From contig CANRIT010000005.1 in assembly GCA_947630745.1 (NCBI GenBank), positions 2,403-66,402 on the forward strand: a stretch of DNA of 64,000 nucleotides, given 5' to 3'. This DNA is from an uncultured Clostridia bacterium. Lineage in GTDB: Bacteria; Bacillota; Clostridia; Christensenellales; UBA1242. Shown here piece by piece: positions 1 to 64,000 of the stretch (within the stretch, counting starts at the first letter, position 1; each line of letters starts with the position of its first letter). The position numbers were made by a program, and so were the translations under genes. The notes under the pieces are model-generated. The model was not told where the DNA came from, ran no database searches, and saw nothing but the letters and a program-made list of their open reading frames with translations.

Positions 1-553
1 CTATGTTTAAAATTTTGGTGTAAAGGTTTGGGTTGGTAGTTATAAGGTTGATATACTTTTTTAGCCCCTTAACCATGGCGCGGCAACCAGCAGTTGTTGG
101 AATTTGCCCAGTTACCATGCCGTGAAAATTAAGGTTGTCGGCAACCAAAATGCCGTTTTTGTTAAGCAAATTTAGAATGTAAGGCAAATAGTTTGGATAT
201 TGCCCTTTTGGACCATCCAAATACACAAAATCGTATTTTTTGGTGCAGTTTTTAAGGTAGTTTATGGCATCGCCTTCAATAATCGTCACATTTTTTACAT
301 TAAGTTTATCAATAAAATTTTGGGCAATTTTGATGCGCTCGGGGTCGTTTTCAAGCGTATCAATATGCTGTGCGGATGTATTCTGTGCAATTGAAATCGC
401 ACCATATCCAATTGCCGTGCCAATTTCCAGCACTTGTTTGCAGTTGTTTTTATTAATAGTGTCGCACAAAAAAGTCAGCGTGTCATCAAGCGAAATAGGC
501 ACGCCAAACTTATTGCCATATTCTTTAATTTCTCTGTTAAAATTGTACGCCAT
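1..553 (-). CDS. SAM-dependent O-methyltransferase (family 3, YrrM/TrmR-like); 3' end cut by the window edge
   Basis: Absent from the ORF track because it runs off the window. My translation from the ATG at 551-553 reads MAYNFNREIKEYGNKFGVPISLDD...VLEIGTAIGYGAISIA...DPERIKIA...IIEGDAINYL...YDFVYLDGPKGQYPNYL...GILVADNLNFHGMV. It shows a SAM-binding glycine-rich motif and LD/DN motifs typical of Methyltransf_3. There is no in-frame stop before position 1. Confidence 0.75.
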   Translation of the reverse strand, partial: MAYNFNREIKEYGNKFGVPISLDDTLTFLCDTINKNNCKQVLEIGTAIGYGAISIAQNTSAQHIDTLENDPERIKIAQNFIDKLNVKNVTIIEGDAINYLKNCTKKYDFVYLDGPKGQYPNYLPYILNLLNKNGILVADNLNFHGMVTGQIPTTAGCRAMVKGLKKYINLITTNPNLYTKILNI

Positions 554-638
554 ATGTGTTAATTTTGTAAATTTTTGGCTTTTTAATGTAAAATTTTGTG
601 TTTTTTAGCATTTTTTAGTAAAATTTATGATTTTTTTG

Positions 639-1823
639 TTATTTTTTAAGTTTTCTTAAAAATGGTGGCAAATCATCGTCATCTAAAAATGGTTTTTTGT
701 TGCCAATTGAAATGTCTTCAACCGTGTCAACATGCTCTTCTTCCGGCTTTTCTTGCTCTAAATCAGCAGCGGCTGGCTGTTCGGCTGGTTTTTCACTTAC
801 TGGCGCGGTAAAAGGTTTAAAGTCTGCGCTGTTGTCTCTGAAATTTGGCACAACCTGATTTGGTTGCTGTTGTTGCATACCCTTTTGTTCAAACCCAGTG
901 GCGATAACGGTAATTTCCGTTTCCCCGCTTGTGTCATTTTTAAAGCATGCGCCAAAGATGATGTTACAATCTTTATCCGCAACATCGCGCACCAAATCAA
1001 CCGCCTCATAAACTTCTGCCAAAGTTAAGTCTTTACCGCCGGTTACATTGATAAGTATACCGGTTGCGCCTTCAATGCTGGTTTCCAACAGCTGGCTGGT
1101 AACCGCTTGGCGAACTGCATCAATGGTTTTGTTTGCACCACGACCCTTACCAATACCCATGTGAGCAATGCCCTTATCCTTCATAATTGTGGAAACATCG
1201 GCAAAGTCTAGGTTAATTGTTCCGCTGACCGAAATCAAATCGCTTACGCCTTGAATTGCTTGGCGCAAAACATCATCCGCGTATCTAAACGCGTCAATAA
1301 AAGGCACATCCTTTTTAAGGATTGAATACAACTTTTCGTTAGGCACAACCACAAGGCTGTCAACATACTTGCGCATTTCGCGTATGCCCATCTCAGCGTT
1401 TGCTGCGCGGCGTGGACCTTCAAATTTAAAAGGTTTTGTAACCACGCCAATGGTTAAAATGCCCATTTCACGCGCGATTTGTGCAATAACTGGCGCTGCA
1501 CCATTACCCGTGCCGCCGCCAAGCCCAGCCGTGATAAACAGCAAATTTGTGCCTTGAAGCGCTTTAACAATTTCGTCCCTGCTCTCTTCCGCAGCCGCGC
1601 GCCCAATTTCTGGGTTTGCGCCCGCGCCCAAGCCTTTGGTTAACTCCTTACCAATTTGGATGATTTCATCCGCGTTGGACATGTTTAAGTCTTGCTTATC
1701 TGTGTTAACCGCAATAAACTTGCAACCTTGAATGCCGGCTGCAACCATTCTGTTGATGGCGTTGTTTCCGCCGCCGCCAACACCAATAACCTTAATGTCG
1801 CAAATAGTGTTTCTATAATCCAT
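639..1823 (-). CDS. ftsZ: Cell division GTPase FtsZ
   Basis: 394 aa. Carries the tubulin signature GLGGGTGNGAAP, an N-terminal IKVIGVGGGGNNAINRM and the C-terminal peptide DDLPPFLRK. AAGGAGGG RBS upstream; last gene of the dcw cluster. Confidence 0.97.
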   Translation of the reverse strand: MDYRNTICDIKVIGVGGGGNNAINRMVAAGIQGCKFIAVNTDKQDLNMSNADEIIQIGKELTKGLGAGANPEIGRAAAEESRDEIVKALQGTNLLFITAGLGGGTGNGAAPVIAQIAREMGILTIGVVTKPFKFEGPRRAANAEMGIREMRKYVDSLVVVPNEKLYSILKKDVPFIDAFRYADDVLRQAIQGVSDLISVSGTINLDFADVSTIMKDKGIAHMGIGKGRGANKTIDAVRQAVTSQLLETSIEGATGILINVTGGKDLTLAEVYEAVDLVRDVADKDCNIIFGACFKNDTSGETEITVIATGFEQKGMQQQQPNQVVPNFRDNSADFKPFTAPVSEKPAEQPAAADLEQEKPEEEHVDTVEDISIGNKKPFLDDDDLPPFLRKLKK

Positions 1824-1833
1824 AAAACCCTCC

Positions 1834-2943
1834 TTACACTACAATTTTTGCAAGATATGCCAAACCCAATTTTGAAGTTTGAAACTTTTCCTTAGAATTG
1901 TCAAGCGGAATTTTAAACTCGCTTATATCCAGCCCGGCAACCTGCTTAAACACGGATTTTACCCCTTTAAAGTTTGCAAGCCCATCGCCCGTTAAGTAAA
2001 CCGGAATGCCGTTAAACATTTCGTCCACCTTTAAGATGTTGCCTACAATTTTTGCAATGATTTCAATTCTGCTGCGGACAATTTGGTTTGTTATGTTGAT
2101 TGGCGCTTTAATAAGGCTGCCGTGCGAACAAACCTGATAATTTTCGTTTTTATCCGACTCAATTGTTAAAATAACCTTGCGTTTTATAAGCTCCGCCTCA
2201 GCAAAACTCATGCCCAAAACTTGATAGATGTCGGACGAAATATGCCCGCCGCCCATAGAAAACGAACTAAGCAGCGCCAAACCCTCGCCTTTGTACACAC
2301 ACACGCTGGTTGAAATATGCCCCACGTCAACAATTGCAATTGGTTTGTTGGTTTGAATTTGCTTGCTAAGCGCAACGGCTTGACCAAGCGAAGTGGATAA
2401 AAAGTCAACTTGTTTAACCCCGTTGCTGTTTAAAATCTGCACAAAAAGGTTTAAAAACGACTTTTTTGCCAAAATAAAACTTGCATCCATGGTTAGGCAA
2501 CTGGTTTTTTTGCCTTGTGGGGAAAGGGTTTTTACCCCATCATCCAACTGAAATTGCATTGCGCTGTAATTTATAACCGAATAGCCTTCGCTGTCGCCAA
2601 AGCCTTTGTTGGAAATAAATAGGTCGGTTATGTCGCTGTTGCTAACTTTGTGAAGTGATACAAATTGGCGGGAAATGCGCTTGCATGCACATTTGCAAAA
2701 TTCAGCCGGCACACCCACTGAAATTGATGTTATGGTTTTGCGAAGTTTTGCGCTCATGTTGTTTATAAGGCGGGAAATTTTGGATTCAATTTCAGTTTCT
2801 AATAAAAATTTGCCATCCATATAACCATCATAAAGTTCGTACTCTTCCGCAAAAACTTTTGGCATGTTTGCATAAGACGCAATTGCCAACAAACATATTT
2901 TGGACGAACCTATATCCAAGATATATTTAAGGTTATTAAGCAC
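1834..2943 (-). CDS. ftsA: Actin-like cell division protein FtsA (short, divergent; GTG start)
   Basis: 369 aa. Actin-fold phosphate motifs DIGSSKI, VDVGHISTSV, GGGHISSDI and LTGDG. Lies directly upstream of ftsZ (10-nt gap). GGGGG RBS 4 nt before the GTG. Confidence 0.8.
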   Translation of the reverse strand: MLNNLKYILDIGSSKICLLAIASYANMPKVFAEEYELYDGYMDGKFLLETEIESKISRLINNMSAKLRKTITSISVGVPAEFCKCACKRISRQFVSLHKVSNSDITDLFISNKGFGDSEGYSVINYSAMQFQLDDGVKTLSPQGKKTSCLTMDASFILAKKSFLNLFVQILNSNGVKQVDFLSTSLGQAVALSKQIQTNKPIAIVDVGHISTSVCVYKGEGLALLSSFSMGGGHISSDIYQVLGMSFAEAELIKRKVILTIESDKNENYQVCSHGSLIKAPINITNQIVRSRIEIIAKIVGNILKVDEMFNGIPVYLTGDGLANFKGVKSVFKQVAGLDISEFKIPLDNSKEKFQTSKLGLAYLAKIVV

Positions 2944-2968
2944 TTTACCCCCAAAATTATTTAACTTA

Positions 2969-2998
2969 ATTATATAATTTTTGTTTTGATAAAGTCAA
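2969..2998 (-). promoter_or_regulatory. Sigma-A type promoter for ftsA-ftsZ
   Basis: Minus strand reads TTGACT (2993-2998), an 18-nt spacer, then TATAAT (2969-2974). A TATATA 2 nt upstream would give a 16-nt spacer. It sits downstream of the terminator at 3246-3275. Confidence 0.55.
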
Positions 2999-3043
2999 CT
3001 AAATTTTATCAGTTTTGCCGTTTTTCTACATTATTTTATAATT

Positions 3044-3242
3044 TATACAATATATAGTGGCACTATTCACCAAAATACCCCATTTGTACTTATAAATAAA
3101 TCCAAAATTTTGCCCAAAACCGATAAAAACTTCAAAATAATTCCGCCTTAAAATTCTATATATAGTCACTTTCCGCCCCACCAACACAATATACCCTTGT
3201 GTTATAGCACTGTAACATATACAATATGTAGTGTCCCTATTC
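3044..3242. repeat. 25-bp direct repeat pair (22/25 identical) in the ftsA upstream region
   Basis: 3044-3068 tatacaatatatagtggcactattc versus 3218-3242 tatacaatatgtagtgtccctattc. A weaker related motif, tatatagtcac, occurs at about 3148-3160. Confidence 0.6.
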
Positions 3243-3245
3243 AAT

Positions 3246-3275
3246 AAAAAAAATCTGCTAATAATAAGCAGATTT
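3246..3275 (-). terminator. Rho-independent terminator of the 884-aa surface protein gene
   Basis: Stem aaatctgct (3251-3259) pairs with agcagattt (3267-3275) around a 7-nt loop. A T-run follows on the minus strand (A-run 3246-3253), 10 nt after the stop. Confidence 0.8.
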
Positions 3276-3284
3276 CTTATTAAA

Positions 3285-5939
3285 TTAGTCGCCCGTACAT
3301 GTATATATATAATATTCATCATTAGACGAACAAGCAAAGGGTTCATTTTCGTCTTCTCGATATAAAAATTTATTAATATTTCTAGATCCAGCTGATTTTT
3401 TAACATAAATTTTGTTCCCAATTACAAGTTCATAATTATCTATAGCTATCGCACGAAATACTTCATTTCCCAATATAGTAATATTCCCCTTAAAGTTAAA
3501 TACTTTACTACCTAAACTTTTTACACTTGCTGGAATTGTTAACATATCAACTCTTTCTTGTCGTTCAATTACAAATGCCCCGCCCTTTATCCTTGTTGTA
3601 CCATCTTGAAGAGTAATTGTACTTTTATAACTTTCCAAACCACAAGCAATCAATTCATCATTATATCTATAATAGATAACCCCATCAATAGTTTCTATTT
3701 GACCTTTATCATTTTCGTCTGATAATACAACTGCAGCGTAACCATAAAGTCCATTATTTGTATCTTGTTTTAAATCTATTTGTGATTTGTTAATTACTTC
3801 AATAAGTTCATTGCAATCTGCAAACGCATTCGAACCTATGCTTTTTAAATTTTGATTTAAAGTCACGCTAGTTATACTGCTATGTTCAAACGCATCCTGA
3901 TTAATCTCTGTAGTTTTATCTGATAAAACGATCTCGGTTTTTTGCGGGTCTGCAAGTCCCGCAGCAATATAGTTGTCACCATCATCATAATAATAAATTC
4001 CGTCTTCTATTGTTAATTTGCTTTGAGTTTCATCGGAAATTACTTGCTTTGCGTACTTAGCAACGCTGCCGTTGTCATTATTTCCTGGCGTCAATTGCAA
4101 TTCAGATTTATTTACTACTTCTATTAATCGACCACAATTGTCAAAAGCATCACTTACAATTTTTTTAACATTTTTTGGTATAGTTACTTTTATAAACCCT
4201 GCAAATCTAAATGCCATATTGCCAATTGATTGTAAGTTGCAATCATCTTCCACATAAATACTTGTTAAATTATAACAATCGTAAAATGAGAAGTGTCCAA
4301 TTGATTCTACATTTTTACCTATCTTTACGCTAGTTATATCGTTATTATAATAGAAAGCATAATCATTAATTTTTGTAACATCGTCTGGGATTACTAAATC
4401 ACCTTTTACTTGTTGTCCATTTATGTATAAATCCACCCCATGAGGCCCAAACGATTGTTCAAGACTTACTTTATTATCCTTCATTATAGAAGATTCACAC
4501 CATTCTTTTAATGTTCCAGTATAATTAATTTTAGCTAAATCATAAAATGTACCAGTATGTTTACAATTTTTACCAAAAGTTAAACTTGTAATTTCATAAT
4601 ATGAAAATGCATTGTATTCAATTTCAGTTACTGGTAGACCCATGTACGTGTCTGGGATAATTAATTCTGTGGAATCCATGCCTTCCTTAAAGCCGGTTAC
4701 AATATAGCCATCATTTGTGTCATTCATTTTAAAGGTAAGATTTGTTTGGATTATTTCTTCAAAATCAATGGTCAAGTTGCCTTCTACTGTAAGATTAATT
4801 TCTTCACTTGGTTCAGTTTCTGAATAATCTTCGCCATTTATTTTAAAGGTTACTAGGTCGGCGTTATCGCTTAGGGTATAGGAGATTTTTAGTTCATCGC
4901 CATAATGAATTTCTGTTTGGGCGGTTATATCAGTGTAAGTTTCACCTTGTTTTAATTCTACTTTTACATGCGATTGGTCTTCAGCATCAATTGTTAATGT
5001 ATATTCGCGTGGGGATGATGTGAAGTCTGCACGGACATAGAGATTTGCAGTAATTGGAGTTGAGAAATCAAAATATTGTTTTTCTTCACCTATTTGTTGA
5101 TTATCTTGGTCAACTATAAGCCAGCCGGCAAAGGAAAATTGTTCTGCAACTGTAGATTCTTTTTGTGGGTTTTCTACTGTTATGCTATTATTGTATTGTA
5201 CAGATTGAGATGTTTGTTCCACTCCGTCAAAGTCAAAGAAGTGTACGATAAAGGTTTGGATTTGTTCTTCATAGTGAAGAGTAATGTCTTTATCTTCCGC
5301 TGTTTTGTTATCTGCCACAATTTTGTAGATTGGCAAACCAGCTTCTGTATATTCTTCAGTAAACTCAGCACCAGTTATTGAGAATGTGCTGTCATAACCA
5401 GTTTTTGTGGTTAATTTAACTGCAAATTTGTCGCCATGATGAAGTGGTTGAGTAGTGTCTAGTTTTTCACCAGATAGGTTTTGAATTTCGATATTGTCAA
5501 AATCTGTCGCATTTGTAAATACATAATTAATAATTATATATTTTAAGTATACAGTTGTGCCTTTTGTTATCTTAGTGTCAAGCGAAAGCAAATCTTCTAA
5601 GCCTTCGTCAGCATAGAAACCAGCAAAATAATAGCCATCCCTGTTTGGTGCTTGGATATCACCTATGGTTGAACCTTTTTTTAGTTTGAGTGTTTGGTTA
5701 GATGATAAATCTTCACCAACAGCATGGATTTCAACTTGGAAATCTTGATGATTGGTGTAATAAATTACTGCTGGAATGGTAAGCGTAGTGGCTGCGAGTA
5801 ATGCTGATGCAACTACTATTGCTACCTTTTTGCCAGTGTTCTTTTCTTTCTGCTCCTTTACTGGCTTGTTAAGCATTTGTTGTTCATTTGTTGTAAGATT
5901 TTTCTTTTGTCCGCCTATTGCGGTATTTTTGGTTGGCAT
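3285..5939 (-). CDS. Membrane-anchored surface protein with Listeria-Bacteroides-type repeats and BspA-type leucine-rich repeats
   Basis: 884 aa. Lys-rich N-terminus followed by one TM helix (VAIVVASALLAATTLTIPAVIYY, about nt 5757-5825). GYYFAGFY and FSFAGWL motifs. The C-terminal half (about 3300-4670) consists of I-P-x-x-V-x-x-I-G-x-x-A-F-x-x-C-x-x-L units (LRR_5-like). The N-terminal 130 aa are paralogous to the 3336-aa protein at 50495-60505. AAGGAG RBS. Confidence 0.85.
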   Translation of the reverse strand: MPTKNTAIGGQKKNLTTNEQQMLNKPVKEQKEKNTGKKVAIVVASALLAATTLTIPAVIYYTNHQDFQVEIHAVGEDLSSNQTLKLKKGSTIGDIQAPNRDGYYFAGFYADEGLEDLLSLDTKITKGTTVYLKYIIINYVFTNATDFDNIEIQNLSGEKLDTTQPLHHGDKFAVKLTTKTGYDSTFSITGAEFTEEYTEAGLPIYKIVADNKTAEDKDITLHYEEQIQTFIVHFFDFDGVEQTSQSVQYNNSITVENPQKESTVAEQFSFAGWLIVDQDNQQIGEEKQYFDFSTPITANLYVRADFTSSPREYTLTIDAEDQSHVKVELKQGETYTDITAQTEIHYGDELKISYTLSDNADLVTFKINGEDYSETEPSEEINLTVEGNLTIDFEEIIQTNLTFKMNDTNDGYIVTGFKEGMDSTELIIPDTYMGLPVTEIEYNAFSYYEITSLTFGKNCKHTGTFYDLAKINYTGTLKEWCESSIMKDNKVSLEQSFGPHGVDLYINGQQVKGDLVIPDDVTKINDYAFYYNNDITSVKIGKNVESIGHFSFYDCYNLTSIYVEDDCNLQSIGNMAFRFAGFIKVTIPKNVKKIVSDAFDNCGRLIEVVNKSELQLTPGNNDNGSVAKYAKQVISDETQSKLTIEDGIYYYDDGDNYIAAGLADPQKTEIVLSDKTTEINQDAFEHSSITSVTLNQNLKSIGSNAFADCNELIEVINKSQIDLKQDTNNGLYGYAAVVLSDENDKGQIETIDGVIYYRYNDELIACGLESYKSTITLQDGTTRIKGGAFVIERQERVDMLTIPASVKSLGSKVFNFKGNITILGNEVFRAIAIDNYELVIGNKIYVKKSAGSRNINKFLYREDENEPFACSSNDEYYIYTCTGD

Positions 5940-5979
5940 AATTTCTCCTTTTATTGGACACTAGTCCACCTGCTACACT

Positions 5980-6010
5980 ATTCTACCATGCTTGCCCCCC
6001 CCCCTGTCAA
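5980..6010 (-). promoter_or_regulatory. Promoter of the 884-aa surface protein gene with a G10 tract in the spacer
   Basis: Minus strand reads TTGACA (6005-6010), a 19-nt spacer GGGGGGGGGGCAAGCATGG, then TAGAAT (5980-5985). A 40-nt leader with AAGGAG precedes the ATG at 5939. Confidence 0.6.
5995..6004. repeat. C10/G10 homopolymer tract
   Basis: Ten consecutive C on the plus strand (cttgCCCCCCCCCCtgtcaa). It is the longest G/C homopolymer I saw in the window. Confidence 0.95.
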
Positions 6011-6079
6011 CCCTTTTTAATATATTTTTACATTTTTTTACAAAAATATTTATATATCCCCGCATCCAAACCCTTTCAC

Positions 6080-6104
6080 AAAAAAAAAGGCTTGCTAACA
6101 AGCC
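6080..6104 (-). terminator. Rho-independent terminator after ftsQ
   Basis: Stem ggcttg (6089-6094) pairs with caagcc (6099-6104), loop ctaa. A 9-nt T-run follows on the minus strand (A-run 6080-6088). Confidence 0.8.
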
Positions 6105-6133
6105 AAATTTTGCAAAATTAGACATTTTTGCTA

Positions 6134-7087
6134 TTAATATGTGATTTTTATATTATGCTGGTCATCATATCCGCAATTGAAGGTGGTGATTGTGCCTTCG
6201 GGGTTGGATTCAAAATAATTTGCAATGGTGTTAAAACAAAGGTTGACTTTGTACTGCAAATCTTTTTGAGCAACTTTGATGTTGATTGTAATGTCCTTGC
6301 CGTTCAAGTTAACCGCAAGGCTTAAATTAATTTCATCTTTTACAAGGGTATTTAATTCTTGATGGTCGGTTTTTGGCGACTTTAAGGTGACCGATTTGAC
6401 AATTGAAATAAAGTCTTGCCTGGTGGCGTTTGGGGTTTTGGTTTTGTCGGCAACAACCTTACCATCTTCCACCACCACGGTTGAACAAAAACTGTTATAT
6501 AAATTTGAGGTGATGCTGCGTATTGCTGGCTGGGCAAAATATTCACCCGTATCGGTTGAAGATTGCTGTTGGTCTTTTAGGCTGTCGTCAATAATAAGTT
6601 CCACCAAACCGTTAAGCCTTTCTGGCTTTTGGTCGGTGCACAATTCGCCATCCATAGCCATAAGTTCTTCATCCATAATGCAATAGCGTTGAGCGGTTAC
6701 TGTGTACTTTTCATCTTCCGTTAAAATATAATATGTTTCCTGCCGCGGGCGGACAATGATTTCAACTGAAATTACGCTTTTGGTTTTTATCTGCACCACT
6801 TTTACCATTGGATAGCGCGACTGGATGTTGTTGATTGCCTTTTGCTTGTCCAACATAAAAATTGGTTTGCCGTTTTTAAGCCCTGCCGCCTTGATTATAT
6901 CTTCACCTGACAAATTTTGCTTGGTGGTTTGCCCCGCATCGTTTTTGATTAAACTTACAATCGGCTGGTCGCCAAGCACGGTGACATATTGACGCCTTAA
7001 ACAAAAAACCACACCAAACAAAACTATGATTAGTGTTATAACAGACAAAAGTATTGAACTTAAAATAATTAATGATTTTTTACTCAT
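6134..7087 (-). CDS. ftsQ: Cell division protein FtsQ/DivIB (TM + POTRA)
   Basis: 317 aa. N-terminal TM helix LIILSSILLSVITLIIVLFGVVF, then a POTRA-like segment (NLSGEDIIKAAGLKNGKPIFMLDKQKAINNIQSRYPMVKVVQIKTK). Sits in the dcw position and overlaps the murA stop by 8 nt. Confidence 0.75.
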   Translation of the reverse strand: MSKKSLIILSSILLSVITLIIVLFGVVFCLRRQYVTVLGDQPIVSLIKNDAGQTTKQNLSGEDIIKAAGLKNGKPIFMLDKQKAINNIQSRYPMVKVVQIKTKSVISVEIIVRPRQETYYILTEDEKYTVTAQRYCIMDEELMAMDGELCTDQKPERLNGLVELIIDDSLKDQQQSSTDTGEYFAQPAIRSITSNLYNSFCSTVVVEDGKVVADKTKTPNATRQDFISIVKSVTLKSPKTDHQELNTLVKDEINLSLAVNLNGKDITINIKVAQKDLQYKVNLCFNTIANYFESNPEGTITTFNCGYDDQHNIKITY

Positions 7088-8333
7088 ACGAAATTTGTGC
7101 GCCTAGTGAATTTAGCAGTGCATAAAGCTGCTGATAGCCGCGGTTTACAAGCGAAATGTTGCTTACCCGCGTTTTGCCATCCGCCACCATGCCAGCCAAA
7201 ACAAGTGCCGCCCCGCCGCGCAAATCAGTTGCTTTAAAATTGCCACCATACAACTTTTTTACCCCGTTTATCACCAGTTTGTGATTGCTTATAACCTTGA
7301 TGTTTGCACCCATTTTTTGCAGCGCGGGTACGGTTAAAAAGCGGTTTTCAAACACGCTTTCCGTGACCGTTGTGCGCCCGTTTGCCACGCATGACAGCAC
7401 AAGCATCATCGACTGCAAATCGGTTGGAAAATCTGGGTAAAAACCAGTTGCTATTTTGCCCGGCGCGGACAATTTGCCCTCACTAGTTATTGTAATTATA
7501 TCACAATCGATTTCAATTTTGCAACCTATTAAACGCAAAATTTCTATTAATTTTTTATTTTGTTGCGGTTTTGCGTTTTTTATCTTTACTTTTCCGCCAC
7601 AAATCGCGGTGGCTATCAAAACTGTGCCGGCAACAATGCGGTCGCCAATTGGAGTGTACTCCACCCCATGCAAACTGGTTACACCATAGATTGTTATGGT
7701 TTTTGTGCCAGCACCAACAATTTTTGCGCCCATTAGGTTTAAAAAATTGCACAAATCGACCACTTCTGGCTCGCGGGCGGCGTTTTTTATAACCGTTTTG
7801 CCATTGAGTGTGCAGGCAAATTCGACAATATTTTCGGTTGCGCCCACGCTTGGAAGTTTAAGTTTTATTACACCCGACTTGCAATTTGAGGCGTCAAAAA
7901 TAAGTTGGTCGCCCGCTTGCTCAACTTTTACTCCTAGTTTTTTAAACGACTTTATATGTATGTCAATTGGGCGTTTGCCAATTTTGCAGCCGCCCGGCGA
8001 AGAAATTATTGCCAAGCCAAATCGGTTTAACAGCGCGCCAAGCAAAAAGATTGACGAGCGCATGGTTTTTGATAGTTTGCAGTCTATTTTGGCGTTGGTT
8101 ATGCGGGTGTTGTCAATTTCTAAATCGTCCCCATTTAAGCTACATTTTGCGCCAAGTTTTTGCATTATATTTATCATATTGTCCACATCGGTGATGTGCG
8201 GAAGCTTGTTTATTTTAAATTTTGCGCACGCAATTAGGCTTGCCGACAGAATTGGCAGGCTTGCGTTTTTGCTTGTTTGAATGTTTGCCGTGCCGTATAG
8301 CCTTGTGCCGCCTTTTATTATGTATTTATCCAT
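7080..8333 (-). CDS. murA: UDP-N-acetylglucosamine 1-carboxyvinyltransferase MurA
   Basis: 417 aa. Opens MDKYIIKGGTRLYGTANIQTSKNASLPIL; active-site Cys context SPGGCKIGKRPIDIH; full-length EPSP-synthase-like fold. Confidence 0.95.
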   Translation of the reverse strand: MDKYIIKGGTRLYGTANIQTSKNASLPILSASLIACAKFKINKLPHITDVDNMINIMQKLGAKCSLNGDDLEIDNTRITNAKIDCKLSKTMRSSIFLLGALLNRFGLAIISSPGGCKIGKRPIDIHIKSFKKLGVKVEQAGDQLIFDASNCKSGVIKLKLPSVGATENIVEFACTLNGKTVIKNAAREPEVVDLCNFLNLMGAKIVGAGTKTITIYGVTSLHGVEYTPIGDRIVAGTVLIATAICGGKVKIKNAKPQQNKKLIEILRLIGCKIEIDCDIITITSEGKLSAPGKIATGFYPDFPTDLQSMMLVLSCVANGRTTVTESVFENRFLTVPALQKMGANIKVISNHKLVINGVKKLYGGNFKATDLRGGAALVLAGMVADGKTRVSNISLVNRGYQQLYALLNSLGAQISYE

Positions 8334-8366
8334 ATATTTTCCTTAATACATAGTATGAAAAAACCG

Positions 8367-8386
8367 CCCGTTTTGCTTAGGACGGG
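8367..8386 (-). terminator. Weak hairpin / possible attenuator between ftsW and murA
   Basis: cccgt (8367-8371) pairs with acggg (8382-8386) around a 10-nt loop. On the minus strand it is followed by cgg and then T6. Short stem, so low confidence. Confidence 0.3.
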
Positions 8387-8387
8387 A

Positions 8388-9533
8388 TTAAATTTTGTAC
8401 TTTTTGCTTGACGGCTTTGGGGTGGCAAATTTTAGGGTAAGCGACTCGTTGTTGGTTTTTTTATCCACATTGATGACCACACCTATTGCGGACAAAAACA
8501 CAAAGAGTGAGGTGCTGCCCGCGCTTATAAACGGAAGAGGCAGCCCGGTTGGCGGAATTGAGCCAGTTACCACGGCGATGTTTAAAATAACTTGTATGCT
8601 TATTATTGCGCCTATGCCAAAGCACAAAAAGGCGGAAAATTTGTTGTTTGCGCGCATGCCAACCTTAAATATATACACTATAAGCACAAAGAAAACCGCC
8701 ACCAGCATAATACAGCCCATAAAGCCCAATTCTTCCGCTATTATGCTGAAAATGAAGTCGGATTCGCTAAACGGCAAAAATAGTTCGGCTTGGCGACTGT
8801 TGAAAAGCCCCACTCCCCACACCCCGCCACTGCCAATGGCGTAAAGCGACTGAATAAGCTGATAACCTTCATCAAGCGGGTTTGCCCACGGGTTTAAAAA
8901 GGCTACAATGCGGTTTAGCCTATAAGGTTCAATTAAAATAAGCGCAACCACAAGCGCAATTGCTGGCACAATCATAATTGCAAACACTTTAAGCCGCATG
9001 CCACCAATAAACAGCATAAATATTAGAGTTAACGCCACGCACATGGTGATTGACATGTTTGGCTCTAACATAATAAGCAAGCAGTACAGCCCGCCAAAAA
9101 TAAGCGTTAGCAAAATGTGCTTTGGCTTGCAAAGTTTGTCGCCGTCAGCAAGGTAGCCGGCAAGGAAAAACACTAAACAAAACTTGGCGATTTCGCTTGG
9201 CTGGATGGTGAAACTTCCCACGCCTATCCATCTGGTTGCGCCGTAGCTGGTGCGGCTTAACCCGGGCACAAACACCAAGGCAAGCATAATTAAGCCAACA
9301 AAATAAAACACCCAATAAAACTTTTTGTACACGCGGTGATTTATAAAGCTGGTTATAGTTAGCCCCGCAAAACCAATAACCACACCTATTATCTGCTTTT
9401 TTAAATAGAAAAACTGGTCGCCATAATTAACCAAGGCGGAATACTTGCTTGCGCTGTACACCATAACGCAGCCAAAAACGGCAAGCAGTAGTGTGCAAAA
9501 CAAGATTACAAGGCTATTTTGCTTTTGACGCAT
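8388..9533 (-). CDS. ftsW: SEDS-family peptidoglycan glycosyltransferase FtsW/SpoVE
   Basis: 381 aa polytopic membrane protein with SEDS-like motifs (QPSEIAKF, GSGGVWGVGLFNS, PFISAGSTS). Located between murD and murA. Confidence 0.9.
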   Translation of the reverse strand: MRQKQNSLVILFCTLLLAVFGCVMVYSASKYSALVNYGDQFFYLKKQIIGVVIGFAGLTITSFINHRVYKKFYWVFYFVGLIMLALVFVPGLSRTSYGATRWIGVGSFTIQPSEIAKFCLVFFLAGYLADGDKLCKPKHILLTLIFGGLYCLLIMLEPNMSITMCVALTLIFMLFIGGMRLKVFAIMIVPAIALVVALILIEPYRLNRIVAFLNPWANPLDEGYQLIQSLYAIGSGGVWGVGLFNSRQAELFLPFSESDFIFSIIAEELGFMGCIMLVAVFFVLIVYIFKVGMRANNKFSAFLCFGIGAIISIQVILNIAVVTGSIPPTGLPLPFISAGSTSLFVFLSAIGVVINVDKKTNNESLTLKFATPKPSSKKYKI

Positions 9534-10818
9534 ATTCTTCCACCTTGCTGTTGAAAAGGTTGCCGCGCGCTATGTAGCTAGAAAACTGGTCGTAACTGGC
9601 GGTTGCGGGTGACAACAACACATTGTCGTTATCTATTGCAACGGACACGGCAAAATCGAACGCGGCGGACAAATCTTTGCACTTTTTTATTGGAAAACTG
9701 TTGTTGTTGGCAGTTATTAAATCGTCCGCAATTTCGCCATACACCACCACTTGCTTTACGCGCTTAGATAGTTTAGAAAACAATTCGCTGTAATCTAAGC
9801 CCTTTTTGCTGCCACCTAAAAGCAAGATTATTGCGCCTTTAATCGTTTCCACACTGGCAAGCGTGGACGCCACGTTTGTCGACTTGCTGTCGTTGTAAAA
9901 ATGTATGCCGTTAACCGAAGTTAACTTTTCTATGCGGAAATGCTCGGGGGTAAAAGAGATTAACGCCTCGCGCATTTTTTGTGGCGGAATTTTGTAGATG
10001 TAGGCAAAACCTATTGCGCACATAACGTTGCATAGATTGTGATTGCCCTTTATTTTAAGCTCGTTTACCGCAACAATTTGGTTTTGGTGCAAATAGATGT
10101 AGCCGTCCTTTATGTAGATGTCGGCAACGTGATTTAGCGAATAAGTTACAGTTAAACATTCGGTTAGCGGGTGGATTTTTTCGTCCAAATTTACCACGGC
10201 GTAATCGGTTGAAGTTAGGTTTTTATATATGCTGCGCTTTAAATTTGAATATTCTTGCATGGTTTTGTGGCGGATAAGGTGGTCGGGAGATACATTTGTT
10301 ACGCTGGCGGCATGTGGGCAAAATGTGTCTGCGTTTTCCAGCATAAAACTGCTTACTTCACACACCTTTATGTGGTTTTTATTATTTAAAACCGCGCGCG
10401 AAAGCGGATAGCCAATGTTTCCGCATGCAATGGCTTTGTATTTTTGTTTTAGCAGCAATTCAACAAGCTGAACGGTGGTAGTTTTACCGTTTGTGCCAGT
10501 TATTGCAATTAAATTTTTGCAAAATTGCGCGGCAAATTCAAGTTCGCTGTAAATTTTTATCTTGTTTTTCCTTGCCATAACAAGATATTGATTGTCCTTT
10601 TCAATTGACGGGGAAACCACAATAAAATCAAACTGGATAATTATATCTTCGTCCAAGCAGTTTATTAAAAAGCAATTTACAAAGTTTTTTGTTTTAAAAA
10701 TGCTGCTGTCGTCATCGTACACAAAGACGTTTGCTTTGTGTTTGTTTAAAAGCTTAACCGCCCACTCGCCCGACTGCGACATTCCATATACCAAGACATT
10801 TTTGTTTTTTAACTTCAT
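9514..10818 (-). CDS. murD: UDP-N-acetylmuramoylalanine--D-glutamate ligase MurD
   Basis: 434 aa. N-terminal Rossmann segment VLVYGMSQSGEWAVKLL and Mur ligase P-loop ITGTNGKTTTVQL. Overlaps the ftsW start by 20 nt. Confidence 0.9.
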   Translation of the reverse strand: MKLKNKNVLVYGMSQSGEWAVKLLNKHKANVFVYDDDSSIFKTKNFVNCFLINCLDEDIIIQFDFIVVSPSIEKDNQYLVMARKNKIKIYSELEFAAQFCKNLIAITGTNGKTTTVQLVELLLKQKYKAIACGNIGYPLSRAVLNNKNHIKVCEVSSFMLENADTFCPHAASVTNVSPDHLIRHKTMQEYSNLKRSIYKNLTSTDYAVVNLDEKIHPLTECLTVTYSLNHVADIYIKDGYIYLHQNQIVAVNELKIKGNHNLCNVMCAIGFAYIYKIPPQKMREALISFTPEHFRIEKLTSVNGIHFYNDSKSTNVASTLASVETIKGAIILLLGGSKKGLDYSELFSKLSKRVKQVVVYGEIADDLITANNNSFPIKKCKDLSAAFDFAVSVAIDNDNVLLSPATASYDQFSSYIARGNLFNSKVEEYASKAK

Positions 10819-10863
10819 TATGCCTCCAACTTATTAAATTATATTTTTTTGCAAAAACTGATA

Positions 10864-11856
10864 TTACAAAAGGTAAAAAATAATTGTTATTACGCTTGTT
10901 ATTACGGTTATTGTGCTGTAAAGGTAAACAATTTTTGGCTCGGACAAGTTGCTTAGTTGCAAATGATGGTGAAAGGGCGCCATTTTAAACAGCCGCTTGT
11001 GTTTTAGCTTAAACACCGCAACTTGCAAAATAACCGATATTGCGCTAAACACAAAGCAAAAGCCCAAAATTGGGATTATTAATGGCTGGCCAACAAGGCA
11101 AGCGGAAGATGCGATATATCCGCCCAAGCAAAGCGAGCCAACATCCCCCATAAAAATTGACGCCTTGCTTGTGTTGAAAAATAAAAACCCCATAATTGCG
11201 CCAATAAACAGCATGTTAAGTTGATTGATGTTGTATAGGTTTGTTATGGCTTGTCCGGTTTCGCCCGCAAGGTAGAGTTTGTTTGACACAAGCGCACAGA
11301 TGATTGAAAACGCCACAAGGTAGACAATTGTAACCACGCCCGCAAGCGCATCCAACCCATCGGTTAAATTTACGCTGTTTGTGCAAGCGATAACCACAAA
11401 AATAACAAGCGGGATAACAAAAAATTTTAGGTCGATTGTTTTGTAAGTAAACGGAACAAACACTTTGCCGCCAACTGTTAAAAAGATAAAAATTGCAAAC
11501 ACAAGCGCAATACCAAACTGACCAATAATTTTTTGATATGGGCGCAAACCTAGGTTTTGCTTGTACTTGATTTTTAAAAAATCGTCCATAAAACCAAGCA
11601 CGCCCAAAAAGGCTGCAACTAGATATGCAGTAAACCACTGCCAATTAAACTTGATAAAAATTAGTGCTAGTGGTAGTGTAGATAGTATAAATAATACCCC
11701 ACCCATAGTTGTTGTACCATTTTTGTCTTTGTGGTTTGTTACATAGTTAAGTATTGTTTGATTTACGCTTAGTTTGGTTAGCACCCGCTTGACTGCTGGC
11801 ATTAAGGCAGTTGACAAAACAAAACTTACAACAAATATAATTAACAGATTTATCAT
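10864..11856 (-). CDS. mraY: Phospho-N-acetylmuramoyl-pentapeptide transferase MraY
   Basis: 330 aa membrane protein with motifs GFMDDFLKI, NLTDGLDALAG, FMGDVGSL and APFHHHL. ATGA overlap with the murE stop. Confidence 0.95.
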   Translation of the reverse strand: MINLLIIFVVSFVLSTALMPAVKRVLTKLSVNQTILNYVTNHKDKNGTTTMGGVLFILSTLPLALIFIKFNWQWFTAYLVAAFLGVLGFMDDFLKIKYKQNLGLRPYQKIIGQFGIALVFAIFIFLTVGGKVFVPFTYKTIDLKFFVIPLVIFVVIACTNSVNLTDGLDALAGVVTIVYLVAFSIICALVSNKLYLAGETGQAITNLYNINQLNMLFIGAIMGFLFFNTSKASIFMGDVGSLCLGGYIASSACLVGQPLIIPILGFCFVFSAISVILQVAVFKLKHKRLFKMAPFHHHLQLSNLSEPKIVYLYSTITVITSVITIIFYLL

Positions 11857-13310
11857 AATTTTATTTTGCCTTTTAGTGAATATTTAAAATAGTTGTCCAC
11901 GCAATCGTAGTCGCTAAATGGATACTTTACCCCTTTAACCTCTTGATAACTTTCCGCCCCCTTGCCCAAAATTGCCACCACATCATTTGGTTTGGCAATG
12001 GTCAGCGCGTATTCAATTGCTGAACGCCTATCCGTTATGCGCACCATGTTTTTTGCCTCGTTGTCCTTTGTTATGTCGTCAATAATAAAGTCTGGATTTT
12101 CGTCACGCGGATTGTCGCTGGTCACAATCACATAATCGCTGTTTTTGCACGCAATCTGCCCCATTTCCGCCCGCTTGGTTTTGTCGCGATTCCCGCCGCA
12201 GCCAAACACGGTAATTATGTTTTTTACTGGCAGTTGTTTTAATGCGTTAAGCACGTTTTTTATCCCGTCTGGTGTGTGGGCGTAATCGATAAGCACATTA
12301 AAATCCGCATCAAGTTTAAGCATATTAAATCTGCCCGGAATGAATATTTGGTACGATTTTAATATCGACAAAATATCGATTATATCAATACCCAACTTAA
12401 CCAAGCACGCAATTGCGGTTAAGCAGTTGTAAACATTGTAGTCGCCCATCAAATTGGTGGAGCAAGCGTAGGTTTTTTGCTGGTATTCAAACTTAAACTC
12501 GCTGCCGCGTATGGTGTGAGTTATGTTCATCAGCCTAAAATCTGCGTCATGCCCGATTGTTGAAAGCGGAATTAAAGAATTTTTTACTAGTTCCTTACAA
12601 TTTGCTCCATCCATATTTAGCACGCCCGCTTTGGCATGGCGGGGAGAAAACAGACTATATTTGCATTTTATATAGTTTTCCATAGTGATAAAAAAATCTA
12701 GATGGTCTTTTGTTATGTTGGTTAGCGCCACCATGTCGAACATGATGTAGTCGATTTTGTTAAGTGCGATGGCGTGAGCGGAAATTTCCATTATGCAGTA
12801 TTCGCAGCCGTTATCGTCCATTTCGCGGATGAGTTTGTGCAAGACAATTGGGTCGGGAGTGGTAAGCATGGGCGGCAAAAGCAGATTACCAATGTATATC
12901 CCTTCTGTGCCAATAAGCCCTACTCTATGCCCAAGATTGGTTAAAACTTCGCGCAAAAGATAGCTTGTGGTGGTTTTGCCATTTGTGCCAGTTATGCCAA
13001 TAAATTTCATTTTGGTTTTGTAAGTGGAATAAAAAACTTGGCAAATATAGCTCATTGCCGTGCGGACATTTTCAACACATATCTGGGTAACGGGGATGTC
13101 TAAAAAGCGTTCAACCACCAAACAAACCGCGCCGTTTGACACACTTTCCGCAGCAAAATCGTGCCCATCGTAGCGCATACCCTTAATGGCGAAATAGATT
13201 GCACTGCTAACCTTTTGCTTGCTGTTGGTGGTAAGGCTGTCTATATCCACATCTTTGTAGTATTTTATGCCAATAAATTTCATGTTTGAAATAATGTCAT
13301 ACAATTTCAT
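11853..13310 (-). CDS. murE: UDP-MurNAc-tripeptide synthetase MurE (DNPR motif, probably meso-DAP adding)
   Basis: 485 aa. Motifs GITGTNGKTTTSYLL, GCGGNRDKTKR and TSDNPRDENP. GGGG RBS. Confidence 0.92.
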   Translation of the reverse strand: MKLYDIISNMKFIGIKYYKDVDIDSLTTNSKQKVSSAIYFAIKGMRYDGHDFAAESVSNGAVCLVVERFLDIPVTQICVENVRTAMSYICQVFYSTYKTKMKFIGITGTNGKTTTSYLLREVLTNLGHRVGLIGTEGIYIGNLLLPPMLTTPDPIVLHKLIREMDDNGCEYCIMEISAHAIALNKIDYIMFDMVALTNITKDHLDFFITMENYIKCKYSLFSPRHAKAGVLNMDGANCKELVKNSLIPLSTIGHDADFRLMNITHTIRGSEFKFEYQQKTYACSTNLMGDYNVYNCLTAIACLVKLGIDIIDILSILKSYQIFIPGRFNMLKLDADFNVLIDYAHTPDGIKNVLNALKQLPVKNIITVFGCGGNRDKTKRAEMGQIACKNSDYVIVTSDNPRDENPDFIIDDITKDNEAKNMVRITDRRSAIEYALTIAKPNDVVAILGKGAESYQEVKGVKYPFSDYDCVDNYFKYSLKGKIKL

Positions 13311-13466
13311 AATTTTCCCCTTTTGGGTAATCTATCACACTTATATGCCGTTTTAACCAGCCTGCCAAAAATAGACAAAATGATATTTTTGTTGCATTTT
13401 TTATGCATTTTGTGCAAATTATCCTTATTTTTTGTGTTTTTTTTGACAAGTGGGACCAGAACGCGC

Positions 13467-13560
13467 AACGGGCGGGGCTAAAGCGGGCAAACGTGTTGCC
13501 CGCTAGCTAGGGGCAGCGCCCCTAGCGGCAAACGCAGTTTGCCTTAGCCCCGCCCCCGTT
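13467..13560. repeat. GC-rich four-way-junction palindromic element, copy 1
   Basis: Outer stem gggcggggctaa (13470-13481) pairs with ttagccccgccc (13544-13555). It encloses three hairpins: 13483-13503 (8 bp), 13507-13525 (8 bp) and 13527-13543 (7 bp). Begins 8 nt after the ftsI stop. No U-tract on either strand. Confidence 0.85.
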
Positions 13561-13568
13561 TTGCCTAA

Positions 13569-15473
13569 TCATCCCGTTATAAGTTGAATAACCTCACCAA
13601 GATAAAGCATAGTCCCCGCTGGCGGAAGTTGCGCAATAATAATCTCTCCATCCGTATCGCACACAAATTCTAGCCCAATCGCTTTAAGTTCAGCCGCCGC
13701 TTCTTCAATTGTCTTACCCACCAAATTTGGCATTTCAATCGTTGGTTTAAGGGTAAGTTGACTTTCATCATCTGGCCTTATCGCCTTTGTTTCAAAAATC
13801 GCTTGCAAAATGCGCTGTCCAACCGGTTTTGCAACCACTCCACCATAATATGCTCCCGCGCTTGGCTCGTTTACACAGATTAAGATGATGTATTTTGGGT
13901 TATATGTTGGGTAAGTTCCCACAAAACTGGAAATATATTTTCCGCTGGCAATTTTTCCGTCAGCGCCATATTTTTGCGCCGTTCCCGTTTTTCCGCCGAC
14001 CGAATAGCCAGCCACAAAACTCATTTTGCCATCGCTGTTTACATTGTTAAATAGCAGATTGTTTATAGTTTCAATTGTGTCCGCTTTTAAATTTATATCG
14101 GTTTTTGCGTTTGAGTTTGCGTATAAGGTTTTTCCGTCAAAGGTTATTTTACTTAACAAATGTGGCACAAAATTCTGCCCGCCCGTAATTTTCCCGTACA
14201 CGGTTGCAAGTTGAAGTTGGGTAACCGCCACCGCGTGCCCAAAACCAATACGCGCCAAGTCCACTGTGCGCACCCCTTCTTTTGGCATAATAATTCCCGC
14301 GCTTTCGCTGTAAATATCCACCCCAGTTTTTTCGCCAAGTCCAAAATAGTTAAGGTATTGATAATATTTTTCCACTCCCAGCCTTAACGCCAAATTAACA
14401 AACACGCAGTTGCAGCTGTTTTTAAATGCTTCGCTAAGTGTTTGGCTGCCATGACCAATTGTGCGCCAACATTTTATTGTTTCGCCGTCAACCGTGGTTC
14501 GCCCGCCGCAATAAAACTGGTCGTCAACATCCACAAGCCCTTCGTTTAAAGCTGCGGCAAGGGTTACAAGTTTAAAGGTGCTGCCCGGTTCGTAAACATC
14601 CACAACCGACACATTTTTTGTTTGGTTTTGAAGTTTGGTTAGGTCATCGCGCGGCACGGCATTCAAGTCAAAATTGGGCAAAGTTGCCATCGCCTTAATT
14701 CCGCCAGTTTGCGCATCCAAAATTATCCCACTAACCGACAGTGCGTTGTTTTCGTTGTATGCGGTTAAAAGTTCGCGCTCCATTATCGACTGCATTTGAA
14801 CATCAATTGTGGTATGTAAATCCGCACCCGCCACGCTTGGCAGATAATAGCTTAGCGAATTATCTATCTCTTTGCCTTGCGCGTTGGTTTGAGTAAGGCT
14901 TTTACCGTCAATTCCTTTAAGGTATTTGTCGTAATAAAGTTCAAGCCCCGCCTGCCCGATGTTGTCAATTGTGCAATAGCCCAAAACTTGTGTTAAAAGG
15001 TTGGAATATGGGTAAACGCGCGCCACATTTTGGCTAAGATACACTCCCGCATACTCAGTAAGCGATAGTGCCAATTTTTCGTCCACCTGCATTTTTATAA
15101 GTATCTCGCTAAGGCTTTTGTTGGTTACCTTGCTGTAAACCTTGTTGTAATCCAAGTTTAGTTTGTCCGACAAAACAAGGGCAAGTTCGCTTGCGTTTTT
15201 AACATTTCGCGCGCGCACATAAACATCATAAGTGGTTATTGTGGTTGCCAAGCGCACCCCGTTTGCGTCCAAAATCTCGCCGCGTTTGCTTGAAAGGGGT
15301 AAATCTCTAAGCCACTCTTCTGCCGCCAACGCTTGAAGATGCCGCCCGTCAATTATTTGCAAATAGAATATGCGTGAAATTAGCGCCACAAAAATGGTTA
15401 AAACAATTAAAATTGTTGCAATAAATCGCCTTTCCAACGAATATATATTGTAAAAAGTTTTAAATTTCCGCAT
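13569..15473 (-). CDS. ftsI: Class B penicillin-binding protein (FtsI/PBP2B/SpoVD-like) with C-terminal PASTA domain
   Basis: 634 aa. N-terminal TM helix. Transpeptidase motifs STFK, S-C-N and KTGT. PASTA-like tail PNLVGKTIEEAAAELKAIGLEF. No SD; a TATAAT lies 4 nt before the ATG. Confidence 0.92.
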   Translation of the reverse strand: MRKFKTFYNIYSLERRFIATILIVLTIFVALISRIFYLQIIDGRHLQALAAEEWLRDLPLSSKRGEILDANGVRLATTITTYDVYVRARNVKNASELALVLSDKLNLDYNKVYSKVTNKSLSEILIKMQVDEKLALSLTEYAGVYLSQNVARVYPYSNLLTQVLGYCTIDNIGQAGLELYYDKYLKGIDGKSLTQTNAQGKEIDNSLSYYLPSVAGADLHTTIDVQMQSIMERELLTAYNENNALSVSGIILDAQTGGIKAMATLPNFDLNAVPRDDLTKLQNQTKNVSVVDVYEPGSTFKLVTLAAALNEGLVDVDDQFYCGGRTTVDGETIKCWRTIGHGSQTLSEAFKNSCNCVFVNLALRLGVEKYYQYLNYFGLGEKTGVDIYSESAGIIMPKEGVRTVDLARIGFGHAVAVTQLQLATVYGKITGGQNFVPHLLSKITFDGKTLYANSNAKTDINLKADTIETINNLLFNNVNSDGKMSFVAGYSVGGKTGTAQKYGADGKIASGKYISSFVGTYPTYNPKYIILICVNEPSAGAYYGGVVAKPVGQRILQAIFETKAIRPDDESQLTLKPTIEMPNLVGKTIEEAAAELKAIGLEFVCDTDGEIIIAQLPPAGTMLYLGEVIQLITG

Positions 15474-15515
15474 ACATATTATATTTGTTTTTGTTTCTAT
15501 TAATGCTTGGCGTGA

Positions 15516-15543
15516 AAATAAAAAAAGGTGAAATAAATCACCT
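15516..15543 (-). terminator. Internal rho-independent terminator/attenuator upstream of ftsI
   Basis: aaggtga (15524-15530) pairs with tcacctt (15537-15543), loop aataaa. On the minus strand it is followed by TTTTTTTATTTT. Confidence 0.65.
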
Positions 15544-15562
15544 TAAAATAAACAAATCCTAT

Positions 15563-16129
15563 TTAGCCAAACAGCGATTTAAACAAAATTGTTATGCGGT
15601 CAAAGAAAGTTAAGCCGTTTTCATCATCACCATAATCGCGCGGGGTGTTAAGGGTAATGTAACCGTCTAGCACATTTTCTTCCGCCGTGTCATTATTTTG
15701 ATTGGCTAGATATGTGTTGCCCTGCTGCATGGTGTAGGTTTGGCTGTTTATATCCCTATTTTTGCTTATAAGTGTGGCTGTGTTAACCCCAATAAGGCCA
15801 AGCAGCAACACGCAAACAATTGAATACACCACAGTAAAAAGTTTTACGCGATGCTTAACAAACGCACGCTTTTCATCTTCTTTACGCGTAAAAATTTTGT
15901 CAACTGGCTTTTCGTTTTGCTTAACTTGCTGCAAACCTTGCGGGGTAGAATCTATGTCAGTTTTAATATCCTTTTCGCTTTTAAGCAAATCTTCCAAATT
16001 TGGCAAATCATCAAAACGAGTTTCTGTTTTTGGGTCAATTTGCACATCGCGTTTGACTTCTGTTTGAGTGTTTGCGCTGGTTTGTGCCTGTGGTTGAAGG
16101 TCGGCAAATCTTTCTTGCTCGTCGTCCAT
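15563..16129 (-). CDS. Single-pass membrane protein at the ftsL position (function unproven)
   Basis: 188 aa. Acidic/Lys-rich N-terminal 95 aa, one TM helix (LFTVVYSIVCVLLLGLIGVNTATLI) and a ~65-aa C-terminal tail. AGGAGG RBS. Assignment rests on position between rsmH and ftsI only. Confidence 0.6.
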   Translation of the reverse strand: MDDEQERFADLQPQAQTSANTQTEVKRDVQIDPKTETRFDDLPNLEDLLKSEKDIKTDIDSTPQGLQQVKQNEKPVDKIFTRKEDEKRAFVKHRVKLFTVVYSIVCVLLLGLIGVNTATLISKNRDINSQTYTMQQGNTYLANQNNDTAEENVLDGYITLNTPRDYGDDENGLTFFDRITILFKSLFG

Positions 16130-16185
16130 AACTTCCTCCTTTGTTTACTACATGTTGTGTATGTGGCATATATAATACACAATAT

Positions 16186-17115
16186 CTACAATTTTTCCGC
16201 TATCCTAAGTTTTGCGCTTACCGAACGCGAATTTGCTTGTTGTTCTTGTTCGGACGGCACAATTGGATGCTTGGTTATAAGTTTTATATCCGCTTTATGC
16301 CCACACACGCACACTGGCAGATGTGGCGGGCAAATGCAATCGGTTGAGTGGATTTTAAAGGCTGTTTTTACAATTCTATCTTCTAGCGGATGAAATGATA
16401 TTATACATAGTCTACCACATTTTTTTAAATAAAACAACATTTTTTCAATGCAATTTTTTAAATCGTTAAGTTCGTTGTTAACTTCAATGCGGATGGCTTG
16501 AAACACTTTGTTTGGCAAACTGGTTTTTTGCTGAAATTTGGGCGGATAACTGTCTATAACAATATCGCGCAGTTCAAAAGTTGTTTCAATTGGCTTTGTT
16601 GCGCGCTGTTTTACAATTTTGCGGGCAATTTGGTTGGCGTTTTTTTCTTCACCATATGTAAACATTATGCGCGCCAAATCCGCTTGCGAATATGTGTTTA
16701 CAACCGTGTAAGCGTCCAATTTTTGGCTTTTATCCATGCGCATATCAAGGCGGGCATTGTGCATAAAACTAAACCCCCGCTCGCCGTTATCCAGCTGATA
16801 ACTGCTTACGCCAAGGTCAGCCAAAATGCCGTCCACTTTATCGGGCGAATGTTGTTTTATTATTTCTTCTATATTTGCAAAATTGTCGTTTACAAAAATT
16901 ATTTTGTTAAGGTGGTCGCGCAGCACTTGCTTAGCTTTGTTAAGCGCGTCCGTGTCCTTATCAATGCAGATAAGTTTGCCAGTGGTAAGCCGTTTGGCAA
17001 TTCCAAGCGAATGCCCGCCCCCACCCGTTGTGCAGTCCACATAAACACCATCTGGGCGAATGTTAAGCCCAGCAATGCTTTCTTCTTTTAAAACTGAAAC
17101 GTGTTTAAATTCCAT
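16186..17115 (-). CDS. rsmH: 16S rRNA (cytosine1402-N4)-methyltransferase RsmH (MraW)
   Basis: 309 aa. Opens MEFKHVSVLKEE; SAM motif YVDCTTGGGGHS; C-terminal NSRSVSAKLR. Confidence 0.95.
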   Translation of the reverse strand: MEFKHVSVLKEESIAGLNIRPDGVYVDCTTGGGGHSLGIAKRLTTGKLICIDKDTDALNKAKQVLRDHLNKIIFVNDNFANIEEIIKQHSPDKVDGILADLGVSSYQLDNGERGFSFMHNARLDMRMDKSQKLDAYTVVNTYSQADLARIMFTYGEEKNANQIARKIVKQRATKPIETTFELRDIVIDSYPPKFQQKTSLPNKVFQAIRIEVNNELNDLKNCIEKMLFYLKKCGRLCIISFHPLEDRIVKTAFKIHSTDCICPPHLPVCVCGHKADIKLITKHPIVPSEQEQQANSRSVSAKLRIAEKL

Positions 17116-17129
17116 ACTCTCCTAAAATT

Positions 17130-17825
17130 TTACTCTATTTCCACCAGCGTGTTTTTAACCGCATCGCAACTTGTTAAATAGTATTTTATGCCATTTATTT
17201 CGTTATACAGCATTTTGGGGTTGATATAGCCGTGCAAGTGGGCAAACACCACTTTGTAAACGCCGTTTTCTTTTAGAATGCGGGTGTATTCGCTTGGCTC
17301 GATTTTGTTGTTAAAAGGCGGATAATGAGTAATAAATATAATCTTTTCGTTGTTGGTTTGCAGCTTTTTTGCCGCTTGAAGGGACAGTTCTAGGCGGATG
17401 ACTTCGCGGGCGTAGAGTTTGCGATTTTCTTCCGTATCTTGCTTGCCTTGCGGAATAAGCCAGCCGCGATTGCCACAAAAAATGTAGTCACCAATTTTTA
17501 TTGCATCATTTTGAAGGGCATAGCAGTTTTCGGGCAGAATTTCACGCACCTTACTAAGGCTGCTCCACCAATAGTCATGATTGCCGCGGATAATAATTTT
17601 TGTGCCGGGCAGGTCTTTTATAAAATCAAAATCTGGAACAACTTGGTTAAGTTTCATCGCCCAACTGTAATCGCCCGCCAATATAACAACATCTTCTGGG
17701 CTTACTTTTTGTTTCCAATCCGCTGCCACCTTTGTTTCATGACCATGCCAAACCGGACCGAAAATATCCATGGGTTTGCTGTTGTTGATGTCCAAATGTA
17801 AATCGCTTATTGAGTAGATTTTCAA
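17130..17825 (-). CDS. Calcineurin-like metallophosphoesterase (TTG start)
   Basis: 231 aa. Motifs SDLHLD, GDYSW, GNHDYWW, THYPP and AHLHG. AAGGAG lies 7 nt before the TTG. First gene of the rsmH operon, where mraZ is usually found. Confidence 0.85.
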   Translation of the reverse strand: MKIYSISDLHLDINNSKPMDIFGPVWHGHETKVAADWKQKVSPEDVVILAGDYSWAMKLNQVVPDFDFIKDLPGTKIIIRGNHDYWWSSLSKVREILPENCYALQNDAIKIGDYIFCGNRGWLIPQGKQDTEENRKLYAREVIRLELSLQAAKKLQTNNEKIIFITHYPPFNNKIEPSEYTRILKENGVYKVVFAHLHGYINPKMLYNEINGIKYYLTSCDAVKNTLVEIE

Positions 17826-17843
17826 TTTTTGCTCCTTAATTGT

Positions 17844-17872
17844 ATTTTACCTTAATTTAAACAAAATGTCAA
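17844..17872 (-). promoter_or_regulatory. Sigma-A type promoter of the metallophosphoesterase-rsmH (dcw) operon
   Basis: Minus strand reads TTGACA (17867-17872), a 17-nt spacer, then TAAAAT (17844-17849). Confidence 0.65.
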
Positions 17873-17959
17873 AAGTTTATTGATTGTTGTTGATTTTTGT
17901 TGGCTTTGTGCTTAAATTTACCTTAATTGTAGCTGTTTTTTGTTGAAAGCTGGGCTTTG

Positions 17960-18054
17960 ACGGGGGCGGGGCTAGAATGCGCGGAGCGCATTGGGCGGCG
18001 GCACGCCGCCGCCCCGCACAAAACGCGCAGCGTTTTGTGCCTAGCCCCGCCCGT
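17960..18054. repeat. GC-rich four-way-junction palindromic element, copy 2
   Basis: Outer stem gggcggggctag (17964-17975) pairs with ctagccccgccc (18041-18052). It encloses hairpins 17976-17992 (7 bp), 17993-18014 (9 bp) and 18016-18040 (10-11 bp). An extra hairpin gtgtgtgc/gcacacac follows at 18053-18070. Confidence 0.85.
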
Positions 18055-18127
18055 GTGTGCTTGCACACACAAAAGCGCAGTAACCTTTTTTTACAGTGCA
18101 TCATACAAATTTATAGGAGGAAAAAAG

Positions 18128-18793
18128 ATGTCTTTTTACACAGATGCAAGGCCGGGCATTTATCCTGGGCAAACCACCAATGCTATGAATGGCCTATGCG
18201 AAAGAATTTGCATTCAAACCACCAAAGTGTTTGATGCGTGCATGTTACAAGCACAAATTGAGGATTATGCTCTTACACTAACCAATTTCAACCCAGCAGA
18301 TCCCGCCACTCCACTAACCTTTGTAAGTGGAAATTCAACCACCGGTCCAGCAACGGTAACCGGCCTAACCATTACGCGATTTGATGACCGACCAAACTTT
18401 GCGCGCGTGCAAGCAACAATCAACATTCCAGTTGTTGTAACCTACACTGACGCAAACAATGTTGCTGGCACAGCAACTGGCACAATTGCTGTCAATCAAG
18501 ATGTGATTATGTATGTGCCACAGCCATCGCTTACCCCAATTGATGTTATTGCATTTGGCAGCGCGGTAATTTCGCAAGGTACATACAATCCTACTACTGG
18601 CGGCTTTACAATAAGCGCGTGCGTAACCGCAATACTTAAAGTGGTTGCCGTGGTTGATGTGCTTGTGCCAAGTTATGGCTATTGCCCAATTCCGCCATGC
18701 ACTCCTTACACTGGAGAAGAAGCTTGCCCAGGTGTGTTTGAAATGCCACTGTATCCAACCGCAGTCAGCCCACAATCCACCAACGCAAGATAG
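18128..18793 (+). CDS. Hypothetical Thr/Pro/Val-rich, Cys-containing protein (beta-rich; possible structural protein)
   Basis: 221 aa from the ATG at 18128, with AGGAGG (18115-18120) 7 nt upstream. The ORF-track start at 17957 runs through the GC-rich repeat and is unlikely. N-terminal LCERICIQTTKVFDAC; C-terminal YGYCPIPPCTPYTGEEACPG. Visibly more GC-rich than its neighbours. Confidence 0.75.
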   Translation: MSFYTDARPGIYPGQTTNAMNGLCERICIQTTKVFDACMLQAQIEDYALTLTNFNPADPATPLTFVSGNSTTGPATVTGLTITRFDDRPNFARVQATINIPVVVTYTDANNVAGTATGTIAVNQDVIMYVPQPSLTPIDVIAFGSAVISQGTYNPTTGGFTISACVTAILKVVAVVDVLVPSYGYCPIPPCTPYTGEEACPGVFEMPLYPTAVSPQSTNAR

Positions 18794-18794
18794 C

Positions 18795-18823
18795 AAAAAA
18801 ACTCACAAATGTGAGTTTTTTTT
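18795..18823. terminator. Bidirectional rho-independent terminator between the 18128 gene and plsX
   Basis: aaaaaaactcac aaat gtgagttttttt: a 6-7 bp stem flanked by an A-run and a T-run. Confidence 0.8.
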
Positions 18824-18830
18824 ATTCCAT

Positions 18831-19826
18831 TTACAAATTTTCTACTGCGCTGGTAACTTTTTGGATTAGTTGATTTTTTGCAAGTGTGTATGCTTGATTT
18901 ATTGCGGTGGCAATGCTGTCTGCCTTGCTGTTGCCGTGGCATTTAATAACAATTTTGCTCACCCCCAAAAGTGGCGCGCCGCCAATTTTTTTGTGGTCGT
19001 ATTTATTTTTAAGTTTTTTAAGTTTGCCTTTTAAGAAAAGTGCGCCAATTTTTGCTTTGAATGAAGATGATGCAGCTGATTTAATTTCACCAAACAAAAT
19101 TTCCGATGCGCCTTCAATGGATTTTAGGCAGACATTGCCCGAAAAACCATCGCACACCACAACATCAACATTGCCGCGCAACACATCGCGTGCTTCAACA
19201 TTGCCAACAAAATTTAGTTTGGAAGATTTTAAAAGTTTAAATGCTTCCTTAACCGTTTCGCTGCCCTTTTCTTCTTCAACACCAATGTTTAACAAGCCGA
19301 TTTTTGGATTTTTTATGCCCATAGCCTTCATATACTCGCTGCCCATAATGCCAAAATGCAACAAATTTTCTGGCTTGCAATCCGCATTTGCGCCCGAATC
19401 CAACAACATAACCCCGCGGTCGTTAACCGTTGGCAAAATTGGGGCAAGCGCAGGACGAGAAATGTTTTTTATGCGCCCAAGTTTAAGCACCGCGCCCGTT
19501 AAAGTTGCGCCCGTGCTGCCCGCACCCACCATGGCAACCGCATCTTCGTTTTCACGCAAATAATCGTAAGCCACAACTATGCTTGAAGTTTTTTTGGTGC
19601 GGATGGCAACAGTTGGCACTTCGTCCATACTGATAACATCAGGCGCATGAACAATTTCCAACCTATCGCTTACAAACACTAAACTTGACAAAATTTCGGT
19701 TATCTTATCTTTGTCGCCCACCAAAACCAATTTTAGGTCTGGATTTTGTTGCAACGCCTTGGCTGCACCAGCGACAATTTCTTGTGGAGCATAATCCCCA
19801 CCAAACGCATCAACTACGATTTTCAA
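18831..19826 (-). CDS. plsX: Phosphate acyltransferase PlsX (TTG start preferred)
   Basis: Opens MKIVVDAFGGDYAPQEIV when started at the TTG (19824-19826), which has AGGAGG (19833-19838) 6 nt upstream. The track ATG at 19850 lies upstream of this RBS. Confidence 0.92.
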   Translation of the reverse strand: MKIVVDAFGGDYAPQEIVAGAAKALQQNPDLKLVLVGDKDKITEILSSLVFVSDRLEIVHAPDVISMDEVPTVAIRTKKTSSIVVAYDYLRENEDAVAMVGAGSTGATLTGAVLKLGRIKNISRPALAPILPTVNDRGVMLLDSGANADCKPENLLHFGIMGSEYMKAMGIKNPKIGLLNIGVEEEKGSETVKEAFKLLKSSKLNFVGNVEARDVLRGNVDVVVCDGFSGNVCLKSIEGASEILFGEIKSAASSSFKAKIGALFLKGKLKKLKNKYDHKKIGGAPLLGVSKIVIKCHGNSKADSIATAINQAYTLAKNQLIQKVTSAVENL

Positions 19827-19944
19827 AATAATCCTCCTAAATACACACATATTCTACCAAATTTTTCCGCAATTGTAAAATAATTTTAACAAGTTTTGCA
19901 CTAAAAATAAAAGCAAACTGAACTTATACATTTTCATAATTAAT

Positions 19945-19964
19945 AAAAAAAGGGCGGATGCCCT
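19945..19964 (-). terminator. Rho-independent terminator after rpmF
   Basis: agggc (19951-19955) pairs with gccct (19960-19964), loop ggat. T7 follows on the minus strand. Confidence 0.7.
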
Positions 19965-19971
19965 AATTAAA

Positions 19972-20169
19972 TTATTTAGACTCTTTTTTGTCCTTGTCCA
20001 TAACAATAACTTCTTCCCCATCATAGTAACCACAATTTTTGCAAACTTGGTGTGCCACAGTCTTTTCATGACAATGTGGGCAAACAACTAATGTAGGGGC
20101 AGTTGCTTTGTAATTAGCACGGCGTTTGTTGCGTCTTGCATGGGACACTTTCCTTTTAGGAACTGCCAT
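19972..20169 (-). CDS. rpmF: 50S ribosomal protein L32 (zinc-ribbon form)
   Basis: 65 aa. MAVPKRKVSHARRNKRRANY with CPHC...CKNC. Confidence 0.97.
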   Translation of the reverse strand: MAVPKRKVSHARRNKRRANYKATAPTLVVCPHCHEKTVAHQVCKNCGYYDGEEVIVMDKDKKESK

Positions 20170-20224
20170 AATATACCTCCGTTATACTGTTTTGCGCATA
20201 AAGCGCATGACAACATATGGCAAC

Positions 20225-20253
20225 ATTATAGCATAACTAAAATTTGTTGTCAA
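20225..20253 (-). promoter_or_regulatory. Consensus sigma-A promoter of rpmF
   Basis: TTGACA (20248-20253), a 17-nt spacer, then TATAAT (20225-20230) on the minus strand. Confidence 0.7.
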
Positions 20254-20286
20254 CTGGTTTTTAAAAATTGTTAAAAATTTTATAAT

Positions 20287-20889
20287 TTAAACGGAAGCGG
20301 TCTCTGTTTCAAGCTCTTCTACTTGTTTGTTTAGATAAACTTGATAGCCTTCCATCGCCTTTTTAACCTTTCTGTCCATAGAAGAAAGTTTGGATTTTAT
20401 CTGCTTTTGCTCTTCTTCCGAATAAGTAAACAAGCTAGCTTTGGCTTTTATAAAGGTAGAAGCAAATTTTTGTTTTGCTTGAATGTTTTTGCCTTGCTCT
20501 GCAAGCTGATTTTCTATTGAATTTGAGTTGTCAACATTTGCTTGAAGCAAAAATTCAAGCAACTTTTTGTCCTGCAAAATAAGGTCGATGTCGTTTAACA
20601 AATCGTCCACAGTTTGGGTTAACTCTTGCGCTGATTGTGGCTGAGTGTATGCGGCGGTGAGTTGTTCAATTGCCGAATTAATTTGCTGTTTTAATGCAGG
20701 TTTGGTCTTTTTATTTTCGTAACTAAGGCTGTCGCAAACTTTTAAATTGTTGCTTAGTTGCGCAATGTTACTTTTGCAGATGTCTACAAAATTTTCAACC
20801 GTTAAATCGCTGCTGTTTTTAAGCAAATAAGGTTCTACAAGCCATTTTTGTTTGCCCATTAATTCAATATTTGTCAGTTCTTTTTCCAT
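20287..20889 (-). CDS. Hypothetical acidic coiled-coil protein
   Basis: 200 aa. AAGGAG RBS. Gln/Glu/Lys-rich heptad-like sequence. No motif I recognise. Confidence 0.7.
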   Translation of the reverse strand: MEKELTNIELMGKQKWLVEPYLLKNSSDLTVENFVDICKSNIAQLSNNLKVCDSLSYENKKTKPALKQQINSAIEQLTAAYTQPQSAQELTQTVDDLLNDIDLILQDKKLLEFLLQANVDNSNSIENQLAEQGKNIQAKQKFASTFIKAKASLFTYSEEEQKQIKSKLSSMDRKVKKAMEGYQVYLNKQVEELETETASV

Positions 20890-21021
20890 ATTAATCTCCT
20901 TACTTATAATTTAACAAAAAAAATTTAATATGTCAAAGGATTTTTAACATTAAACAAAATTTTTATACGCTTTTGTCGATTTATCCGCGCGGGCAAAAAC
21001 CACAAAATGTGGGCGGCAAAA

Positions 21022-21043
21022 CAAAAAAGCAGGCTTGCTGCTT
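21022..21043 (-). terminator. Probable terminator after RNase J
   Basis: aagcag pairs with ctgctt (6 bp, loop gcttg) and overlaps the stop codon. TTTTTTGTTTT follows on the minus strand. Confidence 0.5.
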
Positions 21044-23018
21044 AGTTGTTGCTTTCTATAATAATTGGAATAATCATAGGTTTGCGTTTTAATTTTTTGT
21101 TTAAATAATTTGTAAGCGCCTTGCGAAGATTGATTTTAAGCGTCTGATAGTCGCGTGCGCGAACAACTGCTGGGTCGATGCTGTTTACAATGGTTGTGCG
21201 GGCGTCTTCAAGCCAGGTTTGCGCCTCACCCATATAGGTAAACCCGCGTGAAACAATTTCTGGGCGGGCGTTAAGTTCACCTTTAAGCGCGTTCACATTA
21301 AGCATAACAATGCACAAGCCGTCTTCACTTAACTGTTTGCGTTCTTTAAGCACGTTGCTTTCCATCTCGCCTATGCCCGCGCCGTCAACAAGTCGGCTGC
21401 CAAAAGGAACGGTGCCGCTTGCTTTTAGTAGGTTTTTGTTAACTTCCACACACATGCCAAGCATAGGCAAAAGAATGTTGTGCCTATCCATGCCAACCGC
21501 CATTGCCGTTTCGCGCTGAGCAAGCAAGTGTTTTTGTTCGCCATGCACTGGGATGAAATATTTTGGGCGGACAAGGTTTAGCATAATCTTCATCTCTTCC
21601 TTGCAAGCGTGACCGGAAGCATGCACTTGTTCAAGCTGGCTGTAAATAACCTTTGAGCCAAGCATAATAAGTTTGTTTATAATGTTGTTTATGCTTTTTT
21701 CGTTGCCCGGGATTGGGCTGCTTGAAAAGATAACCGTGTCGTTATCGCCAATTTCTATCCCTTTAAATTCACCAGATGCAAGCCTATCAAGCGCACTATG
21801 TGGTTCACCTTGGCTGCCCGTGCAAAGCACAAGCAATTCGCCATCTTGATAATTTTTCATTTTGGTGACGTCAATCAAAATTTCCTTATTAATTTTCATC
21901 TCACCAATTTGGCATGCAACATCGGTTACGTTAACCATACTTCTGCCAGCAAGCACCACTTTGCGCTTATATTTTTCTGCTAAATTTATAACCTCTTGCA
22001 CCCTATCCACGTTTGAGGCGAAACTTGCAATAACCATGCGCCTATCTTTGTTTTCAACAAAAAGCCTATCCAAAGTTGCGCCAACCACGCGTTCGCTTAG
22101 CGAATAGCCTTCGCGCTCGGCGTTTGTGCTGTCCGACATATAAAGCAGTACACCTTTTTTGCCCAGTTCGGCAAACGAAAAGAAATCAAACTTTTCATCA
22201 TAAATTGGGGTAAGGTCAATTTTAAAGTCACCCGTGTGAACGACCATACCCACCGGGGTATTTATTGCAAGTGCGTATGCACCCGGAATTGCGTGGTTTA
22301 CATGGATAAATTCCACTTCAAAACAACCAAGTTTAATTTTTTGTTTTGGTTCAACTGCAATGGTTTTGTAATCCACCCGCTTAAACTCTTCCATCTTTTT
22401 TTGGATGAGGCAGCAAGTCATTTTGCTGGCATAAATTGGTGCTTTAATTTCGTTTACAACATATGGGACGCTACCTATATGGTCTTCGTGCCCGTGCGTA
22501 ATTAAAAACCCGCGAATTTTGTCTTGATTTTGTTTTAAATATGTTATGTCTGGCACAACAAGGTCAATGCCCAAAAGGTCGTTGGTTGGAAACATCACCC
22601 CACAATCGATAACCACAATGTCGTTGCCATATTCAAGCACGGTCATATTTTTGCCAATTTCGCCAATTCCGCCCAAAAACATAACCTTTAAATTTTTGCT
22701 TTTGCTTAAATTTGCATCAATTTCCATTTGTGGCGTTTGCTCGTCAAAAATAAATTGCGTGTTGGTTTCTGCCGCTTTTTTTGCTTCTTTTGTGCGAATT
22801 TTGTTTAATTTTTCTGTTTTTGATGATTTTTCTTCCCTTTTAACAAATTTTTCATTGGATTTTGGAGCCACCTTTCTAGCTGGGCTTTGCGCCTGCCTTG
22901 CGGGATTTTTGTGCGAAAAATTTGTTGCCCTATTGATTTTTGTTTTAGGGGTAAAATCCGCATTGTTTTTGATTGAGGAATCAAACTCCTCACTTGAAAT
23001 AAGTTTATCTTCTTGCAT
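21042..23018 (-). CDS. rnj: Ribonuclease J with a ~110-aa Lys-rich N-terminal extension
   Basis: Metallo-beta-lactamase motif LITHGHEDHIGSVPY plus beta-CASP and C-terminal domains. I prefer the ATG at 23016-23018 (MQEDKL) because the track TTG at 23061-23063 abuts, and falls upstream of the predicted transcription start of, a TGaTATAAT -10 element. Confidence 0.9.
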   Translation of the reverse strand: MQEDKLISSEEFDSSIKNNADFTPKTKINRATNFSHKNPARQAQSPARKVAPKSNEKFVKREEKSSKTEKLNKIRTKEAKKAAETNTQFIFDEQTPQMEIDANLSKSKNLKVMFLGGIGEIGKNMTVLEYGNDIVVIDCGVMFPTNDLLGIDLVVPDITYLKQNQDKIRGFLITHGHEDHIGSVPYVVNEIKAPIYASKMTCCLIQKKMEEFKRVDYKTIAVEPKQKIKLGCFEVEFIHVNHAIPGAYALAINTPVGMVVHTGDFKIDLTPIYDEKFDFFSFAELGKKGVLLYMSDSTNAEREGYSLSERVVGATLDRLFVENKDRRMVIASFASNVDRVQEVINLAEKYKRKVVLAGRSMVNVTDVACQIGEMKINKEILIDVTKMKNYQDGELLVLCTGSQGEPHSALDRLASGEFKGIEIGDNDTVIFSSSPIPGNEKSINNIINKLIMLGSKVIYSQLEQVHASGHACKEEMKIMLNLVRPKYFIPVHGEQKHLLAQRETAMAVGMDRHNILLPMLGMCVEVNKNLLKASGTVPFGSRLVDGAGIGEMESNVLKERKQLSEDGLCIVMLNVNALKGELNARPEIVSRGFTYMGEAQTWLEDARTTIVNSIDPAVVRARDYQTLKINLRKALTNYLNKKLKRKPMIIPIIIESNN

Positions 23019-23063
23019 AATTAAAAATAATTCTCCTTTTACTTTAAAAATTAATACAAACAA

Positions 23064-23072
23064 ATTATATCA
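23064..23072 (-). promoter_or_regulatory. Extended -10 element (TGaTATAAT) upstream of rnj
   Basis: Minus strand reads ttgTTGATATAATttg, with TATAAT at 23064-23069. The -35 is poor. Confidence 0.45.
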
Positions 23073-23271
23073 ACAAAAAAGTTAATTACACACATCAACA
23101 AATCGTACAAATTTTGTACGACAAACATATATTAAACTTATATATAAAAAATTGTTAGATACAATTTGTTTTTAAATCTATTTATTTAATTATATCACAA
23201 AATTTAAAAAAGTCAACAACATTTAACTTAATTTTTTAGTTTTTTTTATTTTGTATAAAAATTTTTGTAAG

Positions 23272-23293
23272 AAAAAAGCACAACTAAGTGCTT
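23272..23293 (-). terminator. Terminator of HA-sigma gene 1
   Basis: aagcac pairs with gtgctt (loop aactaa) and overlaps the stop. T-run on the minus strand. Confidence 0.65.
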
Positions 23294-25403
23294 AAATCAT
23301 CCATTCATCTTTTTGAAGATGTTGTTTTAGTTTTTCTAAAATTTTTTGCAAAACTTTTTCCACTTTTTGTGGTGTGGTGTTAAATTTTTCAGCAAGCTGG
23401 TTTGCTGAGTATGCCGTGCCACTTTTGCTAAAGCCAAAATGCAAACAAATTAACTTATATTCATCGCGCGTTAAAATTTGCTTTGCTCGCTTTAACAATT
23501 GCTCATTGAACGCGCTATCTTCAACCAACTCGTCCGGGCGATATCTGTCGTCCGGAATTGTTTCTTCAACTGTGATGTCATCAAAACCTTGGACTTCTTC
23601 TTGCAAACTTGTAATTTGATTTGCTTTGATTATAAAATGCTTGATTTCATAGTTTATGGTTTTGCCAACATATGCTTTTAATTTAGTTTCTATATTTGTG
23701 GTTGTGTTATCTAATGCGGTGTTTAAAGCATCATAGCCCTGGCCAATCAAATCAGACACATTTGAAGAATTTTTATAACTAAACGCTATTTTATGCACCA
23801 GCGGCATATACTTTTGTAAGTAATCATTTCTTGCGGTTAAGTCGCCATTTAGCATGCGCTTTATCATTGGCTCATTTGGCTTGTCTTTATAATAATCTTG
23901 TGTGTTGAAAACAAAATCTAATTCGTTTAATTTTTCCATTTGCGCATCGGTTAATTGAAGTCTGCGATTGCGAATGTTTCTTACAAAAAAACCTAATTCG
24001 TAATTATCAACAACATAATCATACTCAACAAAGCAACTATTAAATTGCTGCTTATATTCAACCAATTTCTTGTAGAATATTTCAAAATCGAATTTTGCAA
24101 GTTTTGCACTAACCTTTACATTCCAATTAAACCCGATTTTATTTAATTTTGCCCTCTGCTCGTCCGACAAAATTATACCACAATCACGAATAGTTCTTAC
24201 TTTTTGACCCAGTTTGTAGCCGTCAGGGCAAACATATGTTTGTTTAACATTAACATCTTTATATTCTTCTTTATATTCTTCCAAATGTCTATAAAATACA
24301 TCAAATTTAAATGTTCCGCCCTCGCGTTTAGAATCCCAATTAAACTCTATTTTATTTAATACTTCTTTTTGCTCGTTTGTCAATTTTGTGCGGCCCAATC
24401 GAATGTTTTTCATTTTTACTCCAAGTATATATCCGTCTGGACAAACATATCTAATTGGAATACGCGCATCGCTATATGTTTTTCTATATTCAATCAAATG
24501 TTTACGAAATTCATTAAAATCAAAAATTTTTGCATTCCATACAAAATCCATTTCATTTAACATTGATTTTTGTTGCTCGGTCAACCTTATTCCGCCTTCG
24601 CGAATGGTCATAATTTTTTGACCCAGTTTGTATCCATCTGGGCAAACATACGCTTGTCTAACATCAATATTTTTATTAACTTTTTTATATTCTTGCAAAT
24701 AATTATAAAATTCATCAAAGTTGAATCTTACAATTGGTTGTACATCCCAAATAAAGCCTAATTCAACCAATTTTGCTTTTTGCTGGTTGGTTAGTTTTAT
24801 CACGCCTTGACGAATTCTTTTAAATTTGTAACCGAGATTATATCCGTCTTTACAAATATATGATGATGCAGCATATCCATTATTGTTGACTTTTATGTAT
24901 TCAAGCAAACGATTATAAAAATCATCAAAATCAAATTTAATATATGGCCTTCCATCATAAGCAAAGCCCAGTTCTTCCAATTTTGCTTTTTGTTGGTTTG
25001 TTAAACTTATTATGCCAATACGAATATTTTTTATTTTTTGACCAAGATTGTATCCGTCCTGACAAATATAGGATATTGAAATATCAACATCTTTGTTAAC
25101 TTTTTTATATTCAAGCAAACGATTATAAAATTCATCAAAATCAAATTTAATAAATGACCTTGAATCACAAACAAGTCCAACTTCTTGCAATTTTGCTTTT
25201 TGCTGTTCGGTTAGTTTTATGCGGCCCGAACGAATGCGCCTTATTTTACCCCCAAGAGTATATCCATTAGGACAGACATATGATGTTGAAATGTTAACAT
25301 TTTTAAACTCATCTTTGTAGTTTTGTAAATAGGAAAGAAACTCTTCAAAAATGAAGGGCTGGCGTATTATGGCTTTTTGAATGAGATTTTCCTTTTCCGA
25401 CAT
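23292..25403 (-). CDS. Sigma-70-family-like protein with 7 N-terminal helicase-associated (HA) domain repeats
   Basis: 703 aa. The last ~202 aa (about nt 23295-23900) contain a region-2-like segment ARNDYLQKYMPLVHKIAFSY...DLIGQGYDALNTALD and a region-4 HTH LTRDEYKLICLHFGF...YSANQLAEKFNTTPQKVEKVLQKILEKLK. Upstream are seven ~67-aa repeats of the form FDFDEFY..L.EYK....Y.C.DGY.LG.K...IR.G...L...Q...L.ELGF.W. Confidence 0.85.
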   Translation of the reverse strand: MSEKENLIQKAIIRQPFIFEEFLSYLQNYKDEFKNVNISTSYVCPNGYTLGGKIRRIRSGRIKLTEQQKAKLQEVGLVCDSRSFIKFDFDEFYNRLLEYKKVNKDVDISISYICQDGYNLGQKIKNIRIGIISLTNQQKAKLEELGFAYDGRPYIKFDFDDFYNRLLEYIKVNNNGYAASSYICKDGYNLGYKFKRIRQGVIKLTNQQKAKLVELGFIWDVQPIVRFNFDEFYNYLQEYKKVNKNIDVRQAYVCPDGYKLGQKIMTIREGGIRLTEQQKSMLNEMDFVWNAKIFDFNEFRKHLIEYRKTYSDARIPIRYVCPDGYILGVKMKNIRLGRTKLTNEQKEVLNKIEFNWDSKREGGTFKFDVFYRHLEEYKEEYKDVNVKQTYVCPDGYKLGQKVRTIRDCGIILSDEQRAKLNKIGFNWNVKVSAKLAKFDFEIFYKKLVEYKQQFNSCFVEYDYVVDNYELGFFVRNIRNRRLQLTDAQMEKLNELDFVFNTQDYYKDKPNEPMIKRMLNGDLTARNDYLQKYMPLVHKIAFSYKNSSNVSDLIGQGYDALNTALDNTTTNIETKLKAYVGKTINYEIKHFIIKANQITSLQEEVQGFDDITVEETIPDDRYRPDELVEDSAFNEQLLKRAKQILTRDEYKLICLHFGFSKSGTAYSANQLAEKFNTTPQKVEKVLQKILEKLKQHLQKDEWMI

Positions 25404-25411
25404 ATATTTTA

Positions 25412-25439
25412 ATTATATCATTAAAATCAAATTTGTCAA
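25412..25439 (-). promoter_or_regulatory. Consensus promoter of HA-sigma gene 1 (leaderless geometry)
   Basis: TTGACA (25434-25439), a 16-nt spacer ending in TGa, then TATAAT (25412-25417). Only 8 nt separate it from the ATG at 25403. No SD. Confidence 0.7.
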
Positions 25440-25465
25440 GTTTAAATCGACATTTTGGTGGAAAG

Positions 25466-25488
25466 AAAAAAGCACAACTAGGTGCTTT
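25466..25488 (-). terminator. Terminator of HA-sigma gene 2
   Basis: aaagcac pairs with gtgcttt (loop aactag). T-run on the minus strand. Confidence 0.65.
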
Positions 25489-27362
25489 TAAATTAACCAC
25501 TCATCTTTTTGGAGATTTGATTTTAGTTTTTCTAAAATTTTTTGCAAATGTTTTTCAATTTTTTGTGGTGTGGTGTTAAATTTTTTAGCAAGTTGGTCGA
25601 TTGTGTACATTGTGCCGTGTTTATTAAAACCAAAATACAAACACATCAATTTAAACTCGTCATTGCTTAAAATTTGCCTTGCCTTCTTTTGCAATTGCTC
25701 GCTAAATGCCCTATCTTCCACCAGCCAATCTGGACGATAAGTGTTGTCTTCAATTGTATCTTGAAACACCACACCTTCACAGCCAAGCACATCGTCTTGC
25801 ATGCTTTTGATACTTAGAATTTGTTTTATATGATTTAGTATTAGCCCCCTAATTGTGTTTATTATATATCGCTTTTGACCAGTTTCGTCAATATTTTTTA
25901 AATTATCCAACGCAAGGTCCAGCCCGTCATAGCCAACGCCAAGCAAATCCGAATAATTTGTAAGTTGCCAATAATTTGCTGCCACCATGTTGACCATTGG
26001 CAAATATCTATTAAGGTAATCATTTCTGGCAGTAATATCGCCGTTTAGCATGCGCTTTATCATAGGCTCATCTGGCTTGTCTTTATATAAATCCTGCGTG
26101 TTAAACACAAAGCCCAAACCAACAAGCTGTTCAATTTGATTTTCAGTTAATCTTATCCTTCTGTTGCGAATGTTTCTTACATAAAAGCCCAATTCGTAGT
26201 TGCTTAAAACATAGTCAAATTCGACAAAACAATTGCCATTTTGCGCTTTATATTCAACCAATTGGTTATAAAAATGTTTAAAATTGAAATTTTTAATCTT
26301 GGTCGCGCTTGACACATTCCAAACAAAATCAAGCTCATCCAATTTTGCCTTTTGCTGGTCGTTTATTTTAATATGTCTGGTGCGAATGCCAGCCATTTTT
26401 TCGCCAAGTTTATATCCGTTTTCACACACATAGCGGTTAGGAACGATATTAGTTTTTCTTTTTTGCAAATATTCAAGCAAATTTTGATAGAATTCATCAA
26501 AATTGAACGACCTTGCATCCCAAATAAAGCCCATCTCACCCAATTTGGCTTTTTGTTGGTCGGTTAACCTTATTACGCCAGCGCGAATGTTTGTGATTTT
26601 TTGACCTAGTTTATAATTATCTTTACATACATAACTTTGCCCAACATTAACATCGTTGTGTGTTTCTTTATATTTGACTAGATGCTGATAGAATGTGTCA
26701 AAATCAAAAACCCTTTTTGCGTTCCAAACAAAATTTAATTCATTCAACTTTGCTTTTTGTTGTTCGGTCAACTTTATCCCGCCCGAGCGTATTCTGCACA
26801 CTTTTTGACCAAGTTTGTAGCCGTCATCGCATATATACAACTGTTTAACATTAACATCACCGCATTTTTGTTGGTATTTAAGCAAATACTGATAGAATTT
26901 ATCAAAATCAAATGGCAAAACTCTCCAAACAAAACTAATTTCGTCTAATCTTGCCCTCTGCTGCGAGGATAACTTTAAGTTGCCCGCACGAACATTGCAT
27001 ATTGTGTCCCCCAGCCGGTAGCCGTCCGAACAGCGATATGACCTTTTAATATTAAGGTCGCCATGTCTAAGTTTGTAGTTAAGCAAACGGTTGTAAAATT
27101 TTTCAAAATCAAAAACTCTTTTTGCATTCCAAACAAAACCAATTTCGTTTAGTTTTGCAATTTGCTGGTTGTTTAGATTTATCTCGCCCGAACGAATATT
27201 GTTAATCTTTTGCCCTAGCTTATACCCGTCTTTGCAGATGTAGTCAGTTGGAATGTTGGCGCTTTTATTCACGGCTTTATACTTATTGAAATGTGAAACA
27301 AACTCTTCAAATTTGAAGCGCAGATGAGTTTTTGCCTTTTTAACTAGGTTTTCCCTTTCCAT
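25488..27362 (-). CDS. Sigma-70-family-like protein with 6 N-terminal HA domain repeats
   Basis: 624 aa. Same build as 23292-25403. C-terminal ARNDYLNRYLPMVNMVAANY...DLLGVGYDGLDLALD and LSNDEFKLMCLYFGF...YTIDQLAKKFNTTPQKIEKHLQKILEKLK. Confidence 0.85.
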   Translation of the reverse strand: MERENLVKKAKTHLRFKFEEFVSHFNKYKAVNKSANIPTDYICKDGYKLGQKINNIRSGEINLNNQQIAKLNEIGFVWNAKRVFDFEKFYNRLLNYKLRHGDLNIKRSYRCSDGYRLGDTICNVRAGNLKLSSQQRARLDEISFVWRVLPFDFDKFYQYLLKYQQKCGDVNVKQLYICDDGYKLGQKVCRIRSGGIKLTEQQKAKLNELNFVWNAKRVFDFDTFYQHLVKYKETHNDVNVGQSYVCKDNYKLGQKITNIRAGVIRLTDQQKAKLGEMGFIWDARSFNFDEFYQNLLEYLQKRKTNIVPNRYVCENGYKLGEKMAGIRTRHIKINDQQKAKLDELDFVWNVSSATKIKNFNFKHFYNQLVEYKAQNGNCFVEFDYVLSNYELGFYVRNIRNRRIRLTENQIEQLVGLGFVFNTQDLYKDKPDEPMIKRMLNGDITARNDYLNRYLPMVNMVAANYWQLTNYSDLLGVGYDGLDLALDNLKNIDETGQKRYIINTIRGLILNHIKQILSIKSMQDDVLGCEGVVFQDTIEDNTYRPDWLVEDRAFSEQLQKKARQILSNDEFKLMCLYFGFNKHGTMYTIDQLAKKFNTTPQKIEKHLQKILEKLKSNLQKDEWLI

Positions 27363-27371
27363 TTCACAAAA

Positions 27372-27399
27372 ATTATACCACTAAAATAAAATTTGTCAA
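27372..27399 (-). promoter_or_regulatory. Consensus promoter of HA-sigma gene 2 (leaderless geometry)
   Basis: TTGACA (27394-27399), a 16-nt spacer ending in TGg, then TATAAT (27372-27377). 9 nt to the ATG at 27362. No SD. Confidence 0.7.
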
Positions 27400-27422
27400 T
27401 ATTAAAATCAAATTTTAAATAT

Positions 27423-27449
27423 AAAAAAAACACTTAAAATAATTAAGTG
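27423..27449 (-). terminator. Terminator of the M16 peptidase gene
   Basis: cacttaa (27431-27437) pairs with ttaagtg (27443-27449). T8 follows on the minus strand. Confidence 0.7.
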
Positions 27450-27563
27450 CTAATTTTAAAAATTTGTGTGTTTTTTATTTTTTTTGTAAAAATTTTGCGT
27501 TTTTTCAATTTTTTTTTACAAATTTTTGCGTTTTTTAGTTAAAATTTAAAAATTTTTGTATTT

Positions 27564-28859
27564 TTAGTTATTTGAATTGAAAAGTTTGTTAAACTCTTTT
27601 TCGCTAATTAATTCTTCCTTTTTTATGTCGCCATACACTGTGCAACTATATTTTGCGCGCGAAAACACTTCGTTAATCATAGCGTTAAGTTCATCTAGCG
27701 GCATGGTCATGCGCTCTTTATATTGAAGTTTGCCGCTTATAAGCCTATCCGACTTTTCCCACGACAACAATTTGTTTACATAATTGTTTGGTGAAATAAT
27801 TTGCATTGCGTGGTCAAAATGCTGCCTAGAATGGATTAAATCTATTGTGGCTTGGTCAATTCCGTTTTGGGCAAAAGTTTTAACCCAATCCGCAAGCGCG
27901 CGCAAAATTTGGTTGACATTGTTTTTGTTGCTTTCTGTGCGGATTTTTAACACCCCATTACGCTCGGTGTACACGCACTCGCCCACCGCATAATAAACAA
28001 GGTTGTTGTCTAGGCGCAACAGTTTGTTTAAGCCATAGCCGTCCATGTTTATGGCGTACATCAGCAAACTTAATTTGTTGTAAAATGAAAAGTCGGTCCA
28101 CGGCTTGTCAAAAACAATGTTGACTGTGGTGTAGCATTTGTTGATGTCTTCAAACCGGTTTTTTAAAAATTTGACATTTTTAATTTTTGTGTAAAATTTG
28201 CCGTCCAATTTAAGCGAAGGGTTTGTGCTTAACTTTGCAATAAGCTGTTTGTTAAGTATGTTTTTAACCTTGTTTAAGCCAACTGGCGAACAGATATACA
28301 CCTTGCAGTTGTTTGCAACAAAATACTTTTTGGCAAACTTTTTTAGGTCGTTTGAAGTTATGGTTTCAAGCGATTTTTCACTGCCCAAAACGGTGTTGAA
28401 ATACACGGGCAGTTCGGTTAGCGCGTATTCGTTAAAATTAAATGCCAAAAATTGGTGGTCGTCCGTGCAGCCTTTTATCTCTTGAAAAACAATCTGCTTT
28501 TCTTCTTCCAACATCTTTTTATCAAACAGCGAATCGGACAAAAGCTCGGCAACATAATCGATATACATTGGCAGTTGTTTGGTGACCATGTCGCCAACAA
28601 ATCCGATAAGCAACGATGAAGTAAACGCGTTTGAATAGCCAAAATTTGTGCCTATCTTTGCAATTTCTTCCTTGCTGTGCTTGGATGTGCCGGCAAAAAG
28701 CATATGTTCGCACAAATGTGCCAGCCCGGGTTTACTTCCGTCATGTTGCGCGCCACACTTAAACTCCACTCTAACCTTGGTTGCAGTGTTGATGTCGTTT
28801 TTGCGATAGTACAAGGTTGCGCCCGAATTCAGTTTTATCTTTTTATATTTATTTAACAT
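27564..28859 (-). CDS. M16-family (insulinase-like) zinc peptidase
   Basis: 431 aa. Inverted zincin motif HLCEHMLF (HxxEH) near the N-terminus. Two-domain length. Confidence 0.85.
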   Translation of the reverse strand: MLNKYKKIKLNSGATLYYRKNDINTATKVRVEFKCGAQHDGSKPGLAHLCEHMLFAGTSKHSKEEIAKIGTNFGYSNAFTSSLLIGFVGDMVTKQLPMYIDYVAELLSDSLFDKKMLEEEKQIVFQEIKGCTDDHQFLAFNFNEYALTELPVYFNTVLGSEKSLETITSNDLKKFAKKYFVANNCKVYICSPVGLNKVKNILNKQLIAKLSTNPSLKLDGKFYTKIKNVKFLKNRFEDINKCYTTVNIVFDKPWTDFSFYNKLSLLMYAINMDGYGLNKLLRLDNNLVYYAVGECVYTERNGVLKIRTESNKNNVNQILRALADWVKTFAQNGIDQATIDLIHSRQHFDHAMQIISPNNYVNKLLSWEKSDRLISGKLQYKERMTMPLDELNAMINEVFSRAKYSCTVYGDIKKEELISEKEFNKLFNSNN

Positions 28860-28950
28860 ACATTTCCTTTTTAGTAAAATATCACTTATGTATTTTTAAG
28901 TCAAACAAAATGTTTTAATTTTAGTTTAAACTTTGTTTATTGATAAAATA

Positions 28951-29035
28951 TTTAAAAAATTTTTGCGTTTTTTAAAAAATTATGCAAATTTTTTATGTTT
29001 TTTTGCGTTTTTTTGCGTTTTTTTAAATTTTTAAT
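28951..29035. repeat. Phased T-tract array (TTTTTTT-GCG units, 10-bp period)
   Basis: T7 tracts at 28998-29004, 29008-29014 and 29018-29024 are separated by gcg, and further T5-T6 tracts lie upstream. Related tttttgcgtttttt motifs occur at about 27490-27540 and about 60685-60705. Confidence 0.7.
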
Positions 29036-29382
29036 TAAAACGCATTGATAATGTGGTTAAGTTTATAATCTTCATCGCCCAAAATTGCAATCACATCAAA
29101 GCGGCAAGGCTTGCCAAACTGATGGGTCTGCATCAAATATAGTTGGGCGGTGTTAAAAATTTTTTGCTGCTTTTTTAAATTTACCGCCTCTTGCGGCAAA
29201 CCAAAAGCAGCGGACAAGCGGGTTTTAACTTCAACAAAAACTATTGTGCTTTTATCTAGCGCAATTATGTCAATTTCGCCAATTCTGTTTTTGTAATTGG
29301 TTTCAACAATTTTGTATCCCAAATTTTTTAAAAAGTTTTGGGCAATTATTTCACCCTTTTTACCAAATGTAATATCATCCAT
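29035..29382 (-). CDS. yraN: YraN-family (UPF0102) endonuclease-like protein
   Basis: 115 aa from the ATG at 29380-29382 (MDDITFGKKGEIIAQNFLKNLGYKIV...GEIDIIALDK...VFVEVKTR). This start is 1 nt after the rnhB stop. The longer track ORF would overlap rnhB. Confidence 0.8.
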   Translation of the reverse strand: MDDITFGKKGEIIAQNFLKNLGYKIVETNYKNRIGEIDIIALDKSTIVFVEVKTRLSAAFGLPQEAVNLKKQQKIFNTAQLYLMQTHQFGKPCRFDVIAILGDEDYKLNHIINAF

Positions 29383-29383
29383 A

Positions 29384-30037
29384 TTATGCCCCCTTATCCC
29401 GCAAATCTTTAAGCCGCGTGCACTCGTCTTCGCCAAGCAAATTTTTTAAAAACGACAGGCGATGCAGCGGACAAATCCCTTTAGTTACAATTGCAGTTAG
29501 GTGCTGTTTTGTGCCATAGCCCGCGTTTTGTTCAAAGCCGTAGTCGGTGTAGGTTTTGGCGTAGTCTTCCATAAGTCGGTCGCGGTAGACTTTTGCCACA
29601 ATTGATGCGCATGCAATGGCGTAACTTGTGGCGTCACCCTTTATAATTGCGCGCTCGTTTTTGCTGACATTAAGTTTAACCGCATCAATAAGCAGCAGGT
29701 CGGGCTTAATAACCGAATTGTTATAACTTTCTGCCATGGCTTGTTTGGTGGCGTTTAAAATGTTTATCTCATCAATAACCCGCTCGCTTTTTTGTGCAAT
29801 AGAAACCGAAATCGCCCTATCTAAAATTTGCTTATACAACTCTTCTCGCTTATGTTTTGTAAGTGCTTTGCTGTCAAAAACGCCGTCAATCATTTGGTCA
29901 TATGGCATAATAACCATGGCGGTTACAACCGGTCCAGCAAGCGGTCCGCGCCCAACTTCATCAATGCCGCCAATCGTTTTAATCTGGTCGTTTAAAAGCG
30001 ATTTATCAAATTCAAAAATCTTTTTTGTATCAATCAT
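29384..30037 (-). CDS. rnhB: Ribonuclease HII
   Basis: 217 aa. GIDEVGRGPLAGPVV motif. Confidence 0.93.
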   Translation of the reverse strand: MIDTKKIFEFDKSLLNDQIKTIGGIDEVGRGPLAGPVVTAMVIMPYDQMIDGVFDSKALTKHKREELYKQILDRAISVSIAQKSERVIDEINILNATKQAMAESYNNSVIKPDLLLIDAVKLNVSKNERAIIKGDATSYAIACASIVAKVYRDRLMEDYAKTYTDYGFEQNAGYGTKQHLTAIVTKGICPLHRLSFLKNLLGEDECTRLKDLRDKGA

Positions 30038-30049
30038 ATTTCACCTTGC

Positions 30050-30901
30050 CTAATTTTCCAAACATATCTTGCCAAGTTTACCTAGCCTAAAATCGCTTAT
30101 CAAAATATGGGCAGCGCGGTCAAGGTCAACATGCCCACCGGACACTATACATCCACGCTTTTTGCCGATTGCTTCCAAAATTGTGTGTGCTTGAGTGGTT
30201 GATATATCTTGTGTGAATAATGTGCTATCTACCCCATATCTAGTGGTGATTGCTGCGCTGTAATTTTGATTAAGTTTGATAATTAAGCGGGTTGCAAGGT
30301 CTACAAAATTTAGAACTTCGTCTTTAACCGAGCCAACAAAAGCCAAATTGTACGCGATATTTTCATCTTCAAAATTAGGCAGCAGCACGCCCGGAGTATC
30401 CATAAATTCAATGTCATTAAGCCGTATCCACTGCTTGGATTTTGTAACCCCCGCGCGGTTGCCAACCACCGCACTCGCCTTTTTGCTAAGGTTGTTTACA
30501 ATAGTTGATTTGCCCGAATTTGGCACGCCCAGAATCATGGCGCGGATGATAAAATTTACACCTTTTTGCTGATTTTGTTTAAGCCTTAAACTGAACACGC
30601 GCTTAATTTCGTCCACAATAACCTTTGTGCTGTTTGACTTGGTGGCGTCAATGCTTACACACCCCGCCCCAATCTTTTTAAAGTACTGTTTAACTTGATT
30701 TATGTCCGCGGGGTCAACCAAATCGGCTTTGTTTAAAACGTAAATTATTGGTTTGTCTTTAATAACCTTAACAAACTCTGGATTTATGCAACTCTTTGGA
30801 CAGCGGGCATCCAAAACATAAACAAAACAAGCACACAACTTGCTGTCTTGCTGCATTTGTTTTAAGGTTTTATTCATATGCCCGGGAAACCAATTTATCA
30901 T
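30050..30901 (-). CDS. rbgA: Ribosome biogenesis GTPase A (YlqF/RbgA), circularly permuted GTPase
   Basis: Starts MINWFPGHMNKT (ATG 30899-30901). G4 motif LNKADL precedes G1 motif GVPNSGKST. Confidence 0.9.
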   Translation of the reverse strand: MINWFPGHMNKTLKQMQQDSKLCACFVYVLDARCPKSCINPEFVKVIKDKPIIYVLNKADLVDPADINQVKQYFKKIGAGCVSIDATKSNSTKVIVDEIKRVFSLRLKQNQQKGVNFIIRAMILGVPNSGKSTIVNNLSKKASAVVGNRAGVTKSKQWIRLNDIEFMDTPGVLLPNFEDENIAYNLAFVGSVKDEVLNFVDLATRLIIKLNQNYSAAITTRYGVDSTLFTQDISTTQAHTILEAIGKKRGCIVSGGHVDLDRAAHILISDFRLGKLGKICLEN

Positions 30902-30974
30902 ATAAAAATAATACAACAAAAATAAAAATTTTCAAACAAAAATGTGTGTGTTTTTAATTTTTACTAAATTTAAC

Positions 30975-31005
30975 AAAAAAAACAAAACTTAAAATTTAAG
31001 TTTTG
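30975..31005 (-). terminator. Rho-independent terminator after ffh
   Basis: caaaacttaaa (30983-30993) pairs with tttaagttttg (30995-31005). T8 follows on the minus strand. Confidence 0.7.
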
Positions 31006-31018
31006 CTTTAGTCTATTT

Positions 31019-32365
31019 TTAGCCGCCCATCAATTTTTTAATCATCGCCATTTTGCCGCCATATGCTTTTGGATTTTTAAGCATCTTCATCATCTCTTTG
31101 CTTTGGTTAAACTGGCGGATAAGCTGATTTACATCGCTAACTTCCACCCCCGCGCCCTTGGCAATGCGCTGGCGTCTGCTTCCGTTTATAATGTCTGGAT
31201 TGGCGCGTTCTTTTGGTGTCATGGATTGGATTATCGCCTTATTTTTTTCCAGCACCTTTTCGTCAATAGAATCCTCAATCTGCTTTAATTTGCCGCCCAC
31301 TCCCGGCATCATGGATAGCACACTTTTAAGCCCGCCCATCTTTTTAAGCGAATTTACTTGCTGAATATAGTCGTTTAAATCAAAACTATTTTCCCTAAAT
31401 TTACGCTCCATTTCAAGCGCAGTTTTTTCGTCAACCGCCTCTTGCGCCTTGTCAATAAGGGTAAGCACATCCCCCATTCCAAGTATGCGCGATGCCATGC
31501 GGTCGGGATAAAAAGGCTCTAAATCGGTCATTTTTTCGCCCACCGACACAAATTTGATTGGCTTGCCTATAACTTGGCGGATGGAAAGCGCAGCACCACC
31601 ACGCGTGTCGCCATCAATTTTGGTAAGCACCACGCCCGTGACATCAAGCGCGTCATTAAAGGCGGTGGATACACTTACTGCCTCTTGCCCAATCATGCTG
31701 TCGATAACAAGCAGAATTTCGGTTGGGTTAACTGCCGTTTTTATCTCTTTAAGCTCATCCATCAACTTTTCGTCAATCTGCAAGCGGCCTGCGGTGTCGA
31801 TAATAAGCGTGTCAAGCGAAAATTTATTGGCGTAATCAATTGCTTCCTTTATGGTTTTTACTGGATTGTTTGTGCCGCGTTCAAACACATCAACTTGAAT
31901 GGATTTGCCAAGCACTTTAAGTTGGTCGATGGCAGCTGGGCGATAGATGTCGCACGCAACCAAAAGCGGTTTTTTGCCCTCTTTTTTAAGTTTAAGCGCA
32001 AGTTTGCCAGAAAGCGTGGTTTTACCACTACCTTGAAGACCGCACATCATAATGATTGTTGGCGGCTTGCTTGCTACTTCCAACTTTTGATTTTCTTCCC
32101 CCATAAGTTTGGTAAGCTCGTCACGCACAATTTTAATAACTTGCTGGGTTGGAGTAAGGCTTTTTAAAATCTCTTCACCCACGGCAAGTTCACTAACGCG
32201 CGCAATAAAATCTTTGGCAACCGAATAGTTTACATCCGCCTCCAAAAGTGCAATGCGAATTTCACGCATAGCCTCTTTAATTTCCAGCGCGGTAAGTTTG
32301 CCATGTTTTGTAAGCTTAGAAAAAATGTGATTTAGCCTTTCGCTTAAACTAGAAAATAATGCCAT
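31019..32365 (-). CDS. ffh: Signal recognition particle protein Ffh
   Basis: 448 aa. Motifs GLQGSGKTT, DTAGR and TKIDGD. Met-rich M domain. Confidence 0.97.
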   Translation of the reverse strand: MALFSSLSERLNHIFSKLTKHGKLTALEIKEAMREIRIALLEADVNYSVAKDFIARVSELAVGEEILKSLTPTQQVIKIVRDELTKLMGEENQKLEVASKPPTIIMMCGLQGSGKTTLSGKLALKLKKEGKKPLLVACDIYRPAAIDQLKVLGKSIQVDVFERGTNNPVKTIKEAIDYANKFSLDTLIIDTAGRLQIDEKLMDELKEIKTAVNPTEILLVIDSMIGQEAVSVSTAFNDALDVTGVVLTKIDGDTRGGAALSIRQVIGKPIKFVSVGEKMTDLEPFYPDRMASRILGMGDVLTLIDKAQEAVDEKTALEMERKFRENSFDLNDYIQQVNSLKKMGGLKSVLSMMPGVGGKLKQIEDSIDEKVLEKNKAIIQSMTPKERANPDIINGSRRQRIAKGAGVEVSDVNQLIRQFNQSKEMMKMLKNPKAYGGKMAMIKKLMGG

Positions 32366-32683
32366 TTAGTCCTCCAATAATTTTAAAAGTTTAGTTTTTG
32401 CGGATTTATCTATACCCGTAGGGGGTATACTGTTTATTGCTTGTTTTAAACTTTCCACACGATTAACAATTTTTAGTTTATCTTCCAAATTATACAAATA
32501 GTCAAGCGCATTATCAAGTGCATCTTTAACCGCTTGTCGGGTGATGTTAAGTTCGGTGCTAACTTCGGCAAGCGACAAATTGTTGTCAACATACATTGAT
32601 ATAATTGTGCGCTGTTTTTCTGTTAAAAGATTGCCATAATATTTTGTTAAAACTGCAACTTTTACTCGTTCTTGTAAATCCAT
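32366..32683 (-). CDS. ylxM: YlxM-family (UPF0122) putative HTH protein
   Basis: 105 aa. Abuts the ffh start. Contains LSLAEVSTELNITRQAVKDAL. Confidence 0.85.
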   Translation of the reverse strand: MDLQERVKVAVLTKYYGNLLTEKQRTIISMYVDNNLSLAEVSTELNITRQAVKDALDNALDYLYNLEDKLKIVNRVESLKQAINSIPPTGIDKSAKTKLLKLLED

Positions 32684-32787
32684 AATATCCTTTTAAAATT
32701 TTAAAATTTAGTGATTTTTGTTTGTTTTTTGTTGATTTTTTATGCTTTTTTACAAAAATTTTTAAGTTTTTTTATTTTTTTATTTTT

Positions 32788-33651
32788 TTACATTAAGATT
32801 TTTTCTACAAAATTTTGCACATCAAATGGGGAGATATCGTCAACCTTTTCACCAAAGCAAGTGAAAACAATTGGCACGGACAAATCGTTTACAATTGGAT
32901 ATACCACCCCACCCTTACTTGTACCGTCGAGTTTGGTTAAAATTATGCCGTCAATATCCACACTATCTTTAAACGCTTTTATTTGCGCAATGCTGTTTTG
33001 CCCAATGGATGCATCAAGCACAATAAGGTTAAGTTTTTTGGCCTCGGGATATTCTCGCTTAATAATATTATTAATCTTTTCCAACTCTTTCATAAGGTTG
33101 GTCTTGGTGTGAAGTCTACCCGCCGTGTCAACAATAAGCACATCGTTGTTTTTTGCCTTCATGCTGGAAATTGCATCAAACACAACTGCTGCACTGTCCG
33201 CGCCTTCGCCTTGCTTAACAATTTTAACCTTTAATTTTTCCGCCCACATGTTAAGTTGCTCGGTTGCTGCCGCACGGAAGGTGTCGCCCGCTGCCAAAAG
33301 CACGGATTTTTTTTGACCTAAAAAATATTTTGCCATTTTTGCAATGCTGGAGGTTTTGCCCACGCCATTAACCCCAACCACGGTGATAATAAGCGGATAA
33401 CTAAATTCAATTTTATCTTGATTAAGTTTGGAAATTAAGATATTTTTAAGTTCTTTGCTTGCAGCGTCCACTTCTTTAATAAGTTTTTGCTTGCAAACCG
33501 CTTTAAGTTCGTCCAAAATATCAAGCGCGGTTTCCACCCCCATGTCGCTTGAAACAAGCAAACTTTCCAACTCGTCATAAAAGTCGTCATCAAGTTGGCT
33601 CTTTTTAAAAATGTATTTAAGTTTATCAAAAAATTTTTTAAATATGCCCAT
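32788..33651 (-). CDS. ftsY: SRP receptor FtsY (short form)
   Basis: 287 aa from the ATG at 33649-33651 (MGIFKKFFDKLKYIF). Motifs GVNGVGKTSS, DTAGRLH and TKLDGT. The upstream part of the track ORF looks noncoding. Confidence 0.9.
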   Translation of the reverse strand: MGIFKKFFDKLKYIFKKSQLDDDFYDELESLLVSSDMGVETALDILDELKAVCKQKLIKEVDAASKELKNILISKLNQDKIEFSYPLIITVVGVNGVGKTSSIAKMAKYFLGQKKSVLLAAGDTFRAAATEQLNMWAEKLKVKIVKQGEGADSAAVVFDAISSMKAKNNDVLIVDTAGRLHTKTNLMKELEKINNIIKREYPEAKKLNLIVLDASIGQNSIAQIKAFKDSVDIDGIILTKLDGTSKGGVVYPIVNDLSVPIVFTCFGEKVDDISPFDVQNFVEKILM

Positions 33652-33667
33652 AATTGTACCTATATAA

Positions 33668-33696
33668 ATTATAACAAAAAAATAAGAATAAATCAA
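33668..33696 (-). promoter_or_regulatory. Promoter of ftsY
   Basis: TTGATT (33691-33696), a 17-nt spacer ending in TGt, then TATAAT (33668-33673). 16 nt to the ATG. No SD. Confidence 0.55.
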
Positions 33697-33802
33697 ATTG
33701 TTTTTTGTTAAATTTATAAATATAGCGCAATATTTGTATTTTTTTGTTATTTTACATATCGCCATCAAAATTTATTGTTTACTTTAAAATAAAAACCCGC
33801 AT

Positions 33803-33825
33803 AAAAAATCCACCGATATGGTGGA
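33803..33825 (-). terminator. Terminator of the 410-aa repeat protein gene
   Basis: tccacc (33809-33814) pairs with ggtgga (33820-33825). T6 follows on the minus strand. The stem is nearly identical to the terminator at 35134-35156. Confidence 0.75.
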
Positions 33826-33830
33826 CCTTT

Positions 33831-35063
33831 TTATAACTTGTTAATTAAATTGTCTAAACTATCATTAATTGCTTTTGAATAAAACTTTTTAAACGTTTCT
33901 GACAAGTCTATGTGTTCATCTTTTGCCAATGTGACGATTAAATCGTAATCTTCGTCTGTTAGACCTTTTATGTTTTCTACAACATACTCAATTTGGTCAA
34001 TGTCATGCGTTTTTATTATTCCCGTCAACAATTCGATAATATCACCATTCGTTAAGCCGCTAACACCAAGTATAAAATATGCCATATACTTTGAAAGACC
34101 AGTTTCAATGCTAGTTTTTATCACATTCCTCATAAGTTCTACTATATCTTCATGGGTTAAACCTTTCACTTTTTGAGCAAAATTCAAAACATATGAAAGA
34201 TCATCCACTTGATATTCATGGTTGTTACTAATGTTCTTATTTATGAGGTCGCGCATAAGCAGTACCTTATCGTCATGAGTTAAGCCCTTAGCAGATTGAG
34301 CAAAGTCATTTACATGCTTAATAAGGCCCCACCTAATTACTACATCTCTCATAACAACCACATCGTCATGAGTTAAGCCATCAACAGATGATGCAAATTC
34401 GATAACGCGATTTATATCATTACTATCAATTAATAACCGCATAATTTTAACCAAATCGTCGTGAGTTAAACCTTTTACATTGGAAGCAAACCTAACAACA
34501 TAGGTCAAATTATCGCGAGTAAGTTTATCAATCAAAACAACCAAATCGTCATGGGTTAAACCTTCCACTTTTTCAGCAAATTCGCAAATGTGAAAGCCGT
34601 CCAATCCTAATCTATTCATCAATTCAACTTTATTTTCATGAGACAAATTTTCAACAGTGGTTGCAATATAGATAATAAGTTCGTTGCCAGCATAAGTGCC
34701 ATCCATTTTTAAATCATTCAAAATTTGTTCAATGTCTGCAAAGGACAAATTTTTTATTTTAGATTTAAACGAGCTATAAAGACTGACATTTTCCCCCAAC
34801 ATAGGATTGTTATACGCGGCGACAAGCAATTTTGCCACATCTTTGTTTGAAATATTGTCCACTTCTCTAACAAATTCGCAAATGTTGACGCCGTTTTTAT
34901 CTTCACACAATTTGTCCGCTAATTTGCTAAATATTACTGCTGCATCCCTTTTTGTGGCCATGTTTTTGATGTGCTGAGTAAATCTATCATCCCAGCCAAG
35001 TTTTTTTAAATAAAGCATCGCTTTTTCAACAAGTTCATCAATTTTTGCGTTGTTATTTTCCAT
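33831..35063 (-). CDS. Hypothetical helical-repeat protein (about ten 33-40-aa repeats, core FA..V.GLTHDD.V.L)
   Basis: 410 aa from the ATG at 35061-35063, with GGAGG 5 nt upstream. Seven clear GLT[HDN][DEG]D units plus degenerate ones. The N-terminus is homologous to the protein at 38935-39504. Confidence 0.75.
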   Translation of the reverse strand: MENNNAKIDELVEKAMLYLKKLGWDDRFTQHIKNMATKRDAAVIFSKLADKLCEDKNGVNICEFVREVDNISNKDVAKLLVAAYNNPMLGENVSLYSSFKSKIKNLSFADIEQILNDLKMDGTYAGNELIIYIATTVENLSHENKVELMNRLGLDGFHICEFAEKVEGLTHDDLVVLIDKLTRDNLTYVVRFASNVKGLTHDDLVKIMRLLIDSNDINRVIEFASSVDGLTHDDVVVMRDVVIRWGLIKHVNDFAQSAKGLTHDDKVLLMRDLINKNISNNHEYQVDDLSYVLNFAQKVKGLTHEDIVELMRNVIKTSIETGLSKYMAYFILGVSGLTNGDIIELLTGIIKTHDIDQIEYVVENIKGLTDEDYDLIVTLAKDEHIDLSETFKKFYSKAINDSLDNLINKL

Positions 35064-35133
35064 TTTTTCCTCCAAATACAATGTAATTATACAACAAAAA
35101 TTTAATTTATCAATACCCTTTTTTATTTTTATT

Positions 35134-35156
35134 AAAAAATCCACCAATGTGGTGGA
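35134..35156 (-). terminator. Terminator of smc
   Basis: tccacca (35140-35146) pairs with tggtgga (35150-35156). T6 follows on the minus strand. Confidence 0.75.
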
Positions 35157-35161
35157 CTCTG

Positions 35162-38100
35162 TTATGCGTTTATTGCTTCTTTGTTTTGTTCGGCGACTTT
35201 TACTGCATCGGAAAGTTTAACAGATACTATTTTGCTTACGCCCTTTTCTTCCATAGTTACGCCGTACAGACTGTCGGCAAGCTCCATGGTTGGTTTGCGG
35301 TGAGTGATGACAATAAACTGAGTGTTGTCGCTAAAACGCTTTAAATACTTGGCGTAGCGGTCAATGTTGGCATCGTCAAGTGCCGCTTCAATTTCATCCA
35401 AAAAGCAGAATGGCATTGGTTTTAGGTGCAAAATTGCAAACAAAATTGCAATTGCAGTCATGGTCTTTTCGCCACCGCTTAAAAGGGTAATCTGTTGCAA
35501 AATTTTGCCCGGTGGTTGTGCAATAATTTCCACGCCTGCAGTAAGCGGGTCTTCGCTTGGCAAAAGTTCCAGCCTAGCATTGCCGCCACCAAACAATTCT
35601 TTAAACACCTTGGTGAAATTCTCTTGAATTTTAGCAAATTCAGTGTTGAATTTTTCTAGCATCTCTTTGCTTAAATCGGCAATGATTTTAACTGCATCTT
35701 CTTCCGCTTTCTTTAAGTCTTCAATTTGGGTGAGCATTTCGTCATAGCGCGCGCCCTCGGTTTTATACTCTTCAATTGCGTTTACATTCACATATCCAAG
35801 CGCGGTAATTGAATTTTTTATGCGGTTAATATCAATCATGGTCTGCTTAATGTCGAAATTTTCGTCCGTGGTTTTAAGTTTTACGCAATCGTTATAGGTA
35901 AGTTCGTACTCTTCAAAAATGCGCTCTTGCATATTTTCTATTTCAATATCCACCTTTTGAAGATTGGTTTCTTCTTTATAAATGCGGTTGTCAAGGCGAG
36001 ATTTTTCGTCTTGCAAACTGGACTTCTTTTCGTCAATCGATTTAAGTTCTTGCATCAGCGACTTTTTAAATTCATCAAATTCAGCAAGCTTTTTGTTTAG
36101 CACATCAAGTTCGGCTTGAATTTGCCCCGCCTTGCTGTTTTGCTGCTTTGATGTGTTTAAATTTACCGTTTCTTGATACAAACGCTTTTGAGTGTCAAGC
36201 TCTTTTTGCGCGGTTTCAATTGACTGCTTAACCGTGCTTATTTCGCTTGCGTTAAGTTCAATATCACGCGTTAGCGATCGGATTTTTTCTTCCGTTGAGG
36301 CGATTTTTACGCGGGAGGCGGTCATCTCTTCTGCATACTGGTCGCGCTTTTGTTTAAGTTCTTGATAAGCGTCCGTGTCCATGGTCAACTGCACTGCTTT
36401 TTGCTTGTTAAGGTCGTAATCCAAATCGTTTTTATCGATAGAATTTATTTTTGCGTTGATTTCGTTTACAATGTTTTCCGCCACCTTAATTTGACTTTTT
36501 AGGGTGAAAATTTCTTCTTCAAGTTCGGTTTGCGACTGAGCTAAGCCGTCAAGTTTGGTCTTTTTGGCGGAATATTCTGCGTTTATGTTTTGCAGCGACA
36601 AATTGGTTTCGCTAAGCAGAGTTTTAAGCTTATTAAGCGCGTCTTGAAGCTGGGCATACTGACCTTCAACCTTGCTTAGTTCATTTGTGGCATTAGTGAT
36701 GTTTTGGGTAAGTGTTTTAATTTCCGCATCCTTGCCCAAAAGTTGACTATCCTTATTTTTGTTGCTGCCGCCCGTCATGCTGCCCTGTGGAGACAAAATG
36801 TCGCCCGCCAAGGTTACAATGCGGAATGCGTAATTTGTGCGCTTTGCCAAATTAATAGCGTTATCCAGCACATCACAAATCACGGTTGAGCCAAGCAGGC
36901 TGTTTATAACTGGGCGATACATATTGTCCGTTTTAACAAGTTCGCTGGCTACACCAAAACAGCCTTGTGCGTTTAAATATTGACGCTCACTTGCCGACAA
37001 GGTGCGCTGCTTAACCGCGCTTATTGGTAAGAATGTTGCGCGACCCAAATTGGCTTGTTTTAGGTAGTTTATAAGGAGTTTTGCATCTTGTTCATCCTTT
37101 GTTATAATGTTTTGAATGCTGCCACCAAGGGCAAGTTCTATGGCGGTGCTAAATTTTTCATCCACATCAATTACGTTACCCACCACACCCTTGATTGCTG
37201 CGTTGAGTTGCGGATTTTTTTTGCCTTCTAGCATCAAGCGTTTAACTGCAAACTGGTAGCCTTCAAAATCGGCTTGCAAACTTGTAAGCAGATTTTTGCG
37301 GTTGGTGTCGTTTGAAATGCTGGTTTTAAGCGCGTATATGCGGTTGTTTGCCGTGTTTATACCCTCTTCCACTGTGGAAAGTTTGCTGTTGATTTTAGCA
37401 AGATTTTCTTCACTATGCTGCTTTTTGTTAAGCAAATCTTCCACTTCTTTTTTAAGCGCGCTGTATTGATTGTTTAACTCTTGCTGCTGAGCGGTTAAAC
37501 TTGAGAGTTCGCCATTGTCGTGCTTGATATTTTCCTGCATAATGTCGCGCTTGGTTAGATAGGCGGAATAGTTCGCCTTTATGTCGGTTAGGCGCGAAAG
37601 ATTATCAATCATAGCACGCTGTGATTGCTCTTTTTCGCCCTCATTTTTGGTAAGTTCGTCAATCAAATCCAAGTATTTTTGGCTTACTTGCTGACTTAAC
37701 GCGGTGTAATTTGAAAGGTTTTGCCTTTCTTCTTCCATAAGCTTGCTTGCGTTGTCAACCAAGGCTTGACGCTGATTTAAGTCCAAATTAAAGCCGTCAA
37801 TTTGTGCTTGAAGGCGGTCAATTTGCTCGGTTAAATACTGGGTTTGCTGATTTAACACGCGGTTGTCGCTTTGCTGCTTTTCCAACTCCAAACTGTTTTT
37901 AAGCACTTGATTGTGCAAATCGTTGGCTTGGCTGTCTAAATTGTTTATTTCGTTTAATGATTTGTCGTATTTGGCTTGTTCGGTTTCTATTTGGCTGACT
38001 AGCACATTTAGGTTATCTTTATAGCTTGTAAGCTTGGTGTTTATCTCTTGCTTGGTTTTGGCTGCGTTGTCAAATTGATAGACATATGCGTTGATTTCGT

Positions 38101-38776
38101 GCTGCTTTAACACATCGCGCAATTCAAGGTATTTTTTGGCGTCTTCACTTTGGCGTTTTAATGGCCCAAGGCGGCGTTCCACTTCACCCATAATGTCGTT
38201 GGCGCGGCTTAGATTATCGCGCACGGTTACAAGGCGGTTTTCAGTTTCTGTTTTGCGCGCTTTGTATTTGGCAATGCCCGCTGCTTCTTCAAAAATGGCG
38301 CGCCTATCTTCTGGCTTGGACGAGATGATTTCTTCCACCCTACCTTGACCAATAATTGAATAGCCGTCTTTGGCAATGCCACTGTCGTACATCAAATCTA
38401 AAATATCGCGCTGCTTGCAAAGTTTGTGGTTAATCATATAATCACTTTCGCCACTGCGGTACATTTTGCGGGTGATAACCACTTCGTCATAACCAATGTT
38501 AAAAATATGGTTGCTGTTGTCAAACACCAACGAAACTTCACAATAACTAAGTTTTTTGCGCTTTTCCGTGCCGGCAAAAATTACATCTTGCGAATTTTTT
38601 GCGCGCAAGGCTTTGTTTGAACGCTCACCTATAACCCAACGGATTGCATCACTAATATTGGACTTGCCACACCCATTTGGACCAACAATGGCGGTTATGC
38701 CACCATCAAAGTTTATGTGTGTTTCGTCCGCAAATGATTTAAATCCAGAAATTTCTATCTCTTTAAAATTTATCAT
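35162..38776 (-). CDS. smc: Chromosome partition protein Smc
   Basis: About 1204 aa from MINFKEIEISGFKSF. Walker A GPNGCGKSN, long coiled coils with a hinge, signature LSGGEKTMTAIA and Walker B FCFLDEIEAALD. Confidence 0.96.
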   Translation of the reverse strand: MINFKEIEISGFKSFADETHINFDGGITAIVGPNGCGKSNISDAIRWVIGERSNKALRAKNSQDVIFAGTEKRKKLSYCEVSLVFDNSNHIFNIGYDEVVITRKMYRSGESDYMINHKLCKQRDILDLMYDSGIAKDGYSIIGQGRVEEIISSKPEDRRAIFEEAAGIAKYKARKTETENRLVTVRDNLSRANDIMGEVERRLGPLKRQSEDAKKYLELRDVLKQHEINAYVYQFDNAAKTKQEINTKLTSYKDNLNVLVSQIETEQAKYDKSLNEINNLDSQANDLHNQVLKNSLELEKQQSDNRVLNQQTQYLTEQIDRLQAQIDGFNLDLNQRQALVDNASKLMEEERQNLSNYTALSQQVSQKYLDLIDELTKNEGEKEQSQRAMIDNLSRLTDIKANYSAYLTKRDIMQENIKHDNGELSSLTAQQQELNNQYSALKKEVEDLLNKKQHSEENLAKINSKLSTVEEGINTANNRIYALKTSISNDTNRKNLLTSLQADFEGYQFAVKRLMLEGKKNPQLNAAIKGVVGNVIDVDEKFSTAIELALGGSIQNIITKDEQDAKLLINYLKQANLGRATFLPISAVKQRTLSASERQYLNAQGCFGVASELVKTDNMYRPVINSLLGSTVICDVLDNAINLAKRTNYAFRIVTLAGDILSPQGSMTGGSNKNKDSQLLGKDAEIKTLTQNITNATNELSKVEGQYAQLQDALNKLKTLLSETNLSLQNINAEYSAKKTKLDGLAQSQTELEEEIFTLKSQIKVAENIVNEINAKINSIDKNDLDYDLNKQKAVQLTMDTDAYQELKQKRDQYAEEMTASRVKIASTEEKIRSLTRDIELNASEISTVKQSIETAQKELDTQKRLYQETVNLNTSKQQNSKAGQIQAELDVLNKKLAEFDEFKKSLMQELKSIDEKKSSLQDEKSRLDNRIYKEETNLQKVDIEIENMQERIFEEYELTYNDCVKLKTTDENFDIKQTMIDINRIKNSITALGYVNVNAIEEYKTEGARYDEMLTQIEDLKKAEEDAVKIIADLSKEMLEKFNTEFAKIQENFTKVFKELFGGGNARLELLPSEDPLTAGVEIIAQPPGKILQQITLLSGGEKTMTAIAILFAILHLKPMPFCFLDEIEAALDDANIDRYAKYLKRFSDNTQFIVITHRKPTMELADSLYGVTMEEKGVSKIVSVKLSDAVKVAEQNKEAINA

Positions 38777-38913
38777 ATGTCCTTCTAAACTTAACAATTA
38801 TACCAAATTAAATGCCAATTTCAAAACAAATTTGGCTTTAAACAACAAAAAAAAGTTCGCATTTAAACTTAATGCAAACTTTTTGCCAAAATTTACAAAT
38901 TATAGATTTAAAC

Positions 38914-38935
38914 AAAAAACACGCATTGTGCGTGT
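38914..38935 (-). terminator. Terminator of the 189-aa repeat protein gene
   Basis: cacgca (38920-38925) pairs with tgcgtg (38929-38934). T6 follows on the minus strand. Confidence 0.65.
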
Positions 38936-39504
38936 TAAATGTTTTTGATATAGTCGGTTATTGTGTTGTATTCTTCTTGCTCTTTGCCAGTAAGCGTTTT
39001 GTAGACAGTCATCAACTTGTTGTAATTTGCACCTGAAATGCTTTGCGCAAAATAATAGATGTATGACGCTTGTTTGGTTTTTAAAATTGCCTTTTCCAAC
39101 TTAGCAATGTTTGCGCCTTGCACGTAGCGAGCAAATTGAAGAATGTAATATGGGTCGCACGTTTTTATAACTGCATTTTCCAACTTCGCGATGTCCATGC
39201 CCTTGATGTCAAGTGCAAAAAGGTAAATATATTGCGCATCGCCCGTTTTTATAATTGCCTTTTGAAAATTGTGCAAGTCGGCGTGGCTTATAAAGTCAAG
39301 CATAATTGCAAATTTATAAATGTCCTCAGCTTGGTTTGACAAGAAAATTTTGCGGCCAAGCCTAGCCAAAATTGAGTTGGCCAATTTTTGATCTTTTGAT
39401 TTAATTTTTGTAATCCATTTGTTAAAGGTGGTATTCCAGCCCTGTTTTTGAAGATAATTAAACATTTTGCTAACAAGGCTGTTTATTTTAACCAATTTAG
39501 TCAT
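38935..39504 (-). CDS. Hypothetical helical-repeat protein (four 33-aa repeats), paralog of 33831-35063
   Basis: 189 aa. Repeats of the form YIY.FA..[IV].G[AM][DN]I.KLE.AI.KT.D. The N-terminal segment I..LV.K...YL.K.GW...F is shared with the 410-aa protein. Confidence 0.75.
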   Translation of the reverse strand: MTKLVKINSLVSKMFNYLQKQGWNTTFNKWITKIKSKDQKLANSILARLGRKIFLSNQAEDIYKFAIMLDFISHADLHNFQKAIIKTGDAQYIYLFALDIKGMDIAKLENAVIKTCDPYYILQFARYVQGANIAKLEKAILKTKQASYIYYFAQSISGANYNKLMTVYKTLTGKEQEEYNTITDYIKNI

Positions 39505-39522
39505 CTTTTGCTCCTAGGCTAA

Positions 39523-39550
39523 ATTATACACAAAAATTGTTTTTTGTCAA
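39523..39550 (-). promoter_or_regulatory. Consensus promoter of the 189-aa repeat protein gene
   Basis: TTGACA (39545-39550), a 16-nt spacer, then TATAAT (39523-39528). AGGAG RBS follows. Confidence 0.65.
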
Positions 39551-39583
39551 TAGCAAAACTTAAAAATTTTTTAAATTTGTGCC

Positions 39584-42376
39584 TTATTCTGTGCGAAGGG
39601 CTTTTACTGGGTCCTTTTTGGTTGCAATGCGGGATGGAATAAGCCCGGCAATAAAGGTTAACACCACACTTATTATCACCAACGCAAGGCAAGATAGCGG
39701 CTGAACAATTGCAAGGCCGCCTACCCCTGTTAGGTTTTTAAGCAACATGCTTACAAGCACGGACAATATGCTTGCCACGCCAACACCAATTATGCCCGCA
39801 GCTAAGCCAATGATAACCGTTTCTGCCGTGAACACACGGAACACATCCCATTTTGATGCGCCCACGCTGCGCAACACGCCAATTTCCTTGGTACGCTCGA
39901 TGACGCTGGTGTAAGTTATAATGCCAATCATAATGCTGCTTACCACAAGCGAAATTGCCGCAAACGCCACAAGCACGTACGAAATGATATTCACCAACGT
40001 GCTTAAAATACTGGAAACAAAGGCCGAACTATCGGTTAATTCAATGCTAAATCCAACAAAGGTTTCATCCCCTTGTTTGCTTTTTACAATGTCATTCCAA
40101 TTGTCAATCATGCTTACCACATCGTCCTTTGCCTTAAATGTGGTTGCATAAAAATACACGCCCGATGGTACGCTGCTTGCACCATACATTTGAAGATAAA
40201 GGTCCAAGAAATCCGCGTCAGACAATGTTATGCCTTGGGATAACAAACCCGCACTCATATCAGTTGGCGTTGGATAGGAAAATTTGTTTTGATACGCGCT
40301 GCCAAACATTGCAAGTTCGGATATATCAACTGAGTAATTTATTGGAAAATCTTGTTCAAAATTTATGCTGCCGTCTTCGTTGGTTAACATCTTTTTAACA
40401 TTTTCAACAACTGTGGAAGAAGCACAATTTGCGCGATACTCATTCATAAGCGCATGGGTATACATAACCCCATCGCTAAACAAACTGCCCGACACTCCTT
40501 CTTTTTTAAGCAAAATGGCTGTTACGGTCAATTGTTTGTAATTGTCTGGGTTGTTAAGCATATTTTTAAGCGCGCTCTGGTTGCTGCTGCTTGTGGATGG
40601 ATTTAGTGGATTGAAACTGCCAAAATTAAGTATTGGCTTACCTTGTTCGTTATAATATCCGTCATTATAAATTAAATTGAAGGTTTTCTTATTAATTATA
40701 CTATCAAAATCTATTGGTTGATGATATTGTTCAAGTGGATTATCTTTTGGCTTGATAATAACATCATCAATACCCAAACTGTCTATAAATGATTTTGTTA
40801 GGCTTTTTGAATTTACCACAAGCGCAACCTCATCGCTTTGGGTTGGATAGTTGCCAACCACATCGTAGATTGAAGTTACATAATCTTTATCAAGTTCTTC
40901 AAAGAAAGTGCTTTCTATTGTGCCAGACATAACGCTGTAACTTAAACTGTCATTTATTGGCACATAGATTGGTTGTTTTGGTTGTTGCACAAATGTTGAT
41001 GGGTCTTGTGAATCTGGGTCGTCTAAACTTGGTACCATATCAACTATTGTCTGCTGTGTTATTAAATGCAGTGAAGATGCGTAACTTATGTTGATATCGT
41101 TAATTAAATTCTTTTTATTAGGATTTGAATAATAATCTTGTATATAATCAACAAATTCTTTTGAAATATAGTTGTATTTGCCAAGTTGCATTAAAGCAGT
41201 TGTTTCATCATAAACGGAAAAACCGTGGTCGTCTTCATCATTTGTTGTGTTATCAGACATTAAAGCATCCATGGTTTTATCATAGTCAACTGATATGGCG
41301 GAAACTGCCAATGGATAGCTAGACAAACTTTCGCTTTGGGTGCGGTTGATGTAACCCGTCATGCCTGCGCTGACTGACAAAATTAGCGCGATGCCAATTA
41401 TGCCAATGCTGCCCGCAAAGGCAACCATAATTGTTCTGCCCTTTTTGGTAAGCAGGTTTTTAAAACTTAAAAACAGTGCGGTAAAAAACGACATGCCCTT
41501 CTTTTTGTTGGTCTTTTTAAAGGTGGGTTTTGCTATTTTTGATTTTGTTTGCGCGCCGACATCCGCCACCGCGTGCTTTTTGTTTTGCTTTGCTTGCTTT
41601 TTGGCAAGTTGTTCTTCAAGCAAAAGTTGTTTAAGCTGCTCTTCACGCTTTAAAAGTTTTTGTTTGTGGCGTTTAACTTCGTTTTCACACGCCTTTTGCG
41701 AATATGGCTTGCTGTCTTCAATCAACTCGCCATCCAGCAAACGGATTATGCGGGTTGAATATGTGGTGGCAAGGTCGGGGTTGTGCGTAACCATAACCAC
41801 CAACCTGTCTTTGCTAACTTCTTTTAAAAGGTCCATAATTTGCACGCTGGTTTTGCTGTCAAGCGCGCCAGTGGGTTCGTCCGCCAAAATAATTTCTGGG
41901 TCGTTAACCAGCGCACGCGCAATTGCCACACGCTGCATCTGCCCGCCAGAAAGTTGATTTGGCTTGGATTTTAATTTATCCCCCAACCCAACCTTGTTAA
42001 GCACCTCTATGGCACGATTGCGCCTTTCCTTACGCTTAACTCCGCTTAGGGTAAGTGCCAATTCCACATTTTCCAAAATGGATTGGTGCGGAATTAAATT
42101 GTAACTTTGAAAAACAAACCCAACACGGTGGTTGCGATAATTATCCCAATCTTTATCTTTAAAATCTTTGGTGGAAACGCCATCAATAATAAGGTCGCCA
42201 TCCGAATACCTATCCAGCCCGCCAATAACATTTAAAAGCGTGGTTTTTCCGCAACCAGATGGACCTAAAATTGCCACAAATTCGCTCCGCCTAAAACGCA
42301 TGGTAACGCCTTTTAATGCGTCAACTTTTTGATCTTTAAGCACATATTGTTTGGATATGTTGCAAATTTCAAGCAT
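39584..42376 (-). CDS. Fused ABC transporter: MacB/LolD-type ATPase + FtsX-like permease with a large extracytoplasmic domain
   Basis: 930 aa. Walker A GPSGCGKTT, signature LSGGQMQRVAIARAL and Walker B ILADEPTGALD. A Lys-rich linker, a TM helix, a ~480-aa soluble domain, then C-terminal FtsX-type TM helices. Confidence 0.88.
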   Translation of the reverse strand: MLEICNISKQYVLKDQKVDALKGVTMRFRRSEFVAILGPSGCGKTTLLNVIGGLDRYSDGDLIIDGVSTKDFKDKDWDNYRNHRVGFVFQSYNLIPHQSILENVELALTLSGVKRKERRNRAIEVLNKVGLGDKLKSKPNQLSGGQMQRVAIARALVNDPEIILADEPTGALDSKTSVQIMDLLKEVSKDRLVVMVTHNPDLATTYSTRIIRLLDGELIEDSKPYSQKACENEVKRHKQKLLKREEQLKQLLLEEQLAKKQAKQNKKHAVADVGAQTKSKIAKPTFKKTNKKKGMSFFTALFLSFKNLLTKKGRTIMVAFAGSIGIIGIALILSVSAGMTGYINRTQSESLSSYPLAVSAISVDYDKTMDALMSDNTTNDEDDHGFSVYDETTALMQLGKYNYISKEFVDYIQDYYSNPNKKNLINDINISYASSLHLITQQTIVDMVPSLDDPDSQDPSTFVQQPKQPIYVPINDSLSYSVMSGTIESTFFEELDKDYVTSIYDVVGNYPTQSDEVALVVNSKSLTKSFIDSLGIDDVIIKPKDNPLEQYHQPIDFDSIINKKTFNLIYNDGYYNEQGKPILNFGSFNPLNPSTSSSNQSALKNMLNNPDNYKQLTVTAILLKKEGVSGSLFSDGVMYTHALMNEYRANCASSTVVENVKKMLTNEDGSINFEQDFPINYSVDISELAMFGSAYQNKFSYPTPTDMSAGLLSQGITLSDADFLDLYLQMYGASSVPSGVYFYATTFKAKDDVVSMIDNWNDIVKSKQGDETFVGFSIELTDSSAFVSSILSTLVNIISYVLVAFAAISLVVSSIMIGIITYTSVIERTKEIGVLRSVGASKWDVFRVFTAETVIIGLAAGIIGVGVASILSVLVSMLLKNLTGVGGLAIVQPLSCLALVIISVVLTFIAGLIPSRIATKKDPVKALRTE

Positions 42377-42557
42377 ACTTCCCCCTTTTTGTTTTTATTT
42401 TAACAATTTAAAAATTGTTACCGATACGCGAATATTATACAAAAAACGCAAAAATAAAGTCAACAATTTTCACTCCAAAAAAAATTTTTACACATTTTGT
42501 GTAATTTTGATTTTTTTGTTTTTTAATATGTTACAATGGCTAAAAAGGAGGGGGAAA

Positions 42558-42830
42558 ATGATTACATCTACAATTTTTGATGGCATATTTGGCTGGATTG
42601 ATGATAAGGTTAAAATTGAAGAAAGTTTTAACTACAAAAAATTTTGTGAGTGCAAACAAAAATTTTTGGATAAACTGGATGAGAATATGCAAAAAGAGTT
42701 TAATGACATTATCTATTTTTGTCAGTGCGTGTACGAAGATTTAGGTTATAATAGATGTGTGCTTGCGCAAAACTATGGCATAAAAATTGGCATGGAATTG
42801 GAAAAATTTTTTCAATCTCTTTTGACATAA
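42558..42830 (+). CDS. Small (90-aa) Cys-containing protein, paralog of 46217-46483
   Basis: ATG at 42558 preceded by AAGGAGGGGG. MITSTIFDGIFGWIDDKVKIEE...FCECKQKFL...AQNYGIKIGMELEKFF. Roughly 60 percent identical by eye to the second copy. Confidence 0.75.
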   Translation: MITSTIFDGIFGWIDDKVKIEESFNYKKFCECKQKFLDKLDENMQKEFNDIIYFCQCVYEDLGYNRCVLAQNYGIKIGMELEKFFQSLLT

Positions 42831-42847
42831 AAAAGCACAAGGGTGGT

Positions 42848-44347
42848 TTAATTTAGGATGAACCATTCTTCTTTTGGCATGTTTTGTTTTAGCTTGTAAA
42901 ATATTCTTTTAAGCGCGCTTTCCACCTTTTTGGGCGTGGTATTATATTTTTGTGCAAGTTGGCTGATTGAATACTCTGTTGCATCGTAGTTAAAGCCAAA
43001 ATACAGGCTTATCAGCTTATATTCGCCCGCGCTTAAAAGTTGCTTTGCCTTAGTAATTAGTTGCTTGTTAAAGGTTTTGTTTTCCACTTCTATGTCTGGG
43101 CGGAAAGTTTCATCCGCCATTGTGTCTTCAATTGTCAGGCGTTCGCTATCTGGCAAAATGTCTGACAGGCTGGAAATTCTGCTTTTTTCTTTAATAAACC
43201 TAAAGATGTTGCCGTTTATAACCTTGGAAACATACACATAAAGTTGCTTTTCTTTTAAATAATTCACCTTATTAAGCGCGTACTCCACGCTGTCGTAGCC
43301 AATGTTAATTAGATCGGTAAGGTTTGCAAATTCGCTATACTTTTTTGCAACAACTTCAATTAGCGGCATAAATTTGTTTATGTAATAATTGCGAGCCAAA
43401 CTATCGCCGTTAATCATCCGCCTAATAAGTGGCACATTTGGTTTGTTTTGGTAGAAATCACTTGTGTCAAAAACGAAGCCCAAACTTTGCAGTTTTTCGA
43501 TTTGGTTTTGTGTTAATTTGATGCAATGATTGCGGATGTTGCGCACAAAAAATCCAAGTCGGTAGCCGTCAATTGAATGCTCGTAATCGACAAAACAGTT
43601 GCCGCAACCAGCTTTAAATTCAGCAAGTTTGTTGTAAAAAACATCAAAATCAAACTGCTTAATTAAGTGGGAAGTGTTCTTTTTAATCCTCCAAACAAAA
43701 CCAATCAAAGCCAATTCATCCAGCTGCTGTTTTGTAAGTTTTGCGCGGCGAGTGCGGATGTAATGCACTTTGTCGCCAAGCGGATAGCCGTCTAAGCAAA
43801 CATAATATGTTGGTACTTTTGTGTTTTTAAACTGCTGCTTATACTGGCGCAGATGAAAACAAAAATCGTCAAAATCATAACTGCGTGCTTTGAAAATAAA
43901 GCCTATTTTGATTAGTTCCGCCCTTTGCTGGTCGGAAATTTTTAAAAGGTTTTGGCGGATGTTGTGAACTTTTGCGCCAAGCCGATAGCCGTCCGAGCAA
44001 ATATACCCTTTTGTGGTGTTGCCCGGCAGCGGAACTTTAAGGTCGCCATACGTATTTTTATAGTCCACCAAATGCTGCATAAACTCTTTAAAATCAAACG
44101 ACTTTGCATCCCAAACAAAGCCAAGCCTATTAAGCGTGTCAATTTGCTGGTCGTTAAGGTCAATGCGACGGGCGCGGATTCTTTTTATTTTTTCACCCAA
44201 TTTGTAGCCGTCAGCGCAAACATATTTTTGCGGTATGTTTAAATTATTATTCTCTTCTTGATATTTTTGCAGATAAAAAACGAACTCTTTAAAATCAAAG
44301 CGTTTGCGTAAAATTGAACGTTTAATTAGGTTTTCCTTGCCTTTCAT
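42848..44347 (-). CDS. Sigma-70-family-like protein with 4 N-terminal HA domain repeats
   Basis: 499 aa. C-terminal ARNYYINKFMPLIEVVAKKY...DLINIGYDSVEYALN and LSAGEYKLISLYFGF...YSISQLAQKYNTTPKKVESALKRIFYKLK. Confidence 0.85.
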   Translation of the reverse strand: MKGKENLIKRSILRKRFDFKEFVFYLQKYQEENNNLNIPQKYVCADGYKLGEKIKRIRARRIDLNDQQIDTLNRLGFVWDAKSFDFKEFMQHLVDYKNTYGDLKVPLPGNTTKGYICSDGYRLGAKVHNIRQNLLKISDQQRAELIKIGFIFKARSYDFDDFCFHLRQYKQQFKNTKVPTYYVCLDGYPLGDKVHYIRTRRAKLTKQQLDELALIGFVWRIKKNTSHLIKQFDFDVFYNKLAEFKAGCGNCFVDYEHSIDGYRLGFFVRNIRNHCIKLTQNQIEKLQSLGFVFDTSDFYQNKPNVPLIRRMINGDSLARNYYINKFMPLIEVVAKKYSEFANLTDLINIGYDSVEYALNKVNYLKEKQLYVYVSKVINGNIFRFIKEKSRISSLSDILPDSERLTIEDTMADETFRPDIEVENKTFNKQLITKAKQLLSAGEYKLISLYFGFNYDATEYSISQLAQKYNTTPKKVESALKRIFYKLKQNMPKEEWFILN

Positions 44348-44353
44348 ACAAAA

Positions 44354-44381
44354 ATTATATCACAAATATTTTATTTGTCAA
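44354..44381 (-). promoter_or_regulatory. Consensus promoter of HA-sigma gene 3 (leaderless geometry)
   Basis: TTGACA (44376-44381), a 16-nt spacer ending in TGa, then TATAAT (44354-44359). Exactly 6 nt to the ATG at 44347. Confidence 0.7.
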
Positions 44382-44399
44382 TACAAAAAATATTAAAGT

Positions 44400-44423
44400 A
44401 AAAAAAGCATATAAAATGCTTTT
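44400..44423 (-). terminator. Terminator of HA-sigma gene 4
   Basis: aaaagcat (44403-44410) pairs with atgctttt (44416-44423). T-run on the minus strand. Confidence 0.65.
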
Positions 44424-46089
44424 ATATAATCCACTCTTCCCTTTTTAGATTTTGTTTTAGTTTTAACAAAATTCTATTTAGCACAATTTGCACTTTTTTC
44501 ACGCTGGTTTTAAAAATTGTGGCAAGTTGGTCGCTGGTGTATGCGATTGCTTTTTTGTTAAACCCAAAGCGCAGGCAAATCAATTTAAATTCATCATCGG
44601 ACAAAATCTGTTTTGCCATTTTCATCAGTTGATTGTTAAACGTCCTATCCTCCACCGCCGTGTCTGGACGAAAAGTGTTGTCTTCAATTGATTCTTCAAG
44701 CGTAATATCCTCGCATTTGGAGACCTTCGTACTTAGACTCGCTGGCTTGTCTGACGAATACAAAAATTCTATAATGCTTCCCTTAACCGCTTTTTTAAGA
44801 TAAGGTTTGAATGTTTCGCTTTCATTACACCTGTCCGCGCACAAAATAAGCGTGTTGTTAGCAATATCTAATAGGTCGCTGTAATTTGCTTTTCCACTAT
44901 ACCCGCGCGCAATCATTGCCACATAAGGCATGTGGTCTTCAATAACTTTTTTGCGTGCCAAACTGTCGCCATCCACCATTTTTTTGATAAGCGGAATGTC
45001 TTTATCTTGATAATAGTTGTGGGTGTTGAAAACAAAGCCTAAGGCTGTTAATTTAGCTTTTTGCTCGCCCGTTAAACTTATCCTAAAATTACGAATGTTT
45101 CTTGCGTAAAAGCCAAGTTGATAGTTGTTTATAACCGTTTGATACGGAACAAGAAGGTCGCCGCCAAGCTTAATATATTCAAACAAATTTTGATAAAACT
45201 CATCAAAAACAAATTTGCTTAATTTGTTGGGATAAGTGACCATCCAATCAAAGCCCATATCGTTTAATACTTGTTTTTGGGCGCGCGACAAATGAATTAT
45301 TCCTGTGCGGATGTTTGCCACCTTGTTGCCAAGCGGATAGCCATCTATTACGCAATAGTTTTTTACATTCAACGATTTATGTTTTTGCTTAAATTCATTC
45401 AATTTTTCAACAAATAAATCAAATTTAAATTCGCGTGACTGGTCCCAAACAAAACCCATTTCGTTCAAAATTGCCTTTTGCACGAGTGAAAGTTTTATCT
45501 CACCTGCCCGCACATGGCATGCGTTATTACCCAAATTGTAACCGTCAATTACAACATCTTTTGGCACATACATGCTGTTGCTGTTTTGCTTGTATTTTTT
45601 TAACATTTCGCAAAACTTTTCAAAATCAAACACTTTTTTTGCGTTCCAAACAAAGCCAAGTTCATCCAAAATCTGTTTTTGCTTGTCGTTTAAACGGATA
45701 TGCCCAGTGCGGATACAATCAACCTTTTTGCCCAATTTATAGCCATCGCTGCAAACATATCCGCCCTTGTTCATATCCACCTTTGCCGTATGGTACCGCT
45801 GTTTATATTCGACAAAATGCGCTAAGAATGTGTCGAAATCAAACACCTTTTTGGCATTCCAAACAAAGCCAAGTTCGTTAAGTTGCTGCTTTTGTTGTTC
45901 GGAAATTTTAGCCCTACCAGAGCGCACACACGCAACCCATTGCCCAAGCGGATAATTATCAGTGCAAACATATTTTTGTTTGACATTTAAATGCTTTTCT
46001 TCTTCTAAAAATTGTGTCAAGTGAAAAAGAAACTCTTCAAAAACGAAGTGATTGATAGTTTTTTTAACTAAATTTTCTTTTTCAGCCAT
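44422..46089 (-). CDS. Sigma-70-family-like protein with 5 N-terminal HA domain repeats
   Basis: 555 aa. C-terminal ARKKVIEDHMPYVAMIARGY...DLLDIANNTLILCAD and LSDDEFKLICLRFGF...YTSDQLATIFKTSVKKVQIVLNRILLKLK. Confidence 0.85.
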   Translation of the reverse strand: MAEKENLVKKTINHFVFEEFLFHLTQFLEEEKHLNVKQKYVCTDNYPLGQWVACVRSGRAKISEQQKQQLNELGFVWNAKKVFDFDTFLAHFVEYKQRYHTAKVDMNKGGYVCSDGYKLGKKVDCIRTGHIRLNDKQKQILDELGFVWNAKKVFDFEKFCEMLKKYKQNSNSMYVPKDVVIDGYNLGNNACHVRAGEIKLSLVQKAILNEMGFVWDQSREFKFDLFVEKLNEFKQKHKSLNVKNYCVIDGYPLGNKVANIRTGIIHLSRAQKQVLNDMGFDWMVTYPNKLSKFVFDEFYQNLFEYIKLGGDLLVPYQTVINNYQLGFYARNIRNFRISLTGEQKAKLTALGFVFNTHNYYQDKDIPLIKKMVDGDSLARKKVIEDHMPYVAMIARGYSGKANYSDLLDIANNTLILCADRCNESETFKPYLKKAVKGSIIEFLYSSDKPASLSTKVSKCEDITLEESIEDNTFRPDTAVEDRTFNNQLMKMAKQILSDDEFKLICLRFGFNKKAIAYTSDQLATIFKTSVKKVQIVLNRILLKLKQNLKREEWII

Positions 46090-46095
46090 ACAAAG

Positions 46096-46123
46096 ATTGT
46101 ACCACTAAAATAAAATTTGTCAA
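46096..46123 (-). promoter_or_regulatory. Near-consensus promoter of HA-sigma gene 4 (leaderless geometry)
   Basis: TTGACA (46118-46123), a 16-nt spacer ending in TGg, then TACAAT (46096-46101). Exactly 6 nt to the ATG at 46089. Confidence 0.7.
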
Positions 46124-46216
46124 TATCTAAATTTATTTTTTCATATCACTATCGTTCAGTTTTTATTTTTAGTAAATGAAATGGTATACACTGTTAATAT
46201 AAAAGGAGGTAAAGAT

Positions 46217-46483
46217 ATGATTACATCTACAATTTTTGATGGTATTTATTGTTTAATTGAAGAAAAAATTAAAATTGAACAATGTGTTGAATATAAACAA
46301 TTTTGTGAATGTAAAGAAAAATTTTTGGCTGAATTAAGTTTGGATATGCAAAAAAAGTTTAATGATTTAATGAACATTTTTGAAAATTTGCAAGAAGAAT
46401 TAAACTATCATAAAAATGTAGTGGCGCAAAATTATGGCATAAAAATTGGCATGGAACTAGAAGCATTTTTTGAATCAATTTAA
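46217..46483 (+). CDS. Small (88-aa) Cys-containing protein, paralog of 42558-42830
   Basis: ATG at 46217 with AAGGAGG 7 nt upstream. MITSTIFDGIYCLIEEKIKIEQ...FCECKEKFL...AQNYGIKIGMELEAFF. Divergent from HA-sigma gene 4. Confidence 0.75.
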   Translation: MITSTIFDGIYCLIEEKIKIEQCVEYKQFCECKEKFLAELSLDMQKKFNDLMNIFENLQEELNYHKNVVAQNYGIKIGMELEAFFESI

Positions 46484-46486
46484 TAT

Positions 46487-46510
46487 AAAAAAGCACGGTT
46501 AGGTGCTTTT
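46487..46510. terminator. Bidirectional terminator between the small protein gene and ackA
   Basis: aaaagcac (46489-46496) pairs with gtgctttt (46503-46510), flanked by A and T runs. Confidence 0.7.
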
Positions 46511-46528
46511 AAATTTTAAATTTTTACA

Positions 46529-47713
46529 TTATTTTGCAAGTTTGGCGGTATCCATAGCAATCATAAATTCTTCATCAGTTGGGATAATGAAAACTTTGGT
46601 TGGGCTGTCTTTTTTGGTAAGTTCACACACTTCGCCGCGCTTGAAATTTTTGTTGCGGGTTTTGTCAAACTTAATGCCCAAATATTCCATATCGCTGCAA
46701 ACGGCCTCGCGCACAAGATAGTCGTTTTCACCCACGCCCGCGGTGAAGATAACATAGTCTACCCCATTCATAGCCGCAGCGTACGCGCCAATGTATTTTT
46801 TGATTGAATACACAAGCATATCAAAGGCAAGTTTAACGCGTGGTTTATCTAAATTATCGTCAATGTCGCGCAAATCGCTAAGCCCGCCAGTTATGCCAGT
46901 AAGCCCGCTTTGTTTGTTTAAAATATTAAGTGCGCCGTCAATGTCTGTCTTTTTAATCTTCATAATTTCGCCAACAATTGAAGGGTCAATATCCCCACTG
47001 CGCGTGCCCATAATAATGCCAGCAAGTGGAGTGTATCCCATAGAAGTGTCAACACATTTGCCGTCTTTAATAGCACAGATGCTGCTGCCGCTGCCGATGT
47101 GGCAAGAGATGATTTTTTTGCCCTTTAAATTGCCAAAAAGTTTGTTGCACATGTATGCAATGTAGCGGTGGCTGGTGCCGTGCGCGCCATAGCGGCGGAT
47201 TTTATTTTTTTCATAAAACTCGTATGGAAGAGCGTACATATAGGCTTTTTCTGGCATGGTAGCGTGGAAAGAAGTGTCAAAAACAGCCACATTTTTGCAT
47301 TTTGGCATAAGCTCCATGCAAACTTGAACGCCCAAAAGTGCAGGCGGATTGTGAAGTGGAGCAAAGCCGACATATTTTTGCATATCTTTAAGCACCGATT
47401 TGGTGATCAAGGTGGACTGATTGTATTTTTCACCAAAATTTACCACACGGTGGCCGATGGCTTTAATTTCATCAAGGCTTTTGATTACGCCAATTTTTGG
47501 GTCGGTAAACGTGCTGAAAACCAACTGAAAAGCTTCCTTATGAGTTGGAAGTGGCTTGGTTATAACCTGTTTTGTGCTGGTTTTGTAGTCCATAAACGAA
47601 CCAGATAAGCCAATGCGTTGGCAGTATGCTTTTGCAAGCACTTTGTTGCCCGAGGTTTCCATCAACTGGGCTTTAAGGCTGGATGAGCCAGAATTTACAA
47701 CTAAAACTTTCAT
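46529..47713 (-). CDS. ackA: Acetate kinase
   Basis: 394 aa from MKVLVVNSGSSSLK (ATG 47711-47713, with a GGGG-type RBS). Full-length ASKHA fold. Confidence 0.95.
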   Translation of the reverse strand: MKVLVVNSGSSSLKAQLMETSGNKVLAKAYCQRIGLSGSFMDYKTSTKQVITKPLPTHKEAFQLVFSTFTDPKIGVIKSLDEIKAIGHRVVNFGEKYNQSTLITKSVLKDMQKYVGFAPLHNPPALLGVQVCMELMPKCKNVAVFDTSFHATMPEKAYMYALPYEFYEKNKIRRYGAHGTSHRYIAYMCNKLFGNLKGKKIISCHIGSGSSICAIKDGKCVDTSMGYTPLAGIIMGTRSGDIDPSIVGEIMKIKKTDIDGALNILNKQSGLTGITGGLSDLRDIDDNLDKPRVKLAFDMLVYSIKKYIGAYAAAMNGVDYVIFTAGVGENDYLVREAVCSDMEYLGIKFDKTRNKNFKRGEVCELTKKDSPTKVFIIPTDEEFMIAMDTAKLAK

Positions 47714-47784
47714 ATTATCCCCTTTTTTAATAACCAAATTATATCACACCAAAAATTAAGTTGCAAACGATTTTGACAACTTTT

Positions 47785-48735
47785 TTAAACTTGTAGCAAA
47801 GTTATAAGCGCGGTTAAAAATGCCTCTTGTTTTGTGCAGCCGCGGCTTAGGTCGTTAACTGGCTTGTTGAAATTTAACATTATTGGGCCAAGTGCGGTGT
47901 AATGTGCAAGTTCACTAACCAATTTGTACGAAATGTTGCCAGCATTTAGGTCGGGGAAAATAAGCACATTTGCCTTGCCGCCAACTGAACTTAACACACC
48001 CTTTTGTTTGGCGGTGATTTTGTTAAGGGCGGCGTCTGCTTGAATTTCACCAACTATACTAAAATTGGAATTTTGTTGCGCCAATTTTGTGGCGTCAATA
48101 ATTTTGGAGGTAAACTCGCTTTGCGCACTACCCAAAGTGGAATAACTTAGCATTGCAACGCGCGGAGTGGAAATAAATTTTTTGTAGAATTCAGCACAAG
48201 AAATTGCAATTTCGCTTAAATTTTGCGCGGTTGGGTTTACATTCAAACTTACATCACCAAACACAAGTGGAGATACCCCACCCCCTATCATAAGCATGCA
48301 ACCAACAACAAGGTTTTTATTGGGTTTGGTTTTTATAATTTGTAGGGCGGGTTTAAGTGTGTTGGCGGTGGTGTAAACTGCGCCAGCAAGCATACAATCC
48401 GCATAACCTAAATGCAAAAGCATGCAAGATAAATATTCATCATTTTGCAAAAGTTGATATGCCCCCTTGGGGGTTAAACCTTTTGACTTGCGAAGTTGAT
48501 ATAAACTATCCGCAATTTGCTTTAAATTTAAACTATCCTTATCAATAATTGTGCAGTGGGCGTTTAAAAAGTCACTATCAAAATTGCTAGGTTTGCCCAA
48601 CACAACCACATTGTTGCCGTTTTTAATAAGCATTTTTGCAGCAGCGTAAATGCGCTTATCTATGGCTGCTTCTGGCAACAAAATTTTGGCTTTACACTTT
48701 TTTGATTTGGTTAAAATTGATTGAATAACATCCAT
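47785..48735 (-). CDS. pta: Phosphate acetyltransferase (short PTA_PTB-only form)
   Basis: 316 aa from MDVIQSILTKSKKCKAKILLPEA (ATG 48733-48735, AGGGGAG RBS). Upstream of ackA. Confidence 0.9.
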   Translation of the reverse strand: MDVIQSILTKSKKCKAKILLPEAAIDKRIYAAAKMLIKNGNNVVVLGKPSNFDSDFLNAHCTIIDKDSLNLKQIADSLYQLRKSKGLTPKGAYQLLQNDEYLSCMLLHLGYADCMLAGAVYTTANTLKPALQIIKTKPNKNLVVGCMLMIGGGVSPLVFGDVSLNVNPTAQNLSEIAISCAEFYKKFISTPRVAMLSYSTLGSAQSEFTSKIIDATKLAQQNSNFSIVGEIQADAALNKITAKQKGVLSSVGGKANVLIFPDLNAGNISYKLVSELAHYTALGPIMLNFNKPVNDLSRGCTKQEAFLTALITLLQV

Positions 48736-48887
48736 ATTAACTCCCCTAAAATTTTTAAAATTTTGCAATTTTTTGTTAAAATTTAAAATATTTTGACGAA
48801 TTTTTAAATAATTTAGCAAATTTTGTAAATTTTACAAACTTTTAAATTGGCAACATAATTTTGTTTTGACTTATACTATAATTATAT

Positions 48888-49850
48888 ATGAAATTAAAAA
48901 TTAAAGCAAATAAATTTGTTGTGATTGCACTATTTTTTGTTTGCATTGTTTTTATTTTAAGCCCCGCGATTTATGCAGCAAGTTGCCTTAATGCAATTTC
49001 AGTTTGGGGGTTAAAAGTTTTGCCCACACTGCTGCCGTTTTTTATAATTACGCGCATTATTGTAAACACCATTACGCCAAAACCAAACGCGTTGGACAAG
49101 CTGTTTAACAAAGTCTATCACACACCTGCGCTTACATCAATAATTTATGTTTTGTCGATTATATCTGGATACCCCATGGGGGCAAAACTAATTTGCAACG
49201 CTTACGACAACAATTACGTAAACAAACAAGATGCAAAACGCATGCTTTCGTTTTGTTCAATAAGTGGACCGATGTTTATTGTTGGCACGGTTGGAGTTAG
49301 TATATTTTTATCGTACAAAATTGGTGTGGTAATTTTAATTTCCAACATAATTGCAAGTTTAATTAATGGGCTAATCTATCGCGGCAAACCAAACAAAATT
49401 TGCGATGTTCAAACCAAGCCTATCGCGCAAAAAAACGTTTTGGAAGATAGCGTGTACGATGCGCTTATTTCTGTAATTATGGTGGGCGGATATATTGTGT
49501 TAAGTTTCCTTGTTATTGACTTGCTAAAAAATTTGGGGGCGATTCAATTTTTGTCGAAACTTATTTCTACCCCACTAAAAATTAATAGCGCGGTTGTTGA
49601 AGCGGTTTTGTGCGGAATTGTCGAAATTACACGCGGGGTGATTGAATTGCAAGCGTCTGGCGCGGGCGAAATTTGTAAAACAATTTTGGCAAGCGGGCTG
49701 ATTGGTTTTGGCGGGATAAGCGTAATTATGCAGTCAGCATCGTTTTTAAGCCGATTGCAAATTAAAGCCAGCACAATGATTAAACAAAAAATCACGCAAG
49801 GACTTTTGTGCCTTGTTGTAACCAGCATTTTTGCCGTGTTGATTTTGTAA
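48888..49850 (+). CDS. YlbJ-like integral membrane protein (nucleoside-recognition/Gate-type)
   Basis: 320 aa polytopic. SGYPMGAKLI and SISGPMFIVGTVG motifs recall the sporulation membrane protein YlbJ. No SD; a TATAAT ends 5 nt before the ATG. Confidence 0.6.
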   Translation: MKLKIKANKFVVIALFFVCIVFILSPAIYAASCLNAISVWGLKVLPTLLPFFIITRIIVNTITPKPNALDKLFNKVYHTPALTSIIYVLSIISGYPMGAKLICNAYDNNYVNKQDAKRMLSFCSISGPMFIVGTVGVSIFLSYKIGVVILISNIIASLINGLIYRGKPNKICDVQTKPIAQKNVLEDSVYDALISVIMVGGYIVLSFLVIDLLKNLGAIQFLSKLISTPLKINSAVVEAVLCGIVEITRGVIELQASGAGEICKTILASGLIGFGGISVIMQSASFLSRLQIKASTMIKQKITQGLLCLVVTSIFAVLIL

Positions 49851-49867
49851 TTTGGGGGATAATTTAT

Positions 49868-49896
49868 TTGACAAAGGTGAAAAAAAATTTTAAAAT
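49868..49896 (+). promoter_or_regulatory. Promoter with leaderless geometry for the 49903 gene
   Basis: TTGACA (49868-49873), a 17-nt spacer, then TAAAAT (49891-49896). 6 nt to the ATG at 49903. Confidence 0.6.
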
Positions 49897-49902
49897 ATAA
49901 GT

Positions 49903-50445
49903 ATGAATAGTAAAAAATTTGAGTATTCTTCCAAAGATACGCCATTTTTAAAAAGGGATGTTATTTTTAGGGCGATGTTTATTGCACTGTTTTTGGCGGT
50001 GTTTATTTGGCAGTTGGTGATTGTTTTCAGCCACAATGTTAAAAGTCTGCCTGTGGCAACAATTGTTGTAAGTGTGCTTACCATGATAATTGCCGTGCTG
50101 TTTATTTTGATTTGTTTGCTGTATATAAGCAAGTCAATAAATGCGCTAAGTAAAATTAAAAAGGATGGCAGATGTGTTTCAAGTGTGGTGCTGCTGGCTA
50201 ATACGGACAAAAAAGGGTTTTTAAGTTTGTATGAAAAAATGAGCCAATTCCTTGCTTTTGCAATTACACTTGTGGTTATAAGCATAACAACCTACACAAT
50301 TTTGCAAGTTGTTTACCTTAACACCTACTCCAACTTTGTTCCGCTTATTTATTTAATTGCGATATGCGGATTTAACAGCGTGTACCATATAAGATATGAA
50401 TTAACCACACTAAAAACTGTACAAACCTACAACGCATTATATTAA
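49903..50445 (+). CDS. Hypothetical membrane protein (4 predicted TM helices)
   Basis: 180 aa with hydrophobic segments. No recognisable motif. Confidence 0.7.
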   Translation: MNSKKFEYSSKDTPFLKRDVIFRAMFIALFLAVFIWQLVIVFSHNVKSLPVATIVVSVLTMIIAVLFILICLLYISKSINALSKIKKDGRCVSSVVLLANTDKKGFLSLYEKMSQFLAFAITLVVISITTYTILQVVYLNTYSNFVPLIYLIAICGFNSVYHIRYELTTLKTVQTYNALY

Positions 50446-50475
50446 AAAAGATGGATTTTAAATCCACCTTTTTTT
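50444..50475. terminator. Bidirectional terminator between the 49903 gene and the giant surface protein gene
   Basis: aaaaaagatgga ttttaaa tccaccttttttt: an imperfect 6-bp stem flanked by A6 and T7. Confidence 0.6.
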
Positions 50476-50494
50476 ATGCTAAATTTTTGTTGGA

Positions 50495-53400
50495 TTATGA
50501 CGTTTTGAAAGTATATAAGTTGTAACCACTAACATCACTGGTTGCTTTTTCATATTTTGAATATAAGTAGAAATTCGACATCCATCCTATAAATACATCT
50601 CTATTGCTTGTTGTAATATAGAACTTCTTTATTATTCTATAAACCAGATTACCACATGCCGTTGAACTTGTTAACTGTCGGCAAATAGTCGGACTATCCA
50701 TAAATAATGTTGTAATCATGGTACTTGCACCAAATGCACCAGCACCAATAGATGTAACATTTTTAGTTATTTTAAACTGTGTTAAACTTGAGCAATCATA
50801 AAATGCAAAAGGTTTAATTGTTTCTAACTTTTGAGCGGCATCCATGTTAACAGTTGCTAGATACTTGCATCCTGAAAATGCTCTTTCACCGATTGTTTTT
50901 ATATTCGCCCCAATAGTTACTCTAATCAACATACTATTTGCAAAAGCAGAATTTTTAATGGAAATTACTGGAAGCCCTGCAATCGTAGCAGGCATTCCAT
51001 CTATATAAGTCCTAGTGTTACCTGCTCTAAACCCATCAATTTGCCAAGCTAATTCATCTTGTAAATAAGTGTAATCAAATTCACTAGAATATTCATTTAG
51101 GTTAGGTATAACGAATTCATAATTTGAATAAGTAGATGATTTAACAAAACCTGATGAGGCATAAGTTTCCAAATAAGAGTTGCGATTGCTGTCCGCAAGA
51201 GTTTTTGCTACAACAATCTTTTTAGCATGTCTGATTAATTTACCACAAGACTCTAAACTGCTAATTGCTGTATATATAGCCGTACTATTAATTTGAACTG
51301 TTGTTAACTGATTACAATTTAGGAAAGCATTATCGCCTATGGATGTTACGCTTGAAGGAATGTAAATTTCAGTAAGCACAGGGCAATATTCAAAAGCAGA
51401 TACACCAATAGATTGCAATTTGCTTGAACTGCTAATGCTAACCGTACGCAACAAAAGCCCATTTGTAAACGCATGAGTGCCAATGCTGGTTACGCTATCT
51501 GGTATTGAAAGTGTGGTTAATTTTGTACAAGTATCAAAAGCATAATCGCCTATTGTTGTGAGATTACTCCTAAATGTTAAACTATTTAAGCTTTCACAAC
51601 TTGCAAACGCCTGATTTTGAATGGTTTGCAAATTGCTAGCATAAGACAAATCTACCGTGGTTAATTTGCTGCATTGATAAAAAGCCCTTTGTCCAATATA
51701 GGTTACATTACTATTAATTGCTACACTAGTTATATTTGTGCCTGTAAATGCATCATTTTTAACACCAACAACTTTAATACCTAGGAAAGTGCTTGGAATG
51801 CTAACCTTAGTAATAGCCGTGTTCTTTAATCCAGTTACAATATAAGTTCCATCTACAAATTCCCAAGTATAGTCAGTTTCAGCTATGCTTGGATCTATAA
51901 ATTCGTAATTTTCGCCAGCATCTTTTATGTAAAAGTTATTTATATTTTCAATATAACTGCTGTTGTAATTATCCACAATCACTTTTGGTACAACGATTGT
52001 TTTTGCGTGGGTGACGAGATAACTAACCGAAGTTCTATCGGTAATTGCTCTATACACTTCTGGATTGTTGATTATTACTTTTGATAATTTACTGCAGTTA
52101 GAGAATACATTGTTAGCAATATTGGTGTTGATTAAACTTTCTGGTATGGTTACTTCGGTTATACTTGTGTATGCGAATACTCTACCTTCAAGCTTTGTAA
52201 GTCCATTTGGTAAAGTTATCGCACCAGTTAACGAAGTACAATTGCTGAAAGCTCCACTGCAAATTATTTCCAAACTTGTAGCTTGGCTCATATCAACTTG
52301 TTGCAAGTTGGTGCAACCGTTAAATGCATCATCTGAAATTCTCGTTATATTTTTGCCAATTTTTAGGGTATTGATATCTAAATTATCTTTAAATCCCACA
52401 ACGCCAAAAACTTTATAGCCTTCAAACATGTCTGGAATGACAAGGTCGGTAATTGTTTTGCCTTCCCTAAGCCCAGTAATCATCCAGCCTTGTTGACTTT
52501 CCATCCACGACCACTCGAAATCTGATTCTATTGAGTAAATATCAACAAATTTATAATAGTCGCCATCATCACGCCTAATATAATTATTCATATTTTCAAG
52601 ATAACTGCTATCGTACTCATCAACAATTGCTTTTGGCACGCTAACTGTAGGTTTTAAGTCAGTATAGCCAAGAAGGAAACCACAAGAATCAACCGATGTT
52701 AATGCTTGGTAAATATCTGCACTATTTATTGTAACATCCATCAAATTATCACAGCCAGTAAATGCAGCTTGCCCAATGGTTTGTACACTGCTTGGGATGG
52801 TTATTTGGGTTAACTCTTTGAGATAGATAAATGCGTTTTCACCAATTGATTTTACATTAGAGCCCAATGTTACACTTGTAATTTTTGGTGCTAATTCCAA
52901 TTGAACAGCTTTAAATAAGTTTGCTGGAATTGTTTGTACATTTTCGCCAAATATTACTGAAATTCCTTCCCTACTTTCACCTGCATTGTCAAATGCATTA
53001 GTATAAGGTGAAAGTGAATTTAAATTAGTTGAATTGAAAATAATTTTAGTTATATGCTGGCAATTGATATTGAATAAGTTTGCTGGTATTGTTTGAACTT
53101 TTTCGCCAAAAGTTACTGTCAAACTTTCTGTACCTTCCCCCACTGATTTAAATGGAGTATAATTTATATCATTTGCACTAATTGCATTATAATAAATTTC
53201 ACTAACATAAAAACAATATTCAAATGAGCCATTATTCCAACCATCGCCAAAACTTATTACACTCTCCGGAATGCTAATACTTGTTGCAGATAAACACATT
53301 GAGTAAGCAAGTTCACCAATTGTTGTTACTCCTTCTGGAATGTCAATATTTATTAAACCAGAGCCGTAGAATGAACGATTGCCTATTGTCCTTAAACCTG

Positions 53401-56400
53401 TGCTGGTTTTTATACTGCTTAAGTTTGTGCAACTTTCAAATGCGCTGTCGCCAATTGATTCGACATTTTCACCAAGGACAATATGAGTAAGATTTTGATT
53501 CGATTCAAATGCGCTGTCGCCAATTTTTGTGACATCGCGGAAAGCGTAGGTGGCTGGGATTTCAAGCTCGGACATTTCTTCTGCTGGAACGGATTGTTTA
53601 AAGCCGTCAACGCGCCAAGTGTCGCCATCCAAGGTGTAGATTAAATTGGTTTGTTCGGTTGCCACAACTGAGACGATGTTGTCGGTTACCGTGTACACAA
53701 TTGAGTTGTCAAGTTGGGTTTCTATATACTCATCGCCATTGACGGTGAAACTTTCCAATTCAACGGCTGGGTCTTCGTAAGTTATGGTAACCCTATCGTT
53801 ATAGCGCAAGAAGTTGGATGAAGTAAGGGCTTGCCCCGGCTGATAGTCGCTTGAACCGTCAAGGTAAGTGATGGTTATGTGGTCAACTGTGGCGATTGAA
53901 TATTCGTACACAGCGTAGAAATCTTTAGACTCAGTGGCGGTGCCAAGGTCAACTGTGGTTGCGGCGTATTCTTCAAGCGCCCAACCAACAAATTTGTAAC
54001 TTTCGCCCGCGCCCGTGCGTGTTGGAGTTTCGCCATCGTAGATAATTGCATCTTCAAACTGAACGTCCTTGCTGGTGATGGTTGTGCCGTCATAGTTGAA
54101 GAAGTTGATGGTGAACATGTTGCGCTCTTCCGCGTAGTTGATGCTTACATCATCGGTGACAGAAATGTTGTGTTGAACATCAGCATTTTGGTCTTCGTCA
54201 TCAATTGTGAATACGGTGACCTTGTAGCCTTTGGTTGGCTTGCATTCAACCACCAAATTGTCGCCATAGCGGATTTGGCTGCCAGTTTTTAGGACTTGGT
54301 CAGCGGTATAGTCGCTGTTGCCAGACTTGAAGGTGACAATAACATGGGTGTCGTCCGAAATGGTAAGGGTGTATTCTATCCACTCTTCTTGATAACTTAC
54401 TTCAACCGGCATGTTGTTTTGGGTGGCGGTTACTTGATAGATGTTGCCAGTGGTTTGAGTAAGCCCACCAACTGCCAAGGTGCCAGTTTTGCCAAGTGTG
54501 GTTGTGTAGGTTATGGTCAAATTGTCGCCAAAGTGAACAATGTCGCCCGACTGCAAATCTTCCCCATCCTTGCTTACCGTTACATCGCCGGTGATGTTGA
54601 GGGTGTGCTGATTGAGAGCATCTTCGTAATTGATGTTGACATCCGATTCAACAACCAAGGTGCTGCCCGAACTAAATTCGCCTTCATTAACCGTGAACGA
54701 CACAAGGTGGTGGCCAACTTCTGTGCTGTAAGCAATTTGCAACTGGTCGCCATAATGGATTTGGTTACCCGATTGAAGTTGGGTGTTGATGCTGTATCCG
54801 CTGCTGCCAGAAAGATAGGTTACAACAACATTTTCTGGCGCGTTGAAGGTGAGCGTGTATTGCAAGGTTGAAGATGCGGTGAACAAATAGTAATCTTCCC
54901 CTTCAACTTCGGTTTTGCGGAAGTTGGCTTTGTTGTTGAAGTATTCGTTATCGCCCTCGTCCACAACCGATTTTTTAACTTTTACCGTGATTGCGTTTGC
55001 CAGCAATTTGTCAGCCGAATCGCCCGAAAGTGTGCTGTAAACTGATGCGCTGTCGATAACAACGCTGGTTATTTTGCAATTGTCAAACGCGTTGCTGCCA
55101 ATGCTTTCTACCCCGCTTGGAATGGTGATTGTTGTGATGCCAGTGCCAGCAAATGCGCTGCTGCCAATTTTTGTGGTGCTTTGTGGCAAAACTATTGATT
55201 TAAGCGATGAGCAGTTTGCAAATGCTTGGTCGCCAATTTCTGCTATCCCCTCGCCGATTGTGACTTGGGTTATGTTTTTGTTGTTGAAACATCTGTTGCC
55301 GATGCTTATAACCGCTTGATTTTTGTAGGTAGACGGAATGTTGATTGAGGTTATCATGCTGTTTTTAAGCGAAGAAACCTCCCATCCGCCTTCAATCTGC
55401 CTAAATTCTAGATAAGCGTGAACTTGGTCGAAGGTGATGTTTACATCGCCGGTGACTGTGTGAAGTTGAGGACTAGTGGAATACTGGTCGTTGTTGATGG
55501 TGAAATAGTTAAGTTCCATATCATCACCCAAAGCATAAGAAACTTTTATCACATCGTTGATGTGCAAAGTGTTGCCGTTTGATAATGGCTGATTTGGCGA
55601 GTAATTTTCGTTGCCGCCAGATTTGTAAGTGACCGTTACGCCATCTGGAATGGTGAGTTTGTATTCAATATACTCTTCTTCATAGAAAACTTGAAGTTCT
55701 TGCTGGTCGATTAATGCTGAAACGGCGTACTTGTTTTCCGACCTATTTTTTAGGGTTAAGCCGTCCGACATTTCAAACACCATCTTTTTAAAGCCGTTGG
55801 TTACTGTGTAGGTAATAATAAGCTCTTGCCCATAGGTTACAACCGCGCCCGACTGCAATTTTTGACCGTCCGCCATAACTGTAACCTGGCTTGGGAAAGT
55901 GATTGTGTGGGTGTTGATTGCCTTTTTGAGGGTGATTTCAATGTTTTCCGCCTTGACAGTGTAGTTTGTGCTTTGACCAGTTATGTTTTGGCTGTTGATT
56001 TTAAATTCTGTGGCATGGTAACCATCTTCTAACTTGTAGCTTATTTGAAGTTGGTCGTTGATGTGAATGACTGCGCCGGTTTCAAGTTCTTCCCCATCGC
56101 GCATAACCGTTACTTCAATTGGGAAGTTGATGTTGTAGTCAATGTAGGTTTCTTGATAAGTTAAGGTTAAATTGCCCAAAATTTGATACTGATTATCTGT
56201 TAAATTCTGCGCGCCGTCAACCGACAATTTGCCAGTGAACCCGTCCGATTGTCTATATGTCACGCGAATGGTGTCGCCTAAATGCAGCGTGTTGGAACTT
56301 GTAAGTTTTTGATTTTCGCCATATCCGCTTGTGCCAGACAAATACTCTATGGTAAGGTGATCTTCCATATAAGGTATATTTATATTATATTCTATATATT

Positions 56401-59400
56401 TTTCTTCGTAGGATATGGTTACATTGCCGGTGACCTGATAATTGCCGTTTTCAAGCAAGGTTAAGCCGGTGAAGCTGAAACTACTCTCTTCTTTGCCTTG
56501 CGGCGGAGTGCGCGTGATGCTGATTATATCGCCATAGTACAGTTTGCTTGAATTGGATAGTTCACCTGAGTTTGTACCCGAACTAGGCCCGCTTACAAAC
56601 ATAACTTCCACACTTTCGCTTGGAATGGAAAGTGAGTATTCGTTGTAATGCTGAGCGTATTTTGCATAGAAGCTTGCCTCGCCCGTTATGGTTAAATTTT
56701 CAACCAAATCGCCATCCAAACTTGCTGACCAGCCAATAAATTCGTAATAATATGTTGCGTTTGCTGGTTTAACTGGATCTTCTGCTGGATAAACTGCCGT
56801 GTTGCCATATTCCACCTTAATTTGATGCAACTGCTCGCCTTCATAATCGTAGAAGGTTACATCGTATTTGATAGCGACTTCTGCATATTCAACCTGCAAA
56901 TTGCCCTTTATTTGTTTGATGATGTTGTTGCCTTCTTGTTCAATATTGTCGATTTTAAATGATTGTTTTTGATGCCCGATGCTTTCCGTGTACGAAATTT
57001 CAATTGTGTCGTCATAATGCAAACTATCTTCTGCGGTTAAGGTTTTGCCAATTTCGTAGCCGCTTGTGCCGTCTTTGTAAATGATGATTGGATTGCCAGT
57101 GATTTGAAGATAGTATTTAACATAGTTTTCTTCAAAATGCGCGTACACAGTGGTTTCCGCTTTTACGCTTGATAAATCCACCTTTTCGCCGTGTTCGTTC
57201 GCCCAAAAATCAAACTTATACTCATAAATTTCGTTACCCTTTTTGGTTGGGGTGTCTGTGCTTGCACTTTCTCCCCAATTTACTGTTACATCTTTTATAA
57301 GTTCGGCATGGCCATCGTTATATTCGCCATAGAAATGCACAATGTACTGATTTATGGCTTGTTCAAATTCAATGGTAAACGCGCCAGTAACCACAACTTC
57401 TGTGCTTGTCAACTGCTTGTCAATTGAATTGCCCGCCACCACAAATGTTGTGCGGTGATAGCCCTCTAAAAGCGAATATGCCACGGTTAATGTTTCGTTA
57501 TATGTGATTGTGTCGCCTTCGTGTACTTGTTGTCCGCCAACGCGCGTTACGGTTACACCCTTTGGAATAGCCAGCATTTCAAATGTGTCGTAATCTTCAA
57601 TAAATTCAATTGAAACCTCTTTTTTGACAACTAGTTTGTAATTATTGTTAACTTCTTTGCCATTTACTGCAAAGCGAGTAAGGTGTTTGCCAGTGGATAG
57701 TTTGTACGAAATTTCAATTTCATCGCCGTGTTCAAGTTCGGTATTGCTGCTAAGTTCCACCCCGTTTTTGGTTACCGTTACCCCTTCCGGGATTTCGCCA
57801 AGCGAATATTTGTTTATAGATTCAACAAAGGTTATGCTAAATTGCCCTTCAACCGTGTGAACATAGTCGTTTGATACCTTAATTCCGTTAACTTTAAAGT
57901 CGATAAGCGAATATCCTTCCCTTAAATCGTAGTGGATGGTCAACTTTTCAAAATGAGTTATATCATCACCAGTGTGAACATCGCTGCCACCTTCTTGACG
58001 AGTTACGGTTACGCCAGATGGAATTTCACCCATTTTGTAGACATTTATTGCTTCTTCATATTCAATAGTCAAGTTACCTAGTATGGTAACTTCCACCGCG
58101 GTTTGACCCGGTTCTATAACATTTTCGCCAACTTTAAACTTCGTGCGGGTGTAGCCAACGGATGAAACATAGCTTACGCGCACCCTATCGCCATAATAAA
58201 GCTTGTCGTCTTTTGTTAATGTGTCGCTTGTGTGCGTGCTGTTGCCCGAAATGAAGGTAACTGTAACATGGTCTGGAAGATTGAACGAATATTCAATATA
58301 TTCCGCAGTGTAGCTTGCGTACACCACCATATCTTGCTTTATGCTGGATAGGTCAACTTCTTCGCCCTGCTCGTCCACCCAAGTGTCAAAGGTGTAGATA
58401 TAAATTAATCCGCCATCCTTGCTTGGAACAACGCTTGTGCTGGCAGGTTTACCCCACTCCACGCTTTGTGTGTCAAGCGGTGTCAATTTATCTTCATCCC
58501 TAAATTCAACCGAATAAACATTTATATCTTGTGTGAAAATTATGTTAACTTCGCCGTCAACTTCAATGGTTAAGCTATTCTGTTTTTCATCTTGCGGAGT
58601 TTTGCCGTTTACACAAAATGTGGTTTTGTGATAACCTTCGTCAAGTTCGTACGAAATGGTTAACTTTTCAAAATGAGTGATTGTATCATTAGTGTGCACC
58701 TCTTCACCGCTTTCTTGACGGATTACGGTTACGCCGGCTGGAATTGTGCCCATTTTGTAGGTTTTTAACTGCTCTTCGTATTCAATATGCACATCATTTG
58801 TAACAACTATGGTTTTGCCTGACTCGTGTGGCTTGCCATCAACCAAAAATTTGGTTTTTTCATACCCAACCGATTCTTGATAAGATATTGCAAGTTCGCT
58901 GCCGTATTCCACCCGCTGATTGTTTAAAATTGGTGTGCCGTCTTTTGTTACGCTAACTTGTTTTGGAAAATCTACAACAAAGGTTTTGATTTGTGTTTCA
59001 AACACAATTTTTATTGCGCCCTTAACTTCCCATGTTCCGCCGTTTTCAATAGGTTCGCCATTTACAGTGAATTTTAAAACCTCGTGACTATCCGGAACTG
59101 AGTATGTGAAAGTAAGCAATTCAAAATGTTCAATATCATCAAAACTTTTTAATGTAACAGGTTTGCCATCGCGCTGCGCGGTTACAGTTACCCCGTCTGG
59201 AATTTCACCAATGCCGCGAAGATAAACGTTTTTCTCTTCTTCATACCTAACAACAATGTCGTCTTGCATGGTGAAGGTTACGCTGTTTGCGTTTTGTTCC
59301 ACCCCACCAATGGTAAAGCTGCTTTTGTGCCAGCCTTCGCGCTGAGAATATGTTACTGTTACTTGCTGGCCGTATTTAACTTTGTAAAGCGCAACCTGAC

Positions 59401-60505
59401 CATCGTTTTGGTCGGTTACCTTAACATCTTCTATGTAAATTTCCACACACTGAGCAACGGCTGGCGGATTGGCTTTTATGGTAAGTTCATATTCTTGCAA
59501 AGTCTGTTCAAAAATAGCAACAAAATACATGTCGTTATGTTTTAAAAGCACCGCGCCGTCATCAAAATCTTGCTGCGGAATTATGTTTGGATTGCCTTCT
59601 TCATCAAGGTCGATTGGGTTGCCCAAATTGTCCGCTTCCGCCCAACCTAAAAATTTGTATTTATATTGCTTTGTGTCTTGCCTATCTTTGTGAGTTGGAA
59701 CGGGGATTGGTGTGTTAAATTCAACATTTGTAAATTGGTTTGAACTGCCATCAAAGTCAAAGAATGTTACATTAAACAAAAGCGACTCGCGTTCAAAATT
59801 AACGGTTAAATATATGTCTTGCACATCGGTGTTGCCCGCGCTTACAACAAAATAACGCTGATTAGGTTCCACCTGCCTGCCTTCATCAATCCTTTGTTGG
59901 GTTACATCGGTTGCGCCATCAATTGAAAGAGTGTCAAGATAGCCATTATCTTTGCGAATGGTAACCAAAAATTCTTCACCATAATGAAGGATTGAATTTG
60001 AGTCAATTTGCTTGCCGTCCAACGAAAACGAAAGTGCATCCAAGTTGTTTACATGCACCTTGGACAAATCTAGATGATATTTAATTTCTATATAATGCAG
60101 ATAAATGGTTGTGTCTTCTGTTATTTTTGTGTCTGGGTCAAGCTGCTGTGATAGGTTTTCGTCCGAATAAAAACCAGCAAAATACCAACCAGATTTGTCT
60201 GGCGGATTTATATCCCCTATGCTTGAACCGCGCTTTAATTTTTGCGTGTACGAGCCAGAAAATTCGCCATCAAAAACACTTTCTATCTTAATGCGATAGC
60301 CAAAGTTTTTTTGATAGTAAATTACCGCTGGCACGGCAATTGTGGCAGATGCCAAAACCGCAGCAGCAATAAGCGCAGCCGCCTTTTTACCACCGTCGTG
60401 TTTTTTGTCGTTTGACTGAACGCCAAATGTTTCTTTTTTGCGGACCTTTCTGTCGTAACTACGTCTGCTTGTACCAAGTTTTTGTGCTGGATTTTTTGCA
60501 ACCAT
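50495..60505 (-). CDS. Giant (3336-aa) membrane-anchored surface protein: beta-sandwich module array + Listeria-Bacteroides repeats + five BspA-type LRR blocks
   Basis: N-terminal basic segment and TM helix (AAALIAAAVLASATIAVPAVIYY, about nt 60314-60382). The N-terminal 130 aa are paralogous to the 884-aa protein. Dozens of ~80-aa modules follow (…VTVT…G……L…D.I.YGD.L.I.Y…). Y.F.GW motifs. No LPXTG motif. Confidence 0.9.
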   Translation of the reverse strand: MVAKNPAQKLGTSRRSYDRKVRKKETFGVQSNDKKHDGGKKAAALIAAAVLASATIAVPAVIYYQKNFGYRIKIESVFDGEFSGSYTQKLKRGSSIGDINPPDKSGWYFAGFYSDENLSQQLDPDTKITEDTTIYLHYIEIKYHLDLSKVHVNNLDALSFSLDGKQIDSNSILHYGEEFLVTIRKDNGYLDTLSIDGATDVTQQRIDEGRQVEPNQRYFVVSAGNTDVQDIYLTVNFERESLLFNVTFFDFDGSSNQFTNVEFNTPIPVPTHKDRQDTKQYKYKFLGWAEADNLGNPIDLDEEGNPNIIPQQDFDDGAVLLKHNDMYFVAIFEQTLQEYELTIKANPPAVAQCVEIYIEDVKVTDQNDGQVALYKVKYGQQVTVTYSQREGWHKSSFTIGGVEQNANSVTFTMQDDIVVRYEEEKNVYLRGIGEIPDGVTVTAQRDGKPVTLKSFDDIEHFELLTFTYSVPDSHEVLKFTVNGEPIENGGTWEVKGAIKIVFETQIKTFVVDFPKQVSVTKDGTPILNNQRVEYGSELAISYQESVGYEKTKFLVDGKPHESGKTIVVTNDVHIEYEEQLKTYKMGTIPAGVTVIRQESGEEVHTNDTITHFEKLTISYELDEGYHKTTFCVNGKTPQDEKQNSLTIEVDGEVNIIFTQDINVYSVEFRDEDKLTPLDTQSVEWGKPASTSVVPSKDGGLIYIYTFDTWVDEQGEEVDLSSIKQDMVVYASYTAEYIEYSFNLPDHVTVTFISGNSTHTSDTLTKDDKLYYGDRVRVSYVSSVGYTRTKFKVGENVIEPGQTAVEVTILGNLTIEYEEAINVYKMGEIPSGVTVTRQEGGSDVHTGDDITHFEKLTIHYDLREGYSLIDFKVNGIKVSNDYVHTVEGQFSITFVESINKYSLGEIPEGVTVTKNGVELSSNTELEHGDEIEISYKLSTGKHLTRFAVNGKEVNNNYKLVVKKEVSIEFIEDYDTFEMLAIPKGVTVTRVGGQQVHEGDTITYNETLTVAYSLLEGYHRTTFVVAGNSIDKQLTSTEVVVTGAFTIEFEQAINQYIVHFYGEYNDGHAELIKDVTVNWGESASTDTPTKKGNEIYEYKFDFWANEHGEKVDLSSVKAETTVYAHFEENYVKYYLQITGNPIIIYKDGTSGYEIGKTLTAEDSLHYDDTIEISYTESIGHQKQSFKIDNIEQEGNNIIKQIKGNLQVEYAEVAIKYDVTFYDYEGEQLHQIKVEYGNTAVYPAEDPVKPANATYYYEFIGWSASLDGDLVENLTITGEASFYAKYAQHYNEYSLSIPSESVEVMFVSGPSSGTNSGELSNSSKLYYGDIISITRTPPQGKEESSFSFTGLTLLENGNYQVTGNVTISYEEKYIEYNINIPYMEDHLTIEYLSGTSGYGENQKLTSSNTLHLGDTIRVTYRQSDGFTGKLSVDGAQNLTDNQYQILGNLTLTYQETYIDYNINFPIEVTVMRDGEELETGAVIHINDQLQISYKLEDGYHATEFKINSQNITGQSTNYTVKAENIEITLKKAINTHTITFPSQVTVMADGQKLQSGAVVTYGQELIITYTVTNGFKKMVFEMSDGLTLKNRSENKYAVSALIDQQELQVFYEEEYIEYKLTIPDGVTVTYKSGGNENYSPNQPLSNGNTLHINDVIKVSYALGDDMELNYFTINNDQYSTSPQLHTVTGDVNITFDQVHAYLEFRQIEGGWEVSSLKNSMITSINIPSTYKNQAVISIGNRCFNNKNITQVTIGEGIAEIGDQAFANCSSLKSIVLPQSTTKIGSSAFAGTGITTITIPSGVESIGSNAFDNCKITSVVIDSASVYSTLSGDSADKLLANAITVKVKKSVVDEGDNEYFNNKANFRKTEVEGEDYYLFTASSTLQYTLTFNAPENVVVTYLSGSSGYSINTQLQSGNQIHYGDQLQIAYSTEVGHHLVSFTVNEGEFSSGSTLVVESDVNINYEDALNQHTLNITGDVTVSKDGEDLQSGDIVHFGDNLTITYTTTLGKTGTLAVGGLTQTTGNIYQVTATQNNMPVEVSYQEEWIEYTLTISDDTHVIVTFKSGNSDYTADQVLKTGSQIRYGDNLVVECKPTKGYKVTVFTIDDEDQNADVQHNISVTDDVSINYAEERNMFTINFFNYDGTTITSKDVQFEDAIIYDGETPTRTGAGESYKFVGWALEEYAATTVDLGTATESKDFYAVYEYSIATVDHITITYLDGSSDYQPGQALTSSNFLRYNDRVTITYEDPAVELESFTVNGDEYIETQLDNSIVYTVTDNIVSVVATEQTNLIYTLDGDTWRVDGFKQSVPAEEMSELEIPATYAFRDVTKIGDSAFESNQNLTHIVLGENVESIGDSAFESCTNLSSIKTSTGLRTIGNRSFYGSGLINIDIPEGVTTIGELAYSMCLSATSISIPESVISFGDGWNNGSFEYCFYVSEIYYNAISANDINYTPFKSVGEGTESLTVTFGEKVQTIPANLFNINCQHITKIIFNSTNLNSLSPYTNAFDNAGESREGISVIFGENVQTIPANLFKAVQLELAPKITSVTLGSNVKSIGENAFIYLKELTQITIPSSVQTIGQAAFTGCDNLMDVTINSADIYQALTSVDSCGFLLGYTDLKPTVSVPKAIVDEYDSSYLENMNNYIRRDDGDYYKFVDIYSIESDFEWSWMESQQGWMITGLREGKTITDLVIPDMFEGYKVFGVVGFKDNLDINTLKIGKNITRISDDAFNGCTNLQQVDMSQATSLEIICSGAFSNCTSLTGAITLPNGLTKLEGRVFAYTSITEVTIPESLINTNIANNVFSNCSKLSKVIINNPEVYRAITDRTSVSYLVTHAKTIVVPKVIVDNYNSSYIENINNFYIKDAGENYEFIDPSIAETDYTWEFVDGTYIVTGLKNTAITKVSIPSTFLGIKVVGVKNDAFTGTNITSVAINSNVTYIGQRAFYQCSKLTTVDLSYASNLQTIQNQAFASCESLNSLTFRSNLTTIGDYAFDTCTKLTTLSIPDSVTSIGTHAFTNGLLLRTVSISSSSKLQSIGVSAFEYCPVLTEIYIPSSVTSIGDNAFLNCNQLTTVQINSTAIYTAISSLESCGKLIRHAKKIVVAKTLADSNRNSYLETYASSGFVKSSTYSNYEFVIPNLNEYSSEFDYTYLQDELAWQIDGFRAGNTRTYIDGMPATIAGLPVISIKNSAFANSMLIRVTIGANIKTIGERAFSGCKYLATVNMDAAQKLETIKPFAFYDCSSLTQFKITKNVTSIGAGAFGASTMITTLFMDSPTICRQLTSSTACGNLVYRIIKKFYITTSNRDVFIGWMSNFYLYSKYEKATSDVSGYNLYTFKTS
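50690..55350 (-). repeat. C-terminal half of the giant protein: five LRR_5-like blocks (approximate)
   Basis: Blocks lie at about 55060-55350, 52715-53570, 52055-52450, 51270-51810 and 50690-51000. Each is built of I-P-x-[ST]-V-x-x-I-G-x-x-A-F-x-x-C-x-x-L-x-x-[IV] units and is followed by a conserved '...S..IY..L....C..L......I.V' tail. Boundaries were estimated by eye. Confidence 0.6.
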
Positions 60506-60762
60506 ATCTTCTCCTAAAACTTTTAATTATTTTGTGGAATTTTTTGCGCATTATAACAAACTACCCACAAAATCAATTTTTAGTTTATAACTAAAAAGAG
60601 TATATCATAATTAATATATAATAGTCAAATATTTTGTTGCATTTTGTCATATTATTTGTAAAATTTTTACAATTATTTTTTGCTGGATAAATCTGCGTTT
60701 TTGCGTGGATTTTTTTGGAAAATTCGACAAAATAAAAAATTGATTTAGTCGCATAATAAAAT

Positions 60763-60784
60763 AAAAAAATACCCCACCGGGTAT
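60763..60784 (-). terminator. Terminator of the DUF4364-like gene
   Basis: ataccc (60769-60774) pairs with gggtat (60779-60784), loop cacc. T7 follows on the minus strand. Confidence 0.7.
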
Positions 60785-61320
60785 TAACTATCAATAATTT
60801 TGTTGTACAGCATTTCAAACACAGTTGGAGCAAGTTCCCCCCAGCGCTTACATGCGATGGTAGCATTGTGGCGAGTGTCGGTTTTAAGGCAGATTGACAT
60901 TATGCTATCTGTTGTAAGTGGCTCCAAAATCTTAAGTTCAACTGTATAACTTCCGTCATCGTTTTTGTAAGACTTTGAAACATATTCCTGACTGCGCTTA
61001 AACGAAATTTTGTTGGCTTGTGAAAAGTTGGAAATTTCATCGCGTATGCTGGCTGGAATGCGGGTGTAAAATTGAGATAAGCATTCCCTGCCCGCAACCG
61101 TGATGTTGTAGCGATTTTCGTTGTTGTCAGTGTTGGGTTTGTAAACAAATTTGGCGGTTACAAGTTGAGGTAAAAGGTCTTTGCAATCCATCCAATTAAG
61201 CCAGCTGTTTTGGCTGCAACAAATTTCCAAAATAGAGTTTTCCGTTAACGGAATTTCCATTTTGTCAAGCACATAAAGCAAAATAAGCTTGTTTATTGTA
61301 GCGTCTGGTACAAAGTCCAT
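60784..61320 (-). CDS. DUF4364-like protein (putative winged-helix regulator)
   Basis: 178 aa from MDFVPDATINKLILLYVLDKMEIPLTENSILEI (ATG 61318-61320, AAGGTGG RBS). The pattern matches my memory of clostridial DUF4364. Confidence 0.6.
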   Translation of the reverse strand: MDFVPDATINKLILLYVLDKMEIPLTENSILEICCSQNSWLNWMDCKDLLPQLVTAKFVYKPNTDNNENRYNITVAGRECLSQFYTRIPASIRDEISNFSQANKISFKRSQEYVSKSYKNDDGSYTVELKILEPLTTDSIMSICLKTDTRHNATIACKRWGELAPTVFEMLYNKIIDS

Positions 61321-61486
61321 AAAAAAACCACCTTTTTGCAAATTATACAATAGATTGAAATAAATTCCAAACAAAATTGACATTATTGTATAAAATTTGT
61401 TTTTAAATGTTGCTAAAAACAAAAATATAATTTAAATTTGTTGCCAATAATTAGATTTTGTGGTAAAATATGGTTGGAGGGGAAAA

Positions 61487-62182
61487 GTGTCTAATATTCA
61501 AGATTTGATGCAATTCAACAATGTTTGTGACGAATTTATTGAGGGTAAATACATTTTGGCAGACATAAAAATTGCCGCGCTACTTAAAGTTATTGCCGCA
61601 AACGAGAAGATTAAAAATATAATCGCAAGCTGCTCGGAAAATTTCAATTTTAACCGTATGTTTGCCCAACTTGCCGTGGAAGATGAGGCGGGCAACTGCA
61701 AATTTGCGCTGCCAAACGCGGAAGAAGATAAAATTGCCTTTATTTTTGGCTTGCTGTATAGGTTTGACAACAAGGTGATTGATTTGTATCAGTTTTTAAA
61801 CAAATTTTTCCGTGCAGATGATGACGAAAGTGCGGGGAAAGAATTTTTAAGGTTTGCCGAAACTATTATAATTCCTTTTAAAAGTGCAATAAACAACATA
61901 TATTCTAATAGACACATTATTAAAGAGAGTGAAGATTATCAAAACGATTGCTTTAACAAAATTATGCAGTGCGTGCAAAACATTGCAAAACAAATTGATA
62001 GTTTTAAGTTGAAGGCAAATGAAAAGGAAGAGTTTATAATGCTGTTAAATTCGCTTTATTTGGCAAGCGAATCTAATGACAAAAAACTTGTCTATTCACT
62101 TATGATTGGCATTGATTATTTTAGCAAATGCAATAAGCGTACGCGCAACGCATACTTATCGCTTGAAGAATGTTTTGAGTAA
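61487..62182 (+). CDS. Hypothetical protein (GTG start preferred)
   Basis: 231 aa from the GTG at 61487, with GGAGG (61476-61480) 6 nt upstream. An ATG at 61507 is an alternative start. Helical, with no recognised motif. Confidence 0.65.
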   Translation: MSNIQDLMQFNNVCDEFIEGKYILADIKIAALLKVIAANEKIKNIIASCSENFNFNRMFAQLAVEDEAGNCKFALPNAEEDKIAFIFGLLYRFDNKVIDLYQFLNKFFRADDDESAGKEFLRFAETIIIPFKSAINNIYSNRHIIKESEDYQNDCFNKIMQCVQNIAKQIDSFKLKANEKEEFIMLLNSLYLASESNDKKLVYSLMIGIDYFSKCNKRTRNAYLSLEECFE

Positions 62183-62203
62183 TACCCTGCGGGGTATTTT
62201 TTT
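62182..62203 (+). terminator. Rho-independent terminator
   Basis: ataccc (62182-62187) pairs with gggtat (62192-62197), loop tgcg, then T7. Confidence 0.8.
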
Positions 62204-62237
62204 CAAATTTATTTTAGATTAAAAATTTATTAAACAT

Positions 62238-62382
62238 TATACCCCCGCCCCTATTAAAATTTAAATTATATTGTTGTAATTTTAAATTAATTAAAATACC
62301 CCGCTCCCCTATAAAACAATTTGGATTTAATATAAAATTTTAGTTTAAAATTAATTTGAATTGTTATACCCCACCACACTAT
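62238..62382. repeat. Three spaced C-rich 17-18-mers (ATACCCC-N6-CTAT) in an AT-rich spacer
   Basis: 62238-62254 tatacccccgcccctat; 62296-62312 ataccccgctcccctat; 62365-62382 tataccccaccacactat. Confidence 0.55.
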
Positions 62383-62632
62383 TTATTAGTCTAAATTAAA
62401 TACTTAAAATTAATATTATAGGTTTACAATTATTACTATATTGTGGGTGTAAATTAATATAAAAAGACTAGATAATAGCTTAATACATTAATAGAAAAAT
62501 TAATTCAGTTAGTTTTAAATTATTAAATTTTTACAAAAAATGTTAGAAAATTTATTAAAAAACACAAAAAATTAATAAAAAAACTACAAAATTTAATTTT
62601 ATTTTTAAAATTTCGATTTTTAGTTTAATAAG

Positions 62633-62661
62633 TTGACAAATTTATTTTAATATGTTATTAT
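62633..62661 (+). promoter_or_regulatory. Promoter of the 62678 gene
   Basis: TTGACA (62633-62638), a 17-nt spacer ending in TGt, then TATTAT (62656-62661). GAGG RBS before the ATG at 62678. Confidence 0.6.
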
Positions 62662-62677
62662 TTAAGTGTGAGGTTAT

Positions 62678-63214
62678 ATGGAAAACAGTGCTTCAAAAAT
62701 TTTAAACAACTTTAAAACTTTTGGCATAGATGCTTGTAGGCAAGATATTAGGCTTGCAATTGCAAATAACGATTTTGATTGTTTAAACAATCTGTTGTCA
62801 GATAATGAGTTTTTGTTTGAAATTCTATTCAACAAAAACATCTATATAAACACCAACATTATTTTATCCAAAAAATTAACTAGGTTTGACGCATACGCAA
62901 AATCGTTTGTTGACGGCAAATGGATAAACAACCTGCTTGTGTATATAGAAAATCACATTCAGTCGCTTTCACCAAAAGACATCGACCATATAATTAATTT
63001 TTACTCACAACATTCGTATATTGATATCAGCACAATTTTCTTTTGGACAGCAAAAGCCAATCAAATGGCAAACAGCAATTTGTTTAATTTTATAAACGCA
63101 TTTTTAAATTCCAAAAACTACACCATGCTTAACGAATGTGTCCGCACCTACCCAATCTGCAAAAAGTATGTTGACCATTTGCTAACTGAGCGCGAAACAG
63201 AAAACAATATCTAG
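62678..63214 (+). CDS. Hypothetical protein
   Basis: 178 aa. Helical, Asn/Ile-rich, with no recognised motif. Confidence 0.65.
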   Translation: MENSASKILNNFKTFGIDACRQDIRLAIANNDFDCLNNLLSDNEFLFEILFNKNIYINTNIILSKKLTRFDAYAKSFVDGKWINNLLVYIENHIQSLSPKDIDHIINFYSQHSYIDISTIFFWTAKANQMANSNLFNFINAFLNSKNYTMLNECVRTYPICKKYVDHLLTERETENNI

Positions 63215-63255
63215 CTTATAGCCAATAAAAATTTAAAAAAAGTTTTTAAAATATG

Positions 63256-63284
63256 TTGCTTTTTTTTAAATTATCATATATAAT
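63256..63284 (+). promoter_or_regulatory. Promoter of the tRNA pair
   Basis: TTGCTT (63256-63261), a 17-nt spacer, then TATAAT (63279-63284), about 17 nt before tRNA-Leu. Confidence 0.6.
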
Positions 63285-63301
63285 AAAAGAGTTACATCTC
63301 A

Positions 63302-63389
63302 GCCGGTGTGGCGAAATGGCAGACGCACAGGACTTAAAATCCTGGGGACCTAACCGTCCGTGTCGGTTCGACCCCGACCACCGGCACCA
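63302..63389 (+). tRNA. tRNA-Leu (anticodon UAA), long variable arm, CCA encoded
   Basis: Acceptor gccggtg pairs with caccggc. Anticodon stem cagga/tcctg with loop cTTAAaa. Variable arm ggac-ctaac-gtcc. T arm gtcgg-ttcgacc-ccgac. Discriminator A followed by CCA. Confidence 0.92.
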
Positions 63390-63390
63390 T

Positions 63391-63464
63391 GGCACCATCG
63401 CCAAGTGGTAAGGCAAGGGTCTGCAAAACCCTCACCACCAGTTCGAGTCTGGTTGGTGCCTCCA
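63391..63464 (+). tRNA. tRNA-Cys (anticodon GCA), CCA encoded
   Basis: Acceptor ggcacca pairs with tggtgcc. Anticodon stem agggt/accct with loop ctGCAaa. T arm accag-ttcgagt-ctggt. Discriminator U, as typical for tRNA-Cys. Confidence 0.9.
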
Positions 63465-63486
63465 AACTGCATTATGCAGTTTTTTT
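63465..63486 (+). terminator. Terminator after the tRNA pair
   Basis: actgca (63466-63471) pairs with tgcagt (63475-63480), then T6. Confidence 0.75.
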
Positions 63487-63516
63487 ATTACAAACAATTT
63501 GTTGCGCTTTTTTACA

Positions 63517-64000
63517 TTATTTTGTTTTATAGTGATTTGAAATAAATTGCGCAACAACAGGTGCAATGGTGTTTTTATGAAATTCTTGCGAAGGATGAAC
63601 GCCATCGCCTTCATAATCTTCCGCTTTATATTCGATTGCAAAATCACAAAGGGCGTAAGTATCCAAAACCGGAATATCATATTTTGCACAAACTTGTTTT
63701 ATTGCAAAACGATACTCATCCGCCACCAAATGATAATTCGCATCATAACTATCATCAATAAATTTAATTTTTAATGGCGTCATAAAGAATATAAAAGCGT
63801 TGGGATATTTTTGCTTTAAACCCTTTGCTAAAACATCAAGCGCGCCATAAAAAGTGTTGGTAGTTATATCGCCATACTCACCAAGCGCACAATTATTGGC
63901 GATATCATTTGCCCCGCCCATAACTGAAACCACATCAGCATCACCTATCATATCCACATATCTTTCACAATAAGGACGATAGGAAAAATTTTCAGCGTGT
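63517..64000 (-). CDS. SGNH/GDSL-family hydrolase; 5' end cut by the window edge
   Basis: Block III GGAND and block V DGVHPS are present. The frame stays open upstream of the track start (…HAENFSYRPYCERYVDMIGD) to position 64000, so block I (GDS) must lie outside the window. Confidence 0.8.
   Translation of the reverse strand, partial: HAENFSYRPYCERYVDMIGDADVVSVMGGANDIANNCALGEYGDITTNTFYGALDVLAKGLKQKYPNAFIFFMTPLKIKFIDDSYDANYHLVADEYRFAIKQVCAKYDIPVLDTYALCDFAIEYKAEDYEGDGVHPSQEFHKNTIAPVVAQFISNHYKTK

Follow-up and report, generated by a model that had tools for sequence, protein, structure and literature searches.

The run of ten consecutive G residues that separates the two hexamers of a promoter in an uncultured gut bacterium, upstream of a gene for an 884-aa LRR surface protein, raises the question of whether this tract works as a slippage-driven switch of gene expression or is an incidental filler of the spacer. 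We approached it in the window, i.e., the whole 64-kb stretch of DNA that was analysed, and the features on which the argument rests are collected in Table 1. Read on the minus strand, the promoter runs aaaaaggg-TTGACA-GGGGGGGGGG-CAAGCATGG-TAGAAT, and 34 nt, AAGGAG and 7 nt then lead to the ATG at 5939, which is the first start codon past the upstream stop; the promoter stands 41 nt upstream of the AAGGAG-ATG start, with an inferred 5' UTR of about 34 nt. When region 5900-6140 was scanned in a relaxed manner (spacers of 15-21 nt), the TTGACA/TAGAAT pair came out as the sole strong candidate, with 11 of 12 hexamer matches versus 8 of 12 for the runner-up, and the 194-nt intergenic region upstream of the gene is free of competing promoters. 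The sequence-only reading had indeed proposed this pair as the only good promoter, with a spacer of exactly 19 nt that includes 10 G's, and both statements agree with our scan and with the coordinates as we read them. A standard scan for spacers of 16-18 nt passes over this promoter because its spacer measures 19 nt. The first description left out the TG dinucleotide that turns the -10 hexamer into an extended -10 (TGnTAGAAT). Since the non-G part of the spacer amounts to 9 nt, tracts of G8, G9 and G10 give spacers of 17, 18 and 19 nt, and the earlier claim that the loss of one or two G's leads to 17-18 nt is borne out. A change of 1-2 G moves this spacer into or out of the 17±1 nt optimum, as at other loci with a spacer homopolymer, and the homopolymer lies between the -35 and -10 of the only strong promoter of the intergenic region, as in porA, opc and vlp. 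The tract itself is intergenic: no ORF of at least 60 aa covers it on either strand. Between the -10 and the RBS, the inferred 5' UTR contains a small palindrome, GGACTAGTGTCC (minus strand, 5957-5968), which could serve as an operator or fold into a small hairpin.

Table 1. Position of the promoter elements, genes and other features in the window
Feature	Coordinates	Strand	Remarks
ftsZ	639-1823		
ftsA	1834-2943		
Segment with no counterpart in sister MAG L003	3063..6212	-	~2.85-kb cassette: terminator, poly-G promoter, LRR gene, second terminator
Terminator-like hairpin AAGAAATCTGCTTAT / ATTAGCAGATTTTTT plus T-run	3248..3278	-	directly past the LRR stop codon
BspA-type LRR/Flg_new gene, 884 aa	3285..5939	-	paralogue of the 3,336-aa protein
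RBS AAGGAG and ATG (5939-5937) of the LRR gene	5937..5950	-	
-10 hexamer TAGAAT	5980..5985	-	5/6 consensus matches
Non-G spacer part CAAGCATGG, 9 nt	5986..5994	-	final TGG gives the extended -10 TG at 5988-5987
G10 homopolymer (C10 on plus strand)	5995..6004	-	directly adjoins the -35 hexamer; candidate slippage tract
-35 hexamer TTGACA	6005..6010	-	perfect consensus match; A/T-rich stretch 5' of it
Intrinsic terminator of the ftsQ/divIB-like gene	6080..6104	-	GGCTTG-TTAG-CAAGCC at 6104-6089, then T9 at 6088-6080
ftsQ/divIB-like gene	6134-7087		
murA-like gene	7080-8333		
GC-rich multi-hairpin, cloverleaf-like element	13462-13572	-	between PBP/FtsI-like (13569-15473) and murE-like (11853-13310) genes
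HA-domain (PF03457) paralogues	23292-25403, 25488-27362, 42848-44347, 44422-46089	-	four proteins of 499-703 aa
BspA-type gene, 3,336 aa	50495-60505	-	7 LRR_5 stretches plus Flg_new

How unusual such a tract is can be judged from the composition of the window. The ten G's, a count that may be wrong by one G in the assembly, stand alone: no other G/C run in the 64 kb reaches 7 nt, and just one, a C6 at 60837-60842, reaches 6. The composition of the window predicts 0.0069 runs of 10 nt or longer, a run of 10 was attained in 2 of 400 shuffles, and runs of 6 or more are depleted in the window (2 observed vs 5.0 expected); around the tract itself, the local GC content is 33-35%. That the tract is the longest G/C run of the window and hardly a product of chance, as had been suggested at first, therefore stands.

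The product of the gene has the layout of a surface protein: an N-terminal cytoplasmic tail, one hydrophobic anchor (approximately residues 38-62, KKVAIVVASALLAATTLTIPAVIYY), Flg_new and then LRR_5 repeats. LRR_5 (PF13306) is matched in two stretches with 119.6 bits, well above the cut-off of 27.7 (E=1e-34), while Flg_new (Listeria-Bacteroides repeat) reaches 26.4 bits, slightly under its curated cut-off of 27. An LRR_5 match above the Pfam gathering score together with the anchor places the 884-aa protein among BspA-type LRR proteins; we predict from these domains a membrane-anchored, adhesin-like surface protein of this type, in agreement with the surface LRR protein of the first reading, and control of a surface-exposed determinant is again a feature of porA, opc and vlp. 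Its giant paralogue of 3,336 aa is 28% identical to it over the N-terminal 465 aa, anchor included, and the 52-60 kb chunks within the giant gene's region are the outlier of the window in tetranucleotide composition. The promoter of the giant gene is ordinary and its promoter region is devoid of any homopolymer; a promoter ancestry common to both genes was considered and rejected, as their upstream regions yield no meaningful alignment. Searches for a second copy of the gene or of its promoter gave a consistent picture. Exact look-ups retrieved no identical entry for the LRR protein, for FtsZ or for FtsQ, pattern scans of species genomes and JGI metagenomes for the promoter with any tract length returned no second copy, and protein-seeded locus searches retrieved only relatives at 32-38% identity or none. 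Among 5.8 billion clustered proteins the LRR protein is a singleton, its only close match being itself, and its homologues there share at most 40% identity (about 30% among the best-scoring).

The position of the gene within the dcw cell-division cluster bears on whether the poly-G promoter is the one that matters. Upstream, the intrinsic terminator of the ftsQ/divIB-like gene, whose T9 is the A9 run seen on the plus strand at 6080-6088, is predicted to shield the LRR gene from read-through of the dcw cluster. Downstream stands the terminator-like hairpin, which was found as an inverted repeat and is without a match in a strict terminator scan, and ftsA has a promoter of its own (TTGACT-18-TATAAT). 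With terminators on both sides and a separate ftsA promoter, the LRR gene forms an autonomous transcription unit, and, being so bracketed, it should be controlled by the poly-G promoter. The nearest available genome, the rabbit-gut MAG L003 (Lapin-017__bin20), has an FtsA that is 88% identical and DNA that is 74-80% identical on either side, and its ftsQ-ftsA gap is only about 300 bp (L003 7336-7636) as against the segment given in Table 1. The GC content of the extra segment is 33% vs 41-48% in the flanking genes. Given its absence from L003 and its low GC, we read the LRR gene with its poly-G promoter as an accessory cassette, probably acquired horizontally. Neither target-site duplication nor terminal repeats, i.e., scars of a mobile element, were found at the cassette ends. 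It is worth pointing out that, for an accessory surface-protein gene, the ftsQ-ftsA interval of the conserved dcw cluster is an unusual place to be inserted. A 37-nt direct repeat (3039-3075 and 3213-3249, 81% identical) with the core ATACAATAT[A/G]TAGTG lies in the ftsA leader, and a similar motif of the ATATATTGTATA type occurs twice in the ftsQ-ftsA spacer of L003; this repeat motif may thus be a conserved regulator site.

Two other kinds of switch were considered and rejected for this gene. Invertible promoters, such as those of cwpV in C. difficile or of Bacteroides capsule loci, have good inverted repeats on both sides and usually a site-specific recombinase close by. An invertible promoter does not fit here, as the inverted repeats around 5600-6500 are weak and scattered (the best one has 22 nt at 77% complementarity); no recombinase domain was detected by Pfam in the six flanking ORFs scanned (639-8333). 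An intragenic SSR frameshift switch does not fit either, the tract being 56 nt upstream of the ATG and covered by no ORF. Elsewhere in the window, the cloverleaf-like element consists of an outer stem and inner hairpins and is conserved in L003 (12-122), where 7 base pairs are changed on both sides with the pairing kept; it has no Rfam match, even at E<=1. A C9 run in L003 was rejected as a free homopolymer tract: it is one arm of this conserved GC-rich outer stem. The four paralogous proteins listed in Table 1 are built of repeated "helicase-associated" HA domains, and the search for further domains in them gave none at cut-off and a single weak LTXXQ match.

We hold, with somewhat better than even confidence, that the G10 is a slippage-variable spacer tract that tunes a sigma-A-type promoter of the accessory LRR gene, and thus a candidate switch. 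Slipped-strand mispairing during replication would add G's to the spacer or remove them; a tract of G8 or G9 would bring the spacer to the canonical 17-18 nt, and one of G10, the assembled state, or of G11 would stretch it to 19-20 nt and reduce activity. With the LRR gene driven by this promoter alone, its transcription would then differ heritably and reversibly among cells of one clone. The assembled genome would represent a low-expression state, with higher-expression variants one or two slippage steps away. For the LRR gene we infer that its transcription starts from this promoter, that the tract undergoes slippage in its host and that expression follows tract length. The extended -10 makes it more likely that the 19-nt state is reduced than silent, and suggests a modulation of the level rather than a strict ON/OFF; a graded effect is, at this promoter, as likely as a switch.

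If such a tract has a function, one may wonder how often the same design occurs. We surveyed one genome per species (185,579 species) for the pattern TTGACA-N0-9-G9 or longer-N0-9-TGNTANAAT, in which the -10 is TGnTAnAAT and spacers of 12-30 nt are permitted. At least 120 loci (at least 127 sites) were recovered, compared with about 2-7 expected by chance from an estimate based on base composition. Among the matches listed, 121 of 127 sites (95%) have a spacer of 14-21 nt, whereas 55% are expected from the pattern to have 21 nt or less (p=2e-24); chance matches are therefore a handful at most. The matches listed, which are not an unbiased sample of taxonomic spread, come mostly from uncultured gut MAGs (Bacilli, Clostridia, Tenericutes/Mollicutes, Lachnospiraceae, Oscillospiraceae, Christensenellaceae) and include a few known users of poly-G, Campylobacter and Helicobacter. 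An N-terminal hydrophobic or signal segment is encoded by 58 of 83 genes downstream of these promoters vs 119 of 439 other ORFs of the same loci, again among the matches listed (odds ratio 6.2, p=3e-13). The Pfam families found in the downstream products of these matches include pilin-type N_methyl, LRR_8/LRR_4, Flg_new, YadA-like adhesin and Big_3. The combination of TTGACA, poly-G and extended -10 is thus enriched more than 10-fold over chance and tied to surface-protein genes. In 2.3 Mb of the retrieved loci, no promoter with a spacer tract of C8 or longer was found. Within gene families, poly-G promoters are sporadic. A further LRR_5 protein, in a rabbit-gut Clostridia MAG (L076), has a promoter with G10 and a 19-nt spacer, and the poly-G tract is missing from its homologues at 72%, 69% and 55% identity, which led us to reject conservation of the promoter across this gene family. 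Together with the tract-less promoter of the 3,336-aa paralogue, this means that the tract is not a family trait of BspA genes.

Length variation could be observed directly at one promoter of this design. In Butyrivibrio crossotus (L105) and orthologous loci from independent samples (L204-L212), TTGACA is followed by a short linker, a tract of G10-13 and TGnTATAAT, upstream of a 182-aa secreted protein with a signal peptide. The flanks of the tract, TTGACACGC and TGATATAAT, are invariant in this lineage, even at 82-86% protein identity, and the tract itself is G10 in three contigs (16-nt spacer), G11 in two (17 nt) and G12 in one (18 nt); in one more contig (L204), a 30-nt deletion adjoining G13 has taken away the -10, so that no spacer can be given. 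Two contigs (L207 and L208) start within the G run, of which one retains at least 11 G and the other at least 13. A homologue at 73% identity retains G10, and those at 57-61% have a different upstream region without the tract. Such a pattern bears the mark of a hypermutable spacer, here in a Clostridia-class organism of the gut. The broken contigs, together with the deletion-bearing one, also tell us that homopolymer promoters fragment or distort short-read assemblies. In this respect one may ask if the tract in the window is itself an artefact of sequencing or assembly, through the poly-G of two-colour chemistry or a chimeric join: poly-G artefacts are known, and contigs do end at tracts of this kind, as L207 and L208 do. 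We find this hardly credible here, as the tract is just 10 nt long and lies mid-contig, with promoter elements on both sides that are in register with the RBS and ATG; moreover, the ftsQ and ftsA sides are syntenic with L003 and a like architecture recurs in many independent assemblies.

More weight has to be given to the proposal that the tract merely fills the spacer, being fixed or neutral, that it maybe arrived with the cassette, and that the extended -10 ensures steady transcription with no switching at all. Extended -10 promoters tolerate a poor -35 or a poor spacer, so a promoter with TGnTAGAAT could in part do without the -35 hexamer and without a given spacer length; the cassette looks like foreign DNA, and poly-G is absent both from the paralogue's promoter and from the homologues of the L076 gene. 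If the -35 played no role, a perfect TTGACA that is 1-2 G away from a 17-18 nt spacer would nevertheless be difficult to account for. An uninterrupted G10 is unstable by nature, and it occurs here against an expectation of 0.007 in a genome depleted of G/C runs. The >10-fold excess of the design, its link to surface-protein genes and the polymorphism at the analogous B. crossotus-lineage promoter likewise speak against mere filler. For these reasons we judge neutral filling to be unlikely, if far from negligible, and keep the slippage-variable spacer as the preferred reading. That reading agrees with all our findings, and it draws indirect support from the recurrence of the design and from the polymorphism of the analogous promoter.

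The distribution of spacer lengths bears on a different alternative. Among the matches listed, poly-G spacers are modally 19-20 nt, and their non-G part measures 8.4-9.6 nt on average, close to the 9 nt of the window; promoters of these loci that have identical hexamers but lack a homopolymer show spacers of 16-18 nt (mode 17). Near-identical paralogous promoters of one genome may differ by one or two G, as in a Hadza Bacilli MAG (10 vs 11), a chicken MAG (11 vs 13), the E04 MAG (9 vs 10) and the pilin-like genes of a rabbit MAG (10 vs 11), but paralogues are mostly alike in G number, and one MAG has G10 in 7 of 8 paralogous copies. Free drift around an optimum of 17 nt would predict neither such clustering at 19-20 nt nor such a common G number. 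Both agree with a majority of loci in a standby or low state, and they would agree equally with an optimum that is displaced in G-tract spacers. The latter would mean that a poly-G spacer of 19-20 nt is the working form, by virtue of the DNA geometry of the G-tract or of a tract-recognising factor, and that the tract has a regulatory or structural role instead of being a switch thrown by mutation. The displacement of the class peak, 19-20 nt vs 16-17 nt for the homopolymer-free promoters among the matches listed, and the seven identical copies are in its favour. It has to contend with the G9 members, whose spacers average 17.4 nt among the matches listed (19.6 for G10 and 20.0 for G11), with the 16, 17 and 18 nt seen in the B. 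crossotus lineage and with the Neisseria spacer-tract promoters, in which the optimum stays near 17 nt; our comparison of the class revealed neither a factor nor a conserved flanking motif. We therefore consider a 19-20-nt working form rather improbable.

Several groups of loci recovered by the survey deserve a separate description. In Hadza "Bacilli" MAGs, tandem gene arrays (L100, with 4 sites in 8 kb, L086, L064, L082, L041 and L050) have one poly-G promoter per gene, of the form TTGACA-(N1-3)-G10/11-TATxTG-TTATAAT; a hairpin in the 5' UTR, CATCATAGgaaaCTATGgTG, is conserved, the start context is tgatttttttATG or gaagataATG, and the products begin with MxLKKFK...K followed by a transmembrane segment. 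Similar arrayed families with their own poly-G promoters are present at L004, L115, L122, L071, L098, L034 and L057. These arrays resemble a multi-gene system of variable surface proteins. Another group is characterised by a type IV pilin-like leader, MKxKGFTLIELL, downstream of the poly-G promoter (Pfam N_methyl in 6 members), with five loci carrying G10 or G11 in a single rabbit-gut MAG, Lapin-016__bin53 (L010, L016, L028, L056 and L074), and others at L030, L087, L103 and L089. Lastly, among the matches listed, a G10 promoter with an 18-nt spacer at a contig end (L091; CAKOHK010000007.1, 80001-83971) was considered as a second poly-G promoter of the window's genome and rejected, if not with absolute certainty: its tetranucleotide correlation is 0.69 vs 0.96 for the sister MAG, its ribosomal-protein genes have 31.6% GC, the ORFs at the junction are not credible, and the nearest relatives of its Map protein are in Tenericutes/Bacilli MAGs.

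Taken together with the single locus, it is tempting to hypothesize that poly-G plus extended -10 forms a widespread contingency system of uncultured gut Firmicutes, with pilin-like, SipW-signal, LRR, Flg_new and adhesin genes under its control, multi-copy arrays, a "standby" majority at 19-20 nt, and the LRR gene of the window as one of its members; we put this forward as a tentative view, to which we give somewhat less than an even chance. The Firmicutes concerned would be RF39-like or other "Bacilli" as well as Clostridia, the arrays often being multi-copy, and this part of the proposal is held just as tentatively. With the same reserve, the LRR gene might have been acquired as a self-contained switchable cassette within the cell-division gene cluster. 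If the tract does switch, an uncultured gut bacterium would hedge its bets on the display of a BspA-type adhesin-like protein, and host IgA or phages are likely to target proteins of this type. The survey suggests that uncultured Bacilli and Clostridia of the gut commonly use this design, which marks their surface-protein genes; if so, contingency loci in MAGs could be found by means of a simple sequence signature. As a practical warning, at poly-G promoters an assembly gives one arbitrary state, or breaks. In our opinion, this class-level pattern is of greater interest than the single tract of the window.

Homopolymer promoter switches are a textbook matter in Neisseria, Haemophilus and mycoplasmas, with poly-G phase variation in the promoter spacer of porA in N. 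meningitidis and poly-A tracts in the promoter spacers of the variable surface-protein genes vlp in Mycoplasma hyorhinis. In gut commensal Firmicutes, phase variation is known mainly from invertible promoters, and to our knowledge homopolymer promoter switches are barely documented in Clostridia-class commensals. The full-text literature yielded no account of poly-G spacer promoters from gut Clostridia or uncultured Bacilli, but its coverage was incomplete, which makes this weak evidence. Closest to the window in protein class is Ca. Mycoplasma girerdii, whose BspA-like proteins phase-vary via intragenic CA repeats, as deduced from metagenomic read heterogeneity (PMC5476646). The two share the BspA/TpLRR class of surface proteins, while the simple-sequence-repeat phase variation is that of girerdii, where an intragenic CA repeat causes a translational frameshift, unlike the promoter-spacer homopolymer of the window. 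Closest in habitat and tract size is Bifidobacterium breve, in which G10/G11 tracts are measurably heterogeneous and control a sortase-pilus (PMC9187656); promoter-spacer G-tracts are mentioned there in passing, without follow-up. B. breve is likewise a gut commensal with a surface structure associated with tracts of this size, but its characterised tracts are intragenic and it is an Actinobacterium. The B. crossotus-lineage promoter shares with that of the window the Clostridia-class gut host, TTGACA, poly-G and extended -10, upstream of an unrelated gene; length polymorphism with spacers from 16 to 18 or 19 nt was observed there, as opposed to a single observation of 19 nt in the window. The vlp system, as cited in PMC11868660, is a spacer homopolymer in a Firmicute-related lineage and, like the poly-G arrays of the Bacilli MAGs (L100), is multi-locus; it differs from the window locus in its poly-A, its lipoproteins and its wall-less host. 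The nearest counterparts in mechanism are porA and opc of Neisseria, the latter with a poly-C spacer (Sarkari et al. 1994, as cited in PMC5084427). They belong to mucosal pathogens of the Proteobacteria, in contrast to an uncultured gut Firmicute, and the perfect -35, the extended -10 and the BspA-type LRR gene are peculiar to the window locus. In Neisseria it has been demonstrated that tract length sets spacer length and, in a graded manner, the level of transcription, a chain that would extend by inference to the LRR gene. In both cases, a G/C homopolymer of about 9-14 nt lies between the -35 and -10 of a surface-protein gene, which makes the locus of the window a plausible candidate for a promoter-spacer switch of the porA/opc type.

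Follow-up and report, generated by a model that had tools for sequence, protein, structure and literature searches.

We lean toward the view that the two GC-rich islands of the window (i.e., the whole stretch of DNA analyzed, 64,000 nucleotides long) belong to a small family of nested DNA palindromes, non-coding and rich in GC, that are insertion-like and selfish in the manner of REP sequences or of mitochondrial GC clusters. The observations that carry this reading were made directly on the sequences compared, and they comprise a common architecture, insertion status, a patchy distribution, recurrence at the same two sites, strand symmetry, and conservation above the neutral level.

Structure of the two copies

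Each of the two islands consists of a 12-bp outer stem around three perfect hairpins, with the following parts:

13467-13558: copy 1, a GC-rich nested palindrome
13470-13481 and 13544-13555: outer stem of copy 1, gggcggggctaa pairing with ttagccccgccc
13483-13503: first hairpin of copy 1, gcgggcaa-acgtg-ttgcccgc (loop acgtg)
13507-13525: second hairpin of copy 1, ctaggggc-agc-gcccctag (loop agc)
13527-13543: third hairpin of copy 1, ggcaaac-gca-gtttgcc (loop gca)
17960-18054: copy 2, of the same architecture as copy 1
17964-17975 and 18041-18052: outer stem of copy 2
17976-17992: first hairpin of copy 2, aatgcgc-gga-gcgcatt (loop gga)
17993-18014: second hairpin of copy 2, gggcggcggc-ac-gccgccgccc (center ac)
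18016-18040: third hairpin of copy 2, gcacaaaacgc-gca-gcgttttgtgc (loop gca)

The outer stems of the two copies have 11 of 12 base pairs in common, while the inner sequences differ. In copy 1, 1-3 nt are unpaired at the junctions, none of the 37 pairs is a G-U pair, and weak additional pairing extends out to approximately 13460-13565. The GC content of copy 1 is 69% in a surrounding region of 38-43%, and the elements, at 69-74% GC, stand in a window of 38% GC. RNAfold returned the exact four-way junction for both copies, at -72.1 kcal/mol for copy 1 (z = -7.2) and -86.2 kcal/mol for copy 2 (z = -7.9), with none of 200 shuffles as stable in either case. When copy 1 was folded with DNA parameters, the structure was unchanged, at -45 kcal/mol. 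Of 1000 dinucleotide shuffles of either copy, none had three hairpins within an outer stem, and the claim of the preliminary description that both islands are real four-way junctions therefore stands, with the sequence as claimed and the fold confirmed by RNAfold.

Apart from copies 1 and 2, the 64-kb window has no GC island of at least 55 nt, and an RNAfold sliding scan of its entire plus strand gave no other highly paired cloverleaf (copies 1 and 2 are 0.86-0.88 paired). The segment at 8355-8464 was considered as a third element and rejected, being a weak terminator instead (z = +0.8). The window species was sampled a second time in L190, where copy 2 is identical. Further samples were sought through exact protein matches, which led to only two short contigs, with copy 2 identical in them; the look-up for MurE gave no match.

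Genomic context of each copy

The window is core chromosome: it contains ftsZ, ftsA, ftsQ, murA, ftsW, murD, mraY, murE, ftsI and ftsL, together with rsmH, plsX, the genes for RNase J and SMC, ftsY, ffh, rnhB, ackA and pta, and nearly all of its genes are on the minus strand. The features surrounding the two copies are:

11853-13310, minus strand: murE, the first gene downstream of copy 1 (orthologues with Mur ligase domains)
13364-13381, minus strand: motif CATTTTGTCTATTTTTGG upstream of murE, conserved in all relatives with or without an element
13569-15473, minus strand: ftsI, a PBP2B-type penicillin-binding protein with a PASTA domain (Pfam PF03717, PF00905, PF03793)
17130-17825, minus strand: metallophosphoesterase gene, the first of a minus-strand unit after copy 2
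17844-17872, minus strand: sigma-70-like promoter TTGACA-17-TAAAAT of the metallophosphoesterase-rsmH-ftsL-ftsI unit (11 of 12 consensus positions)
18053-18070: small hairpin gtgtgtgc-tt-gcacacac abutting copy 2, whose right arm is the promoter segment CACACAAAAGCG of the 221-aa gene
18128-18793, plus strand: conserved 221-aa gene of no Pfam family, with the ribosome-binding site AGGAGG and a terminator

Copy 1 sits in the 258-nt spacer between ftsI and murE, and the ftsI stop codon, TGA, lies 8 nt before it on the minus strand. The preliminary description had given this distance correctly; the orientation required correction, since both ftsI and murE are minus-strand genes. The motif upstream of murE may be a promoter or operator. 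An intrinsic terminator was rejected for both copies, as no U-tract follows either of them on the transcribed strand and a terminator scan called neither. The original remark that copy 1 lacks a U-tract was thus correct, and the sense strand continues with GUUGCGCGUUCUGG after the element.

Copy 2 lies 3' of no gene, being flanked by the divergent metallophosphoesterase gene (minus strand) and 221-aa gene (plus strand). The unit that begins with the metallophosphoesterase gene continues with rsmH, ftsL and ftsI; its promoter, the TTGACA box of which is conserved in relatives, is located approximately 90 nt from copy 2 and directed away from it. The promoter region of the 221-aa gene begins directly past copy 2. 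Lying between divergent promoters, copy 2 and its counterparts in the related genomes L017, L030 and L026 are probably untranscribed.

Occurrence in related genomes

FtsI relatives of the window were found in Candidatus Onthoplasma and other Clostridia, in metagenome assemblies from animal and human gut, and the window comes from a Candidatus Onthoplasma-like bacterium (Christensenellales) with a reduced genome. Onthoplasma is placed in the family UBA1242 of the Christensenellales, with genomes of approximately 0.8-0.9 Mb (PMC12306168). The window genome is itself not a member of the species-representative genome set; its nearest relative is L017, with an FtsI identity of 85%.

A screen of 45 orthologous loci for GC islands retrieved L017 and L057 only. 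L017 has elements at both orthologous sites: the element at L017:2966-3068, flanked by the 221-aa and phosphoesterase genes, is orthologous to copy 2, and the orthologue of copy 1 (c1') begins at the ftsI stop codon and is interrupted by the end of the contig. A structure-aware search then added related elements at the copy-2 site of L030 (2407-2489) and L026, which exactly span the gap from the TTGACA box of the divergent promoter to the conserved TTCACAC box of the 221-aa gene. All that is left at this site in L023, the sister of L026, is a decayed 3' remnant, and the decay of this remnant after loss of the partner arm fits maintenance that depends on an intact palindrome.

L057, whose FtsI is 61% identical to that of the window, and its 91-92% relatives L212-L214 and L252 form a clade with cloverleaves at the ftsI stop (E1), at the murE stop (E2) and after an FtsW/RodA-family gene (E3). 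All of these are sense-oriented and quite unlike the window copies in sequence. The first hairpin of E1-E3 has a common conserved 9-nt loop, CCTTGCACC, and a one-base bulge in the 5' arm of this hairpin is present in four of the five complete L057-type elements (it is absent from L212 E2 and from the truncated L252 E1). Module homology places copy 1 in antisense orientation to the dcw (cell-division/cell-wall) operon and the L057-type elements in sense orientation. In L191, a cloverleaf of 50% GC follows the ackA terminator. With these further members in related genomes, the family can no longer be called two-membered, as it had been at first. That architecture is kept while inner sequence is not holds between copies 1 and 2 and also between species, and the initial judgment that this is no simple high-copy miniature transposon agrees with the differing inner sequences of the copies and with the low apparent copy number.

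Most relatives, including those 74-88% identical in either flanking protein, have short AT-rich spacers without structure at these positions. In 40 relatives, the ftsI-murE spacer without an element is typically approximately 75 nt long, compared with 258 nt in the window, and at the copy-2 site relatives with an 84-88% identical 221-aa protein have a 114-147-nt AT-rich spacer. On a neighbor-joining tree of FtsI, the element carriers fall into three separate clades (the window with L017; L030 with L026; and L057, L212 and L252) with many element-free lineages between them. The 3' end of ftsI is occupied in two of these clades, as is the gap between the two -35 boxes beside the 221-aa gene, and that unrelated clades carry elements at these same two sites suggests either a target preference or transfer by homologous recombination of the conserved flanking genes. 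Longer FtsI variants (661 and 682 aa) were considered as possible cases of reading into an element, which they do not do. Two related assemblies break inside elements; assembled short-read genomes thus undercount the elements, which will be systematically missing from metagenome-assembled genomes.

Terminus scans of 185,579 species-representative genomes retrieved the copies of L017 and L057 themselves (one complete copy in each assembly) along with chance matches in GC-rich genomes, all of the latter being unrelated palindromes or coding sequence. Elsewhere in the representative genomes, the termini do not recur. In viral contigs, relaxed termini gave six matches, all unrelated; a metagenome scan gave none resembling the element among the matches listed (at least 120), and BLAST searches against phages and plasmids gave nothing meaningful. 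The 17-mer AAGCCCTTGCACCGCTT, taken from the conserved L057-type loop, had 31 matches in a viral scan, which fall into a small number of families of related phage contigs. These were taken as chance, and in one such family the match is the start of a gene for an HTH regulator (translated by eye).

Replacement of ORF ends

Where an element follows the FtsI or MurE ORF, the final 1-5 codons and the stop codon differ from those of element-free relatives. FtsI ends with LITN-stop or LITY-stop in relatives, with LITG-stop in the window and with LITA-stop in L017, i.e., the last residue of the window FtsI is G where relatives without an element have N or Y. In a further case, FtsI ends with VSEK-stop in element-free relatives and with VSG-stop where the element is present, and MurE likewise ends with AQ-stop without and AK-stop with an element. 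The replacement stop is usually TAG and abuts the G-run that starts the outer stem. This TAG-GGGG junction is also present in L030, where it terminates no ORF, and a junction of the form TAGGCAA...GGGGG is common to L057 E3 and window copy 1, with the TAG of E3 again terminating no ORF. A target-site duplication was looked for at the elements, and none was consistent or could be defined. The outer stem that copies 1 and 2 have in common could act as a terminal inverted repeat like that of a MITE (a transposase-dependent miniature element), a class with target-site duplications and many near-identical copies.

DNA-level signature and conservation

Across the predicted stems of ten elements, approximately 405 pairs are Watson-Crick and no more than two are G-U, and the folding energies of these elements are equal on both strands. 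Helices selected at the RNA level usually accept G-U pairs. The loops are mostly 2-5 nt long, the exception being the 9-nt hairpin-1 loop of the L057-type elements, and no enrichment of GNRA or UNCG loops or of stable RNA tetraloops was found among the element loops.

Comparison of the window with L017 at both sites revealed two hairpins with identical stems and reverse-complement loops (TGC vs. GCA); minute loop inversions of this kind are typical of DNA hairpins. The outer-stem ends at the copy-2 site differ by 2 nt (G5 vs. G3), and this asymmetry is likewise swapped in L017 relative to the window. In the remaining two hairpins of copy 2, changes relative to L017 affect both arms, and the formal pair count for this comparison is one double-sided change. 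The lower stem of hairpin 1 in E2 is wholly different between L057 and L212 with pairing retained, and the L212 version matches that of the neighboring E1, the cloverleaf after ftsI, which points to copying between elements. Among close homologues of E2 and E3, seven pairs are changed on both sides, a count that was equaled in 1 of 500 shuffles; overall, the formal pair counts among close homologues are modest. The arms of the five window-type elements are too different in length and sequence for alignment with MAFFT/RNAalifold.

The small hairpin abutting copy 2 suggests growth into the flank. The 12-nt segment CACACAAAAGCG of its right arm is common to L026, where it occurs with the conserved TTCACAC -35-like box, so that the right arm appears ancestral and the left arm looks like an inverted duplicate. 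From this we infer that the left arm arose as an inverted duplication of flanking promoter DNA. Together, the near absence of G-U pairs (at most 2 in approximately 405), the loop inversions, the inverted duplication of the flank and the exchange of modules argue for a DNA process that makes or maintains palindromes, a possibility that the preliminary description had raised.

Four-fold synonymous sites of the window and L017 are only 53-56% identical, and the intergenic flanks cannot be aligned. In the same comparison, the outer stem of copy 2 is identical at 24 of 24 positions and one of its hairpins at 22 of 22. The outer stem and this hairpin are thus conserved above the neutral level, through either selection or recent exchange between lineages.

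Proposed origin and alternative explanations

Each element of the family has a 9-14-bp outer inverted repeat around three short, almost perfect palindromes. Under the selfish-palindrome reading that we favor, such elements would have entered an AT-rich reduced genome as insertions at permissive sites, either exactly at the end of an ORF, where the terminal codon(s) and the stop codon are replaced, or in the gap between back-to-back divergent promoters. They would then persist as DNA palindromes in which paired arms co-change, loops flip and modules are copied, and which may grow into their flanks or be lost by deletion. Spread could have relied on a mobilizing activity or on homologous recombination of the conserved flanks, and the symmetry of the arms may reflect intrastrand template switching and/or selection for hairpin formation. 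Within the dcw mRNA, copy 1 would be expected to form a very stable four-way junction (approximately -69 kcal/mol), which, if transcribed, could block 3' exonucleases, uncouple ftsI from murE, or be processed as a REP-like side effect; any RNA-stabilizing role of the elements would presumably be secondary. Copy 2, if active at all, may serve as an untranscribed spacer or as cruciform DNA between the divergent promoters.

Several observations sit less comfortably with the selfish-palindrome reading. The copy number is apparently very low in the scanned assemblies, no gene for a transposase, a RAYT (REP-associated tyrosine transposase) or an integrase was found among the scanned ORFs of the 64-kb window, and a target-site duplication is not definable. 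Conservation at orthologous sites is unexpected for inert DNA and argues for a selected role or recent exchange, so that a host function stays under consideration. Moreover, the elements of the L057 clade are sense-oriented after consecutive dcw genes and have a strand-asymmetric hairpin, which fits an RNA- or single-strand-specific role and, going by sequence, keeps such a reading alive. A variant to which we give little credence is that the elements are structure-defined mobile DNA that moves as a folded single-strand junction, or else the footprint of palindrome-generating template switching. In the former case, the DNA would target transiently single-stranded or supercoiled sites, e.g., ORF ends in operons and the gap between divergent promoters, would carry its own stop codon (TAG-GGGG), and would be recognized by a putative structure-specific enzyme; in the latter, an active process would build and extend nested palindromes in reduced genomes.

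The foremost alternative, which we hold to be unlikely though worth serious attention, is a dedicated cis-acting RNA of the dcw operon, whose four-way junction would shield the upstream cistron or whose processing by RNase III or RNase Y would uncouple ftsI and murE. Copy 1, c1' and E1-E3 all lie 0-30 nt past stop codons in dcw operons, folding energies are -69 to -88 kcal/mol, and the element, lacking a U-tract, is no terminator. The common 9-nt loop and sense orientation of E1-E3, with the 5'-arm bulge in four of five complete elements, would also suit such an RNA, as would the conserved promoter-like motif upstream of murE with its potential for separate regulation, and a stabilizing 3' stem-loop has reportedly been described for the spoVD transcript of B. 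subtilis. Nevertheless, copy 2 and the L017, L030 and L026 elements, with a divergent -35 box on either side, are in all likelihood untranscribed, the L191 element is past the ackA terminator, and copy 1 is by module homology antisense to dcw where the L057-type elements are sense. The scarcity of G-U pairs (at most 2 of approximately 405) and the equal folding of the two strands are atypical of RNA-selected helices, and most relatives, close ones included, have no structure at these positions. Since the copy-2-type members are probably untranscribed and the family has no constant orientation with respect to transcription, an RNA effect cannot define the family, and the idea of a REP-type 3' stabilizer or processing site as its defining role was abandoned. 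For copy 1, an RNA-level effect within the dcw transcript is plausible.

A DNA-level host function, in which the elements would extrude as cruciforms or cloverleaves or bind a protein and so act as a supercoil sink or an insulator between transcription units, strikes us as rather improbable. The exact occupation of the TTGACA-to-TTCACAC gap by the L030 and L026 elements speaks for it, as do strand-symmetric perfect palindromes in AT-rich flanks, the conservation of GGGCGGGGCTAG in the outer stem between paralogues and species, well above neutral, and the conserved end asymmetry (G5 vs. G3). However, extrusion and a binding protein are putative only, short GC-rich arms are poor at extrusion, an AT spacer of 20-40 nt suffices for this promoter pair in most relatives, and the elements at ORF ends fit an insulator role less neatly. 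Far less probable is a folded single-strand recombination site of the attC or IS200/IS605/REP-like kind, recognized by a tyrosine recombinase or HUH enzyme whose gene would lie in another part of the genome. Such a site would account for structure that is kept while sequence varies, for the attC-like position, directly at the upstream stop codon or overlapping it, for the additional G residues left unpaired at one outer-stem end, and for the AAC...GTT around the outer stem of copy 1. Yet attC cores are absent from copy 2 and from the L017, L030 and L057-type elements, the GTAG/CGTC tag is inconsistent, the window has no cassette array and, among its scanned ORFs, no gene for an integrase or Y1 transposase, and the flanks are core dcw genes in conserved order. 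GC-rich palindromes are difficult to sequence and two related assemblies end within elements, which could raise the suspicion of an assembly or chimera artifact; we give this almost no weight, as copy 2 is identical in the independent sample L190 and related elements occur in independent assemblies from multiple projects (L017, L030, L026, L057, L212-214 and L252).

Comparison with known element classes

An Rfam search, proposed along with the original account, produced no credible family match: at gathering thresholds there was no match in the elements of the window, L017, L030, L057, L191 and L212, and in permissive mode there was none for copy 1 and only far-sub-threshold chance matches for copy 2. 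A tRNA or tRNA-like identity was rejected, as ARAGORN and Rfam found only two tRNAs in the window, at 63302-63464, and the loops of window-type elements are 2-5 nt.

REP sequences are single imperfect palindromes of 20-40 bp that are present in hundreds of copies and mostly tagged with GTAG/CGTC (PMC3733652, PMC2817692). Like REP/BIME, which are mobilized by RAYTs in Proteobacteria, the elements are extragenic GC-rich palindromes that often lie directly 3' of genes in operons, are composites of several palindromes, and show gene conversion between copies; by analogy, both may be able to act as mRNA 3' stabilizers. In contrast to REPs, the elements consist of three perfect palindromes nested in a fourth, have a very low apparent copy number, no consistent tag and no RAYT seen in the window, and reside in a reduced-genome Firmicute host. 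Membership in REP/BIME was rejected on copy number: REP/BIME typically exceed 100 per genome, against 2 copies counted in 64 kb, in assemblies that break at elements. The GTAG/CGTC tag is absent from copy 1, L017, L030, and L212 E1 and E2; GTAG in L057 E1 and CGTC on the reverse strand of copy 2 are chance tags. The 64-kb window has 44 ORFs of 90 aa or more, and a Pfam search of 39 of them found no RAYT (Y1 transposase), other transposase or integrase.

In behavior, the elements resemble mitochondrial GC clusters and hairpin elements more closely than REP/BIME. In mitochondrial GC clusters, DHE and RHE, hairpins are preserved, substitutions fall mostly in loops, modules shuffle and the distribution is patchy (PMC4478555, PMC2800124). 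The yeast GC42, Allomyces DHE and sponge RHE are, like the bacterial elements, intergenic GC-rich hairpin insertions in a small AT-rich genome, and they likewise show loop-concentrated substitutions, merging of modules and patchiness among close relatives. The marks of the mitochondrial GC clusters, i.e., GC-rich hairpin insertions in an AT-rich genome, presence/absence variation and conserved stems, were all found in the bacterial elements, though as an analogy only: what the two share is behavior, not ancestry. The mitochondrial elements differ in being organellar, in having many copies, and in consisting of one or two hairpins rather than a closed four-way junction, and yeast GC42 has an AG target duplication of which none was seen for the bacterial elements. 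A closed cloverleaf, a very low apparent copy number, overlap with a stop codon and a reduced-genome Firmicute host set the elements apart from REP/BIME and the mitochondrial elements.

If our description is true, the reduced genomes of gut Clostridia hold a bacterial counterpart of the mitochondrial GC-rich hairpin elements with a closed-cloverleaf design. The family would then lend itself, as a compact natural system, to work on how bacterial chromosomes create palindromes, keep them perfect and flip them, how insertions at the extreme ends of essential cell-division genes are tolerated, and how they might affect operon expression or the coupling of promoters.

In common with attC sites, the elements are defined by their fold, lie at or over the upstream stop codon and have extrahelical bases close to the foot of the stem; branched tips also occur in some attC sites. 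They are unlike attC in having no R''/R' cores, no cassettes or integrase, and core genes as flanks; moreover, attC uses the bottom strand, whereas the two strands of the elements are equivalent. Copy 1 has only approximate core sites (GCAAAAC/GTTGCGC, for RYYYAAC/GTTRRRY), which were rejected, and core sites are absent from copy 2 and from the L017, L030 and L057-type elements. An integron was likewise rejected, the window having no cassette array and no integrase among its scanned ORFs, and the neighbors being dcw genes in conserved order.

The pneumococcal BOX and RUP repeats and bcr1 of Bacillus cereus differ from the elements in having a host-like AT content, tens to hundreds of copies and a sequence consensus, and some repeats of this type have terminal repeats and target duplications. 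No BOX, RUP or bcr1 repeat is known to be a GC-rich closed cloverleaf. These repeats are similar to the elements in that they are small, non-coding and modular, have a stable structure and lie near gene ends, where they are thought to affect the expression of neighboring genes.

Assembly breaks and related elements

In two independent short-read assemblies, the contig ends inside a cloverleaf, i.e., the GC-rich nested palindrome whose outer stem encloses three hairpins (L017:7906-7987, in the orthologous locus of the nearest relative, and L252:3305-3353, in a clade with differently sequenced cloverleaves). The elements are therefore likely assembly break points and under-represented in metagenome-assembled genomes. 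Similar structures were also found at other positions in relatives:

L191:398-487, cloverleaf, 50% GC, 3' of the ackA terminator
L057:4470-4780 and L212:4786-4833 (both of the L252 clade), hairpins 3' of mraY

The L191 cloverleaf comprises three hairpins and an outer stem, GCAAGGCAT/ATGCCTTGC; no such element lies downstream of the window's own ackA (46529-47737). The post-mraY hairpins may be additional, different family members or composites. L212 has a single hairpin (GGGGGCG...CGCCCCC), and L057 has a cluster of about 300 nt, also with GGGGG at its start, in which one hairpin is GCCCACTTGT-GCA-ACAAGTGGGC.

Motifs recalling the element termini were found elsewhere in the window:

8364-8376, minus strand, GCAAAACGGGCGG within a weak terminator 3' of ftsW
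62180-62380, AT-rich spacer with a terminator-like hairpin and three direct repeats

GCAAAACGGGCGG is a match to GCAAAACGGGGGC at 13552-13564, which covers the start of copy 1, the element adjoining the ftsI stop, together with its flank; 0.26 matches were expected by chance and 2 were observed. In the spacer, the hairpin (ATACCC-TGC-GGGGTAT, then a T-run) is followed by three direct repeats of ATACCCC-N-CCCCTAT, spaced about 55 nt apart (e.g., TATACCCCCGCCCCTAT), whose core, CCCCGCCCC, is similar to the elements' outer stem.

Neighboring sequences and other ORFs

13364-13381, minus strand, TTTTGTCT(T/A)ATTTTG or AATGTCTAATTTTGTC, 15-18 nt
18128-18793, plus strand, 221-aa protein (MSFYTDARPGIYPGQ...; orthologues P0001-P0120), beside copy 2
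23292-27362 and 42848-46089, four paralogous ORFs of 703, 624, 499, and 555 aa
50495-60505, minus strand, single ORF of 3336 aa

The 15-18-nt motif lies about 50-120 nt upstream of murE, occurs at the equivalent position in L018-L061, L057, L212, L215, and L219, and is kept in all lineages, both those that carry the element and those that lack it. Possible roles are an internal promoter of the dcw (cell-division/cell-wall) operon or an operator.

The 221-aa protein is strongly conserved, with more than 1600 homologues, and has no Pfam family. Conserved boxes upstream of its gene (TTCACA-N15-17-GAATAnnATA) resemble a promoter of mother-cell sporulation genes; on that basis, the product may be a spore-coat protein. 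The four paralogous ORFs are built from repeated "helicase-associated" HA domains (PF03457).

Follow-up and report, generated by a model that had tools for sequence, protein, structure and literature searches.

Between the divergent promoters of a cell-division gene unit and of a gene for a 221-aa protein, the genome of an uncultured Clostridia bacterium carries a GC-rich element (copy 2) whose two ends form a helix that encloses three perfect hairpins. The stems, unlike the loops, are largely unchanged in the closest relative available. A second copy (copy 1) with a matching closing helix lies at the far boundary of the same unit, within the 64,000-nt stretch of DNA analysed here (the window; GCA_947630745.1, CANRIT010000005.1:2403-66402). 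Our preferred reading, to which we assign a probability of roughly 0.4, is a palindromic DNA repeat that is restricted to one lineage and passed on vertically, akin to REPs, REPINs and MITEs and possessing sequence-specific terminal inverted repeats.

Two copies of a self-closing four-way junction

The first-pass annotation, made from the window's sequence alone, had described copy 2 as an outer stem enclosing three hairpins with a fourth directly behind, and as the second element of its kind. Folding with ViennaRNA reproduced this structure to the base. The outer arms are exact complements, each interior hairpin is perfect, and one unpaired C (18015) separates hairpins 2 and 3 (Table 1). Folded as RNA, copy 2 has a minimum free energy (MFE) of -84.4 kcal/mol (z = -8.7), and none of 200 shuffled sequences was equally stable. 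The four-way junction is both the MFE and the centroid fold and accounts for 70% of the RNA ensemble. As single-stranded DNA, each strand adopts the same fold at approximately -49 kcal/mol (z of about -8.4). The element is approximately 80% GC in a window of approximately 38% GC, and the window's GC maximum (up to 80% in a 60-nt window) falls at 17942-18067. A scan of the 64 kb for perfect hairpins with stems of 7 bp or more gave 11 GC-rich ones, seven of them inside the two elements.

Table 1. Positions of the elements, neighbouring genes and other features in the window.
Feature	Position	Strand	Remarks
Copy 2 element	17960-18054	.	includes flanking ACG/CGT, which extends the terminal inverted repeat; model R1, 113.9 bits
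Copy 2 closing helix, 12 bp	17964-17975 / 18041-18052		GGGCGGGGCTAG and CTAGCCCCGCCC; from the fold, pairs kept in all three sequences
Copy 2 hairpin 1, 7 bp	17976-17992		AATGCGC-GGA-GCGCATT
Copy 2 hairpin 2, 10 bp	17993-18014		GGGCGGCGGC-AC-GCCGCCGCCC
Copy 2 hairpin 3, 11 bp	18016-18040		GCACAAAACGC-GCA-GCGTTTTGTGC
Accessory perfect hairpin	18053-18070	.	GTGTGTGC-TT-GCACACAC; abuts copy 2
Small 5-bp hairpin	17946-17958	.	AAAGC-TGG-GCTTT; just 5' of copy 2; weak, possibly chance
Copy 1 element	13467-13560	.	model R1, 60.9 bits (minus strand), 45.3 bits (plus strand); between ftsI stop (13569) and murE start (13310), both minus strand
Copy 1 closing helix	13470-13481 / 13544-13555		element core 13470-13555
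Copy 1 hairpins	13482-13504, 13506-13526, 13527-13543		sequences unrelated to copy 2 hairpins
Promoter-like site	17844-17872	-	TTGACA-17-TAAAAT; phosphoesterase-rsmH-ftsL-ftsI unit; kept in L017 (4894-4866)
Bipartite promoter-like motif	18080-18109	+	GTAACC (18080-18085)-N18-TACAAA (18104-18109); 221-aa gene
murE	11853-13310	-	Pfam
ftsI-like PBP with PASTA domain	13569-15473	-	Pfam
ftsL-like	15563-16129	-	Pfam
rsmH	16186-17115	-	Pfam
Metallophosphoesterase	17130-17825	-	Pfam
221-aa protein	18128-18793	+	neighbour, not part of the element; RBS AGGAGG (18115-18120)
Bidirectional terminator	18795-18822		AAAAAAACTCAC-AAAT-GTGAGTTTTTTT; AT-rich hairpin with A and T runs
plsX	18831-19850	-	Pfam
Boxes in 62183-62677	62238-62254, 62296-62313, 62366-62383		TATACCCCCGCCCCTAT; AATACCCCGCTCCCCTAT; TATACCCCACCACACTAT

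The claim of a second element also held: copy 1, whose RNA fold reaches -72 kcal/mol, has the closing helix of copy 2 apart from a single base pair (CTAA/TTAG vs CTAG/CTAG). The terminal inverted repeat can be written ACG-G(3-5)-CGGGGCTA(G/A), about 16 nt per end, and is present at both ends of three complete copies; as a pattern, the ends read ACGGG(GG)CGGGGCTAR...YTAGCCCCGCCC. In both window copies, ACG...CGT borders the G run, which is 3 or 5 long, on its outer side at either end. The exact 12-mer of the closing helix does not recur in the window, and scans of the window for GC islands and motifs revealed no third copy.

The interiors of the two copies cannot be aligned except for a CAAAC/GTTTG motif in one hairpin. 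The motif GCAAAC...GTTTGC is common to the hairpin adjacent to the right arm in each copy, suggesting that the copies share one orientation. The covariance model instead prefers the opposite strand for copy 1 on the basis of the G-run lengths; because the two indications disagree, the relative orientation is ambiguous. The mirrored runs reported earlier (G5/C3 in copy 2, G3/C5 in copy 1) are present as described but unstable, since the copy 2 orthologue of the sister species introduced below is G3/C5-like. Run length, differing between the two species' orthologues of one element, was thus discarded as an orientation marker.

The two copies bracket a four-gene unit, phosphoesterase-rsmH-ftsL-ftsI, with copy 2 located 5' of the promoter that serves this unit and copy 1 immediately behind the stop codon of ftsI. 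The unit begins with the metallophosphoesterase gene, and mraZ was not seen 5' of rsmH. A Pfam search of non-overlapping ORFs of at least 80 aa in the window detected neither a transposase nor a RAYT gene.

Constraint on the stems and distribution among relatives

The closest relative available (L017, GCA_947632645.1; 97% identity in the 221-aa protein) has an element at each of the two corresponding positions. The check proposed earlier, of the same intergenic region in related genomes, therefore found a copy 2 orthologue in position; an identical upstream region was also present in L016, from another sample. Genes flanking the element are 79-83% identical between the window and L017 and differ at 44-49% of four-fold sites (about 47%; 32% in the codon-biased 221-aa gene), while intergenic DNA is unalignable outside the element and the shared promoter. 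Against this background, only 8 of the 80 stem bases of copy 2 differ, within 5 of its 40 pairs: one G-C pair has become a G-T wobble, one terminal pair is lost, an indel has removed another, and the remaining two pairs are GC/CG swaps on both sides. At the neutral rate, stem changes this rare would have a probability of approximately 1e-12 per base and 4e-6 per pair. The loops have changed almost completely from the window to L017 (GGA to CGCATG, AC to TT, GCA to TGC). With stem changes so far below four-fold divergence, the stems must be under constraint, and copy 2 is not the neutral insertion that had been left open as an outcome: 35 of 40 pairs are unchanged in L017, and all positions but one are paired, despite the synonymous divergence. 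The rate of stem evolution is lower than that of synonymous sites by a factor of about four to five, beside saturated loops, an unusually clean contrast.

When the three complete copies were aligned to the structural model, all 118 pair cells were paired, a figure somewhat inflated because the alignment had been fitted to the structure. Changes on both sides were found in 21 of the 40 pairs, and 10 of the 12 closing-helix pairs were invariant. None of 500 shuffles reached these pairing values, and with slid partners pairing fell to about 40-47%. RNAalifold returned the same structure from the same alignment, with 20 compensated pairs. In these sequences, stem stability and closing-helix sequence are conserved, whereas the loops and the junction are not.

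The accessory hairpin 3' of copy 2 is not found in L017, which indicates that it was gained in the window's lineage. The L017 contig CANRQB010000004.1 (60.9 kb) ends inside the copy 1 orthologue (L017 1-82), of which the contig still shows the right arm, hairpin 3, a hairpin 2 of different sequence and a hairpin 1 shortened to 4 bp. This orthologue looks partly decayed compared with the tightly conserved copy 2. The position of the contig end suggests that such palindromes may break short-read assemblies, and draft genomes may consequently under-report them. The loop of hairpin 3 is GCA in both window copies (13527-13543, 18016-18040) and TGC, the reverse complement, in both L017 copies (52-68, 4978-5002). 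Flips of this kind are seen in DNA palindromes. A switch of replication strand was rejected as its source, GC skew having the same sign in both species.

Further relatives, at 83-88% protein identity (L018/19, L020/21, L022-24 and L162), retain the 221-aa gene, its RBS and an AT-rich, unstructured spacer of 114-251 nt; neither a GC island nor a match to the model was found in these spacers. L022 preserves the window's gene order, yet its ftsI-murE spacer is A-rich and unstructured, with no hairpin. The contigs of L163 and of a third lineage, L159, are too short to cover the element sites. Since both copies occupy the same places in L017 and none was found in the further relatives, the insertions predate the split of the two species and represent a lineage-specific gain at two sites, with conservation as judged from one sister genome. 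The known loci number two, at the same places in both species, within approximately 95 kb (the 64-kb window and about 31 kb of the sister genome). A covariance model search of about 168 kb of related loci produced no further copies. Scans for the terminal repeat and its spacer in genome, metagenome and viral contig collections, which did not return this lineage, yielded unrelated palindromes, mostly from GC-rich genomes, and none of these folded into the three-hairpin layout in AT-rich flanks. BLAST of the element against phage and plasmid collections returned nothing relevant.

One scan match can be recorded in its own right. On a metagenome contig of 32% GC (Ga0182027_10001073, L062), GGGCGGGGCTAG...CTAGCCCCG surrounds an AT-rich interior of 62 nt at 3133-3220, directly 3' of ORFs resembling an HNH endonuclease and a tyrosine recombinase, with more solo GGCGGGGCTA motifs at 9751 and 12999. 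These 12-nt ends are probably coincidental and unrelated to the element.

The pattern of gain and turnover could also be explained by a functionless relic of an extinct insertion, rendered palindromic by hairpin-templated (quasipalindrome) correction together with GC-biased repair. Its absence from relatives of unchanged gene context, the turnover of hairpins with the flipped loop of hairpin 3, the partial decay of copy 1 in L017 and the lack of a visible partner gene in the window would all agree with such an origin. We nevertheless consider it improbable: correction alone predicts change in about 47% of pairs rather than the 5 of 40 observed (P of about 4e-6), the closing helix is identical in paralogues with no common interior sequence, and a GC content of about 80% has been kept in a 38% GC genome. 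The element offers a compact setting in which to ask what maintains perfect palindromes: selection, hairpin-templated correction or biased repair.

Promoters, transcripts and the neighbouring gene

Copy 2 had been placed between divergent promoters, and the minus-strand site of the four-gene unit was indeed found, on one side of the element. On the other side, contrary to the earlier statement that no convincing promoter lies between the element and the RBS, a bipartite motif begins 10 nt 3' of the last hairpin. In the form (T/G)T(A/C)AC(A/C)-N18-TAnnAn, this motif stops 18-29 nt short of the ATG in seven of seven lineages, five of which lack the element (in L163 the first base of the motif is lost at the contig end). 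Its spacing and distance to the ATG are the same in L017, where it lies approximately 70 nt from the element. As the whole spacer of L020 is only 114 nt, the motif must belong to the 221-aa gene's own promoter. It resembles the sigma-70 consensus only modestly, and transcription is predicted to start very near the RBS. The comparison argues that the main promoter of the 18128 gene is downstream of the element. Weak plus-strand hexamers also occur 5' of copy 2 (TTGATT-17-TAAATT, 17891-17919; GTCAAA-17-TAATAT in L017), at the level expected by chance in AT-rich DNA (about one per 550 nt). Thus, copy 2 probably resides outside both mRNAs, between two core promoters.

These observations tell against the proposal that copy 2 forms part of a 5' leader of about 170 nt and acts as a cis-regulatory RNA, since a promoter-like motif stands 3' of the element, unpaired bases are not conserved and no Rfam family was matched. 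At the gathering score, Rfam returned nothing for either copy; under relaxed settings the best models for both were microRNA precursors at 14-23 bits against thresholds of 40-130, which is chance level. The companion suggestion, a possible cruciform or insulator acting as DNA, agrees better with how symmetric the element is. Elements of this type can be mistaken for riboswitch-like leaders.

A broader version of the RNA reading places copy 2 in a long leader from a distal promoter and copy 1 in the dcw mRNA, with the structure giving protection from 5' or 3' exonucleases, providing an RNase III site or attenuating read-through. Both RNA folds are very stable (-84 and -72 kcal/mol), and copy 1 falls within the operon transcript, between two cistrons, where REP-like stabilisers act. 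The weak hexamers 5' of copy 2 could supply a distal promoter, the L017 start being predicted at the base of the closing helix; the only wobble in that helix is a G-U on the plus strand, and constrained stems with free loops suit such a role. Difficulties arise from the position-conserved motif 3' of the element and from the location of copy 2 upstream of the minus-strand promoter as well. This reading also requires that the two copies function on opposite strands of transcript, or else that copy 1 is antisense. In addition, G-U pairs occupy just 2 of the 118 pair cells, which is unusual if one RNA strand is selected, and relatives without the element keep the gene and its RBS, L022 also being without an ftsI-murE hairpin. 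On balance, a cis-acting RNA is unlikely.

Far less credible is a separate gene for a small RNA, about 100 nt long, in which the closing helix would serve as terminator. The sequence CC-R-TTTT(T)GC follows both copy 1 and the L017 copy 2 on the plus strand, and in L017 the element is preceded, at a distance of 7 nt, by a weak promoter-like site. However, there is no -10 element 5' of copy 1 and no T run after the window's copy 2, and the loops are unconstrained. A scan for intrinsic terminators found nothing at copy 1, copy 2 or the L017 elements, where a U tract is lacking, while the window's clear terminator is an AT-rich hairpin with a T run. We regard this explanation as highly improbable. 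A terminator reading of the element was likewise set aside for want of a T tract, and a tRNA-like reading was rejected because ARAGORN made no call there. The only tRNAs found in the window by ARAGORN and Rfam are tRNA-Leu and tRNA-Cys, at 63302-63464. The terminator at 18795-18822, the clearest in the window, separates the convergent 221-aa gene and plsX.

The 18128 gene had been called GC-shifted. A shift is present, and one of +9 to +12 points is found in all relatives; it reflects amino-acid composition, GC3 (0.378) being at genome level, and for the same reason an origin by horizontal transfer was dismissed. A coding reading of 17957-18127 on the plus strand was also rejected, all homologues starting at MSFYT behind the RBS. 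A mechanical ORF list extends the 221-aa gene in frame through the element (278 aa, TTG start). The extension is spurious, arising because GC-rich sequence contains few stops, and automatic annotation could be misled by it.

All 1645 homologues of the 221-aa protein come from uncultured Clostridia, with identities of 76-97% across the 120 best clusters of these matches; where named, they belong to 'Clostridia/Clostridiales bacterium' or to 'Candidatus Onthoplasma', a member of the Christensenellales. Onthoplasma MAGs have been described as having reduced genomes of 0.8-0.9 Mb (PMC12306168). No match to the protein sequence was found in Pfam, NCBIfam or PDB. Its AlphaFold model contains a confident all-beta core (residues 27-180) of long strands, with low-confidence Cys-rich termini, and a Foldseek search with this model gave no PDB match. 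The surroundings vary between lineages: in L017 an extra acetyltransferase gene (3594-4133) lies between the metallophosphoesterase gene and rsmH and a different gene replaces plsX 3' of the 221-aa gene, while the cluster is split after ftsL in L018 and L020.

A proposed palindromic DNA repeat and its likeness to known systems

In the reading that we prefer, the common ancestor of two Christensenellales-like species would have acquired the element, which came to occupy both boundaries of the phosphoesterase-rsmH-ftsL-ftsI unit; an origin as a mobile unit is implied. The element would act as folded DNA, either single-stranded or in negatively supercoiled duplex, with the interior hairpins joining the conserved ends into one 12-bp helix. 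That helix would be the site recognised by a trans-acting protein, whereas the three GC-rich hairpins would need only to pair. A boundary or supercoil-buffering role for the host may be envisaged.

Several observations favour DNA over RNA as the presumed active form. Pairing is symmetric, so that either strand folds equally well, G-U pairs are scarce, the loop of hairpin 3 is flipped between the species, and perfect hairpins are gained or replaced locally, as at 18053-18070 and in hairpin 2 of copy 1, which differs in L017. Furthermore, copy 2 lies beyond both core transcription units. On the side of RNA stand the transcription of copy 1 within its operon, the plus-strand G-U in the closing helix and possible read-through from the weak promoters; RNA-level roles taken together are somewhat unlikely. 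The preferred reading also carries difficulties of its own. Extrusion of a GC-rich, 89-bp multi-hairpin structure from duplex DNA is energetically demanding, and a selfish repeat alone cannot explain the constraint on copy 2, so that one must also invoke some benefit to the host or a mechanism of self-correction.

REPINs and MITEs share a layout of conserved inverted ends around a variable interior (PMC3337134, PMC3116915). Like REPINs or REP-BIMEs, the REP doublets mobilised by RAYTs, the element is about 100 nt long and extragenic, with conserved inverted ends and a less conserved interior (PMC3337134, PMC3116915, PMC3733652). It also resembles REPINs in single-strand folding, in vertical inheritance and in occupying the same sites across species, and copy 1, like many REPs, lies between two genes of one operon. 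Unlike those of REPINs, however, its ends are not themselves hairpins or palindromes but pair together around three hairpins, producing a four-way junction where a REPIN forms one long hairpin. The unpaired GTAG/CGTC tag of REPs (PMC3733652) is missing as well: the ACG/CGT ends of the element are paired, and CGTC occurs at one of six ends. Tagged REPs reside mainly in Proteobacteria (PMC3733652), whereas the host here belongs to a low-GC, reduced-genome lineage of Clostridia. Two loci were seen in about 95 kb, and no RAYT gene in the 64-kb window. REPs number tens to hundreds of copies per genome, and the gene for the RAYT, a Y1 transposase, is flanked by the repeats.

MITEs such as Correia, ERIC, RUP and bcr1 are likewise short, non-coding, intergenic and foldable, with terminal inverted repeats of 12-16 nt, and their presence or absence varies between related species as it does here. 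In contrast to MITEs, the element has no target-site duplication (flanks are TTTG/GTGT for copy 2, GCA/TTT for copy 1 and TGGC/CCAT in L017), its interiors differ completely between copies and consist of palindromes that are perfect and GC-rich, its ends are not known from any parent IS and its copy number is apparently low. Lacking a tag, palindromic ends, a target-site duplication and a common interior, the element was filed as a member of neither the REPIN nor the MITE family. Organelle GC palindromes offer a further comparison, through GC-rich perfect hairpins in AT-rich intergenic DNA, local accretion of hairpins and loop flips, but those elements are abundant and usually consist of single or double hairpins. 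To our knowledge, a conserved helix that closes off three hairpins is not a feature of any of them. The set considered comprised yeast mitochondrial GC clusters, double-hairpin elements and the repetitive hairpin-forming elements of sponges (PMC2800124). Finally, copy 1, which is very stable and terminates a transcription unit in position, is reminiscent of intercistronic stem-loop stabilisers, terminators and hairpin clusters (PMC8355165), from which the element differs in having no U tract and in the position of copy 2 upstream of both promoters.

If the preferred reading is correct, structured repeats of the REPIN/MITE kind would extend to uncultured, reduced-genome gut Clostridia, and conserved ends closing a three-hairpin junction would be a layout not described for such repeats. 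If only these two copies exist, both flanking the rsmH-ftsL-ftsI unit, a dedicated boundary function for genes of cell division would come into view, which would be of greater interest still.

Such a function is the substance of a host DNA boundary element that was never mobile, consisting of paired sites for a DNA- or junction-binding protein or of cruciform supercoil sinks. In each of the two species the copies lie on either side of one and the same transcription unit, and the closing-helix sequence is invariant. Negative supercoiling builds up between divergent promoters under the twin-domain model; copy 2 has just this position, and its AT-rich flanks favour extrusion. Conversely, the distances from copy 2 to the promoters shift by 50-60 nt between the species, which means that copy 2 is no precisely placed operator, copy 1 seems to be decaying in L017, and L022 has the same operon layout without the element. 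Moreover, bracketing could arise by chance in approximately 14% of cases by our own rough estimate (two random sites at most 4.5 kb apart in 64 kb). A boundary element of purely host origin therefore appears rather unlikely. Quite improbable, in turn, is the more elaborate idea that the self-closing four-way junction is an undescribed module, in which a dedicated and possibly junction-binding protein would read the invariant helix, the arms would be free to vary provided they remain stable, and selection in reduced-genome Christensenellales would retain the module to mark both boundaries of the first cell-division unit as a DNA switch driven by supercoiling or replication, being neither mobile repeat nor RNA.

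Other features of the window were recorded alongside the palindromic repeat. A non-coding region of approximately 500 nt and 25% GC (62183-62677) contains three similar boxes spaced 58-70 nt apart, the first of which is one base off the element's C-rich arm (TACCCCCGCCCC vs TAGCCCCGCCCC); the boxes may be solo arms, or else binding sites that form a set unrelated to the element. Four paralogous minus-strand genes (23292-25403, 25488-27362, 42848-44347 and 44422-46089), constituting most of the window's direct-repeat families, are built of tandem units of about 200-210 nt encoding HA (helicase-associated, PF03457) domains, and some distant homologues are fused to helicase or HNH domains. A single ORF of 3336 aa spans 10 kb of the minus strand at 50495-60505.
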